A DNA stretch of 64,000 nucleotides from Octopus sinensis (taxonomy: Eukaryota): positions 176,824,001 through 176,888,000 of the forward strand of contig NC_042997.1 of NCBI RefSeq assembly GCF_006345805.1. The letters run 5' to 3'. Below the pieces are notes generated by a model, which had not been told where the DNA came from, ran no database searches, and was given only the letters and a program-made list of their open reading frames with translations. The translations under genes were made by a program, and so were the position numbers. The stretch's first letter is position 1. Every line of letters starts with the position of its first letter. Positions 1 through 64,000 of this stretch are shown piece by piece.

Positions 1-1271
1 TGGTTGTTAAGCTAGCTAAATGTAGCAACCGAATATTCCTCAAATTATATTTTACTGTGTAAGCCTTTCTCTTTTTCAAAGAGGAAGGGTAGGCGTGGGT
101 TGAGTGAGGTGTGGCTTCTAAATCTAATAAGACAGCGCAGAGTCTGCTTTTGAATCTGCCGTGGCTACCATGAGAACTTACATCTGTAGAGAAACAGATT
201 GAAGAATGGTAAAAGTTACCATGGTTGCACTGTCACACTGTACGTCAGATGATAGGCAAGCCAGTTCGGTCCTATGTTTGGCAGCAATGATCTAGATTTT
301 TGATTGATTACTTATCGGGGAGAAGGAGGTATATATTTACTGATTATTAATTTATTCATTATTCAAACTTCAGCTGAAAAAAGATTGAGGGCTATGCTTG
401 CTACTTTGAATTGTAAATATAAATAAAAATATTGTCAATAAATATAACAATCAACCTGTAAGCTTTCGTTAACCAAAACCTAAAATTTTTATGTTATAAT
501 AAAATAAATAGCGGGTGAATATATATACGTCGCACTTGACACTTGATATTCTTCGGTTCAATAAAGGCTGATTTGTGTCTAAATGACAACATTAAGACCG
601 GTATGGCATTCTAGAAGAGATGTAATATTATGGAAACAAAATATCGATAAGTCAAAGGTATATTAAAACAATTAATCAATAAATTCCACTAGAAAAAAAA
701 TCCGCTGATCAAATTCTTTGTTTTTGGAGATATTATAGAAAAAAAAAATTATCTCAAAACTACAGGAAGCAAAAATCTGAATCTCAAGTGATACTAACTG
801 TACATCAATAATACTATAATTCTCCAGGATTAAATATTATAGATAACATAATACGGCAGAGTATCGTATGGTGCCAGTGATTATTTAATGCTAAATATGA
901 TCTGACGTACATTTGATTCTGCTTGATTTCTTTTGAATTTAACACAAGAGAAATGAAATTAATCTAGCCGACACGAAACAGCCTGTACTGAATCACTCGA
1001 TCTGCTAAAAATTGCAGTAAAAATTTTCATATCACATTCTTTGAAGAACAATAAAAGCAGATGGAATAATGTGGCCTTTTGAAGTGTGCCTGGGAAAAGA
1101 TTGGATTGTCAGAGCTGAAATGTCTTTAAAACTAGATTTGCAAGACCACGACTGACATTGAGGTAAACGGCAAAAGCAATAGTAATCAACGTATAGCTTC
1201 AGATGACACTTGCTGATATGGTGTTTCCGGCAAAAAGAAAATCCCTTTTCTTTTGACAAAATACGGAACTA

Positions 1272-2539
1272 TTGGGTTGTCCGGGAATTTCATGCTGATT
1301 TTTAAGGGAAATTAAAAGACAAAACAAAATTACGCCATCAGATATTTATTCAACTAAATATGAACCATTTTGTTGTACAACCTTTCTCTATCTTTACTTG
1401 AACTTAAAGATTCCGTCTTCCCAAAGTTTCGGTAGTTTCTTGATAAAATTCTCATTAAAGTTGTTTTTATGTCCTCTAAAGACGCAAAATTTTCAGCATT
1501 GAGATTATTTTGCAAGGACCTGAATAAATAAAAATTCGAAGGAGCAATGTCTGGTGAATATGGTGGGTGGGGTAACACATCCTGGCCAAACTTCAACAAT
1601 TTTTGACGGGTCGCCAAAGAAACGTAGAGTCTGGTATTATCCTGATGGAAACCAATACCTTTTCTGTCCGCCAATTCTGGGCGTTTTTCTTGAATTGCCG
1701 CCTTTAAATCGTCCAATTGCGAGCAGTGCTTCTCAGAATTAATTGACTGGTTACTTGGCAGAAGCTCACAGTACAGGGTTCCTTTCCAATCCCACTAGAT
1801 ACAGAGCATGACTTTCTTAGGATGAAGATTTGCTTTTGGTGCGGCTGAAAGTGCTTCATGTTGCTGAACATTGTTGTAAACGTTCCATTTCTCATCATCC
1901 GTCACATTTTGCTTAAAAAAGGGTGCGTTGTTATTGTCTTTATACAGCAAATCACGGATGGAAATGTGATCAAAAGACACTTTTCATTCAGATCATGTGG
2001 TACACCAACATCGTAGTGATTTGAGTAGCCAAGCTTCACTAAGTACTCATGGATGGTGGCTTTTGATAAATTTAGTATTTCCGCCAATTTCTGCGTTGTG
2101 TAATGCGGGTTATTCTCAATCAATGTATTGATTTGGTCGTTATATGAGGTGGGGGGGGGAGTCTGCTTGAGTGTTCTTCATCAATAAGGCTCCAATCATC
2201 AACTCTAAACTTAGCGAATCACTTCCGTACAGTCCTCTCAGCTAAAGCACCATCACCGTACACAACATATATCTTTTTTGTTGCTTGCGAGGCATTTTTG
2301 CCTTCACGGTAATAAAAAAAAAGCATCAAGTGTCTAAAATGCACCTTATAATCTTCCATTTTCCTAGGGATGCAAAATTGACATGAATTAAGTAATATTA
2401 AACTTTCTTTCTCAAGAGATAGTTTGAAGTGCGCGCTAACCGGAAATGTAAGCATATTATGTGTCGATAAATTTGACGTGTTCTAACGTGTTGGAACATG
2501 AACGACTAAAAATCGGCACGAACTTTCCGGACAACCCAA
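1272..2539 (-). mobile_element. Full-length decayed mariner DNA transposon (mellifera-subfamily-like), about 1.27 kb
   Basis: Imperfect ~32-bp TIRs (TTGGGTTGTCCGGGAATTTCATGCTGATTTTT at 1272-1303; the right end to 2539 reads TTGGGTTGTCCGGAAAGTTCGTGCCGATTTTT on minus), TA on both sides, transposase fragments inside. Confidence 0.93.
1354..2359 (-). pseudogene. Frameshifted mariner D,D34D transposase
   Basis: ORF pieces give MEDYKVHFRHLMLFF..GKNASQA (HTH), VPHDLNEK, TDDEKW, LHPKKVMLCI, HQDNTR and HPPYSPDIAPSNF (third catalytic D replaced by N); split over at least 5 fragments. Confidence 0.92.
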
Positions 2540-3589
2540 TAATTTTGTTGATGAAGTGGAATTGTAGTCGATTGGTATGACTTTAGAATATTATTAGTAT
2601 TTATTGTCTATTGAGAAATGGACGGGCAAGTTGGATATAGTACGCCGGAGGTACAAAAATTTATGCATTTATCTAATCTGTTTGTCTTTAGCCAGTGCAT
2701 TTCCATCGCTGTTCTAATTGGAATGATGAAGTGATGTCATTAATCTTGGGTATAATGCGTAGATAGCATGTATGAGACTCATGGGAATACAGAACAGAAT
2801 AACATTAACTTAGAACTGAATCAATAATTTAGGAACTTGTACTTACATATTCACCTATCATGAAAGTGTTATCGTATGATAGTGTCAGTGGAGTAAAAAG
2901 AAAAAAAAAAACTTGAATTTATTGGCAGCTATTGGTCTTCCATAAACATACTATATTCAGACTTGCACTTTGGAGAAATTTCTGGGTGACAGATCATAGT
3001 TTCTCATAGTACAGGTCCATGGAGGCTATCGATCTATTAATTGAGAAAGTAGATGTATATATGTTTTGTACTTTCCCAAATGAGAAGCACAACGGCATCA
3101 TCGAAATATGAACTGAAGAACCGGAGATTTTTTCGTCGTAAGACACGCACCTTGGACACTCGTATAAACACTTGTGATATTATAAGATATGTCACGACGA
3201 GTTATAAATTTTATGTATGTAAAGCAGAAATAAGTTGTAGTTTTAGAAGTCAATGTAACATAAGAAAAGAATTATCATTATAATTAATTATCTCATGGAT
3301 CAATTCCAATATTCGTAGAATTTGAAACTGATTGCATACTACAGATATATTACATTCAGAGTTTGGAAGGAAACTAATTCTATTAGATTGTTCAATTAAG
3401 AATCTGATCTTAAATTAACATTTCAAACAAGAGAATATTTACAGGAAACCTGCAATCAGTTTGACTAAACATGAATTGCAACATATTATATTCCAATATA
3501 GTTGGGGAAATTTAAGATCTTAAGTAATAATTTTGTCGAAGATTTTGCAAGTTTTGTTACATATTCACTCCATTATTTGTTTAGAAAAC

Positions 3590-4118
3590 GGCGGCGGAGT
3601 GGCAGAATTGTTGGAAAATGCATTGCAGTATCTCTTTGGCTCTTTACATTCCGAGTTCAAATCCTGCCGAGGTCAACTTTGCTTTTTTTTCAGGGTCGAT
3701 AAAATAAAGTACCGTTAGGTATAGGAGTCGTGGAGGCGCAATGGCCCAGTGGTTAGAGCAGCGGACTCGCGGTCGGAGGATCGCGGTTTCGATTCCCAGA
3801 CCGGGCGTTGTGTGTGTTTATTGAGCGAAAACACATAAAAAGCTCCACGATGCTCCGGCAGGGGTTGGTGGCGGCCCCTGTTGTACTCTTTCGCAACAAC
3901 TTTCTCTCACTCTCTCTTGCTGTTTCTTGAATAACGCTGCGATGGACTGGCGTCCCATTCAGCTGGGAGGAAACATACGCCACAGAAACCGGGAAACCGG
4001 GCCCATGAGCCTAGCTAGGCTTGAAAAGGGCGAAAAAAAAAGAAAGGTATTGGGGTCGATATTATGGAGTAAACCTTCCCCCTCGAAATTGCTGGCCTTG
4101 TCCCTAAATCAGAAATCA
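3590..4118 (+). mobile_element. SINE family A copy (GGCGGTGAGCTGGCAGAA-type head) interrupted by another SINE
   Basis: 3590-3731 matches the head and body of the copies at 12740 and 45409; the tail (GGGGTCGAT...GAAATTGCTGGCCTTGT) resumes at 4044. Confidence 0.7.
3732..4043 (+). mobile_element. tRNA-derived SINE with V-domain-like core, nested in SINE A
   Basis: A box TGGCCCAGTGG (~3742), B box GGTTTCGATTCCC (~3785), core GCGATGGACTGGCGTCCCATTCAG (~3939-3962), A-rich tail. Confidence 0.7.
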
Positions 4119-4306
4119 TTAATCCTTCTACCATAAAATTCCTAAGTTTTTCCTAAGTTATAGGTTTCCTGTAAATATTCTCTTGTTTGAAATGTTAATT
4201 TAAGATCAGATTGAAAGATGGACATGTTGATATTCTAACAAGACGAATGTTTATAAAAATGAAAAAATATTTAACCAAGTCACATTAAGTTTTCTGTTTA
4301 TTTTTA

Positions 4307-4680
4307 GCCGCAGGACTGGCTGTGGAGTAAGTAGCTTGCTTACCAACCACATGGTTCCGGGTTCAGTCCCACTACGTGGCACCTTGGGCAAGTGTCTTCT
4401 ACTATAGCCCCGGGCCGACCAAAGCTTTGTGAGTGGATTTGGTAAACGGAAATTGAAAGAAGCCCGTCGTATGTATGTATATATATATATATATGTGTAT
4501 GTGTGTGTCTATGCTTGTCCCCTCACCATCTCTTGACAACCGATGCTGGTGTGTTTATGTCCCCGTAACTTAGCAGTTCGGCAAAAAGAGCCCGATAGAA
4601 TAAGTGCTAGGCTTACAAAGAATAAGTACTGGGGTCGATTTGCTCGACTAAAGGCGGTGCTCCAGCATGGCCGCAGTCAA
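4307..4680 (+). mobile_element. SINE family B (GGCGCAGGAGTGGCTGTGTGG head, internal TA/TG microsatellite)
   Basis: Pol III A/B boxes (TGGCTGTGGAG; GGTTCAGTCCC) and near identity to many other copies in the window. Confidence 0.85.
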
Positions 4681-4731
4681 AAAATTATTAAGAGAAACGA
4701 ATACTTAATCCAACGAAAAATGTATTGAAAA

Positions 4732-4993
4732 TAACAGATATGTATGTATAAACGCCCTCGGGCAAGCTGCATGGCACGAATACACACGCTCATACAAGCA
4801 TTAGCAAAAATGTGAGCATACGCTCACGTGAGGTTAGGCGCAGTCATGATTACAGATATCTAACTGGTTTTGTAATCATGAGTGCGCCTAACCTCGCGTG
4901 TGCCTATGCTCACATTTTTGCTAATGCTTGTATGAGCGTGTGTACTCATGCCATGCAGCTTGCCCGAGGGCATTTATGCATACATATCTGTTA
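4732..4993. repeat. 262-bp foldback (about 123-bp arms, about 16-nt loop), MITE- or hairpin-RNA-like
   Basis: TAACAGATATGTATGTATAAACGCCCTCGGGCAAGCTGCATGGC...CATGATTACA is the reverse complement of TGTAATCATG...GGGCATTTATGCATACATATCTGTTA with about 8 mismatches. Confidence 0.9.
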
Positions 4994-4994
4994 C

Positions 4995-5398
4995 TCTCTC
5001 TCTTACTCTCTTGTTTCAGTCATTTGACTGTGGCCATGCTGGAGCACCGCCTTTAATCGAGCAACTCGACCCCGGGACTTATTCTTTGTAAGCCCAGTAC
5101 TTAGTCTATCGGCCTCTTTTTGCCGAACCGCTAAGTGACGGGGACGTAAACACACCAGCATCGGTCGTCAAGCAATGCTAGGGGGACAAACACAGGCACA
5201 CACACACACACATACATACATATATACATATATACGACAGGCTTCTTTCAGTTTCCGTCTTCCAAATCCACTCACAAGGCATTGGTCGGCCCGGGGCTAT
5301 AGCAGAAGACACTTGCCCAAGATGCCGCGCAGTGGGACTGAACCCAGAACCATGTGGTTGGTTAGCAAGCTACTTACCACACAGCCACTCCTGCGCCT
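4995..5398 (-). mobile_element. SINE family B, convergent with the 4307 copy
   Basis: Reverse complement of the family B consensus, ending CCACACAGCCACTCCTGCGCCT. Confidence 0.87.
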
Positions 5399-5807
5399 GT
5401 TAACGGTTATTTTCAATACTTTTCTCGCTGGATTCTCTTTTTGTTTTCTGCAATGTTATTTTTGGATCTTCTATATATATGAAGAATTTTCATCCATCTG
5501 GCTGTTTTTTCTCTCTACAAAACGGAAAGTTGCATTATGGAACAGTCATTTTAACAAGTTCTTTTTTTAAAAATTTATTTATCACCCGACGAGATACGTC
5601 TACAACACCAGATACCCTGAACTAGTTTTGTGTGTTCCACAAGTGGAGTCGATGCTAGATGTATCGAAACAATTGTTGTGATTAATAATATATTCTCGTA
5701 TATGCCATCTTCTTTCTTTCATTTGTTATTTACCTAACGATCACTGTGAAAGTGACCGTGCTTTACCAGTAAGCTACCAGGTGTAAACCATTCGTTTTAT
5801 TATCCAT

Positions 5808-6344
<537 letters not shown>

Positions 6345-7254
6345 GGCGACATACATATCTGTTGAACGTCTATGTAGTCTTTGATTAGAGTTTCTTAACG
6401 ATCGTGCAATCTTCAAATGCCACGTGAATAAAGGATACTTATAAAAAACACACCAGCAAAAAAGATCAATAACAAGCTTAGCAATCACATCCAGCTTTAC
6501 AGATGAGTATATTACATACTCGAGATGTCAATCACAAAACTCCTGTTAGAATTAGACAACACACCCTCACTTGTAACACTCAGTACTATCACTGAACCGG
6601 ATTATCTTTCTTTTAAAAAGAAAGAACTTCATCCTTAAAACAACTATTTCGAGAACACGTGGTTGACGCAAAAATAACAACAATAAATACATTCAACAAA
6701 CTACATACGTTGGGTAGTCTTTACTTTCTTCTGTATTTAAAATTCCGAAAGATTAAATTAACACAAGGCGACGAGCTTGTAGAATCGTTATTGTTGTTGT
6801 CTTTGTGTCAGAATCACATGTTCATGAGCGCGCGTTTATGTGCGCGCGTATGTATGTGTTTCTATATATGTGTACATGCATATAAGTCTGTGTATGTGCA
6901 CTTTTGTGCGAATATACCATTTTACAGTTTATATTCTTTAATAGACTAAGGCTTAGATAACACACTAGAAAGTGACCTGATATTGATTAAACCACTTAAG
7001 GCAGTGATTCTTAATATAGATTCTAATTTTACTCTTGTGGACACTTATAACCATTCGATGTTCAGAAATCCTATTGTATTTTTATCAAATATTATTAGGA
7101 ATTGTATTTAAAAAATTGTTAAAATATTTGGTGTACTGTAGAAATATAAGAAATTTATTGCTCATAAATTTGAACAAAAAATCTTATATGGAACCCCAAG
7201 AGCCAAATGGATCTCGATTGAGAACCATTGACTTGAAGAGTCTCAAAGTAGTTT

Positions 7255-7430
7255 CAACACGGCTGTTAGAAATAACGGCCAAATTTTCTTTAAATCACAC
7301 CCTACTGTCTTAAATGAGGAAGAGCATATTCGTCAATTTAGCCCTAGACATTTGATGCTTGCAAATAAGATGTGAGAGTCACAGCTAGATTGACTTTGAT
7401 AATAAATCTTCTTGATCAAGGCTGAACGTA
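7255..7430 (+). repeat. Interspersed repeat remnant, also present on minus at about 41845-42000
   Basis: CTAGAAATAACGGCCAAATTTTCTTTAAATCACACCCTACTGTCTTAA-like block resembles the reverse complement of 41845-42000. Confidence 0.4.
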
Positions 7431-8724
7431 AAGTAAAGGATTAGTTCTTCGTCGTAGATGCTTTACTGTTTCTAATTTTAAACTTATCTTTCATTTTGCA
7501 ACGATTAAAAGAAATACTTCCTTGTTTACTATAACAGTCTCCAGACAGTCATGCATAGAAACGAATGGTGATAATCGCAGAAGTTAACTTACCACTCGAC
7601 GAAAATAATTCACTAGTCAGTCTTGATCCCTGGTTGGAGCTAATTCATATTAATTATGTTGTTAATAATGCCATGTGCATCATACATTCTCATTTCTCAT
7701 TTCTCTTTAAAACCAGGGAGACTTGTATCTAAGTAAGAAGATGTAAGTCATAACCTTAATATATGCGCATAGATTTTTAGATTTTCTTCAAGCCAGTTGT
7801 AATCTAATTCTGTCATGTCAATAATCATAACTATCGCAGAATGACTAATAATTCATTTCTATTCGATTATCACCAACCCTATGGACATAAAAGCATTGTA
7901 TATCTAAAGAGTCTGGAGACAACGTTTATTCAATTTCTATAAGTACCGAGAAAGTGTATTGTGTATTTTTACTAATCAAACTAATGTTCGTTGTGAGATT
8001 CAAGAATTTCGGAGGCAATACGTCAGAGTGATGAATGAGAGACATGACATATATGCTGAGAGGAAAACAGTTTACCATTAAAAAAAATTTTTATATAGAC
8101 CATCAATTGCTTTCAGGCTATTAGGTTCGACAATCCGTGAGGAGAAACCGAATTCTAATAATTCTATTTATTGAAGACAAATATGCCAACACATATGCGT
8201 ATTGAGTAACTCACGCTTACAATGGCATTTACTTATGTGTAACCTTAACTATAGAGTACATTTCTTTATATCTGCTTTAATCTATTTCTCGGTCTCTCAC
8301 TCACTCTTTATTGTAGTTGTAATAAAAGCGAAAAATTATGACGTTGGAATATTTAAGAGAGAATTTATAACTCATTTTAAAGAGATTTTTGACATTCTTG
8401 GGGCAAACTAAACGAAATTTTGCCCTTTATTGATCAAACAAGAATTATTAGATTCATGGGATTAATTTGATGCTATACAGTGGCAAATATTTTCGGTAAA
8501 ATCTTGAACGTCTGGATAACGTCATTTCTTGTGGGCATCGCGAAACGTCCATTGCTCGAGTTAACCGATAAATGGACTGGAATTGCATTCGAAGAAGCTT
8601 ACATATAGGCGTGTGTAAAGCGTGTAAAATATGCTTAGAAATTCCAATAGACTGATGAATGAAACTATTCGTATCTGCGAGGAATATTGTATACCGCTAT
8701 CCATTGGATATAATATAATATGTA

Positions 8725-9241
8725 CCGTAAATCCTCGAGTATAATCCGCATTTCCCCCCTAAAATTTAAAGGTCAAAATCCCTAGTGCGTACTATATACG
8801 AGGTTAAAAATGAAAAATATTTTCTAAGCAATGTCCAAGTCTCTATTTGCTGTCCGGCAATGTTTATTCAGACGCATGTTGTGATGTCGGGCGCAAAAAT
8901 AGCTTAAGCTAAGCCTGAAAGCAATGAAGTCATATAAGAATCATCCATAACTTGCAGTAAGCAACATTGATTAAGATAAAAGTATTCAGAGCACAGAATA
9001 ACATATAACAAAAACAATTTGCAAACATATTTACATTCCCAAATAACAGTTAAGAACATCACCATTATTGTATTGCGATGCACTGTTTTTGTTCGACTAG
9101 GTGCTGCTGGCTTAATTACGCACGACTCAAGTTAGAGAAGTGGTACGTATTATACACAAGGTTTAGGTTTTTCAGAGGTGCAGCCCCCTAAAAATTCCCT
9201 GCGTATTATACAAAGGGCGGACTATACTTGTGGATTTACGG
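8725..9241. mobile_element. Non-autonomous Tc2/pogo-type DNA transposon (MITE), 517 bp
   Basis: TIRs CCGTAAATCCTCGAGTATAATCCGC / CCGTAAATCCACAAGTATAGTCCGC (reverse complement), TA on the left, subterminal T(G/A)CGTA(C/T)TATA repeats, no ORF. Confidence 0.75.
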
Positions 9242-9484
9242 TGTGTAAGAAATGACATTGAATCATTTTATATTGTAACTATAGTTAATATGTGGACGTG
9301 GTTAGAAAATACTGTTTGATGACGACAATACAAGAAAAAAAGAGGAAATAGTAGAGGAATTTTTAAAAGATGCTTTAATTCGGGAAATGAGACATACTTA
9401 AAATGTTTCATCTCTTCATTACTTTAAACAACACTGTTGTCTATTTTATGGTATGACTGACTCAAACATTCAATATCAGAACTG

Positions 9485-9520
<36 letters not shown>

Positions 9521-9542
9521 GCACGCACACACACGCACACAT

Positions 9543-9600
<58 letters not shown>

Positions 9601-9789
9601 ACGTATATGACGTATTTCATTTCACAGAGAGCGCTACTGGAGATTTTTTTTTTAATATTCTAAACATGTTTTGCATAAAAAAGACTTCTGCAGCTGTTTT
9701 CAACCGCGCTGATCTGTTAAGAAATAATGAATTATATTTAATTATCGCACATTTTTGACGACTGCTCATTTTTTTCTTCACTTCCGATA

Positions 9790-11450
9790 AAGTATTGCTA
9801 TCCTCTAAATGCACGCCAACTACAGACATTATGTTTAGTATGTTTTTTCCAAGCACGTAATCAGACTGTAATCTTTCGGATTAGCAGTTGTAGTGGGAAT
9901 TTTAGTTCTTAATTCCGTCATCCATTCTGATGTTGTTTATAAATCTTGTTGTTATGCTCTAGGTCAACTCTGTTCGAGCCGATCCTCCATCATAAGCTTT
10001 CCAGTTGTGATTATACTGCTAGTTTTTTTTCAAGTAGAGTATATCTCGGATTACGATACATTATGATAGCAACAATGCTCTTCTAAGGGTTAATTGTTCT
10101 GCTATCCTATATTTTATCCGTTTTATAAACTAGAGCATTTTCGTGTTATAGCATCATACATTTTTATATCTTTTCAAATAGTTTTCCGTTCTTATTTTCA
10201 TGTGTATTTGTTATGTATGTTTAGTTTCTTGTAATACAGTTCTATCCTTTAAATATATATTTCTGTCTAAACAACCGTTCATGTTTTTCAATTTCGCTAG
10301 ATTAGTTTGGTTTTATTTTACTTTCTCCTTTATTTCCGAAATGTCTGTTTTACTTATATTTTCTAAATGTTATACAAATTTTTGTTTTCGTTGTTCAATT
10401 CTGTAAATCTTCTCTGCCCGTATCACTAAATATTGACAGTTTCCATATTTTTCTATATTTTCTAATTCAGAGAGAAGTTGATATATTTTCTTAAAGGCGT
10501 ATGTAATCATTTTAACCTGACAACCTCTGCAGTATAGATTATCATGTTTTCTTTTTGATGTTTCTGAACTTTTCTCTAGACACTGATACTGATGTAACTG
10601 GACATATAGTTTTATCAGACATTCATTGATGATGATTATTTTAGAAATAACTTTTTCTTACTCGAACTCTCAAAAATTCGCCTATAGCCTTGTATGTCGC
10701 TATTTTAATATCTTCTGTGTCAGCATTTTACTGCTTCAGGTTCACTGGTTTGTTGGCGAATTGCTTCTCGATTCGATACCAAATAACGAAATAATTACAG
10801 TTGCTGTTTCTACTGCGACTCGCCGCTCCGCTTTCTTTTTCCGTTTTCTTTTTCTAGCTCATCTGGGCAGAAATCCTTCAAGGGGATCTTACTTCAACTC
10901 GTATAGAAATTGGGCTTTCTGCTCTGCATCAACCAGTCTAATTTTCCTCTTTTATCTTTATCACAATGGATTACATCTTTGGAACAATCTTATATTCTTC
11001 AGGAGTTATCAGTTCTTACATTCCCCATATAGATCCCATCCAACGATTTGCTATCTCGAAAACCTCCTTGCTCACCACCAATCCGTACTGTGCTGCAAAA
11101 GTGGGTTAGAGGGTATAGGTTAAGTTACCGCCAATATATCCTTGACCTTGCTATTTGTATTCTGTCTATTCACAGTTTCAGCCTGTGGGGAGGGATTTGT
11201 TGCATCTTTCTCAATTTTAAAGATTAGTCATATACTTCCATATGTTTTACGACGATCAATGGAACAGACATCGTTCTACACATCGGCCAGAGCTTCTTCC
11301 AACTGCTCTTTTGTGGGCATACGAAGACCCTTCTATTTTGGTAAAACTAAGGTATGTTATTTCCCTCTTTGGTTGCTTTTGGTTCTATTCAAAGTTTTCA
11401 TCCGAACTGGGATGTGCTTGATTTAAAATCTTTGTCACTGCCATTAAAGA
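9790..11450 (-). mobile_element. Heavily decayed non-LTR retrotransposon fragment (R4/Dong-like RT N-terminal part)
   Basis: Minus-strand manual translation gives NWKAYDG (cf. NWKAPG) and NPKDYSLITCL (cf. DYRPITCL), with many stops; boundaries approximate. Confidence 0.45.
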
Positions 11451-11976
11451 AGCCCGCTTTCGTTTGGTGAGTTTTAACTTTTGTTTAAACTCCCTGAAGT
11501 GGAGAACTGTCAGATCTTAAATTTTTTTTTGTAAAATTCTGTTTTTACTCGAAAAAATAGGTATGTGTGAAGAGACACTAATGTTTACCATATAGGAATG
11601 TAATGAAGAGAGAATGAAAGAGTGCTTAAATGAAACCGAACTAGAGAGAGACAAAGAGATGCATAGGTCAGATCACTCTCTTATTAGGAACATTGCAGTA
11701 GGTACCATGGAAACAACATACGACGTCAGAAGGGAAACAAACATTCCTGTGTGTCTGTTTCTGATTTTAAAAATAAAATAAAAAGCAATAGCAATAACTG
11801 TAAGAACAACGTTAACGACAATAACGACAACAACAGAATTAGACGAGAATTTCGTTTGTTGCGATAACCAGGTAAATAATCTGAGTCATTCGATCGCCAG
11901 GAAAAAATATGTTAAAAATATAAATTACGCGCCCAAATTTGATGAAAGTTCTAATCACTAAGTTACAAAATGCCCC

Positions 11977-12016
<40 letters not shown>

Positions 12017-12442
12017 TTTTAAACATCGTATATAAGTATATAAACAGAAACGGAAAAAACTACTGTATTCCCTTCATCAACAACACAAGTAAAATAATCC
12101 CTTTTACAGTAGATACAAGGCATGAAATTTGGTGGAAGGGATTAAGTCGATTACATGCCTACAGGAAGTGTGGTCTCATAGTCAAATATTTAACAAGAGG
12201 TAAGCAGTACGAGACATGCTGTAACAGGAGCTAAAATCAGTTAGAAAAGTCGGTGGGGTTGTAGCTCGGCACCTTGAGAGGCAGGTCCATGTCCAACAGA
12301 ATCGTGGATTTCTGGACAGACAGATTGACTGATTTGCTTGGTGTCTGCTATGGTTTTGATCTCCAGGTGGAGAAGAATTGGAACAAGGTGACTTTCAGAG
12401 TAGAGTGGTAAGATCTCTCTTAAAAAAAACAACAAAAAAAAC

Positions 12443-12694
12443 GCCAGGTGAAATACTTAGCGGCATTTCGTCTGAGTTCAAATTCCGCCGAGGTTGACTT
12501 TGCCTTTCATCCTCTTGGGGTCGATAAATAAAGTACCAGTTTTGCACTGGGTCGATATAATCGACTTAATCCCTTTGTCTGTCCTTGTTTGTCCCCTCTA
12601 TGTTTAGCCCCTTGTGGGTAGTAAAGAAATAAATTATTATTATTATTATTATTATTATTAGTATCATCATCATCATCATCATCATTATTATTAA

Positions 12695-12739
<45 letters not shown>

Positions 12740-13542
12740 GGCGGTGAGCTGACAGAAACGTTAGCACGCCGTGTGAAATGCTTAGCGGTATTTCGTCTTC
12801 GTTACGTTCTGAGTTCAAATTCCGCCGAGGTTGACTTTGCCTTTCATCCTTTCGGGGTCGATTAAATAAGTACCAATTACGCACTGGGGTCAACTTAATC
12901 CGTTTGTCTGTCCTTGTTTGTCCTTTCTGTGTTTAGCCCCTTGTGAGCAGTAAAGAAATAGGTATTTCGTCTGTCGCTACGTTTGAATTCAAATTCCGCC
13001 GAGGTCGCCTTTGCCTTTCATCCTTGCGGGATCGATAAATTAAGTACCAGTTGCGTACTAGGGTCGGGTCGATGTAATCGACTGGTTCCTCCCCCAAAAT
13101 TTCAGGCCTTGTGTCAATAGTAGAAAGGATTACTATTATTAGGACGGCGAAATGGTAGAATCGCTTGCATGCCGGACAAAATATTCAGCGGAATTTTTTC
13201 GGGCTTTACGTTTTGAGTTCAAATTTCACCGATGTCGACTTTGCTTTTTAACCTTTCGGCTTCGATAAAATAAATAGCAGTTGAGCACTGGGGTCGATCT
13301 AATCAACTGGTTTCCCGCCTCCAAATATCAAACCTTGTGCGTTTAAGTAGAAAGGATTATTATTATTATTATTTTAATGTTTATAACATCCTAGCTGACG
13401 AGGTCGACTTTGCCTTTCATCCTTTCGGAGTCGATAAATAAAGTACCAGTTACGCACTGGGGTCGATGTAATCGACTTAATCCCTTTGTCTATCCTTGTT
13501 TGTCCCCCCTATGTTTAGCCCCTTGTGGGCAATAAAGAAATA
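12443..13542 (+). mobile_element. Cluster of about 5 tandem or partial SINE family A copies
   Basis: Repeated GAGTTCAAATTCCGCCGAGG...GCCTTTCATCC...GGGGTCGAT blocks at ~12475, 12810, 12990, 13215 and 13399. The last copy (13399-13542) has a 17-bp TSD TATAACATCCTAGCTGA (13382-13398, 13543-13559). Confidence 0.87.
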
Positions 13543-14639
13543 TATAACATCCTAGCTGATATAAAGGGTATTGACAGGGAGGGAGGAAGGGAGAGGGAGA
13601 GAGAAGGAACAGGAGAGCAAATGCATGAGAGGAAAGAGAGGGGTGGGGTAGAAAAATAAAGGACATGCATGGCACCAACAAGGCTTGTATGCATAATCGA
13701 CATACATGGTGCAAACAAGGCTTCATGCAATCCGAGAAATTATTAAAACTATTTAGACGATTCGAAAGCCTGTAATGGATATCCACACCATCCAGCATGT
13801 TAGTCCTGTCTCCCTAACAGGGGGAGACTAAAGAAAAACTATAAGAAATAATAATTATCTAATTTTGAATAATGCTAGCGAAAATTACTTTCTGTGTAAT
13901 TTGACTCTGGTTTCGAATATGCAATCTTCTAAATCTTTCACAACTAAGAAGAATTTTGTATTTTGATGAATGGCTTCGTATTCAACTCCTACAGCTAGCA
14001 ATTGAATACCGATTTAAACACGAAGAATTTATGAAAATGTTCCAGCGCAAGATCTCAATGCGAATCTCTTTTTGATTTATGCAAATGCAACCTGTCATAT
14101 ATATTGGTGTCTTCATAAAATCAGCTGTGCTTTGTAATTATTTACATTGCTTCTAATATTCAATATTCCCTAGGACTTTTATAATTCGATACTTATATCC
14201 TATCCCGATACTGTTTGTGTATGCGACAATAACGTCACAGACCATATATACACATGCATATACACACACGTCTATTCTTACACGTGTGCAGAGACGCGCA
14301 TTCAACCCAGCACACATACATGCACATAAATACACAAACATGTATTCATACACATACGCACGCATACGCACACACTGAGCGACACACAGGCATACAGATA
14401 AGAACATGGATACTTATATACATATATATACGCACTTGTACACACACTCACACGCACCTAGGCATATCTACTGCGATGCTAATAGACAGGAAACTACTTA
14501 TACTTACTGCTATTGTGGAAAATTACAAAGAGCTGCGAGCCAACGAGGAATCTTCTGCAAAACATAGTAGCCAAATATCCCTCAAATTTTACTTATTTAA
14601 GCCACTCGATCTCTATTGACATTTGGCCCTCGAAGACTT

Positions 14640-15030
14640 TTCTCTATTGTTTTCGACTCTGGACCGTCTTTTGGCCTCTCCTGGGTCTTGTTGGGCTTGA
14701 AATGTCATCGATGTTTCTCATCTCCTTCCCATCTCTATCCTTTTTACCACTACTATAATGGCCTCTGCTCCTCGTTCTGACTGAGCTCATGTCACACGCA
14801 CTCTTTCCCTACCGATGCACTTGTCTCTCCTCCTACCATCCTCTTGTGTGCACCCTCCTCAGGCTCCACACTAACTCAGTATTTCCTTCCCAGAACGTCG
14901 GTCCACTGGAGTTTCCTCCACGTTCATGTTATTCTTGCAATCGTTGGGACTTAATGGTGTTAACCTTACCGGTGGCGGAGATACTCTGAAGGCTATGGGC
15001 CTTGACCCTCCCTCCAGTCATAACAAGTAA
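14640..15030 (+). mobile_element. Decayed CR1/L2-group LINE 3' end
   Basis: Manual translation ...LFYHYYNGLCSS...HP...FLPRTSVHWS resembles the C-terminal LFY.YY.G.CSSEL...FFPRT..LWN stretch of such LINEs; mirrored at ~36140-36520. Confidence 0.5.
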
Positions 15031-15102
15031 AGTATGTAAGTGTAAATGGCTTAATTGAATAAAAACTAACTGCTAGAATAATAAACATATATGCAATTAT
15101 GT

Positions 15103-15138
<36 letters not shown>

Positions 15139-15291
15139 TACATGCATACTTACATACATACATGCATGCATATTCCCCACAACTAGATAATTCTTTATTG
15201 TTCTCTCCACTTTTCCCCTAATTGACACCGAACAATCATTATAATTATTATTTTTGAAAAATTATTTACTGTTTGAGAAAATTAAAATAGA

Positions 15292-15590
15292 CTGGCGTTC
15301 CCTCGGTTGCGATGACAAGTGCCCCAGCTGAGCCAACCAACGGAACAGCCAGCTCGTGAAATTAACGCTGAAGTGGCTGAGCACTCCGAAAACGTGAGTT
15401 GTCATAACGTAGTTCTCAAGGCGATTCAGCGGAACATACCAAATATGACAAGTCTGACCCTTTCATTGCTAGCTGACTGGACCGGAGCAACGAAAAATAA
15501 AGTGATCTTGTTCAAGACACAAGGTGCCGCCAGGAATTGAACTCACGACCTTACGATCGTGAGCCAAATGCACTAACCACTAAGCCAACC
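15292..15590 (-). mobile_element. SINE family C (tRNA head plus TTGCTCCGGTCCAGTCAGCT core)
   Basis: Minus-strand A box TGGCTTAGTGG and B box GAGTTCAATTCC; related copies at 44115, 54030 and the mirror at 35597. Confidence 0.75.
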
Positions 15591-17964
15591 CACTTTCACT
15601 CGTGACAATTATAAGAATGTTTGCAACAATCAATTATTCTTTGGTTTAGGGACATTTATTTTTATTAGCATTAGTATTGTTAATGCAATTAAAAGATGGT
15701 GGAGATTAGCCCTGAGCAGTATGTGAAATGAAGGACAAGTTTCTCGGACGCAACTCATGTTATGGTCAACATATACACAAACAGTGATGGGAATAATGAT
15801 GTTGGTAGCACTGGTATGGCTGCTGTAGGGGTGGTGTTGGTGTATCTTTGCTAAAAAAAGCATCTCCTCCGTTTGTTCATATATGTTTTTTTTGTTTCTT
15901 TTTCCTTTTTGCATTAGTAACTTTTTGTCGGTTACGCTCCTCACCGTCACCCACGCCACACGTGTCTAAGTGGTCTCTAGGAACAAGGGGCGTGTCTTGA
16001 GGAGTAATTGCCTCTTTTTAATTTGTTGTTCTTTGTGTGTGTGTGTGTGTAGGGGGCTTTCAGTTGCTGTTGGTTGTTGTTTGTTGTTGTTGTTAAGCAA
16101 CAAGACGGGTAAGGGTGATTAGGTGATGGTCTAGGGCTTAGGGGCGGGAGACCCCAGACCTTGGAAAAAAAAACTTTGGTCGTCTTGTTGTAGTCGAGGG
16201 CTCTTCGTTGACGCCCGACACCACTGGGAGGTGGCCCTCGAAGTCGCTGGAAATGGAGATCTCCAGGTCCAATTTCTTGAACGGCTGCTGTTGTTGGTGA
16301 TATGGTGGCTCTTTAGGGTGGTAATTCTTTGTTATTTTTGTTGCTGTTGTTTCTACACTTGTAACTGGCGCTGCAGTCACTGCTGCTGCTGCTGCTACTG
16401 CATGCTATTGTTGTAGTTGCTGTGTTTGCCGTTATTGTTGTTGATGTTAGTGATGTGGCGTTGACAGTACAGGAAGTTTTCTTTCAGCTGTCAATTCTGT
16501 TGTTGGAGGTAGAAAGCCTTGAGTAATTAGTGTTTCCACAGTTGTACTATCAAGACTTTCTACCCACCACTACCCTCTGTAGTTACAGCCCTCCTAGAAT
16601 TTCTATTAGGTCGGATATTTTCCCTAATGCTTCAGGTTTCACATGAATCAGAATTTCCAGCCAAATCCATACTCACTCCTTTGGAGAATCTTTTGATTTC
16701 TAGCAGTGTGCTCGCCTCTTCCAAAAACCACACATTTCGCCAGAGTCGAGAAGTCTAGTTCTGGTGGTGTGTTTGAGATTTTTACACGGATCATTCATCG
16801 TCCCAGTTAGAAGGTAGATGAGTGTGAGTGTAAAATCTACAGTTTTTTGTGTAACAGTGGAGTGCTTCTGTGTTAGAGATTCTGAGTGGAAAATAACTTA
16901 GATACATGGTATTTATTAGCGACAGAGAGGTAATATTTATACCCAGATAAACGTGGATGTTAATGTTGGATGTTCTATTAAAACAAACTATACAGCAGTC
17001 GTTTCCATGAGAGAAACCCTCATATTGGTTTTTTGGTGCAAAATGCAATCTTGTTTATATCGTTAGTGGAGAGATATATCCCCACCATTTCCAGTGTTGA
17101 GACCACCAGAACATGTGATTTCGACCTTCTTTGGTCTCGTCAATGATGGACGCCCCACTATTAGAAATAGCTGTGAACTCATCTCCCCGCCAGCGATATA
17201 TGAAAAAACAAAACAAAAAAACAGTGCCTGAATAGGCGCTGGTATCGCTCACTGATTAATTGCGACTTTCTTTCTGCTCTCGTCTGTTGAAGTATATCTC
17301 CGCCACTTCTAAATATCCAAGCTTTTTTTGCAGAGTGAGATGAGATCGAAAACATTTATGATCTTGGTCACAGAAATAATTTTCACTTTATTTCCGCTGC
17401 TGCAGATGTTGTCAGTACCATCCTTGTCGCTGCAGTTATTGCTTTTTGTTTGAGTGGCAGTGGTAGCAATGGCGGCGGATTTGTTTCTGTTGCTACATTT
17501 AGTTGCTATAACAGTGGCAATGCACAACTGTTTGTTGTTCATGATTTTGCAATTTTCTTTGTTAGGCATGTCATTGGTCTCGGTACTCGGTACTGCTATT
17601 ATTGTTGTTGCAGCTGTTTCTGCTGTTACTAGAGATGTTACTGTTGTCGTTGCTTCTAATGCTGAAACTACTATTTTTAATTACCTCGGCTTTGGTATTG
17701 GGTGGTAGAAGATGATTGCAAAAGACGGTTTCACTTTCAGAATCTCCTCTAACCTTCACCTCTTGCCAGCTGGTTGACAAAGTGGGGTGTCATTCTGAGT
17801 TTTTATTATGCTTCGAAAAGTATTTTACTTGCTCATCTATCAAAAGGATTACATAAAAACATACATACATACATACATACATACACACATGCATAATGTG
17901 TGTATGCATATATATGTGTGCTTCTGTGCGGTTTTCCCTTTGTCTTGCTTTTGTCGATAAATTT

Positions 17965-18197
17965 CTTTTACTTGCTTCAGTCATTTGACTGTGGCCATGC
18001 TGGAGCACCGCCTTTAGTCGAGCCAGTCGACCCCAGGACATTCTTTGTAAGCCTAGTACTTATTCTATCGGTCCCTTTTGCCGAACCGCTAAGTTACTGG
18101 AACGTAGACATACCAGCATCGGTTGTCAAGCGATGTTGGGGGACAAACACAGACACACAGATACACAGACACACACACAGACACAGATACAGACACA

Positions 18198-18247
<50 letters not shown>

Positions 18248-18415
18248 TATATACGACGGGCTTCTTTTCAGTTTCCGTCTACCAAATCCACTTACAAGGC
18301 TTTGGTCGGCCTGAGGCTATAGTAGACACTTGCCCAAGGTACCACGCAGTGGAACCGAACCCGGAACTATGTGGTTCGTAAGCAAGCTACTTACCACACA
18401 GCCACTACTACGCCT
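17965..18415 (-). mobile_element. SINE family B
   Basis: Full reverse-complement match to family B with an internal (CA)n. Confidence 0.87.
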
Positions 18416-18732
18416 ATAGCCACTCCAACTCCTAAAATATGAAAAATTTGCAAGCTACACGAAATACGTACATGGACGTTAACAAACCGTTTGTACACAC
18501 TCTCCCAGCCATTTACATGCAGGCTTAGTCTACTCGTGCTTAGTTGTTCAAATTTCAGTTTGCTATGTGAATGGCCTCCCAGGCCTCCGCAGTCTGGTCG
18601 TTGATCAAATTTCAGCTTATTATGTGCGTTTAATTATGTCCGTTTTTATTATGTGTGTTTAATTTTCTTCAGAGAAACTGTTCGTTATTAAATTTCTTCG
18701 TTTAGAACCGTTCGCAGTTCATATATAGATGG

Positions 18733-19134
<402 letters not shown>

Positions 19135-19302
19135 TAGGGAATAAATCCAAATTTACAGGGAAAAAAATCAGATTTAGGATTAAATCCAATTTTATAGTAA
19201 AATATTATAAAATATTATTAGAGACAAAACCACTATTTTGCAAAACAAACAAGGAAAGACTTAATCAATACATAAAATTTTAATAAATAGTCAAAAAAAC
19301 CG

Positions 19303-19345
19303 CCACTACAATCGTTTCTTGTCTTGATCGACAATCTTCAGGTGG
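19303..19345 (-). ncRNA. Minimal type I hammerhead ribozyme, copy on minus strand
   Basis: Reverse complement reads CCAC CTGAAGA TTGTC GATCAA GACAA GAAAC GATT GTA GTGG. Confidence 0.85.
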
Positions 19346-20540
19346 ACTTCCAATCTAAAAAATCAATATTTTAAAATATAAAAATAATAATTTTAAAATA
19401 ATTAAAGTATGAATGAAAAAATATAAGTATATAATCCATATATAACCTATATATAATCCATATATAATCAATATATAAACAATATATAAACTAAAAAAAC
19501 CTATCAACAATTAAATATAAAATATAAAATATAAAATATAAAACAAAACAAAAAAATAATAATAATATAATAATAAACTATATATACACCCATACACATA
19601 TACCTAATTATATATAACCATATCTAACTACATACACTAAATCACACACCTATATATATATATCCCTATACATACACATAAAAACGTCTAGGCAACTATA
19701 AATAAATAAAATAGCTAAATACTTCAACACAATACTTATTCATACTCCCACACACACACACATACAACCCACATTCACGCTCTAGAAAACGGACATCACT
19801 CAAAACTATGAACGGAGAAATGGAATAAATGGAATTAAAAATTATATTCACTTGGTAAAACGAACACTACTTAAAAATTATGAATGAAACAATGCAATAA
19901 AACAACAGACATCGCAAATAGACACAAATTACTACGAATTCCTTAACAAACCTACCATGATAAACCAAAACTCATAAAAACATATAATGATAAAATCTCC
20001 CTTTACTAAACTCTATAACAAACCTATATAGCAATCCCCCTAACCTAAACATTCACACACAAATACACACACGTAAACCACACACCCACGACATATACAA
20101 ATACCCACATCACTTACACATACCAATACATACATATAAACCTCAACATATACTCCAAAAACCCACTCAACCCCACACAGACAAATAAACACAAAAATTA
20201 TGAATGGATTCTTTTATAAAACTACCATGATAAGCTAAAACTCACAAAACAGAAATGATAAAACCTCCCTTTACTAAACACTATAACATACTTATATAGC
20301 AATCCCTTTAACCTATACATTCACACACAAAAACACACACGTAAACCACACACCCATAACAAATACAAACACCCACCCCACTCACACACACCCACAAGTA
20401 CATATAAGCCTCAACATATACACCAAACAAAATTACTTTACCAAAGAACTTAACATATGTATAAAAAGTATAACCGCTCTGGAAACGAACATCTCTAAAT
20501 TAATGAATGGAGAAATGGAATAAATGGAATTAAAAATAAT

Positions 20541-22576
20541 ATTCACGTGGCAAAACGAACACCACTCAAAAATTATGAATGAAACAATGTAATAAAACAA
20601 CCAACATCGAAAATAGACAAATTACCACGAATTCCCTAAAAAAACCATGAAAAACCAAAACTCTTAAAAACATATAACGATAAAATCTCCCTTTGCTAAA
20701 CTCTATAACAAGCCTATATAGTAATCCCCCTAACCTAAACATTCACACACAAATACACACACGTAAACCACAGACCCACGACTTATACACATACCTATAC
20801 TAACTTATAAACCTCAATATACACCAAAACCCACTCCCTCCCCACACAGACAAATTAACACATACATCCCAAAACCTAAATAACAAACCCATATACACAT
20901 TCACACACAAACACACACACACGCAAAACACACACACACAACAGATACATATACTCCCTCACATATACGCATATACATACTCACTAAACTCGATATATAC
21001 AACAATATTTACACACCCACACTCATACAGATAAATAAATTATACAACTAAAAACTCACACACAATCTCATATACATAAACACTCCTATGAAAACAACAT
21101 TAAATACATCGTAATTAACCAGAATATCAAAAATAACAATATGACATAAGGATAAATAAAATACATACTTAACAAGTCAGTTTCAAATTATGAAGTGAAA
21201 TTAAATTCTTAGCCGTTAAAAAAGTCAAACCAAAATTACGTTACCATAGAAATAACTTATGTAAAAAAGAATACGCGCCATGGAAAGTAAACGTCATTTA
21301 AATTATGAATGGAGAAATAGAATAAATGGAACTAAAAACTATATCCACGTGGCAAACCAACACTACTTAAAAAAATTTTATTATGAATGGATTCTTTAAA
21401 AACTACCATGAAAAATCATTATATACATTTATGAGCTTTAGCTCACCTTAGCAGCTCTAACAAACAACTTGCAGTAACCCAAACCCATTCTCTATGCCTA
21501 CCTCACTACTACACTATTCCATTCACAATTCCAAGCAACGCTAGTCCACCACCCGGTTATTCACGTGGCAAAACGAACACCACTCAAAAATTATGAATGA
21601 AACAATGTAATAAAACAACCAACATCGAAAATAGACAAATTACCACGAATTCCCTAAAAAACCATGATAAACCAAAACTCATAAAAACATATAACGATAA
21701 AATCTCCCTTTGCTAAACTCTATAACAAACCTATATAGCAATCCCCCTAACCTAAACATTCACACACAAATACACACACGTAAACCACAGACCCACGACT
21801 TATACACATACCTATACTAACTTATAAACCTCAATATACACCAAAACCCACTCCCTCCCCACACAGACAAATTAACACATACATCCCAAAACCTAAATAA
21901 CAAACCCATATACACATTCACACACAAACACACACACACGCAAAACACACACACACAACAGATACATATACTCCCTCACATATACGCATATACATACTCA
22001 CTAAACTCGATATATACAACAATATTTACACACCCACACTCATACAGATAAATAAATTATACAACTAAAAACTCACACACAATCTCATATACATAAACAC
22101 TCCTATGAAAACAACATTAAATACATCGTAATTAACCAGAATATCAAAAATAACAATATGACATAAGGATAAATAAAATACATACTTACAAGTCAGTTTC
22201 AAATTATGAAGTGAAATTAAATTCTTAGCCGTTAAAAAAACCAAACCAAAATTACGTTACCATAGAAATAACTTATGTAAAAAAATAGAATACGCGCCAT
22301 AGAAAGTAAACGTCATTTAAATTATGAATGGAGAAATAGAATAAATGGAACTAAAAACTATATCCACGTAGCAAACCAACACTACTTAAAAAAATTTATT
22401 ATGAATGGATTCTTTAAAAAACTACCATGAAAAATCATTATATACATTTATGAGCTTTAGCTCAACTTAGCAGCTCTAACAAACAACTTGCAGTAACCCA
22501 AACCTATTCTCGATGCCTACCTCACTACCACACTAATCCATTCACAATTCCAAACAACGCTAGTCCACCACCCGGT
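20541..22576. repeat. About 1.02-kb direct tandem duplication inside the PLE 3' UTR (mirror ~28485-30520)
   Basis: CACGTGGCAAAACGAACACCACTCAAAAATTATG starts at ~20544 and ~21563; both units end CCACCCGGTTA. Confidence 0.9.
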
Positions 22577-23835
22577 TACAATTCCCAACTCCACCCATTC
22601 ATTCACAATTTCAACGACGTTCGCCTCCACAGCGCTACATATAAGCCTCAACATATACACCGGAGATACACTTACACATCCGTGCGGATGGGTGAGAGTA
22701 TACATTGAGTGTAGTGATGGGGCTCCCATTACTATACACATTTGTACCTGTGTGGTAGTCTCCATGTGTATATTCACGCACGGGTATAAATGCAGGGGGT
22801 ACACGCGCACGTCATTTGCGTGTACCCCCTCACATGTACATATGCATGCTATTTGGGCTCGATATATGCAACAATGTAATCGCGCCCGCATACATGCATA
22901 TGGGCGAATTGCACAATCAAAAACGCACACGTGTGTGTGTGCGTTCCCTGGTTGTGCAATTCACCCATCTGGGTGTGAGTGGGTGTAAGCGTATCGCTGT
23001 GGATGTCGAGCTTGATACGTATGTATATGAGTGTGTATTAGGGGGTTGTACGTATTAATTGTGTGCATGTGCTTCACGCACTTGCGTCCATGTATGGATG
23101 AATATATTGGGATTACTATGTGGGTGTAAATTGGGTATGGAGGGGGGAGTTTTGTCATTGTATGGGTGTGGGTTTCATTTGTGATGGTGGTTAGTTGGTG
23201 ATTTTTAGTATGTTCTGTATATTTGGGTTAGTTATGTATTATTCTAGTGTGTATAATTGTATACATATAATTGGTGTGAATGGGATTACGCCCATTTTTG
23301 GGGATGTATGTTTATTTATCCATGTGGGGCGGGAGTGGCCGTTAGGTGTATATGCTGAGGCTCACATGCAATTCCAGGTACAGCGAATGAAGTGGGCACT
23401 TATATTTGTTATGGGTGTGTGTACTTTATTATAACAGACAATACCCAAATAAAATCTGTCAATTCAACATACCAAATAAAAAACAAAAAACAAAGGGATC
23501 TTAAACATTCACACATACATACAAAACTCAATAAAAACACCACTAAATAACACCCATAAACATATAAATATATCCTCCAAAATACATATAACAAATGCAT
23601 AATAAAAATACATAATAAAATAAAAAAAAAAAAAAAAAAAAAATATATAAATAAAAAAAAAAAAATCCAATATAAATTATTAAAGTTTTAACGTACCATA
23701 AACTGTTAAATTAATATACATTAAAATTGAACTAATTAAAACAAAGAAATATCAATAAAGACTAACTATAATTAAAGCCTAGACAACATAACCAAAAATA
23801 TATTATCTAAACTAATTTAAACTAAACTAAATTAA

Positions 23836-24633
23836 TAGTAATTTGTGTCTATTTGCGATGTCTGTTGTTTTATTGCATTGTTTCATTCATAATTTTTAAG
23901 TAGTGTTCGTTTTACCAAGTGAATATAAGTTTTAATTCCATTTATTCCATTTCTCCGTTCATAGTTTTGAGTGATGTCCGTTTTCTAGAGCGTGAATGTG
24001 GTTGTATGTGTGTGTGTGGGGAGTATGAATAAGTATTGTGTTGAAGTATTTAGCTATTTTATTTATTTATAGTTGCCTAGACGTTTTTATGTGTATGTAT
24101 AGGGATATATATATAGGTGTGTGATTTAGTGTATGTAGTTAGATATGGTTATATATAATTAGGTATATGTGTATGGGTGTATATATAGTTTATTATTATA
24201 TTATTATTATTTTTTTGTTTTGTTTTATATTTTATATTTTATATTTTAATTGTTGATAGGTTTTTTTTAGTTTATATATTGTTTATATATTGATTATATA
24301 TGGATTATATAGGTTATATATGGATTATATACTTATATTTTTTCATTCATACTTTAATTATTTTAAAATTATTATTTTTATATTTTAAAATATTGATTTT
24401 TTAGATTGGAAGTCCACCTGAAGATTGTCGATCAAGACAAGAAACGATTGTAGTGGCGGTTTTTTGACTATTTATTAAAATTTTATGTATTGATTAAGTC
24501 TTTCCTTGTTTGTTTTGCAAAATAGTGGTTTTGTCTCTAATAATATTTTATAATATTTTACTATAAAATTGGATTTAATCCTAAATCTGATTTTTTTCCC
24601 TGTAAATTTGGATTTATTCCCTAATATTTATTA
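23836..24633 (+). repeat. 5' pseudo-LTR of the PLE (direct repeat of 31123-31932)
   Basis: TAGTAATTTGTGTCT...TTCCCTAATATTTATTA occurs at both places and inverted at 19131-19930. Confidence 0.92.
24414..24456 (+). ncRNA. Minimal type I hammerhead ribozyme in the 5' pLTR
   Basis: Stem I CCAC/GTGG; core CTGAAGA; stem II TTGTC/GACAA with loop GATCAA; GAAA; 2-bp stem III AC/GT with loop GATT; cleavage triplet GUA (cut after 24452). Confidence 0.87.
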
Positions 24634-24689
24634 TTTATATAATATTGATAATTTTGTATATTGAGTGTAATACCTCAATTTCGTAAATT

Positions 24690-27205
24690 ATGGATTTTAC
24701 AGGTAAGATAGAACCGCTGTTTTGGGATTCATCTTTGAAAGATATTCCTATTCCTTCTAGAAAGGAATTTATCTTGAAACTTGTTAATAATGTTAAAGAT
24801 TTTATTTCTAGAATTAAATGGAAAGCTTTTTACTATAATTTTTATTTATTTAATGATATTGATAGTAGGAATGATAATTTTACCTCTAAATTTAAATCTA
24901 GAAAGGAACCTCCATTTAATAAAGAATTACAATTACTTGAAGATAGTATATGGAAGGTGGTAAAAAATATTGAATTCCATAAATACCCAAATAGAAATAA
25001 TGAATATTTAAGGAATTTAGCAATTAAAATTAAAGATATGAGAAATATGGATGGTATTATAGTACAATCTGATAAAACAAGGAACTTATATAAATTAGAT
25101 GTTAAATTATATGATAAACTATTAGGGAAAGAAATAATTAAAAAATATAAAATTGTTCCAGATGATATTCTTTATAATATTAATAAGGCCTCTAAAGTAG
25201 TAATGTTAAAATATGAGTTGGATAATAAAACTGAACCTTATGTACCTTTGCACCCCAGAATTACTCTTAAAGACCATAAAGATAATTTTTATTCAGACCC
25301 TAAAGTTAGATTAATTTGCCCATGTAAATCGGACCTAGGTAAATTAAGTAAATTTATTTTAGATAAATATATTGATAAGTTAAATAAACTTAATTATTTA
25401 AAATTATGGTTTAGTAATAATAATACATTGAAATGGTTTAATAATATTAAAGATAAAAATCGTTATAAATTTATTCAAATAGATATAGATAATTATTATT
25501 CTTCTATTAATGAAATTGTGTTTAATAAGCGCTTATTTTCGCAATGAATAAAGTGGGTATGTCACGGGAAGAAGTTAATGTAATTAAAATGGCTAGGAAA
25601 TCGCTAATTAAATATAAAAATAAATTATGGGCTAGGAATGATACTAGAGAATTGTTTTGATATACCTATGGGAGCACCAGATTCTGCACAGGCTACTGAT
25701 TTAGTAGGTATTTTTCTTTTATCTGAACTCCAATTAGAAAATCTTAAGATAGAGGGTGGTTTATATAGATACGATCTTCTACTAGTTACAAAGAATTGTA
25801 CTAATAGGAATCTAGAAGTATATAAGAAAAAACTATATAGTTTCTTTAAAATATATGGTTTAAGTATTACTATATATAAGGAGAATTATAATGTTAATTA
25901 TTTAGATGTTAATTTTAATCTTATTACAGGTAAAACACAACCATATCATAAACTTAATGAGAACCTTAGATATATAAATGTTAATAGTAATCACCCATTT
26001 TCTATTAAAAAATCGTTGATTAATAATATAAGTAAACGTATTTCATTACTCTCTTATGATATAGAGATTTTTAATAAACATGCTAATTATTATAATGAGG
26101 CCCTTAGAGGGGCAGGTTATAATAGGAATATTAAATTTTATAATATTAGTGATAAAGATTTAATTGTTAATTTTCGAGATACTTCTAATAATAATTATAA
26201 TTTTGTTAGGTTTAGTGGTAAAAATAATAGATATTATAAAAAAAATAAAAAAATGATAAAAATATAAATAAGAATAATAATAATAATAATAATATAATAA
26301 TAATAATATAAATAAGAATAATATAAATAAAAATAAATTTAATAATTATTATAATAATTATATTGATAAATTTAATAATATTAATAATTCCTTAAATGCT
26401 GTACATAGATATAATTCTGATAATAATTTTAATAAAATAAAGAATTATAAATATATTTATAATAATGATAATAATAATAAGGTTAATAAGAATAAAATTT
26501 GGTTAATAGTTCCTTATGGAGATCAAGTAAAAACGAATATTATTAAAGAGATTTTAGATGTTATAGAACTATTTATTAGAGATAATCGTAAATATAGAAA
26601 CATTTTCTCTTTTAATAATTTTGGAGTTGGTTACTCTACCACTAATAATGTTGGTAACATTATTTCTTCATTTAATAAATATAAACTGAATAATTTTTAT
26701 AAAAAGAAATTATTTGATAATAATATTAATAATGATAAGACTTATATTAATTGTACATGTAGAGATAAATCTAATTGTATATTAAATAATAATTGTGATA
26801 TTAACGATGTAGTGTATAAATGTATAGTTACATTACATGATAATAACTTTAAGAATAATAATTACACAAAAGCGGTTTATATAGGTTCTACTTTCCTCAA
26901 AAATAAAACTAAGAATCGCACAACATATGAATTCTTTTAAAAATAAAAACTTAATCAACTCAACCGGACTTAGTAAGTACATTTGGAGTCTTAAATCACT
27001 AAATATTAATTATAGTTTAATTTGGGAAATAATTTGTAAAACTAAATCATATACTATAGGAGCTAATTGTTGTTATTTATGCTCTAATGAGTTTAAAGAA
27101 ATGTTATTTTATAAGTATGATAATTTACTTAATACTGGTGAAGAGCGCAAAATAAAATGCAGACATAAGTTACTTTACCTATATAATAAGTTTCATGATA
27201 AATAG
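24690..27205 (+). pseudogene. Penelope-like element RT + C-terminal GIY-YIG endonuclease (about 840 aa reconstructed; Hydra-clade-like), frameshifted
   Basis: DKT (25071), ITLKDHK, RLICPCKS, motif A FIQIDIDNYY, motif B FDIPMGAPDSAQATDLVG, motif C YRYD (25764-25775), YLDVNF, SNHP, KIWLIVPY, CTC..C..C (26752), VVYKC (26809), VYIGST (26875), KLRIAQH, NSTGLSKYIW, CYLC, KCRH. Indels near 25529, 25645, 26250, 26294 and 26893. Confidence 0.93.
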
Positions 27206-30200
27206 CAATAATAGTGCCCTTTAGGTTACTTTAGTTTAGTTTAAATTAGTTTAGATAATATATTTTTGGTTATGTTGTCTAGGCTTTAATTATAGTTAGT
27301 CTTTATTGATATTTCTTTGTTTTAATTAGTTCATTTTTAATGTATATTAATTTAACAGTTTATGGTACGTTAAAACTTTAATAATTTATATTAGATTTTT
27401 TTTAAAATTTTTTTATTTATATATATTTTTTTTAAAAATTTTATTTTATTATGTATTTTTATTATGCATTTGTTATATGTATTTTGGAGGATATATTTAT
27501 ATGTTTATGGGTGTTATTTAGTGGTGTTTTTATTGAGTTTTGTATGTATGTGTGAATGTTTAAAATCCCTTTGTTTTTTGTTTTTTATTTGGTATGTTGA
27601 ATTGACAGATTTTATTTGGGTATTGTCTGTTATAATAAAGTACACACACCCATAACAAATATAAGTGCCCACTTCATTCGCTGTACCTGGAATTGCATGT
27701 GAGCCTCAGCATATACACCTAACGGCCACTCCCGCCCCACATGGATAAATAACATACATCCCCAAAATGGGCGTAATCCCATTCACACCAATTATATGTA
27801 TACAATTATACACACTAGAATAATACATAACTAACCCAAATATACAGAACATACTAAAAATCACCAACTAACCACCATCACAAATGAAACCCACACCCAT
27901 ACAATGACAAAACTCCCCCCTCCATACCCAATTTACACCCACATAGTAATCCCAATATATTCATCCATACATGGACGCAAGTGCGTGAAGCACATGCACA
28001 CAATTAATACGTACAACCCCCTAATACACACTCATATACATACGTATCAAGCTCGACATCCACAGCGATACGCTTACACCCACTCACACCCAGATGGGTG
28101 AATTGCACAACCAGGGAACGCACACACACACGTGTGCGTTTTTTGATTGTGCAATTCGCCCATATGCATGTATGCGGGCGCGATTACATTGTTGCATATA
28201 TCGAGCCCAAATAGCATGCATATGTACATGTGAGGGGGTACACGCAAATGACGTGCGCGTGTAACCCCTGCATTTATACCCGTGCGTGAATATACACATG
28301 GAGACTACCACACAGGTACAAATGTGTATAGTAATGGGAGCCCCATCACTACACTCAATGTATACTCTCACCCATCCGCACGGATGTGTAAGTGTATCTC
28401 CGGTGTATATGTTGAGGCTTATATGTAGCGCTGTGGAGGCGAACGTCGTTGAAATTGTGAATGAATGGGTGGAGTTGGGAATTGTAACCGGGTGGTGGAC
28501 TAGCGTTGTTTGGAATTGTGAATGGATTAGTGTGGTAGTGAGGTAGGCATCGAGAATAGGTTTGGGTTACTGCAAGTTGTTTGTTAGAGCTGCTAAGGTG
28601 AGCTAAAGCTCATAAATGTATATAATGATTTTTCATGGTAGTTTTTTAAAGAATCCATTCATAATAAATTTTTTTAAGTAGTGTTGGTTTGCTACGTGGA
28701 TATAGTTTTTAGTTCCATTTATTCTATTTCTCCATTCATAATTTAAATGACGTTTACTTTCTATGGCGCGTATTCTTCTTTTTTTTACATAAGTTATTTC
28801 TATGGTAACGTAATTTTGGTTTGGTTTTTTTTAACGGCTAAGAATTTAATTTCACTTCATAATTTGAAACTGACTTGTAAGTATGTATTTTATTTATCCT
28901 TATGTCATATTGTTATTTTTGATATTCTGGTTAATTACGATGTATTTAATGTTGTTTTCATAGGAGTGTTTATGTATATGAGATTGTGTGTGAGTTTTTA
29001 GTTGTATAATTTATTTATCTGTATGAGTGTGGGTGTGTAAATATTGTTGTATATATCGAGTTTAGTGAGTATGTATATGCGTATATGTGAGGGAGTATAT
29101 GTATCTGTTGTGTGTGTGTGTTTTGCGTGTGTGTGTGTTTGTGTGTGAATGTGTATATGGGTTTGTTATTTAGGTTTTGGGATGTATGTGTTAATTTGTC
29201 TGTGTGGGGAGGGAGTGGGTTTTGGTGTATATTGAGGTTTATAAGTTAGTATAGGTATGTGTATAAGTCGTGGGTCTGTGGTTTACGTGTGTGTATTTGT
29301 GTGTGAATGTTTAGGTTAGGGGGATTGCTATATAGGTTTGTTATAGAGTTTAGCAAAGGGAGATTTTATCGTTATATGTTTTTATGAGTTTTGGTTTATC
29401 ATGTTTTTTTTAGGGAATTCGTGGTAATTTGTCTATTTTCGATGTTGGTTGTTTTATTACATTGTTTCATTCATAATTTTTGAGTGGTGTTCGTTTTGCC
29501 ACGTGAATAACCGGGTGGTGGACTAGCGTTGCTTGGAATTGTGAATGGAATAGTGTAGTAGTGAGGTAGGCATAGAGAATGGGTTTGGGTTACTGCAAGT
29601 TGTTTGTTAGAGCTGCTAAGGTGAGCTAAAGCTCATAAATGTATATATGATTTTTCATGGTAGTTTTTTAAAGAATCCATTCATAATAAATTTTTTTAAG
29701 TAGTGTTGGTTTGCCACGTGGATATAGTTTTTAGTTCCATTTATTCTATTTCTCCATTCATAATTTAAATGACGTTTACTTTCCATGGCGCGTATTCTTT
29801 TTTTACATAAGTTATTTCTATGGTAACGTAATTTGGTTTGATTTTTTTAACGGCTAAGAATTTAATTTCACTTCATAATTTGTAACTGAATTGTAAGTAT
29901 GTATTTGATTTATCCTTATGTCATATTGTTATTTTGATATTTTGGTTAATTACGATGTATTTAATGTTGTTTTCATTGAGTGTTTATGTATATGAGATTG
30001 TGTGTGATTTTTTAGTTGTATAATTTATTTATCTGTATGAGTGTGGGTGTGTAAATATTGTTATATATCGAGTTTATTGAGTATGTATATGCGTATATGT
30101 GAGGGAGTATATGTATCTGTTGTGTGTGTGTGTTTTGCGTGTGTGTGTGTTTGTGTGTGAATGTGTTTTTGGGTTTGTTATTTAGGTTTTGGGATGTATG

Positions 30201-31122
30201 TGTTAATTTGTCTGTGTGGTGAGGGAGTGGGTATTGGTGTATATTGAGGTTTATAAGTTAGTATAGGTATGTGTATAAGTAGTAGGTCTGTGGTTTACGT
30301 GTGTGTATTTGTGTGTGAATGTTTAGGTTAGGGGGATTACTATATAGGTTGTTATAGAGTTTAGCAAAGGGAGATTTTATCGTTATATGTTTTTAAGAGT
30401 TTTGGTTTTTCATGGTTTTTTTTAGGGAATTCGTGGTAATTTGTCTATTTTCGATGTTGGTTGTTTTATTAATTGTTTCATTCATAATTTTTGAGTGGTG
30501 TTCGTTTTGCCACGTGAATATTATTTTTAATTCCATTTATTCCATTTCTCCATTCATTAATTTAGAGATGTTCGTTTCCAGAGCGGTTATACTTTTTATA
30601 CATATGTTAAGTTCTTTGGTAAAGTAATTTGTTTGGTGTATATGTTGAGGCTTATATGTACTTGTGGGTGTGTGTGAGTGGGGTGGGTGTTTTGTATTTG
30701 TTATGGGTGTGTGGTTTACGTGTGTTTTTTGGTGTGAATGTATAGGTTAAAGGGATTGCTATATAAGTATGTTATAGTGTTTAGTAAAGGGAGGTTTTAT
30801 CATTTCTGTTTTGTGAGTTTTAGCTTATCATGGTAGTTTTATAAAAGAATCCATTCATAATTTTTGTGTTTATTTGTCTGTGTGGGGTTGAGTGGGTTTT
30901 TGGAGTATATGTTGAGGTTTATATGTATGTATTGGTATGTGTAAGTGGTGTGGGTATTTGTATATGTCGTGGGTGTGTGGTTTACGTGTGTGTATTTGTG
31001 TGTGAATGTTTAGGTTAGGGGGATTGCTATATAGGTTTGTTATAGAGTTTAGTAAAGGGAGATTTTATCATTATATGTTTTTATGAGTTTTGGTTATCAT
31101 GGTAGGTTTGTTAAGGAATTCG

Positions 31123-31932
31123 TAGTAATTTGTGTCTATTTGCGATGTCTGTGTTTTATTGCATTGTTTCATTCATAATTTTTAAGTAGTGTTCGTTTTA
31201 CCAAGTGAATATTTTTAATTCCATTTATTCCATTTCTCCGTTCATAGTTTTGAGTGATGTCCGTTTTCTAGAGCGTGAATGTGGGTTGTATGTGTGTGTG
31301 TGTGTGGGAGTATGAATAAGTATTGTGTTGAAGTATTTAGCTATTTTATTTATTTATAGTTGCCTAGACGTTTTTATGTGTATGTATAGGGATATATATA
31401 TAGGTGTGTGATTTAGTGTATGTAGTTAGATATGGTTATATATAATTAGGTATATGTGTATGGGTGTATATATAGTTTATTATTATATTTATTATTATTT
31501 TTTGTTTTGTTTTATATTTTATATTTTATATTTTATATTTTATATTTAATTGTTGATAGGTTTTTTTAGTTTATATATGTTTAATATTGATTATATATGG
31601 ATTATATATAGGTTATATATGGATTATATACTTATATTTTTTCATTCATACTTTAATTATTTTAAAATTATTATTTTTATATTTTAAAATATTGATTTTT
31701 TAGATTGGAAGTCCACCTGAAGATTGTCGATCAAGACAAGAAACGATTGTAGTGGCGGTTTTTTTTGACTATTTATTAAAATTTTATGTATTGATTAAGT
31801 CTTTCCTTGTTTGTTTTGCAAAATAGTGGTTTTGTCTCTAATAATATTTTATAATATTTACTATAAAATTGGATTTAATCCTAAATCTGATTTTTTCCCC
31901 TGTAAATTTGGATTATTCCCTAATATTTATTA
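31123..31932 (+). repeat. 3' pseudo-LTR of the PLE
   Basis: Direct repeat of 23836-24633. Confidence 0.92.
31713..31755 (+). ncRNA. Minimal type I hammerhead ribozyme in the 3' pLTR
   Basis: Identical to 24414-24456; cut after 31751. Confidence 0.87.
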
Positions 31933-32156
31933 TTATATATATATTTATATATATATTATGTATGTATGTATATATATGTATTATATATATAGTATATATA
32001 TGTATGTATTATATATATATTATATGTATGTATATATATATATATATCTATATATATATATATATATATGATATATATATATATATATATGTATGTATTA
32101 TATATATATTATATATATATGTATGTATATATATATATATATATTATATATATATG

Positions 32157-32195
<39 letters not shown>

Positions 32196-32216
32196 ATATA
32201 TATATATATATATATG

Positions 32217-32300
<84 letters not shown>

Positions 32301-32301
32301 G

Positions 32302-32353
<52 letters not shown>

Positions 32354-32449
32354 ATATATTATATATATATATATATATATGTATGTATATATATATATAT
32401 ATATTATGTATATATATCTATATATATATATATATATATATACGATATA

Positions 32450-32490
<41 letters not shown>
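31933..32490. repeat. (TA)n/(TATG)n tract, mirror of 18736-19130 but longer and noisier
   Basis: Direct reading. Confidence 0.93.
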
Positions 32491-32493
<3 letters not shown>

Positions 32494-35400
32494 ATCTATA
32501 TATGACTGCGAACGGTTCTAAACGAAAATTTAATAACGAACAGTTTCTCTGAAGAAAATTAAACACACATAATAAAACGGACATAATTAAACGCACATAA
32601 TAAGCTGAAATTGATCAACGACCAGACTGCGGAGGCCTGGGAGGCCATTCACATAGCAAACTGAATTTGAACACTAAGCACGAGTAGACTAAGCCTGCAT
32701 GTAAATGGCTGGGAGAGTGTGTACAAACGGTTTGTTAACGTCCATGTACGTATTTCGTGTAGCTTGCAAATTTTTCATATTTTAGGAGTTGGAGTGGCTA
32801 TAGGCGTAGTAGTGGCTGTGTGGTAAGTAGCTTGCTTACGAACCACATAGTTCCGGGTTCGGTTCCATTGGTGGTACCTTTGGGCAAGTGTCTACTATAG
32901 CCTCAGGCCGACCAAAGCCTTGTAAGTGGATTTGGTAGACGGAAACTGAAAAGAAGCCCGTCGTATATATGTATGTGTGTGTGTGTGTGTGTGTGGTGGT
33001 GTCTGTGTGTGTGTGTGTGTGTGTCTGGTCTGTATCTGTGTCTGTGTGTGTTCTGTGTATCTGTGTGTCTTGTGTTTGTCCCCCAACATCGCTTGACAAC
33101 CGATGCTGGTATGTCTACGTTCCAGTAACTTAGCGGTTCGGCAAAAGGGACCGATAGAATAAGTACTAGGCTTACAAGAATGTCCTGGGGTCGACTGGCT
33201 CGACTAAAGGCGGTGCTCCAGCATGGCCACAGTCAAATGACTGAAGCAAAGTAAAAGAAATTTATCGACAAAAGCAAGACAAAGGGAAAACCGCACAGAC
33301 AACACATATATATGCATACACACATTATGCATGTGTGTATGTATGTATGTATGTATGTATGTTTTTATGTAATCCTTTTGATAGATGAGCAAGTAAAATA
33401 CTTTTCGAAGCATAATAAAAACTCAGAATGACACCCCACTTTGTCAACCAGCTGGCAAGGTGAAGGTTAGAGGAGATTCTGAAGTGAAACCGTCTTTTGC
33501 AATCATCTTCCTACCACCCAATACCAAAGCCGAGGTAATTAAAAATAGTAGTTTCAGCATTAGAAGCAACGACAACAGTAACATCTCTAGTACAGCAGAA
33601 ACAGCTGCAACAACAATAATAGCATACCGAGTACCGAGACAATGACTGCCTAACAAAGAAAATTGCAAAATCATGAACAACAACAGTTGTGCATTGCCAC
33701 TGTTATAGCAACTAAATGTAGCAACAGAAACAAATCCGCCGCCATTGCTACCACTGCCACTCAAACAAAAGGCATAACTGCAGCGACAAGGATGGTACTG
33801 ACACATCTGCAGCAGCGGAAATAAAGTGAAAATTATTTCTGTGACCAAGATCATAATGTTTTCGATCTCATCTCACTCTGCAAAAAAAGCTTGGATATTT
33901 AGAAGTGGCGGAGATATACTTCAACAGACGAGAGCAGAAAGAAAGTCGCAATTAATCAGTGAGCGATACCAGCGCCTATTCAGGCACTGTTTTTTTTGTT
34001 TTGTTTTTTCATATATCGCTGGCGGGGAGATGAGTTCACAGCTATTTCTAATAGTGGGCGTCCATCATTGACGAGACCAAAGAAGGTCGAAATCACATGT
34101 TCTGGTGGTCTCAACACGGAAATGGTGGTGATATATCTCTCCACTAACGATATAACAAGATTGCATTTTGCACCAAAAACAATATGAGGGTTTCTCTCAT
34201 GAAACGACTGCTGTATAGTTTGTTTTAATAGAACATCCAACATTAACATCCACGTTTATCTGGGTATAAATATTACCTCTCTGTCGCTAATAAATACCAT
34301 GTATCTAAGTTATTTTCACTCAGAATCTCTAACACAGAAGCACTCCACTGTTACACAAAAAACTGTAGATTTACACTCACACTCATCTACCTTCTAACTG
34401 GACGATGAATGATCCGTGTAAAAATCTCAACACACCACCAGAACTAGACTTCTCGACTCTGGCGAAATGTGTGGTTTTTGGAAGAGGCGAGCACACTGCT
34501 AGAAATCAAAGATTCTCCAAAGGAGTGAGTATGGATTTGGCTGGAAAATTCTGATTCATGTGAAACCTGAAGCATTAGGGAAAATATACCGACCTAATAG
34601 AATTCTAGGAGGGCTGTAACTACAGAGGGTAGTGGTGGGTAGAAATCTTGATAGTACACTGTGGAAACACTAATTACTCAAGGCTTTCTACCTCCAACAA
34701 CGAATTGACAGCTGAAAGAAAACTTCCTGTACTGTCAACGCCACATCACTAACATCAACAACAATAACGGCAAACACAGCAACTACAACAATAGCATGCA
34801 GTAGCAGCAGCAAGCAGCAGTGACTGCAGCGCCAGTTACAAGTGTAGAAACAACAGCAACAAAAATAACAAAGAATTACCACCCTAAAGAGCCACCATAT
34901 CACCACAACAGCAGCGTTCAAGAAATTGGACCTGGAGATCTCCATTTCCAGCGACTTCGAGGGCCACCTCCCAGTGGTGTCGGGCGTCAACGAAGAGCCC
35001 TCGACTACAACAAGACGACCAAAGTTTTTTTTTCCAAGGTCTGGGTTCTCCCGCCCCTAAGCCCTAGACCATCACCTAATCACCCTTCCCGTCTTGTTGC
35101 TTAACAACAACAACAAACAAAACCAACAGCAACTGAAAGCCCCCTACACACACACACACACAAGAACAACAAATTAAAAGAGGCAATTACTCCTCAAGAC
35201 ACGCCCTTGTCCTAGAGACCACTTAGACACGTGTGGCGTGGGTGACGGTGAGGAGCGGTAACCGACAAAAAGTTACTAATGCAAAAAGGAAAAAGAAACA
35301 AAAAAAACATATATGAACAAACGGAGGAGATGCTTTTTTTAGCAAAGATACACCAACACACCCCTACAGCCGCCTACCAGTGCCTACCAACTCATTATCC

Positions 35401-36044
35401 CCATCACTGTTTGTGTTATGTTGACCATAACATGAGTTGCGTCCGAGAAACTTGTCCTTCATTTCACATACTGCTCAGGCTAATCTCCACCATCTTAATT
35501 GCATTAACAATACTAATGCTAATAAAAATAAATGTCCCTAAACCAAAGATAAATTGATTGTTGCAAACATTCTTATAATTGTCACGAGTGAAAGTGGGTT
35601 GGCTTAGTGGTTAGTGCATTTGGCTCACGATCGTCGGTCGTGAGTTCAATCCTCTGGCGGCGCCTTGTGTCCTTGAACAAGATCACTTATTTTTCGTTGC
35701 TCCGGTCCAGTCAGCTAGCATGAAAGGGTCAGACTTGTCATATTTGGTATGTTCCGCTGATCGCCTTGAGAACTACGTTATGACAACTCACGTTTTCGGA
35801 GTGCTCAGCCACTTCAGCGTTAATTTCACGAGCTGGCTGTTCCGTTGGTTGGCTCAGCTGGGGCACTTGTCATCGCAACCGAGGAACGCCAGTCTATTTT
35901 TAATTTTCTCAACAGTAAATAATTTTCAAAAATAATAATTATAATGATTGTTCGGTGTCAATTAGGGGAAAAGTGGAGAGAACAATAAAGAATTCTAGTT
36001 GTGGGGAATATGCATGCATGTATGTATGTAAGTATGCATGTATT

Positions 36045-36075
<31 letters not shown>

Positions 36076-38023
36076 TGTGTGTCACATAATTTTATATGTT
36101 TATTATTCTAGCAGGTAGTTTTTATTCAATTAGCCATTTACACTACATACTTTACTTGTTATGACTGGAGGGAGGTCAAGGCCCATAGCCTTCAGAGTAT
36201 CTCCGCCACCGGTAAGGTTAACACCATTAAGTCCCAACGATTGCAAGAATACATGAACGTGGAGGAACTCCAGTGGACCGACGTTTCTGGGAAGGAAATA
36301 CTGAGTTAGTGTGGAGCCTGAGGAGGGTGCACACAAGAGGATGGAGGAGGAGAGAGACAAGTGCATCGGTAGGGAAAGAGTGCGTGTGACATGAGCTCAG
36401 TCAGAACGAGGAGCAGAGGCCATTATAGTAGTGGTAAAAGGATAGAGATGGGAATGATATGAGACACATCGATGACATTCAAGCCAAACAAGACCCAGGA
36501 GAGGCCAAAGACGGTCCGAGTCGAAACAATAGAGAAAGTCTTCGAGGGCCAAATGTCAATAGAGATCGAGTGGCTTAAATAAGTAAAATTTGAGGATATT
36601 TGGCTACTATGTTTTGCAGAAGATTCCTCGTTGGCTCGCAGCTCTTTGTAATTTTCCACAATAGCAGTAAGTATAGTAGTTTCCTGTCTATTAGCATCGC
36701 AGTAGATATGCCTAGGTGCGTGTGAGTGTGTGTACAAGTGCGTATATATATGTATATAAGTATCCATGTTCTTATCTGTATGCCTGTGTGTCCGCTCTGT
36801 GTGGCGTATGCGTGCGTATGTGTATGAATACATGTTTTGTTATTTATGTGCATGTATGTGTGCTGGGTTGAATGCGCGTCTCTGCACACGTGTAAGAATA
36901 GACGTGGGTGTATATGCATGTGTATATATGGTCGTGACGTTATTGTCGCATACACAAACAGTATCGGGATAGGATATAAGTATCGAATTATAAAAGTCCT
37001 AGGGAATATTGAATATTAGAAGCAATGTAAATAATTACAAAGCACAGCTGATTTTATGAAGACACCAATATATATGACCAGGTTGCATTTGCATAATCAA
37101 AAAGAGATTCGCATTGAGATCTTGCGCTGGAACATTTTCAAAATTTTTCGTGTTAAATCGGTATTCAATTGCTAGCTGTAGGAGTTGAATACGAAGCCAT
37201 TCATCAAAATACAAAATTCTTCTTAGTTGTGAAAGATTTAGAAGATTGCATATTCGAAACCAGAGTCAAATTACAGAAAGTAATTTTCGCTAGCATTATT
37301 CAAAATTAGATAATTATTATTTCTTATAGTTTTTTTCTTTAGTCTCCCCTGTTAGGGAGACAGGACTAACATGCTGGATGGTGTGGATATCCATTACAGG
37401 CTTTCGAATCGTCTAAATAGTTTTAAAATAATTTCTCGGATTGCATGAAGCCTTGTTTGCACCATGTATGTCGATTATGCATACAAGCCTTGTTGGTGCC
37501 ATGCATGTCCTTTATTTTTCTACTCCCACCCCTCTCTTTCCCTCTCATGCATTTGCTCTCCTGTTCCTTCTCTCTCCCTCTCCCTTCCTCCCTCCCTGTC
37601 AATACCCTTTATATCAGCTAGGATGTTATATATTTCTTTATTGCCCACAAGGGGCTAAACATAGGGGGGACAAACAAGGATAGACAAAGGGATAAGTCGA
37701 TTACATTGACCCCAGTGCGTACTGGTACTTTATTTATCGACTCCGAAAGGATGAAAGGCAAAGTCGACCTCGTCAGCTAGGATGTTATAAACATTAAAAT
37801 ATAATAATAATAATCCTTTCTACTTAAACGCACAAGGTTTGATATTTGGAGGCGGGAAACCAGTTGATTAGATCGACCCCGTGCTAAACTGCTATTTATT
37901 TTCGAAGCCGAAAGGTTAAAAAGCAAAGTCGACATCGGTGAAATTTGAACTCAAAACGTAAAGCCTCGAAAAATTCCGCTGAATATTTTGTCCGGCATGC
38001 AAGCGATTCTACCATTTCGCCGT
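32491..38023 (-). repeat. Inverted duplicate of host flank 13144-18735 (includes mirrored SINE B ~32807-33250, SINE C ~35597-35893, LINE end and SINE A)
   Basis: Collinear reverse complement ending ...ACCATTTCGCCGT at 38023 (= 13144); differs mostly by 1-bp indels. Confidence 0.93.
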
Positions 38024-38200
38024 GTGATTTAGTGTATGTAGTTAGATTGGTTATATAATAATAGGTGTATATGGTATGGGGTGTTATATAGTTTTTATTA
38101 ATATTATTATTATTTTTTTGTTTTGTTTTATATTTTAATTTATATTTTATATTTTATAGTTAATTGTTGATCGGTTTTTTTTTAGTTTATATATTGTCAT
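38022..38200 (+). mobile_element. Orphan internal fragment of the PLE pLTR, followed by degenerate (TA)n to ~38790
   Basis: GTGTGATTTAGTGTATGTAGTTAGA...TTTAGTTTATATATTG matches 31407-31580 and 24119-24280. Confidence 0.85.
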
Positions 38201-39682
38201 ACATATTATATATTATATAATATATATACATATATATATATATATATATTATATATAATACATATATATATATCTTATATATAATTATCTAATATATATA
38301 TATTAATGTATATATATATATACATATATATATATACACATATATATATATATTCTATATATATTATAACATACAACATATTCTATATATAATATATATA
38401 TATATTATATGTATATATTATATCATATATATATACATATATATATATACACATATATACACATATATATATACAATATCATATCTATATATATACATAT
38501 ACATATAATATATATATACGTCTATATATATATATATATACATACATATATATATATATATAATATATAATATATTATATATATATATATATATTATAAT
38601 ATATACATATATATAACACATATATATACACAGATAGATATACATATACATTAATTAATATATACATATATACATTATATATATAATATATACACATCTC
38701 TATATATATATATATACAACTATACATCTATATACATACATATAATAATAAATATATAAGTACATAAATACAGTCACACACACACATGCACACCCACACA
38801 TTTATATATACATACATTTAAAAAATTTCTTTCTTAACGCCTATCTCTCGATTTATTTATTAGGTTCATTACATACAATGCTCTACATCGAGATTATTAG
38901 GATATTCCAGTGGATTCCTTTTATAAGAAGTCTTTTTGGTATATTTTAAGAAATTACATACATATATCTATGTATATAATTTCTATATATACATATATAT
39001 ATTTATGTGTTTATATATGTATGCATACCCACCCACATACCTACCTACATAAATTCACATACACAAACACATATATAATTTATGCCGTACATTTTCGTGA
39101 ATAGATTCACTGAAAGTTTTCACCGATGAACATTCAAATAAATTAAATAAACTTGATCGCACGGACGTTAAACTTGCAACAGTGTGTTGCAAATGTCGGA
39201 ATATATTGATTGTAACAGCACCGGTTGTCATGATGCAATGTAGCTAGCTATACAGATGCCTTGTAGAAATATCACACTTGGTCGACAAGAGACAAAGAAG
39301 AAAGTTCATCTAGCTGCTTGACTTATATTTGTTTCTTGTAAAATCACTTAAAGTGGAGAGAGAATCTTCAATTTAGCTTTATACAAAAATCACAAATAAA
39401 TATTCATATTTTAAATAACTGAGTGGTGGTCTTGAGCACTTTAAGTGTGGGATTATGAATACAGCTTCTTTGCTGATGAATTTGTCAGTTGGAAAACGAG
39501 CTGTGTGTTCAAATATATAGTAGCGTTACATGACATCTTCAAGAAGGTCACTTGTTTTTTTTTTATTTTTAATTATTTTAATTTTCTTACATTTCGGAAA
39601 TAAAATATTTGTTATTACTCTTATACAATCACTGATAAGCCCAGATTTTCAGACACTGCTGGCTACACTAAACTTTTAGACA

Positions 39683-40458
39683 GGGGTAGGAGTAGCTGTG
39701 TGGTAAGTAGCTTGCTTACCAACCACATAGTTCCGGGTTCAGTCCCACTGCGTGGCATCTTGGGCAAGTGTCTTCTACTATAGCCTCAGGCCGACCAGTG
39801 GATTGGTAGACGGAAACTGAAAGAAGCCTCTCATATATATATAGTATATATTATATATAATATAATATATATATAATATTATATATATATATATATATAT
39901 TATATATAATGTATGTGTGTGTATATGTTTGTGTGTCTGTGTTTGTCCCCACAACATTGCCTGACAACCGATGCTGGTGTATTTACGTCCGCCGTAACTT
40001 AGCGGTTTGGTCAAAAAGACCGATAGAATAAGTACTAGGCTTACAAAGAATAAGTCCTGGGGTCGATTTGCTCGACTAAAGGCGGTGCTCCAGCATGGTC
40101 GCAGTCAAATGACTGAAACAAGTAAAAGAGTAAAAGAGCAAAAGAGTATATACAAGGGGAAGTCAAAAATTATCCGCACTTTTGTCATAACATATCTTTA
40201 TTATAAACACACTGCCTTCTGTGCATGCATGCTTATAGTTTATAATATTGTTATCACGTGATTGAAGTTTGAGCCTGATCGCGCCATTTTTCTTTCTGGC
40301 TTTACAAACAAATACTGCAATAACTGGCCTATCTCAAAACAAGAATAAGTCCTAGGGTCGATTTGCTTGACTAAAAGCGGTGATCCAGCATGGTCGCAGT
40401 CAAACGCCTGAAACAAGTAAAAGAGTAAAAGAGCAAAAGAGCAAAAGAGTATATACAA
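39683..40458 (+). mobile_element. SINE family B with a second copy of its 3' end at ~40335-40458
   Basis: Full copy 39683-40150; the tail GTAAAAGAGCAAAAGAGTATATACA is repeated after about 180 bp of spacer. Confidence 0.82.
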
Positions 40459-42064
40459 TGGAGTTGTTGCACTAAGAACACCATAAATATCAGACAGGGA
40501 CGAAAATTCATCCCATTAGTGGTCAGCGAGAGTGCCAGATGCATTTCGATCCCTCTGGGCCTTTCCAATGGCACGCACTCGCAACCAGACTGATGCTCCA
40601 ACGAGAACACGTCGTCTCTGATGAACCGGAATGGAGAGCACAGGATAATCTATCCGAATATTTGACGACTTGGCTAACACAGTTCTACAGAATTTTGGGA
40701 CGAAAATGTTTCTGAACCGCTTTTTCGAGCTGAATCAAGATATGCTATTCATTTTCACTAATCATGTCAAGATTTTTGTATACACATTACACTGATTTTT
40801 CATTAAGTTTCCCTTGATTTTTATGTATTGTTCTGTCTTTGGATCAGGGGGTCAAAGTGTGAAAAATATTTCATTGCTACCCTTCCCTTGCATAAAGAAT
40901 AGTAAAATTATGAATAAGCTGCTTTCGTGAATAGATAGTTTAATTGCAACAAGATTTCATTTAGAAATGGGGATGTTTTTTTGTTTACATATGACAGAGA
41001 AAATATAAAAGGAGGTATAGTGTCGCTCTATTCTATTGATACAGAGTCTTAAATAAAAAATCTACAAATTATATGTATAGCAGTTAAAATATGTCACAAA
41101 CATATCTTAATTAACCTAAAGTTCGTATATATATATATATATATATATTTATTTATTTATATATAAATAAGGATAATATCGATATTTAAATATCGATATT
41201 ATCAAGTAGCCAGCATGGGAATAAATACCATACAAAGGTAATAATTATTTAAAACTATAAATTAGGGAATCTGAGAGATACTACCATGCTGAAATAGCAG
41301 TCAAAAAACCCTGGCCCTAAAGCCACCTTAAATGTTTATATCACGCTAGGAGAGAAGACAGAGAGACAAAAATAAACTAGTAAAAAAAATTTTTCTGGAT
41401 AATTCAAGATCCTGGATTTCTGGTTTTGCATAAGAGAAGCTATACACACACACACAATTGGATCCTGCACAGTTTCCTTACATCTGATTGCACTCAGAAT
41501 CATTCGGTCGACACGCTTGTGGTAGAAAATATTTGCTGCATTTGCTTCGCAGCGGAATCGAAACCAAAGCTATCAATTGAACTTCTTAATCAATAGTTGT
41601 TTACACCTTTTTAATGACATATGTTTATGACTTAGAGTTAGTCTTAAGCTACAACATCATTAAAATACCCGAACAAAAGCATAGATATCAGTTTTTCAGC
41701 CTGGTACTAATATAACTTATCATTTTGATACTAATATATATTAATGAAGACAACTGCCAGTAACAATTATGCAATTTTGACATCTTTAAGACATTACTGT
41801 ATCTTTGTTAGTGTTATTGCTGTTGCTGCTGTGGTTTAGCTGTAGTTCAAGACAGACAGAACAGACCTATGATAAACGCAATCTAGCTGCTATCTATCTT
41901 GTATTATCAACGATATTTTTAGGACTACATTATTAATGGTACCCTTTTCATAGTTAAGACAGACGGGTACGACGTAATGGAAATTTGGTTGCTAGTTCTG
42001 GCATGCCGAACGAATACATTGATTCTGAAAAATTCTAACAGATGCATTTAAAATCACATGATAA

Positions 42065-42696
<632 letters not shown>

Positions 42697-42949
42697 ACTT
42701 GTACACATACACACAAACACACAGGCCCATGCGGTTGCACGCACACATGATAACACATACATAGACATGTCCATGCGCGAACACACACACCTGTCAGTAC
42801 ATGGAATGCATATCATTCTACATAATGTACACACTGGGTTACTTATACACACACAAAGAGGTCCACATAGTTTTCAGGTCGCATACATACTCACGCAATC
42901 GCCCCCATTCCCACATACACAAGCGTTTGCGCACCCTAGTTCGTTGGGT

Positions 42950-43162
42950 TCACCGTTATCGTTATTATTATATTTCCCTTTCATTCTGCCTCTTTTTTTC
43001 TGGTCATCTCGTCATGTTGAACACTGCACATTTTTTTTCTCTGTCGAAGAGCATAGGTTCGAAACGTAAAAGACATTTCTATTTTTCCCGAGCGTTAAAC
43101 TAATACACATGTTTGTTGTTCCTACACATGTCTTCGTCTTATGTTTTCCGTTAATTTTTGAA

Positions 43163-43166
<4 letters not shown>
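42950..43166 (+). mobile_element. Probable solo PLE pLTR-like remnant with a degenerate hammerhead core, abutting (TA)n
   Basis: CTGTCGA A GAGC ATAG GTTC GAAAC GTA at 43041-43068; ends directly on (TA)n. Confidence 0.4.
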
Positions 43167-43204
<38 letters not shown>

Positions 43205-44114
43205 ATATGTATGTGTGTTTGCCGTAAACATACTCTATTCGAAGTTCATGATATTCATGCTTTACACAAAACCTATTAATGTAATGACTTAGAATAGATA
43301 CAAATGGAAATCGAATCAACGTTTTGAACTCGATTCGCCGAAAGTTAATCTTTAACTCTACGAACTAGTTGAACCAAGTATTTTTCAACTTTTCGTTTTT
43401 AGTTTTCATTATCAAATCCTGTACAATAGGAAGACAAAAGCGATTCTCATGAGTAATGAACTAAGAATACTGAAGCTTTATACTAGTCGACAATAAAAAC
43501 TGCTTGTTCAGCTCAGTCGTCCAAATCATGTCAATAATACAATTTCCAATAAAGTTTTGTTATAATTTCATGAGTTTTGGTTTTGTCCTTGAAAACAATA
43601 GTAAAAAAAGACGAACTTGTTTTATTCCATTACGCTGTTTCCAATGAATAGCAAGCTAATCGTAGCATTTTCAAATATTTTATCAGTGGAGGTTGAATGT
43701 GGCGGATGATACTAAATGCCAACCAGTTTCGAGTTCAAAGGTCTGCTTTCGCTTTCAATTTCCGAGAACCACAGAGGGAAGAAAATGAATGCCAACAAAA
43801 TGCTAGCGGCGATTTAATTGTCTACATCTCTTACTCCTAATTTATGGCCTTGTATCAATGTTAGAAACTGTTTTATTAATTGGAAGGCTAATAGGAAAGA
43901 GGCAAGCTTCTGCTATGGCAAAGCAGCAAGCTGGTTTAGAGTCCCCGGTTTAAAAATACCATCCTCTTGATGAATGTATTTGTTTGAGAAAGGAATCAGC
44001 ATCACACAGTCATCACACTGCCTTTCTTCTCTGTCTCTAAACTAAAGCGTACAGTATTGTAGATCCATTACAGCGGATCTATATACCTGTATAGTTTGAT
44101 TCATATACCAACTC

Positions 44115-44335
44115 TATTGGCGTGGCTCTCCGTCAGTTGCAACGACGATTCTTTCAGTTGATATGATCAACCAAACAACCTGCTCGTGGTAGTTCTCAGG
44201 GAGATTCAACATGACACAGAGTGCGAAATGGCTAGTCCTTTGAATAGCAGATGCAACTCATTTTTGCCAGCTGAATGGACTGGAACAACGAGAAATAAAG
44301 TGTCTTACTCAACGAAGCAATTCACAGCTTTACGA
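44115..44335 (-). mobile_element. Decayed SINE family C
   Basis: CCAGCTGAATGGACTGGAACAAC core and TCCGTCAGTTGCAACGAC end shared with 54030-54320. Confidence 0.6.
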
Positions 44336-44597
44336 TCGTGAGCTGGATACACCTAACCACGCACCTTCAACCCAATCTATTGACGAATATCAGAGTGCAC
44401 AAATTCATACATACATACATACATACATACATACATACATACATACATACATACATACATACATACATACATACATACATACATACACTCATACATACAT
44501 ACATACATACATACATACATACATACATACATACGTATATATGTATATATATGCATGTATATATATATGTATTTATGTATGTGTTTATATATTTATG

Positions 44598-44632
<35 letters not shown>

Positions 44633-45214
44633 GTAGACATTTACCTCCCTTGAAACCAGTCGTCTCATCTATTGGCCACCTGATGGCGCACGTCGTGCTG
44701 TTGCATTGGGGGAGAATTACAGTACTTGTACAGAGAGAGAGATAAAGGCAGTTTCTGTGCGTTCGTATTCAGATACATAAGAGGTGGTTATGTTTAACCG
44801 CTGCATCACTTGGAATCGCAACAGGAAGAAAATACGTCTAACCGCTTTGGTTGCGCCGTCCAAAAGCTATAGATTCAATTCTCCCACACTGCAACACCAC
44901 GACGTGCGCATCTAGTGGCCAATAGATGAGACAACTGTTTTCAAGGGAGGTAACTGTCTACAGTTACTTTGGGCGGAAGGGTCTTTTTTTTTTTTTTCTA
45001 ATATTTGAATTTAGCCCATGCACAAAACGACAGCTCCATAACCACAGGTTAATAGCAAAAGAGAATGAAATTTTGCGGATTTTATGACATGTTCAAGAGC
45101 ATTAGCAATGCATATAGGTTCCGATCGGGATTCGAAAAAAAAGCTTATGGTACTAGATTGCTTAGGCTATCCTCTTTCTCTACAATAATTTGTACTTTAT
45201 CAAATGCTTGGTGG

Positions 45215-45620
45215 CATTTCTTCATGCTTTACTAGCAGAATTCAAACACTGCCAAGGCCAACTTTGATTTTCGTTCCTTCGGGGTCGAAAAAATAAATAC
45301 CAGATGAACACCGAGGTCAATGCAATCAATTTACTCCTCCCCACAAATTACTGGCCCCGTGCCAAAATTTGAAACCAAAATTATCATTATTATTACTATT
45401 AATATTATGGGTAGCGAGCTGGCAGAATCGTTAGCACGCCGGGCGAAATGCTTAGCGGTATTTCATCCATCTTTACGTTTTGAGTTCAAATTCTGCCGCA
45501 GTCGGTTTTGCATTTCGTCCTTTCGGGGTCGATAAAATAATTACCAGTTCAATACTGGGATCGATGTAATCGACCATCCTCCTCCCCCAAATTTCAGGGT
45601 TTGTGCCTATAGCAGAAAGT
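45215..45620 (+). mobile_element. Two SINE family A copies (45215-45375 partial; 45409-45620)
   Basis: GAGCTGGCAGAATCGTTAGCACGCCGGGCG head and GAGTTCAAATTC B box. Confidence 0.8.
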
Positions 45621-45681
45621 ACTATTACTATTAGTATTAACAACCATAGCAACAACGACAGCAATAATAATAATAATAATG

Positions 45682-45716
<35 letters not shown>

Positions 45717-46065
45717 GAAAATCCGAGATTATTCACAGAAATGAACTATTTTATGCTAGATCGAAACATAAATCAATGAATTATTGTAAAACACTAATAA
45801 AATTCATTTTAGGTTATAAAAATATAGATCAATATGTTGTTTAATGAGATTTCTCAAATACAATAACACGTCCTTACTTTCATTGAATTTTTAATGTGTG
45901 TAAATATTTCATTTGTGTCAAATCTTATTCCTTAGAGCAATTTACAAGCAGCACAATTGCAATATATCAAAATAATCACAGAAAAATACAATATAAAGAA
46001 GTATAAATTTGTTTGTATAATTAATTTTGTTGTACATAGCTCAATTGTGTGTATATACAACCAGT

Positions 46066-46109
<44 letters not shown>

Positions 46110-46529
46110 GCAGTCTAATTATTCTAGTGACTTGTAAGATACGAAAAGGTGATGGGTTTTATGCTCTGAGGTCAAAATAGCCCTGCTAAGAACAGTCCAC
46201 ATCCGACACAAGACAATATCAATTCAATAATACAACCCAAAGAAAACAAACAACCCACAAATACAAGACAAACTCTACACAGTAATTATCTAGTGAAACA
46301 AACTTCCACTAGCAAGCTAGAGAACCGACACACTCAACACACAATGTGAACAGTAATTCAACAAAAGGCTGCACTACATCTCAAGAGGAAACAAAAACTG
46401 ATGCAATGCAATACCGGGAAGTGTTTGCACACTCCCAACAACAAAACAGAACACACCCCAGCAACACGGAGGTGTAGTAGGTGATACTGTAGAAATTTAC
46501 CCGAAACTACCAAATGTTGAACAACTATA

Positions 46530-46565
<36 letters not shown>

Positions 46566-46587
46566 TAATAATATAATACTATAATAA

Positions 46588-47051
46588 ATGCCCTGATGCA
46601 GTATCAGGCAGTGCTCTCCGGCTTCTGATCTTAACTGATTGAAAGTGTCATCATGTACATTGTTTTGTCTTGGTATAAAAGATGGGCTACAGCAAATATT
46701 CTGCTCAATACCACAGATTTGCTTGTCAGTTGTTTGACCGTAACCAATTGAGCATGTCCCTTAGTGGCTGACAATATGTGCATCTCTGATCACGAGCAGA
46801 AGTAGTGGGGGAGCATCATAGCCATGTGCTGAGAGGGATTCTTTGGGGTTTGAATAACTTACCTATTATCTTTCCTATGGATAACATCGGTGGCATAGAG
46901 AGGTGAAGCAGGTATGCATAGGTAACTGCTGCATCATATAGCCATGTGCTGAGAGGGATTCTTTGGGGTTTGAATAACTTACCTATTATCTTTCCTATGG
47001 ATAACATCGGTGGCATAGAGAGGTGAAGCAGGTATGCATAGGTAACTGCTG
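46588..47051 (+). repeat. (AAT)n-associated interspersed repeat, 5' part, ending in a 118/120-bp tandem duplication (46813-47051)
   Basis: 46588-46860 is the reverse complement of ~63190-63477; the GCATCATAGCCATGTG...GGTAACTGCT unit occurs twice. Confidence 0.75.
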
Positions 47052-47439
47052 GTCTTCAATAAACAACGTCCCACAATAGGGTTTTCACAATAGGGTTTTC
47101 TATTTCATCTATTTGCGTTAAAGTCTCACCGATCTTTACAAATTTATTTGTTTCTTCCGATATTGAGTGCAGTTTCTCGGTACTTTCATGCTTGCAGACC
47201 ATTTCAAGCATCAAGTTAGTGTTCTTCAGATAGGTATCTGACCCTATAGTTGCTTTCTTTATAGACAACTGCAATTGCATCAGCCTTGACGTTTATCTTT
47301 TCGTGGAATGTACTATCGCCTTCGTTTTTATTACCTTTTGAGTAACAAGGTGAAGTCGACTTTGCCTTTCATCCTTTCGTTGTGAGAACTGCTGGACATG
47401 AGCCAAAAATATTATAACTAATTAGTGACGGAAGCAGTA

Positions 47440-47680
47440 ATAATACCTATTTCTTTATTACCCTCAAAGGGTTAAACATAGAGGGGACAAACAAGGACAG
47501 ACTTAGGCATTAAGTCGATTACATCGACCCCAGTGCGTGACTGGTACTTAATTTATCGACCCCGAAAGGATGAAAGGCAAAGTCGACCTCGGCGGAATTT
47601 GAACTCACAACGTAACGGCAGACGAAATACGGCTACACATTTCGCCCGGCGTGCTAACGTTTCTGCCAGCTCGCCGCCTT
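47440..47680 (-). mobile_element. SINE family A
   Basis: Reverse-complement match to family A, ending CTGCCAGCTCGCCGCCTT. Confidence 0.85.
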
Positions 47681-47748
47681 AGTAATACAAAAACATGATC
47701 ATTACATCCAATTTAACATGGATGTCTTGTTAGAACACAAAATACTGC

Positions 47749-47810
<62 letters not shown>

Positions 47811-47827
47811 CATTATCATCATTATTA

Positions 47828-47907
<80 letters not shown>

Positions 47908-47910
<3 letters not shown>

Positions 47911-49180
47911 TAGTTTTATTTTTATAGCGTGCTTTCACTTCACTACCGAGCGCAGCTCTGTGTGCCATGGGTATGTGTTGTGATTTGTTGTGATGCTCTG
48001 ATGGTTATTGTATGGAAAGTGTTCTGCGTAGGATGTGTGCAGTGCCTAGTAGTGCAATTTTCTGTATGTTATATGTGTTTGTAAGTCCTGGTGTTTTTGT
48101 TATGTATTTGTCTGAATATTGATTTTATCATGCCTAATCCGCCTTTTATGATAGGAATTGTTTCTATTTTCAGATTCCACATTCTGGTTACCTCTATTTC
48201 CAGGTCTTTGTATTTTGAGAGTTTCACCATTTCTTTTAGAGACACGTTGTCATCTGCCGGTATTGATACATCAATTAGAAAGCATTTTTTTTCTTCATGA
48301 TCTCTGACAACTATATCTGGCCTGTTGGCCTTAATTTCTCTATCTGTGTGTATCGGCATATCCCAGAGTATGGTTGCTTTCTCGTTTTCTGTGACTTTTC
48401 TGGTGTGTGCCTATACCATCTTTTTTCTGTTGTTATTCCATAATGTTGGCATAGCTTCCAATGTATGTAGGTTCCAACTCTGTCATTCTGTGAATATATT
48501 CCTTCTTAGCCAGGACTGGGCAGCTAGAGATAATATGATTTATTGTTCTTGTCCATCTCCACATATTCTGCAGTTACTTGTAATTTTCTTTTCATTACAT
48601 GTTTTTGGTAATTTCTGGTGGGGAGGCTTTGGTCTTGTACTGCAATTAAAAATCCCTCTGTTTCTGCTTTGAGTCCTGAGCTTCTCAACCATTGCTGGGA
48701 TTTTTCTTTGTCTATTTCTTTTGCGTTTAGTTTAGTCCAGTATTTACCATGATGGCTTTTCTTGCATCGTTTTTATCATGGTTCGTTGCTGTTCTATTTT
48801 TAGTTTGGATTTCATTTGTTTTATAGCTTTTGTTGTTTCTTCATCTTCTTCTTCTTCATATTTATTAGGTGGTATGATTTCTTGTTTGTATTTGTCAGCT
48901 TCCTTAAATACTGAGAACAGTTTTTTGTTTGCTCGTGTTTTGCCGCTATTTGTATCAGTTTTCCTTCCTTCTGAATTAGATATTTTTTGCAGTCCTATGG
49001 TGGTTTTTTATAGTAGTTTTCCCGTTGTATAAGGCCTCTACCACCTTCTATACGTTGTATATATAGTCTTTCTACGTCAGATTTTGGGTGATGCATCCTA
49101 GATCCTTGTCATTATTTTTCTTGTTTTTCCTATCTATTTTGTCAGTTTCATTTCGTGTCCGTTAAGGATATTGTAGCTAT
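47908..49180 (-). mobile_element. 5'-truncated R4/Dong-like non-LTR retrotransposon with restriction-like endonuclease, between (ATT)n tracts
   Basis: Minus strand: MHHPKSDVERLYIQRIEGGRGL, CRIC knuckle, ANRPDIVVRD..LIDVSIP (RLE), QKIALLGTAHILRRTLS stop; flanked by (ATT)n at 47750-47907 and 49180-49235. Confidence 0.88.
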
Positions 49181-49192
49181 TATTATTATTAA

Positions 49193-49234
<42 letters not shown>

Positions 49235-49909
49235 GAGTGATCCAGCGGATACAGCAGTAGCAACAGCAGTAGCAACAGTAGTTCTGTTCCATTTGTGTTA
49301 ATAAGAGCAACATTCTATGGTGGAATCAATGGACGCTTGAATGAAATTCACTGTAAAACTTAATTTTCGAAATGTGAAATAATCTCACTTTCTTATACTG
49401 AACCATATAAACTACATTACTGTAAGTTAAATGAATTTATATAATTTTATTTCTTTTTATGGAATCCCGTAAGTATAACTAGCAACTTCGGAAGAATTTT
49501 TGAAATATAAAGAAAACGGTCTATGAACCAAATTCAAAGAAAAAAATTTTTTTATTATTTTTGTTACCGCAAAAGCTGTAAGCACGAACATTTTGACAGA
49601 AATGATAATATGGCTGTCATTTTGAAAATGATTTTGAAATAACTAGGAAGAAATTCCTTTGAATTGGTACAGCACTAGCTTTAGTTGGGATAATGTGTTG
49701 TCAAATGAATCCACCTCCTTAATGGAAAATGCATGTCGAAAGCTTCCTTCCAAAGATCTGATGCAAGAGTAACAGACGGACTTGAAGTGATATGTATAAA
49801 AAAAGTAATAATAACATATCACCATCACAACGTATATAGAATTTCATATACATCACCATCACAACACAGATGGAAATAAGCAACAACTTTATAAAATGCA
49901 GTATTGCAA

Positions 49910-49955
<46 letters not shown>

Positions 49956-50319
49956 TAAATAATAATAATAAATACCAAGTCATACAATGGGGACAAAAGT
50001 AGATGCAACCTGTGGACCATTTAGAAATTTATTGAATATATGGTTGCATATTTGTATGTATAAGATATGATATAAAATTGAATGTATATATTATATAATA
50101 TAATGTAATATAATATAATATAATATAATAAATATAATATAGATAATATAATATATATATATATATATATATATTTAATATACACATATATATTAATGTT
50201 TTATATAAGCGTATCCCGAAATTACATTCACACACATATACGTATGTATAGCTATAGAATATATATCTACGTACATGTATATCATGTGTGTGTCTAGAGT
50301 GATATAGTATTCAAACGTG

Positions 50320-50354
<35 letters not shown>

Positions 50355-50439
50355 ATACACTACTATATACACACATATACACATACATAGATATATACAT
50401 CATACACACACACATAATATACATACATTATATACATAC

Positions 50440-50490
<51 letters not shown>

Positions 50491-51030
50491 TATATATACA
50501 CACAACATAATATATATATATATAAAAATAAATACATATGTATATATATGGATATAATTTATGATGTGATATGATATATATATGTATACACACACACACA
50601 CCCGTGTATGTACTAGTGTGGGAGGCTGTAAACATAGGTCTCTTAGTTTTATTTTTACACTTTACGATTTAAAATCATTTAATTACTTGCCTGAATTCAC
50701 TTAATAAGAGAACATTGTAATTCAGAACCGGACTAATTAGAAAACAGACATGGGGAAGTAATTGGAAAGTACAATGCTTAGATTCCATCAATTTAAGAAT
50801 TTAATGCAGACTACTTTGTGAAATAAATGAAAAACTTTTAGCTCGAAGTAGTGAATAATAATATACTTGTTTATTTTCGGTGTATATTCTGTAGATTTCG
50901 TATAAATGCACACACACGCGCGCGCACACGCACACACACACACGCCCCCCCCCATTCACATATTTACATATAAAGTAACGAAGGTGGCTTATACACACTA
51001 TGAAACCAATAAAGAAAATTTCATCAGTGG

Positions 51031-51070
<40 letters not shown>

Positions 51071-51102
51071 CTATATATATATACAATATATTTATATATA
51101 TT

Positions 51103-51141
<39 letters not shown>

Positions 51142-51619
51142 ATGGGTGTGGTGTGTACGTATAAAATATATGCCATATGAATATACATATTTCATTTATC
51201 ATTATGTATTATTTATATATATATATATATATTAGAAATGTATTGTTAGCGTCTATATTTACATACCCAAATATTTGTCTATATATCTTTTTGTCTGCCC
51301 GTCTCTATGTATGTATGTCTCTTCTATTTTTTAATTCTCATAACTCTTCCACTGAGGAGGGGGCAGGTTTCTAACAAAGATACCAGGCTCTATCTTTTGA
51401 ATGTAGTTAACATAGACGAATTCACATATGGAACTTGAGAAAAGTCTTGCATATTTTTTCTGTTCCACTCACAGATTGAACTTGTAATGAACGAATCAGT
51501 CGGTCAATTTCTCTTTCTGAAATTCCCAGTTTATCCAGATTCTCCTTTAATCATATACTAACAAAACCTAGTGCTCCAATTATTATTGGTATGCATATGA
51601 ATTTATAGTCTGGATATAG

Positions 51620-52170
51620 AAGCTAGAGGTTTCGAATCAGTTGTCCATAGATATCCTCTTTTTCTTTGATTTTCAAGGAGATATTTATATCTGCAGAGCA
51701 ACAATATCCGGCCTGTTATGCTTACATTTGACAGAGGTTTTAATGGGAATATTCTACCAGTGTTCCTTGAGTTGGTGTTTATTTCAGGACAGTTTTTTTG
51801 CGGATGGCATTGTAAATTGTTTTAGCAAGAAAATCGTGCCGCATAGGGAGGTAGTACAGTGACATTTTAGGACAGCTGCTAATCACATGCGTAATGTCTT
51901 CCACGGAACATGACATAGCCTACACATTCGGTTGCACCTTGAGATTACAAGAGCATCATTGTCTCTCTTCTTCAGTAGGTACTTTGTGACAATCTCCTGT
52001 TCCTGGATTGCAAACACATAGCGTTCAAAGTGCGATGTGATGTAGTGGCCTTGTGTCCAAGAGAGGCTGCGCTTCGTGTCAATTCGACTGTCTTCTTCAA
52101 GCTTCCGGGCAACATACCCATGCATAGTCTTATTTTGTATGCTAAGTGCTTTCCATCTAGGTCTTCTCTA
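51620..52170 (-). mobile_element. Second R4/Dong-like LINE fragment (zinc-knuckle region)
   Basis: ORF 51883-52125: HG..FAIQEQEIVTKY..CRLC, typical of the region upstream of the RLE. Confidence 0.65.
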
Positions 52171-52438
52171 TGTATGTATATATGTATGTATGAGGTGATG
52201 TATGTACGTACGGAGGTATAGATATTATATATATATATAGATATATATATAGATATATATTATATATACATATATATGTATATATATATATGTATATGTA
52301 TAGATATATATATATATATAGGTAATATATATATATATGTATATATGTATATATATATATGTATAGATGATATATATATGTATATTATATATATATATAT
52401 GAATATATATATATATGTATATTGTATATATATATATG

Positions 52439-52494
<56 letters not shown>

Positions 52495-52519
52495 CTTTTT
52501 CTCTTTTTCTATATTTTAT

Positions 52520-52882
52520 TGTTTCAGTCATTTGACTGCGGCATGTGGAGCACCGCCTTAATCGAGCAACTCGACCCGAGACTTATCTTTGTCAGCCCAG
52601 TACTTTTTATATCGGTCTCTTTTTTGACCGCTAAGTGACGGGGACGAAACACACCAGCATCGATGTTCAAGCAATGCTAGGGGAAACACAGACACACAAA
52701 AAAACACATATATATATATACATATTACGACAGGCCTTCAGTTCCGTCTACCAATCACTCACAAGGCATTGGTCGGCCCGGGGCTATAGCAGAAGACATG
52801 CCCCAAGATGCCACACAGTGGGACTGAACCGGAACATGTGGTTGGTTAGCATGCTACTTACCACACAGCCACTCCTGCGCCT
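52520..52882 (-). mobile_element. SINE family B
   Basis: Reverse-complement match ending CAGCCACTCCTGCGCCT. Confidence 0.85.
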
Positions 52883-52892
52883 ATATATAATA

Positions 52893-52923
<31 letters not shown>

Positions 52924-54029
52924 TCTGCCTTGACCCGGGGGTAGAACTGATGTTATTAGACAATATCCAAAGATCATTGGGTGTTTGAACTTGGACGAAC
53001 ACCTCCTGTTGGCGGGTCAGTATAGAGGTCAGACAATTGCTCATTATCTCCTAGAGTCAGACAATTGCTCATTATCTCCTTCTAATACCCAGTTTAACTT
53101 CTTTCTTTTACTCCATGACCAGAAACGCGCTCATTCTACTGTCTGTCCCATCCTGTGCACAGCTACATTTCTCTTTCTCTTATTTCAATGGCCACAAGAA
53201 TTTATCCATAGTGACTGTTATGTCGCACGTTCGGATGCCTTCTACTCAACTCTCACCGCTACTCTAGTCTACACTCTGACGTCTAGGCTTCTCCCTCTAT
53301 ATCTACGTATTGGGCTAGCCTACTTCATCGTCTGGGGGCGTCTACACAACAGTGACTAGGCAGGAAATCATCACAGCCAATATCGACCGGTAAAAGAAAT
53401 ACTTCTTGCAATCCTTCAAAAAGTTCTGTTATTCGGTACGTCTTTATTCAAAGGCTTCATCATCGAAGTCTTTGAATGGAAACTGTAAGCTCGATCAGGA
53501 TTATTTTGCTTAACCTTCTCAGCCCACAGAACTACGTCTGGCCTCAAGGTTGTCTGGACAACTCGAGGAAAGCAACCAGTCTTGCTTTGGTTAATTAATA
53601 CTGAAAATGAATATAATCACACGAAGTTTTTATAGTTTGGATAAATTGCTAACAGTTTTCAATTGGTGCGTGAATGTTGATTCATTATGAATTATTGAAT
53701 GCAAGCAATTGGCAGACGGTTTGTGTTAAATAAAATACGCAGGAAAATAAAGAAATAGAGCACCTAGAATGATATTTTAACGTTTTTATTTTCTGCTTAA
53801 ATAATTCCTTTCAAAATACTGTGCTAATTTGAATAATTATTGTAAATTAATTATTTGTCTGATCGATAACTTACTTTATATCCGTTGCGGTGTTTTGCAT
53901 AATTAGTATGCTGAGATTTTCTCAGATTATAGGAAAAAATTAGAGAAATAAATACTATTTTTAAAAACAAGTATTGGAGTTGATAAAAAACTAAAACGAA
54001 AGACAACAAAAAAAAAACTAAAAAAAAAC

Positions 54030-54320
54030 TGGCACTCCGTCGGTTGCGACAACGAGGGTTCAAGCTGATCCGATCAACGGGTCACCTTGCTCGTGAAATT
54101 AACGTGCAAGTGACTGAGCACCCTGAAAACGCGCTTGCCTATAACGTAGTTCTCGAGGAGATTCAGTAATACAAAATGTGACAAGGTTGGCCTTTTGTAT
54201 TACAGGTATAACCCAATTTTGCCAGCTGAGTGTGCTGGAGCAACAAGTAATGAAGTGACTTGCTCAAGGACACAACGCGCCGTCGGCTGTCGAACTCACA
54301 ATTCTGAGATCATGTGCACA
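54030..54320 (-). mobile_element. SINE family C
   Basis: GCTCGTGAAATTAACGTG, CCAGCTGAGTGTGCTGGAGCAAC and CTTGCTCAAGGACACAAC blocks shared with 15292-15590. Confidence 0.7.
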
Positions 54321-54384
54321 TACACATATACACACACACATTTACACACATACACGCACACACACACATATACTCTTTACACTT

Positions 54385-55040
54385 CTACTCTTTTACTTGT
54401 TTCAGGGATGTGACTGTGGCCATGCTGGAGAACCGCCTTTAGTCGAGCAAATCGACCCAGGACTTATTCTTTGTAAGCCTACTACTTAGTCTATCGGTCT
54501 CTTTTGCTGAACCGCTAAGTTACGGGGACGTAAACATACCATCATCGGTTGTCAAGCGATGTTAGGGGACAAACACAGACACACAAACATATACACACAC
54601 ATACATATATAAACACACACACACACACACACACATACACACATATATCTTTCCCTTTTTTTCTCTTTTCTTTGTTTCAGTCATTTGACTGCAGCCATGC
54701 TAGAGCACCGCCTTTAGTCGAGCAAATCGACCCCGGGACTTATTTTTTGTAAGCCCAGTACTTATTCTATCGGTCCTCTTTTGCGAACCGCTAAGTGCGG
54801 GACGTAAAACACACCAGCATCGGTTGTCAAGCAATACTATGGGGACAAACACACACATACATATATATACATATACATATATACGACAGGCTTCTTTCAG
54901 TTTCCGTCTACCAAATCCACTCACAAGGCATTGGTCGGCCCGGGGCTATAGCAGAAGACACTTACCCAAGATGCCACGCAGTGGGACTGAACCCGGAACC
55001 ATGTGGCTGGTTAGCAAGCTACTTACCACACAGCCACTCC
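54385..55040 (-). mobile_element. SINE family B, full copy (54665-55040) plus an extra 3' half (54385-54640)
   Basis: Two consecutive CATGCT.GAG.ACCGCC...GGGACAAACAC blocks. Confidence 0.82.
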
Positions 55041-56171
55041 TAATATTAGGAAATCAATATCAGCGCTCTTTTGCCATTGTTGTATCTATCTTTTGACGAC
55101 TGTTGTCGCTCTGACAGATATTGTTATATTCTGAAGTCGTCGATAGAATGGTTCAACCTGGCACGGTACGACCCTCAATCGTACAGTGTTATTATCCTCA
55201 AAAGGTTGGATCGTTATAACGTCCACTTAGTATCATCGTATAATTACTATATCAGCACAAACACGACTACCAACACAGTCTACACGTACTTCTTACCTTC
55301 CTACTGTCGACCGGCTACTGGTCCATTTATAATGGCTGGTTACTACCACTTTTTACCGAGAGGGGTTTATAGTTTCATTATACAACAAACATCCAATATG
55401 TGATTGTAGAAAGGATAGAAAGCTTTACGAGCACAGGACACAAATATAGGGCACGAGCACAGGGCACGAGGAATAACCTAAAAGGGTAAAACGTAAAGTG
55501 GACATCATTGGGATTTGAACACTGAGCGCGGAGAATCGGAACAAATATCGTAACGCATCCAATCCGACGCTCCAACGTCGTACGTTTAGAGAGTTGGATT
55601 GAGCTCGTGCGAGGCCTTCCTTCACTTTAAAACGATTCAAGCGCAATCATAGCTTGAATTGTAGCATCTTTATAATGCGTTGCATATTATGTCTGAACGT
55701 AGCCGAAAAAGCGAAACAAAAAAAAAATTTATAATAGACTGAAGGCATGTGTCAGTGTGAGTGGTAACACCGAAAACCTGCTACTAGAGGCGCACATCGT
55801 TTCCACATCTGTGCAAAAGAGTATTGGTCCCTAGCAGGACTGAAAAACCAATCCATGCTACTTGAAGAGAACACTCAAGCTAAGGCACTGCTCGAAATCA
55901 TGTTGTAGTCATCATGTTCGTACATGCATACATGTATGCATACGTACATACGTACATAAGTATCAATGTACATACGTGCGTACTTATGTATGTATGTATG
56001 TATGTATGTATGTATGTATGTATGTATGTATGTATGTATGTATGTATGTAGTATTGTATTTTGTGTATATATTATGTATATATATATATGTATGAAAGTA
56101 TGTATATATATGTATATATATATATATATATATATAGATATATATATATATTATATATATATATATATATA

Positions 56172-56384
56172 TTAGCAACCGCGAGTGTATCGTTGGCGAT
56201 TTTCTCTCTTCGTCTTCCTTCCTTGGACCTTCCTTTTCTATGTTTCCGACGAAGAGCTCCGCTCGAAATGTTAAATCCTCCTTCTTTATTTCCTTTCATG
56301 AGCTTCCAATAACACTATACTTGTTCCACGTTCTCGTATTGTTGTGTTTTCTCGTTTTCTCTTTGTTCATGTTTGGATTAATTA

Positions 56385-56385
<1 letters not shown>
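56172..56385 (+). mobile_element. Probable PLE pLTR-like remnant between (TA)n and (CA)n, with a degenerate hammerhead core
   Basis: CCGACGA A GAGC TCC GCTC GAAAT GTTA at 56246-56273. Confidence 0.35.
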
Positions 56386-56468
<83 letters not shown>

Positions 56469-56785
56469 CATACATATGTAGGAATGTATATTTGTATGTA
56501 TTGGAGTTGAATGCAATAGAGTTGTATGCTTAGCTGTTCTCCCTGTGAATCGTATATTAAACAATTGTGAATTTCATTACAAAGAATATATATTGTTCTG
56601 TTACGTTCTTTCAAAAACTCAAGTGGCGAAAACAACTTTTATCGTTAAATATTGACTTCTGTATTCTTTTTCTTTTTATATGAACGTAAACAAAAGCTCA
56701 CGGCATTCATTCCATAACTTATATATATTTAATTTAGATATGTGTAATTATCCATACAATTACTCACGCAGACAATCTAACATAA

Positions 56786-56853
<68 letters not shown>

Positions 56854-57058
56854 AATTTATCTATTTTATCTCTTAACTTTATGGTGTTGCACACACCCAC
56901 ACAGTATATATATATATCTATATATTATGTATATATATATACTATGTATAATATATATATGTATATATAATAAGTATATATATATATATACATATATTAC
57001 CACATACATATACATACACCATATGCATACTACCTCTATATATATGTATCCTGACTTC

Positions 57059-57097
<39 letters not shown>

Positions 57098-58034
57098 TCT
57101 TATGAATTTTCTATGATTATAACAAATTATAGTGAAAGATAGATACATAGAAAAACAGAGATAAAGAGAGATCGAACGGAATGAATATAAATAATGTATG
57201 AAAATCAATATGAGACCTTTTGAAATCTACTGGAAGAAAGGAAAATACTTGAGTATAACAGTATTTATTCATAACATTATTTTTCCCTGCTTTCCTTTAT
57301 CTTCATATGATAATTCCTATTTTATTTTCTGGATAATCTTTCGGCAAGCTTGCCCAGAACATAAAGAAAGAATTTTGTTATTTATAATGTATTTCTTCTT
57401 CCATCTATGGATGGTCCACTTCCCTCCCCTGACCATTAACCTCTTTAATTGCAGAATCCACACAAACAGACATAAGGCGTTGAGCTATAACAATAGCTGC
57501 AAACGAGGAACGTGTAGGTGTGGATATATCAACATTAATCTGTGATCTAGTGATGATAGATTATCGAATCAAAAGAAGAAAAGGAAACAATGTTTGAAAA
57601 TATATATTTTATTATACGGATAATTGATATCAAAATCTCTATTTACTATCCAAATACTTTTCTTGTAGCTGTTGAAAGTAAAGACGGTCAGTGTAGGTCA
57701 CGGTTAACATCTTATCTCAACAAATCTAAGCTTGGAGAATTTTCGGGGGAAAAAGCATTGAGGTTTAGGTTATACAATTTTTATTGGCTAAGACTGCAAA
57801 TTAGCAAAGTTTTTAGAGCATTAGATCGAATACCGTGAAGTATCTGTTCCGATTCATTGCTCTCTGGGTTCAAATCTGGTCGCGGTCAACTTTACATTTC
57901 ATACTTTTGGGGCTCGATAAAACGTACCAAATGAAGAGCACCGTACTAGTTGAGCTGTTTGAAAGCGGGGATGCTCTACGGTATTTGCTCCAGCTCTTTC
58001 GTTCCAACCCCTGCTATGACACGAGTATTAAGTT

Positions 58035-58269
58035 TTTGTTTCTTTACTGCCCACAAGGGGCTACACACAGAGGGGACAAACAAGGACAGACAAACGGATT
58101 AAGTCGATTATATCGACCCCAGTGCGTAACTGGTACTTATTTAATCGACCCCGAAAGGATGAAAGGCAAAGTCGACGTCGGCGGAAATTGAACTCAGAAC
58201 GTAGCAGCAGACGAAATACTGCTAAGCATTTCTCCCGGCGTGCTAACATTTCTGCCAGCTCGCTGCCTT
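58035..58269 (-). mobile_element. Full-length SINE family A with a 14-bp TSD
   Basis: ACGAGTATTAAGTT at 58021-58034 and 58270-58283 flanks the copy. Confidence 0.9.
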
Positions 58270-58884
58270 ACGAGTATTAAGTTCTATCGGGTCAAGTCAG
58301 CGGCTTTCCTTGGATAACACCAGTGGCACGGTGAAGAGGAAGTTGCATGCGTAGGCACTGCCTTTCTTCCTCAGAAATCTTGCTCAAGTCTGCACAATCA
58401 TAAGTAGTTGACGAAGGCCACCCCGGCTAATCTGCTACTGATTTAGGTGATTTAGATTATTTATGGCGAATTCAGATACAACTGGTGGTAGAGTAGTCAG
58501 ATTGTTCTTTGACAGTGGCTGGTGCTGCGCTTCAACTATTTTCTGGTTACTTTACTCTCTGTTTTCTTAATCCCTTTATTTGTAAATGCATAAGATGAGA
58601 AAGTAAAAATTTCTGTAAGCAGTATATAGACATTGAAATTAACGAGTGTTTTATTAATTTCAGTACCGATTTCACATCTTATAAGCAAAAAGTTGTCACA
58701 ATAGTTCTCGAAGTCAGACCTTTTAGTTAGCTTTATCATAATCTCAGTCGAGAGACTGTGATAGCTAGCGTCTGATAAGCCATCTTCAACTGATATTCAA
58801 CAAAATGTAAACAGTTTTTTCAATATTTGAAGGATTTCACGGCAATGAATGTTGTACACTATGATGTTTGCAGAATTATTAGCA

Positions 58885-59070
58885 TATCGGAAAAAATGCT
58901 TAGCAGCATTTCTTCTGGTTCTTTACGCTCTGAGTTCAAATACCGGCAAGGTCTATTTTGCCTTTCATCCGTTTGGGGTCGATAAATGAAGTACTAACTA
59001 AGTACATGGGACGATGCAATCGACTACTCCTACTCTGAAATTGCTGGCCTTGTGCCCATATTGGAAACAA
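58885..59070 (+). mobile_element. Decayed SINE family A
   Basis: GAGTTCAAATACCGGC...GCCTTTCATCC...GGGGTCGAT...GAAATTGCTGGCCTTGTG. Confidence 0.7.
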
Positions 59071-59321
59071 TTATGATGCATAACATGTATGGGATATATG
59101 ACATGATGTGTGATATATATGGTATACCAAGCTTTTTATATGTCTGATATATTTGGTGTATGATGTCTGATTTATACATGATATGTTATGTATGTGCGAG
59201 GTATGCTTGATATATCATTCGACGCAATGTATTTTACAATTTTTGCTAGTTTTGTTACATCACTGAGGGTTGGGTCTTAGGTTTCCCATGTGCCACATTC
59301 ATAACGATAATCTATTATTAC

Positions 59322-59401
<80 letters not shown>

Positions 59402-59407
<6 letters not shown>

Positions 59408-59940
59408 AGTCCTATTTTTATAACGTGCTTTCACTGCACTACCGAGTGCAGCTCTGTGTGCCTTGGGTATGTGCTATGGTTTGTTGTGATGCTTTATAGT
59501 TACAGTATTGAAAGTGTTTACGTAGGATGTGTGCGGTGACTAGTAGTGCTATTTTCTATATGTTATATATATTTGTTAGTCCTGGTGTTTTTGTTATGTA
59601 TTTGTCTGAATATTCTTTTATCATACATAATGCGCTTATTATGATAGGAATTGTTTCTGTTTTCAGATTGCCCATTTGAGTTACCTCTATTTCCAAGTCT
59701 TTGTATTTTGAAAGTTTCTCCATTTCTTTTTGAGAAACGTTGTCATCTGTTGGTATTGATACATCAATTAGAAAGCATTTTTTTCTTGATGATCTCTGAC
59801 AACTATATCTGGCCTATTAGCTCTAATTTCTCTATGTATGTGTATTGGCATATCCCATAGTATGGTTGCTTTCTCATTTTCTGTGACCATTTCTGGCGTT
59901 TGCATATACCATCTTTTTTCTGATGTTATTCCATAGTGTT
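59402..59940 (-). mobile_element. Short 3' fragment of the same R4/Dong-like family as 47908-49180, between (ATT)n tracts
   Basis: High similarity to 47908-48450; minus strand ILWDMPIH...ANRPDIVVRD. Confidence 0.85.
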
Positions 59941-59942
59941 GG

Positions 59943-60024
<82 letters not shown>

Positions 60025-60195
60025 CTAAGACGTCGCACAGTATCCGGTATCGTGATGTTATTGATTGAAGATATTGAAGATATTGTGTCTACCGGGGGTA
60101 TGTACTGTCTGTCAAGTCACCACAAGGACCTCAGACAGCACTTTACGCAATATGCATGCAATCTCACGTAATGCCAATTTTTGCTATACACCTGT
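60025..60195 (-). mobile_element. RLE-LINE 3' end (related to 61349-61510)
   Basis: Shares GTCGCACAGTAT...GAAGATATTGTGTCTAC...CAAGGACCTCAGACAG with 61350-61500; abuts (ATT)n. Confidence 0.65.
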
Positions 60196-60199
60196 TATT

Positions 60200-60521
60200 A
60201 TTAAAGTGTAGACCTGTGAGTCGGAGAGAAGGAATTGGAGAGAGTACTTGCTCTTGGGGTTTCAGGGAAATCTCGGACAGTGGGGTTCCCCGATTATCCT
60301 TCAAGGCCTTCCTGTATTAGGAGGGCCACATCTCTATCATTTGTCCCGCGACTTTTTGCTGTTCTTTTAAACCTTTGTATGCTATGCATATGTCTCTTCT
60401 TTTTCAGTGCATACCGTGTATACTTACTATATCTTTTTATCATTTCATTATAAGTAAACCCCCACACTTTACGTATGTTTTGTATTTCCTCCTCATCCTT
60501 CACCCTTGTGGCAAATAAATG

Positions 60522-60545
<24 letters not shown>
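60200..60545 (+). mobile_element. Probable LINE 3' end with AATAAA-like signal and (CAT)n tail
   Basis: Ends CCCTTGTGGCAAATAAATGAAAT(CAT)n; family not assigned. Confidence 0.4.
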
Positions 60546-60553
<8 letters not shown>

Positions 60554-60739
60554 GTTGTTGTTGTTGTTGTTGTTGTTGTTATTAGTAGTAGCACCAGTAA
60601 CAGTAGTTGTAGTAGTAGTAGAAGTAGTAGTTTTTCTTCTTTCAGTTTTGTTTCCCTTTCTTACTGAGTGTCTTCCCGAAACCTAGGACAAATTATTATT
60701 ATTTTGTTGGGTATGATAGAATGTATCAGCTGTCCGCAG

Positions 60740-61258
60740 GCAGCAGACTAAAGTGACACTTGTTCACTGATCGTGCTTCAAGGACTCAGCGAACTCTTGC
60801 AGTTCCAAGCAGTGAAGATTTTTGTAAATGTTTTATCTTTACATTTGTACCAATCTTTTTGACCACGTTAATAGTTGAGTGTTGATACTTCCAAAAGTGC
60901 TAATCCCTATTGATATTATCTCCACTCTCTTTATTGCCCACAACCTGAATATTTCCCACTTCAGTTTATTATAATTGTACACTTTTTCTTCTTTCTCTTC
61001 GATCTGTTGTCACCAGGACATGCAATGTCGATATTCAAGCATATTTTTCTTTTCTGTTCACCACAACAATGTCAGGTTTCCGCTCACTAATCTGATGGTC
61101 ACACTGAATCATTGCATATCAAAAGATTTTGAGGTCCTTTTTCCCCAGTATCTCCTTTCGGGATTTGGTCACACCGCGTCTTTGATCTTTCCAGGCCATT
61201 CCCAGAAATTTCCAATGGATCTGTTTTGTCACATTGTCACGTCGTCTTTTGTATTCAC
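60740..61258 (-). mobile_element. RLE-LINE 3' fragment (another family)
   Basis: Minus strand: YKKRR.DNVTKQIHW, IQCDHQISERKPDIVVVNRKE, SLLGTAR; 5' end on (CTT)n. Confidence 0.75.
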
Positions 61259-61348
61259 GATTCTTCTTCTTCTTCTTCTTCTTCTTCTTCTTCTTCTTCT
61301 TCTTCTTCTTCTTCTTCTTCTTCTTCTTCTTCTTCTTCTTCTTCTTCT

Positions 61349-61682
61349 AGATGTCGCACAGTATACAATATCGGTAAGTTGTTGAGTGAAGATATTGTGT
61401 CTACAGGGGGTTTGTACTGTTTGTCACTACAAGGACCTCAGACAGACAGTACATTATGCAATATGCGTGCAGTTCTAAGCAATGCCAACTTTTCCAATAC
61501 ATGTAGATTGTAGGACATTTCTAAGGTTTTCAGATGTTTTTTCAGATTGGGTGGTATTGAACCCAATGTTGTGATGACAAGAGGGATAAACTTTATGTTC
61601 GACTCTCGTAGCTGTCACATCTTAACGATCTTAATTCTCTGGTCTCTATATTTATCAACCTTTTTTCTTTCTTTCATGATGA
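61349..61682 (-). mobile_element. RLE-LINE 3' fragment with (GAA)n tail
   Basis: Minus strand: KERKKVDKYRD..IPLVITTLGSIP..LEKLALLRTARILHNVLSV stop. Confidence 0.75.
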
Positions 61683-61685
61683 TAT

Positions 61686-61856
61686 AGGCGAAGGAGTGGC
61701 TGTGTGGTAAGTAGCTTGCTTACAAACCACATGGTTCCGGGTTCAGTCCCACTGTGTGGCACCTTGGGCAAGTGTCTTCTACTATAGCCTCGGGCCGATC
61801 AAAGCCTTTTGAGTGGATTTGGTGGACGGAAACTGAAAGAAGCCCGTCGTATATAT
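61686..61856 (+). mobile_element. SINE family B 5' half
   Basis: AGGCGAAGGAGTGGCTGTGTGG head through GAAGCCCGTCGTATATAT. Confidence 0.85.
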
Positions 61857-62614
61857 ATGTTGTTGTTGTTGTTGCTAGAGTTCATGTTTGGCCGGTTCAA
61901 ATAACATATGTATGAAAAAGAAGTTGCTTGCCCCTCGCTCAACTGTTTTCCATTTCTGAAGAATAGACCCTTCTCATATCGTAACATAGCTGATTCCAAA
62001 AGAGGGAGGGAGAGAGAGAGAAAAGATAAATAGAGGGAGAAGAAGAGAGAGAAGAAAGAAAAACTGTTCCTAGTATGTACACTATTTATTGGCTCCATAA
62101 AAATGAATGGTAAAGTTCACTACAGCAGGATTTGAAGTCAACAGCGCACAGGGAGCCGTAACAAATACCGCAAGGCCCTAACAACTCTGATTCGTTAGGT
62201 GTTCATAGCAATAACGATCATTAACTCAAACCGAGAACTTATTTTACGCGTTGTAAGAGTTTTAAATAGAAAAAAAAAGCAGTTTTGTTTCCGAGAAGAA
62301 TGGTATTGTTTGATTAAACGCAGAGTTAGCAAGCCTAACGAAAATTACTATACGTTGAAAACAACGGATTTTTGGATTGTCATCCGTTTATTGTATGTGA
62401 GAATCTAATAACTGACGCTATCTCATTTAACTATGGGCAAACTTTGCGAAACAATTGCAGTATATAATGGTGTTGAATATGAAGATATTTCACCTTCAGC
62501 ATTCATTTATATATTCTTCACAATGGTCTTCAAACGATATACGATATGGTGTTTACATCTGGCATATCATTTCTGAATAATTTTCTATAGTTCAAACATT
62601 TTCTGCATCTTTCG

Positions 62615-62726
<112 letters not shown>

Positions 62727-62924
62727 GTTTGTCTGTCTGTCTGTCATGTATGTATATATGTATGCATGTATGTAAACGTACACACTATACGTTATTTCTA
62801 ATTTTGGCTCTAGGCCAACAATTTTGAGGTGGAGGGAAGGCCATTGCATCGATCTTAGTGTTCAACTGGTATTTATTTTATCCGCTCTGATATTATTATT
62901 ATTATTATTATTAATATTATTATT

Positions 62925-63477
62925 GAGTGAGAGAGCAGTGCATGCATCAAAGTGACACTGGGGTAAAATATACGAAGCCCAGTATACCCATCAAGACTAC
63001 CTGTCTGATAAGGGTACACCAGGCACATGCATCACAACCATATGTGCGCAACATGGTGATCACATATCAAGATAAACAGCGCATGACCTTGCAGGTGGGG
63101 CCCAGTTAGAATTTTCTTCTTGTCGAGTAGCCCATCCCTCTCAAAAGGTCCCTGAATAAGGATTATTTAAGGATGTTGAACGAACCACACGTTTCCAAAG
63201 GTGAATTATCAAAACCTCCAATAATTCCTCTCAAACACACGGCTATGATCCCCCCCACTACTTCTGCTCGTGCTCAGAGATGCACATATCGTCAGCCACT
63301 AAGTGACATGCTGAACTGGTTAAGGTCAAACATCTGACAAGCAAATCTGTGGTATTGAGCAGAATATTTGCTGTAACCGATCTTTTATACCAAGACAAAG
63401 CAATGTACATGATAACACTTCCAATCAGTTAAGATCAGAAGCCACGAGAACCACAGCCTGGTACTGCGTTACGGCAC
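62925..63477 (-). repeat. About 550-bp non-coding interspersed repeat embedded in (ATT)n
   Basis: Flanked by (ATT)n on both sides; shares about 270 bp with 46588-46860. Confidence 0.7.
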
Positions 63478-63542
<65 letters not shown>

Positions 63543-63544
63543 GT

Positions 63545-63735
63545 GAGGACGCATGTGGTAAGTTGTGGCGTGTGATATACTGTGCACCTGTTCAGTCAAC
63601 ACCTATTTGATGGAGGGAGTGAACTAATGTACGGCACATACATTTGATCACTACAAACAAATCATTTGTGCAGGTCGTTCGGAAAAAGCTGAACGCTTAC
63701 GCGTCGTCTTCAATAAGAGAGTCCATTACACATAC
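63545..63735 (+). repeat. Probable SINE-like repeat fragment
   Basis: GATCACTACAAACAAATCATTTGTGCAGG block recognised from memory as a cephalopod repeat; single copy here. Confidence 0.3.
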
Positions 63736-64000
63736 ATACATGAAGGTGGCTGCCCACTCGTTATCGAGTATGACCATTGCACGAAGCTTAACTGTTAACG
63801 GTGCTGTAGTCGAATGTGACTTTTTAGCCCAGCTAAAGTTCTACAACGTCTTGTGCAGAATTGGCAGCTAAAACCTTTACTGGTAATAGCCGGCTGTAGT
63901 TGTAATTGGACTTCATGTACCTTTGCATGTCGTTTAAGTCCTCCCGCCGAATCACACTCCCTTTCGCAAGCCTGACAGATATGATTAGTATGATGTGTAG

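Follow-up and report, generated by a model that had tools for sequence, protein, structure and literature searches.

An unusually large Hydra-clade Penelope-like element insertion with a long repeat-rich tail in the octopus genome

Results

We analysed a window of 64 kb from the Octopus sinensis genome, in which a Penelope-like element (PLE) lies between two (TA)n runs (Table 1). The runs directly adjoin its outer ends at 19131 and 31932, as an earlier note on this DNA had described, and the 7.3-kb unit given there agrees with the 7,287-nt spacing of a pLTR direct repeat (23830-24650 versus 31117-31949). The same note had read the locus as a series of pLTR, reading frame, tail and pLTR. All these parts are present, but 19131-23829 is more than a 5' pLTR. 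Reverse-complemented, it corresponds to 27229-31932, forming a 5'-truncated inverted copy of tail and pLTR. It is thus this inverted copy, and not (TA)n, that the full unit's 5' pLTR adjoins. Identity between 19001-23835 and 32068-27226 was 97.8%, with 0.3-1.2% substitutions per kb. In a three-way alignment, the pLTR copies differed almost solely by homopolymer and microsatellite indels, with almost no substitutions. Given the inverted copy, upstream pLTR and full unit in series, we read the interval as a canonical PLE insertion complex; a partial-tandem pLTR with an adjacent inverted 5'-truncated copy is typical of PLEs (Craig et al. 2021, PMC8557442). The same order of inverted truncated copy, pLTR and full copy between TA runs also occurs in Argonauta hians (locus L002) and in locus L004. 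Furthermore, the inverted arm at its inner end meets the upstream pLTR start within 6 nt (23829/23836), and in L002 the inverted copy likewise ends at the pLTR start (9541/9542), as is expected from integration and not from a random later duplication.

Table 1 Features of the insertion complex and its surroundings (positions in the 64-kb window)
Feature	Position	Strand	Evidence or remark
Left outer palindrome arm, outside the element	13144-18719		Ordinary flank; contains repeats of SINE-like and foldback types
(TA)n microsatellite, left target flank	18720-19130		Repeat families and sequence read-out
pLTR part of inverted copy, hammerhead 19303-19345	19131-19940	-	96.8% identity to reverse complement of 23830-24661
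Inverted copy of long non-coding tail	19941-23829	-	Stops 24 nt before stop-codon equivalent; junction read
Upstream pLTR, partial tandem copy of the unit's last ~0.82 kb	23836-24650	+	Direct repeat; hammerhead 24414-24456
Full unit, 7.29 kb	24651-31932	+	Repeat spacing 7,287 nt
RT - CxCX5C linker - GIY-YIG reading frame, broken	24690-27205	+	Alignment to relatives
AT-rich, C-poor leader of tail	27206-27640	+	Sequence, composition
A/C-rich segment of tail (~0.85 kb)	27641-28484	+	Watson-Crick palindrome at 28091-28166
Tandem repeat unit R1, G/T-rich, 7% C	28485-29508	+	28485-29509 versus 29508-30520, 96.3% identity
Tandem repeat unit R2	29509-30520	+	Repeat comparison with R1
Degenerate repeat copies, sub-periods ~690 and ~267 nt	30521-31275	+	Extend ~160 nt into pLTR
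Downstream pLTR, 3' end of unit, hammerhead 31713-31755	31117-31932	+	Direct repeat, hammerhead scan
(TA)n microsatellite, right target flank	31933-32520		TRF: period 2, 289 copies, 31923-32488
Right outer palindrome arm	32521-38023		1-bp deletions in excess versus left arm

The RT/GIY-YIG reading frame reported in the earlier note was recovered and shows full-length collinearity with a family of proteins of about 700 aa. Its 2.5 kb and its motifs are as reported, but the frame itself is broken, with four frame changes as assembled (near 25540, 25655, 26270-26490 and 26900), and RT motif C is GLYRYDLL, as against GLYRDDGL in the family (D-to-Y). The apparent in-frame stops at 25545-25605 fall within an out-of-frame stretch. 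This copy is probably dead as assembled. In the family alignment, DKT in place of DKG (D128, K129 and T130), the linker CTCRDKSNC (CxCX5C; C617/C619/C625), the CxxC and CxH motifs around E and N (CYLC..E, N and CRH; C729/C732/E735, N749 and C758/H760) and the C-terminal GIY-YIG pattern VVYKC...YIGST...H...E...N all fall at invariant columns, while the RWK-type motif, R(W/I)KWK, is RIKWK here and RMRWK in the family. The alignment contained no further conserved Cys/His and no CCHH motif. Sequence profiles were weak: Pfam GIY-YIG matched 2 of 21 family members (E=0.003), Pfam RVT_1 matched one of the 21, retron RT appeared at E~1, and a Pfam search of the window's own protein copy gave no match. 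Protein identity to the nearest database relatives was 30-40%, Octopus fragments excepted. The AlphaFold model of one relative (P0004, pLDDT 90) had TERT (3du5) as its top Foldseek match (E=1e-8), which supports, at the level of predicted fold, a relationship between the RT of the family and telomerase RT.

The hammerheads that the earlier note had placed in the pLTRs are the same motif in three pLTR copies, and their cores were the sole matches in a motif-plus-helix scan of both strands of the 64 kb, with 0.02 expected per dinucleotide shuffle. An Rfam search returned no hammerhead at the gathering score nor at E<=10. As predicted from sequence, the motif has type-I topology and a CUGANGA ... 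GAAA ... UA core, and the upstream-pLTR copy would cut after 24452. Helix III consists of one base pair and a self-complementary loop, favouring an intermolecular 8-bp helix, and the dimer cofold was -23.4 kcal/mol versus 2 x -7.5 for monomers. Minimal PLE hammerheads reportedly cleave as dimers. The layout recurs in thirty relatives, where helix III is palindromic and helices I and II covary. According to Craig et al. 2021 (PMC8557442), the Hydra clade is marked by R(W/I)KWK, DKT, CxCX5C, CxxC/CxH, (TA)n insertion and pLTR hammerheads. All of these are present, and on its motifs, (TA)n target and pLTR hammerheads the element is assigned, as the earlier note had proposed, to the Hydra clade.

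With regard to size, this copy is a clear outlier in both unit length and stop-to-ribozyme distance. The unit of 7,287 nt compares with 2.36-3.41 kb in about 40 relatives, and the clade's compactness, which the earlier note had mentioned, also accords with the <3 kb given by Craig et al. (PMC8557442). The stop codon lies 4,508 nt from the hammerhead (78-260 nt in relatives) and the non-coding tail exceeds theirs in length about tenfold, whereas the hammerhead-to-ATG distance of 234 nt is near their 140-200 nt; the extra DNA is thus located between stop codon and ribozyme. The roughly 3.9 kb of non-coding modules described earlier were confirmed, in that the 3.9-4.1 kb from stop codon to pLTR gave no Pfam match and are interrupted, in each of the six frames, by roughly one stop per 16 codons. 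G/T-rich tandem repeats with units of about 1.02 kb cover 2.8 kb in all and merge into the pLTR. R1 and R2 differ by 2.4% substitutions, and degenerate copies were seen as matches of 30199-30585 to 30865-31275, 30632-30876 to 30899-31142 and 23830-23992 to 30428-30585, so the internal amplification suggested by the earlier note is real. Furthermore, 27937-28081 is complementary to 29031-29175, so the A/C-rich segment is in part a diverged repeat copy in inverted orientation.

These observations are best explained, with a probability of roughly 0.6, by a single Hydra-clade PLE insertion complex in (TA)n whose tail would be a self-derived passenger repeat array in the template RNA. Alternatively, a compact Hydra-type element might have undergone a one-off accretion, its spacer being filled in place by a nested repeat or satellite or by tandem duplication and its arm arising as a later segmental inverted duplication, so that the tail was never in transposing RNA. 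We consider this unlikely, although several observations favour it. All of the approximately 40 relatives are compact, the 0.85-kb A/C-rich stretch is unlike the rest of the element in composition, and the best DNA match, an Octopus vulgaris fragment, keeps 90% identity through the stop codon but loses homology within about 100 nt past it and then runs into unrelated repeats. No tail homologue was found in 43 kb of sequence from that relative, and the fading homology suggests that a tail-less form of the family may exist. Accretion is also favoured by the surrounding palindrome (below), which reaches 6 kb past the element and is as diverged there as in the element arms. Against it, the repeat units resemble the pLTR in composition (C-poor, T-rich) and their 3' part is homologous to its first 160 nt. 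The sequence read-out showed neither termini of a foreign element in the tail nor a target duplication, and the tail has no similarity to the remainder of the 64-kb window. Finally, agreement of the inverted arm with the pLTR start within 6 nt, as in independent Argonauta insertions, would be an unlikely coincidence.

The inverted symmetry far exceeds the element. A near-perfect palindrome of about 25 kb (13144-23835 versus 27226-38023) includes 6 kb of ordinary flank, and reflects either a duplication in inverted orientation or an error in the assembly path. The earlier note had not described this palindrome with the locus at its centre, nor the inverted left 4.7 kb, nor the broken frame. The outer arms (13144-19131 versus 38023-32096) were 96.8% identical, with 0.6% substitutions, similar to the 0.77% of the element arms, and the remainder 1-bp indels, 89 of 115 of which were deletions in the right flank. 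Since the arm differences are mostly 1-bp indels, local assembly accuracy is poor. Moreover, with both tail copies inside one near-palindrome whose flanks are equally similar, the copies are not fully independent witnesses. The 4.7-kb inverted arms might even have misled the long-read assembler, making at least the right flank (32.5-38.0 kb) and possibly the tail repeat number false. This reading, which we regard as quite improbable, draws on the indel-dominated differences with their 89:26 excess in the right flank, on the near absence of other differences among the three pLTR copies, and on the report that assemblies often have trouble with PLE structures of this kind (Craig et al. 2021, PMC8557442). 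However, at the outer junction (38023) a SINE 5' end adjoins a diverged pLTR fragment, a novel junction that a graph mis-walk alone would not create. The arms also differ in structure, as the left-arm R2 is an R1/R2 mosaic, which shows that, once the copies existed, repeats exchanged sequence or consensus sequences were mixed. Furthermore, the element-internal junctions fit the canonical PLE pattern, and a false outer flank need not make the unit of reading frame, tail and pLTR false.

The tail also contains two significant RNA structures (z = -9.5 and -8.3), and the R1/R2 junction forms a hairpin of about 145 bp on the + strand only (29359-29656), with 77 Watson-Crick and 47 G.U positions versus one A.C. 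About half of its potential A-U pairs are replaced by G.U. ADAR hyper-editing on long double-stranded RNA reaches about half of potential A-U pairs. There is a slim chance that the tail was shaped at the RNA level, either by A-to-I editing of its own hairpin in a cephalopod host, which reverse transcription would have fixed as a genomic fossil in the form of G/T-rich, A-depleted repeats, or by selection of the structure as functional RNA. Very improbable is a functional RNA cargo, an idea of the earlier note; selection would then keep the tail in a cephalopod PLE lineage for use as a scaffold, for template recognition or as a supply of regulatory or edited RNA. The structures, the strand-specific hairpin and, if the passenger-array reading holds, survival of at least one insertion favour it. 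Against it, the tail is known from one locus only, its mean folding z-score is unremarkable (-1.4, + strand), each arm has the hairpin just once, and the G.U excess is in part another expression of the G/T-rich, C-poor composition. In addition, relatives are able to transpose with no tail of this kind, and the sole close relative, the O. vulgaris fragment, does not share it.

Discussion

Under the preferred reading, a single insertion complex with a passenger array, transcription would run through the partial tandem, as would be expected for this family of elements. The type-I minimal hammerheads of successive pLTRs, in which the helix III segment ACGAUUGU is self-complementary, would pair as dimers and could excise unit-length RNA. 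The RT/GIY-YIG protein would then cut (TA)n and prime reverse transcription on both DNA strands, which would give rise to the full copy as well as the inverted, truncated one; in vitro, both strands are cleaved and extended by a PLE protein (PMC11167929). The "giant 3' UTR" of the earlier note would be a spacer of 4.07 kb that separates the stop codon from a ribozyme-bearing terminus of about 0.66 kb. It would have arisen when 3'-proximal sequence of the element itself was duplicated in tandem and in inverted orientation, and would comprise the G/T-rich units of ~1.02 kb, an inverted copy of older date and degenerate sub-repeats merging into the pLTR. Given that the inverted and the direct copy both carry the tail, the template RNA of this insertion would already have contained it, which suggests a passenger array that survived at least one retrotransposition and not a conserved functional domain. 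The 25-kb palindrome would be a later event or an assembly path, with the 4.7-kb inverted arms of the element as its seed.

The locus is an unusually large Hydra-clade PLE insertion and not a new kind of system: the undescribed system for which the earlier note had made it a candidate is a known kind of element, unusual in size. If other copies share the tail, this would be the first demonstration that a Hydra-clade PLE can bear and pass on several kilobases of non-coding load between ORF and ribozyme. Such propagation, if true, bears on how much template PLE RTs can copy, on the site where the protein recognises its RNA and on the birth of satellite-like arrays inside retroelements. If the tail is a one-off, this is an ordinary decayed transposon copy. 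In addition, PLE inverted arms at the centre of a 25-kb palindrome are relevant to PLE-driven structural variation and to octopus assembly errors.

Internal tandem repeats in transposon untranslated regions can seed satellites, as in the case of mouse L1 promoter monomers. Transposons with such repeats likewise carry a self-derived non-coding array; here, in contrast, the array lies in a PLE 3' spacer, has inverted copies and lacks a known promoter role. Animal non-LTR retrozymes are tandem hammerhead repeats derived from PLE pLTRs (bioRxiv 10.64898/2026.07.22.740005), and the tail likewise consists of tandem non-coding repeats related to a pLTR. Its R units, however, are about 1 kb long and lie inside an ORF-bearing unit, and the motif-plus-helix scan found no hammerhead core on either strand of 27206-31275, so that the tandem units do not each carry one and membership among non-LTR retrozymes is rejected. 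In type-I topology, core, helix III and pLTR location, the hammerheads resemble the minimal dimeric hammerheads of PLEs (Cervera & de la Pena 2014, PMC4209133) with no structural difference, although those here are predicted and match no Rfam model. With the Hydra clade (Craig et al. 2021, PMC8557442), the element shares the RWK-type motif, DKT, CxCX5C, CxxC/CxH and lack of CCHH, as well as the pLTR hammerhead, (TA)n insertion and the partial-tandem pLTR with an inverted 5'-truncated copy. It departs from the clade in its 7.29-kb unit, members being "generally <3 kb" as a tendency and not by strict criterion, and in a spacer made up of a tandem and inverted repeat array.

Insertion architecture

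Self-comparison of the window revealed a segment of ~0.82 kb in three copies, the pLTRs, whose differences in a three-way alignment are almost all homopolymer or microsatellite indels. The direct copies enclose a reading frame (24690-27205) followed by ~3.9 kb without one. Because 19001-23835 matches 27226-32068 in reverse complement (97.8% identity), the left part of the complex is an inverted copy of this non-coding stretch and the pLTR; it ends 24 nt after the equivalent of the stop codon and no more than 6 nt from the start of the upstream pLTR. Long (TA)n adjoins both outer ends, so that the order is (TA)n, inverted 5'-truncated copy, pLTR, ORF, spacer (the ~4-kb non-coding tail up to the ribozyme-bearing terminus), pLTR and (TA)n. 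This insertion architecture is canonical for a Penelope-like element (PLE). The layout described in the earlier note, pLTR, ORF, non-coding DNA and pLTR with (TA)n at the outer ends, stands except on the left, where an inverted copy of tail and pLTR takes the place of a simple pLTR. Argonauta hians (locus L002) has a matching arrangement, in which TA runs enclose an inverted copy, then a pLTR and then a full copy, with flanks that are not inverted. Given that the inner junction follows PLE rules, we interpret the inverted element copy as having arisen by integration.

Coordinates of the element, its spacer and dispersed repeats in the window
Feature	Coordinates	Strand	Remarks
pLTR copy, upstream	23830-24650	+	direct repeat; hammerhead 24414-24456
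pLTR copy, downstream	31117-31949	+	95.5% identical; 7,287 nt spacing to upstream copy; hammerhead 31713-31755
pLTR copy in inverted arm	19098-19940	-	96.8% identical; hammerhead 19303-19345
AT-rich, C-poor leader	27206-27640
A/C-rich stretch	27641-28484		27937-28081 complementary to 29031-29175, hence partly an inverted, diverged repeat copy
Watson-Crick palindrome	28091-28166		inside the A/C-rich stretch
R1 and R2, tandem G/T-rich units of ~1.02 kb (7% C)	28485-29508, 29509-30520		2.4% substitutions apart
Hairpin of ~145 bp across the R1/R2 junction	29359-29656		inverted copy in left arm
Degenerate repeat copies	30521-31275		sub-periods of ~690 and ~267 nt
SINE-like copies, short tandem cluster	12441-13545
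Further SINE-like copies	37628-37960, 45238-45638, 47438-47687, 58035-58270
Foldback/MITE-like element, ~1.1 kb	4306-5398		own reverse complement at 84% identity
Foldback/MITE-like partial copies	17964-18415, 32802-33258, 39680-40138, 52491-52890, 54389-55042, 61685-61856

Origin and structure of the spacer

The first 160 nt of the pLTR have their homologue in the 3' part of the tandem units, and units and pLTR are alike in composition; we therefore take the array to have grown out of 3'-proximal sequence of the element itself, rather than from a gene picked up elsewhere or a recognisable foreign transposon. A coding role of the tail was rejected because all six frames meet a stop about every 16 codons and no Pfam family matches the longest open stretches. 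An origin as a copy of other window sequence was rejected as well, nothing else in the window being similar to the tail, as were retrozyme-like units with hammerheads, which the ribozyme scan places in the pLTR copies only. The two R1 copies (left versus right arm) differ by 0.3%. The left-arm unit at the R2 position (20540-21559) lies 1.4% from both right-arm R1 and R2 (28485-30520) and, being equidistant from them, is an R1/R2 mosaic, to be explained by gene conversion, by template switching of the RT or by consensus mixing.

In the majority of 200-nt windows, the spacer is no more stably folded than its shuffles (mean z = -1.4, sense strand). Two stronger regions are the Watson-Crick palindrome near 28.1 kb (z = -8.3) and the R1/R2 junction hairpin (z = -9.5). 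The latter exists on the sense strand only, where Watson-Crick pairs occupy 77 positions and G.U pairs 47, with just one A.C. This G.U excess partly reflects the G/T-rich, C-poor composition, and the pattern still needs a strand-specific mutation process or RNA-level selection; possible causes are strand-specific mutation, RNA editing fixed by retrotransposition, or selection. The neighbour preference of ADAR at the G.U sites gave a weak trend (5' A/U 73% versus 60%), and A/G and C/T differences among repeat copies numbered 104 versus 43, counts that are non-independent and confounded by composition. We report the junction hairpin as an unexplained observation, not as a finding. Coding, Pfam and folding analyses of the window copy showed no function for the spacer.

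A palindrome of 25 kb

Inverted symmetry extends 6 kb past the (TA)n on both sides, 13144-19131 being the reverse complement of 32096-38023. The result is a 25-kb near-palindrome (13144-23835 versus 27226-38023) whose arms each include ~6 kb of ordinary non-element flank and whose sole unique part is the pLTR and ORF (23836-27225, 3.4 kb). Substitutions separate the two sides to the same degree in the flanks (0.6%) as within the element arms (0.77%), and most arm differences are 1-bp indels. Of these kinds of difference, 89 of the 115 gaps in the flanks are deletions in the right arm (32096-38023) relative to the left, many of them outside homopolymers, an excess suggestive of an inaccurate consensus or of sparse reads. 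The outer boundary of the palindrome is the 5' end of a SINE-like copy. At the right boundary, the SINE end adjoins a 5'-truncated pLTR-like fragment (38023-38770, 83% identical to 24119-24338), which starts exactly at the palindrome end, lacks the hammerhead part and is followed by ~0.55 kb of (TA)n; it probably stems from a related PLE that inserted earlier.

We take the flank palindrome to be secondary to integration of the element. It is either an inverted duplication by template switching, seeded by the 4.7-kb inverted arms of the element, or an assembly path in which the assembler returned through a flank it had already used. Real, distinct copies are favoured by the novel junction at 38023 and by the mosaic R unit in the left arm; the indel spectrum speaks for poor read support on the right. 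A fold-back or missed-adapter chimeric read was rejected as the cause, given the 3.4-kb unique central spacer and an inner junction that follows PLE rules.

The SINE-like family has a tRNA-like head (GGCGAAATGGTAGAATCGC...), and the 5' end of one of its copies marks the left palindrome boundary (13144).

Protein and hammerhead ribozyme

A database search recovered ~700-aa proteins with 30-40% identity over 97-98% of the conceptual product, including Argonauta hians proteins and Octopus fragments, the latter with at most 89% local identity. The window protein has no Pfam match, and family members match RVT_1 and GIY-YIG weakly. For one relative (P0004), telomerase RT was the best structural match (E=1e-8) to the AlphaFold model (pLDDT 90), consistent with the known relationship of PLE RTs and TERT as sister groups. 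Motifs were compared with the Hydra-clade features given by Craig et al. 2021 (PMC8557442). In the family alignment, the window protein has an RWK-type motif (here RIKWK), DKT and a CxCX5C linker (CTCRDKSNC), and in the GIY-YIG domain a CxxC and a CxH flank the conserved E and N; no further conserved Cys or His appeared in this alignment. The earlier note recognised the element correctly: judged by its motifs, it is a Hydra-clade PLE in an octopod-like genome.

As assembled, the ORF changes frame four times; the in-frame stops that seem to occur at 25545-25605 fall in a stretch that is read correctly in another frame. Some frame changes may be assembly errors because the local indel accuracy is poor; the right-arm deletion excess casts doubt on them too. 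RT motif C reads GLYRYDLL in the window versus GLYRDDGL in every relative, and one catalytic aspartate is therefore lost. The window copy is probably inactive as assembled. The coding region (24690-27205) is extremely AT-rich (18-24% G+C, 42% A), and an Asn/Lys-rich low-complexity insert (~26270-26490) is absent from most relatives.

Rfam, at the gathering score and at E<=10, matched miRNA models to (TA)n look-alikes and reported no hammerhead. A scan of both strands for CUGANGA, helix II, GAAA, a short helix III, U-H and a helix I of at least 4 bp gave exactly three matches in 64 kb, at the equivalent position in all three pLTR copies; the expectation was a mean of 0.02 matches per dinucleotide shuffle. 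Helix III consists of one base pair and a loop, the segment ACGAUUGU is self-complementary, and two copies cofold at -23.4 kcal/mol versus -7.5 for each alone. The predicted hammerhead is of the minimal PLE type and the canonical dimer type. Relatives' hammerheads (30 distinct) share the layout, the palindromic helix III and the UA cut site, with helices I and II varying and their pairing kept. An exact-pattern scan of metagenome contigs for the window hammerhead gave no match. Cuts are predicted after 24452 and 31751. The integrated 3' end (31932) lies ~180 nt past the predicted cut, which would fit reverse transcription that starts internally on RNA left uncut or in multimeric form; internal initiation is described for a PLE in vitro (PMC11167929).

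In the pLTR of the Argonauta hians locus L002 (9655-9735), CUGACGAG and GAAAC stand ~60 nt apart; the strict scan called no hammerhead there, and this may be a long-helix-II or split-core variant.

Comparison with other copies and relatives

Should a single integration event have made both element copies, the spacer would already have been present in the template RNA. We prefer this reading, drawn from one locus, and give it a probability of roughly 60%. Protein searches with the RT core and the EN part found no full copies of the window element's family, and exact look-ups of window ORF pieces and of an O. bimaculoides chimeric gene model (P0040) returned no record. A locus of O. bimaculoides (L087) has only a weak 105-nt match to the window. 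The one close relative, from Octopus vulgaris (L086, OX597818.1), is 90% identical over window 25508-27204; it is a 5'-truncated ORF fragment in which homology to the window is lost within ~100 nt past the stop. Two direct and two inverted repeats of ~370 bp, unrelated to the window tail, begin ~95 nt after this stop (fragment and repeats together, L086 26723-29950), and no homologue of the tail was found in 43 kb. Such a locus could represent a form of the family that lacks the tail, or else a rearranged fragment.

L086, too, has a repeat block 3' of the ORF, one that may or may not belong to the element. Elsewhere in this locus (7657-7991), a solo 3'-terminal fragment of ~190 nt, 80% identical to the window pLTR end, starts just after the hammerhead position and adjoins a TA run and a short inverted piece; it resembles, on a miniature scale, the insertion architecture described for the window.

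In spacer length, the window copy is a clear outlier. Its tandem unit measures 7,287 nt, against 2.36-2.85 kb, with one of 3.41 kb, among relatives in metagenome contigs with measurable tandem units (n~40); the unit of Argonauta hians (L002) is 3.2 kb, and two further loci (L004 and L005) are likewise compact. The distance from hammerhead to ATG is 234 nt versus 140-200 nt in relatives, and that from stop to hammerhead 4,508 nt versus 78-260 nt, placing the extra 4 kb squarely in the interval that separates the stop codon from the ribozyme-bearing terminus. The element stands out by the exceptional length of its spacer, which consists of repeats, and is otherwise of a known kind.
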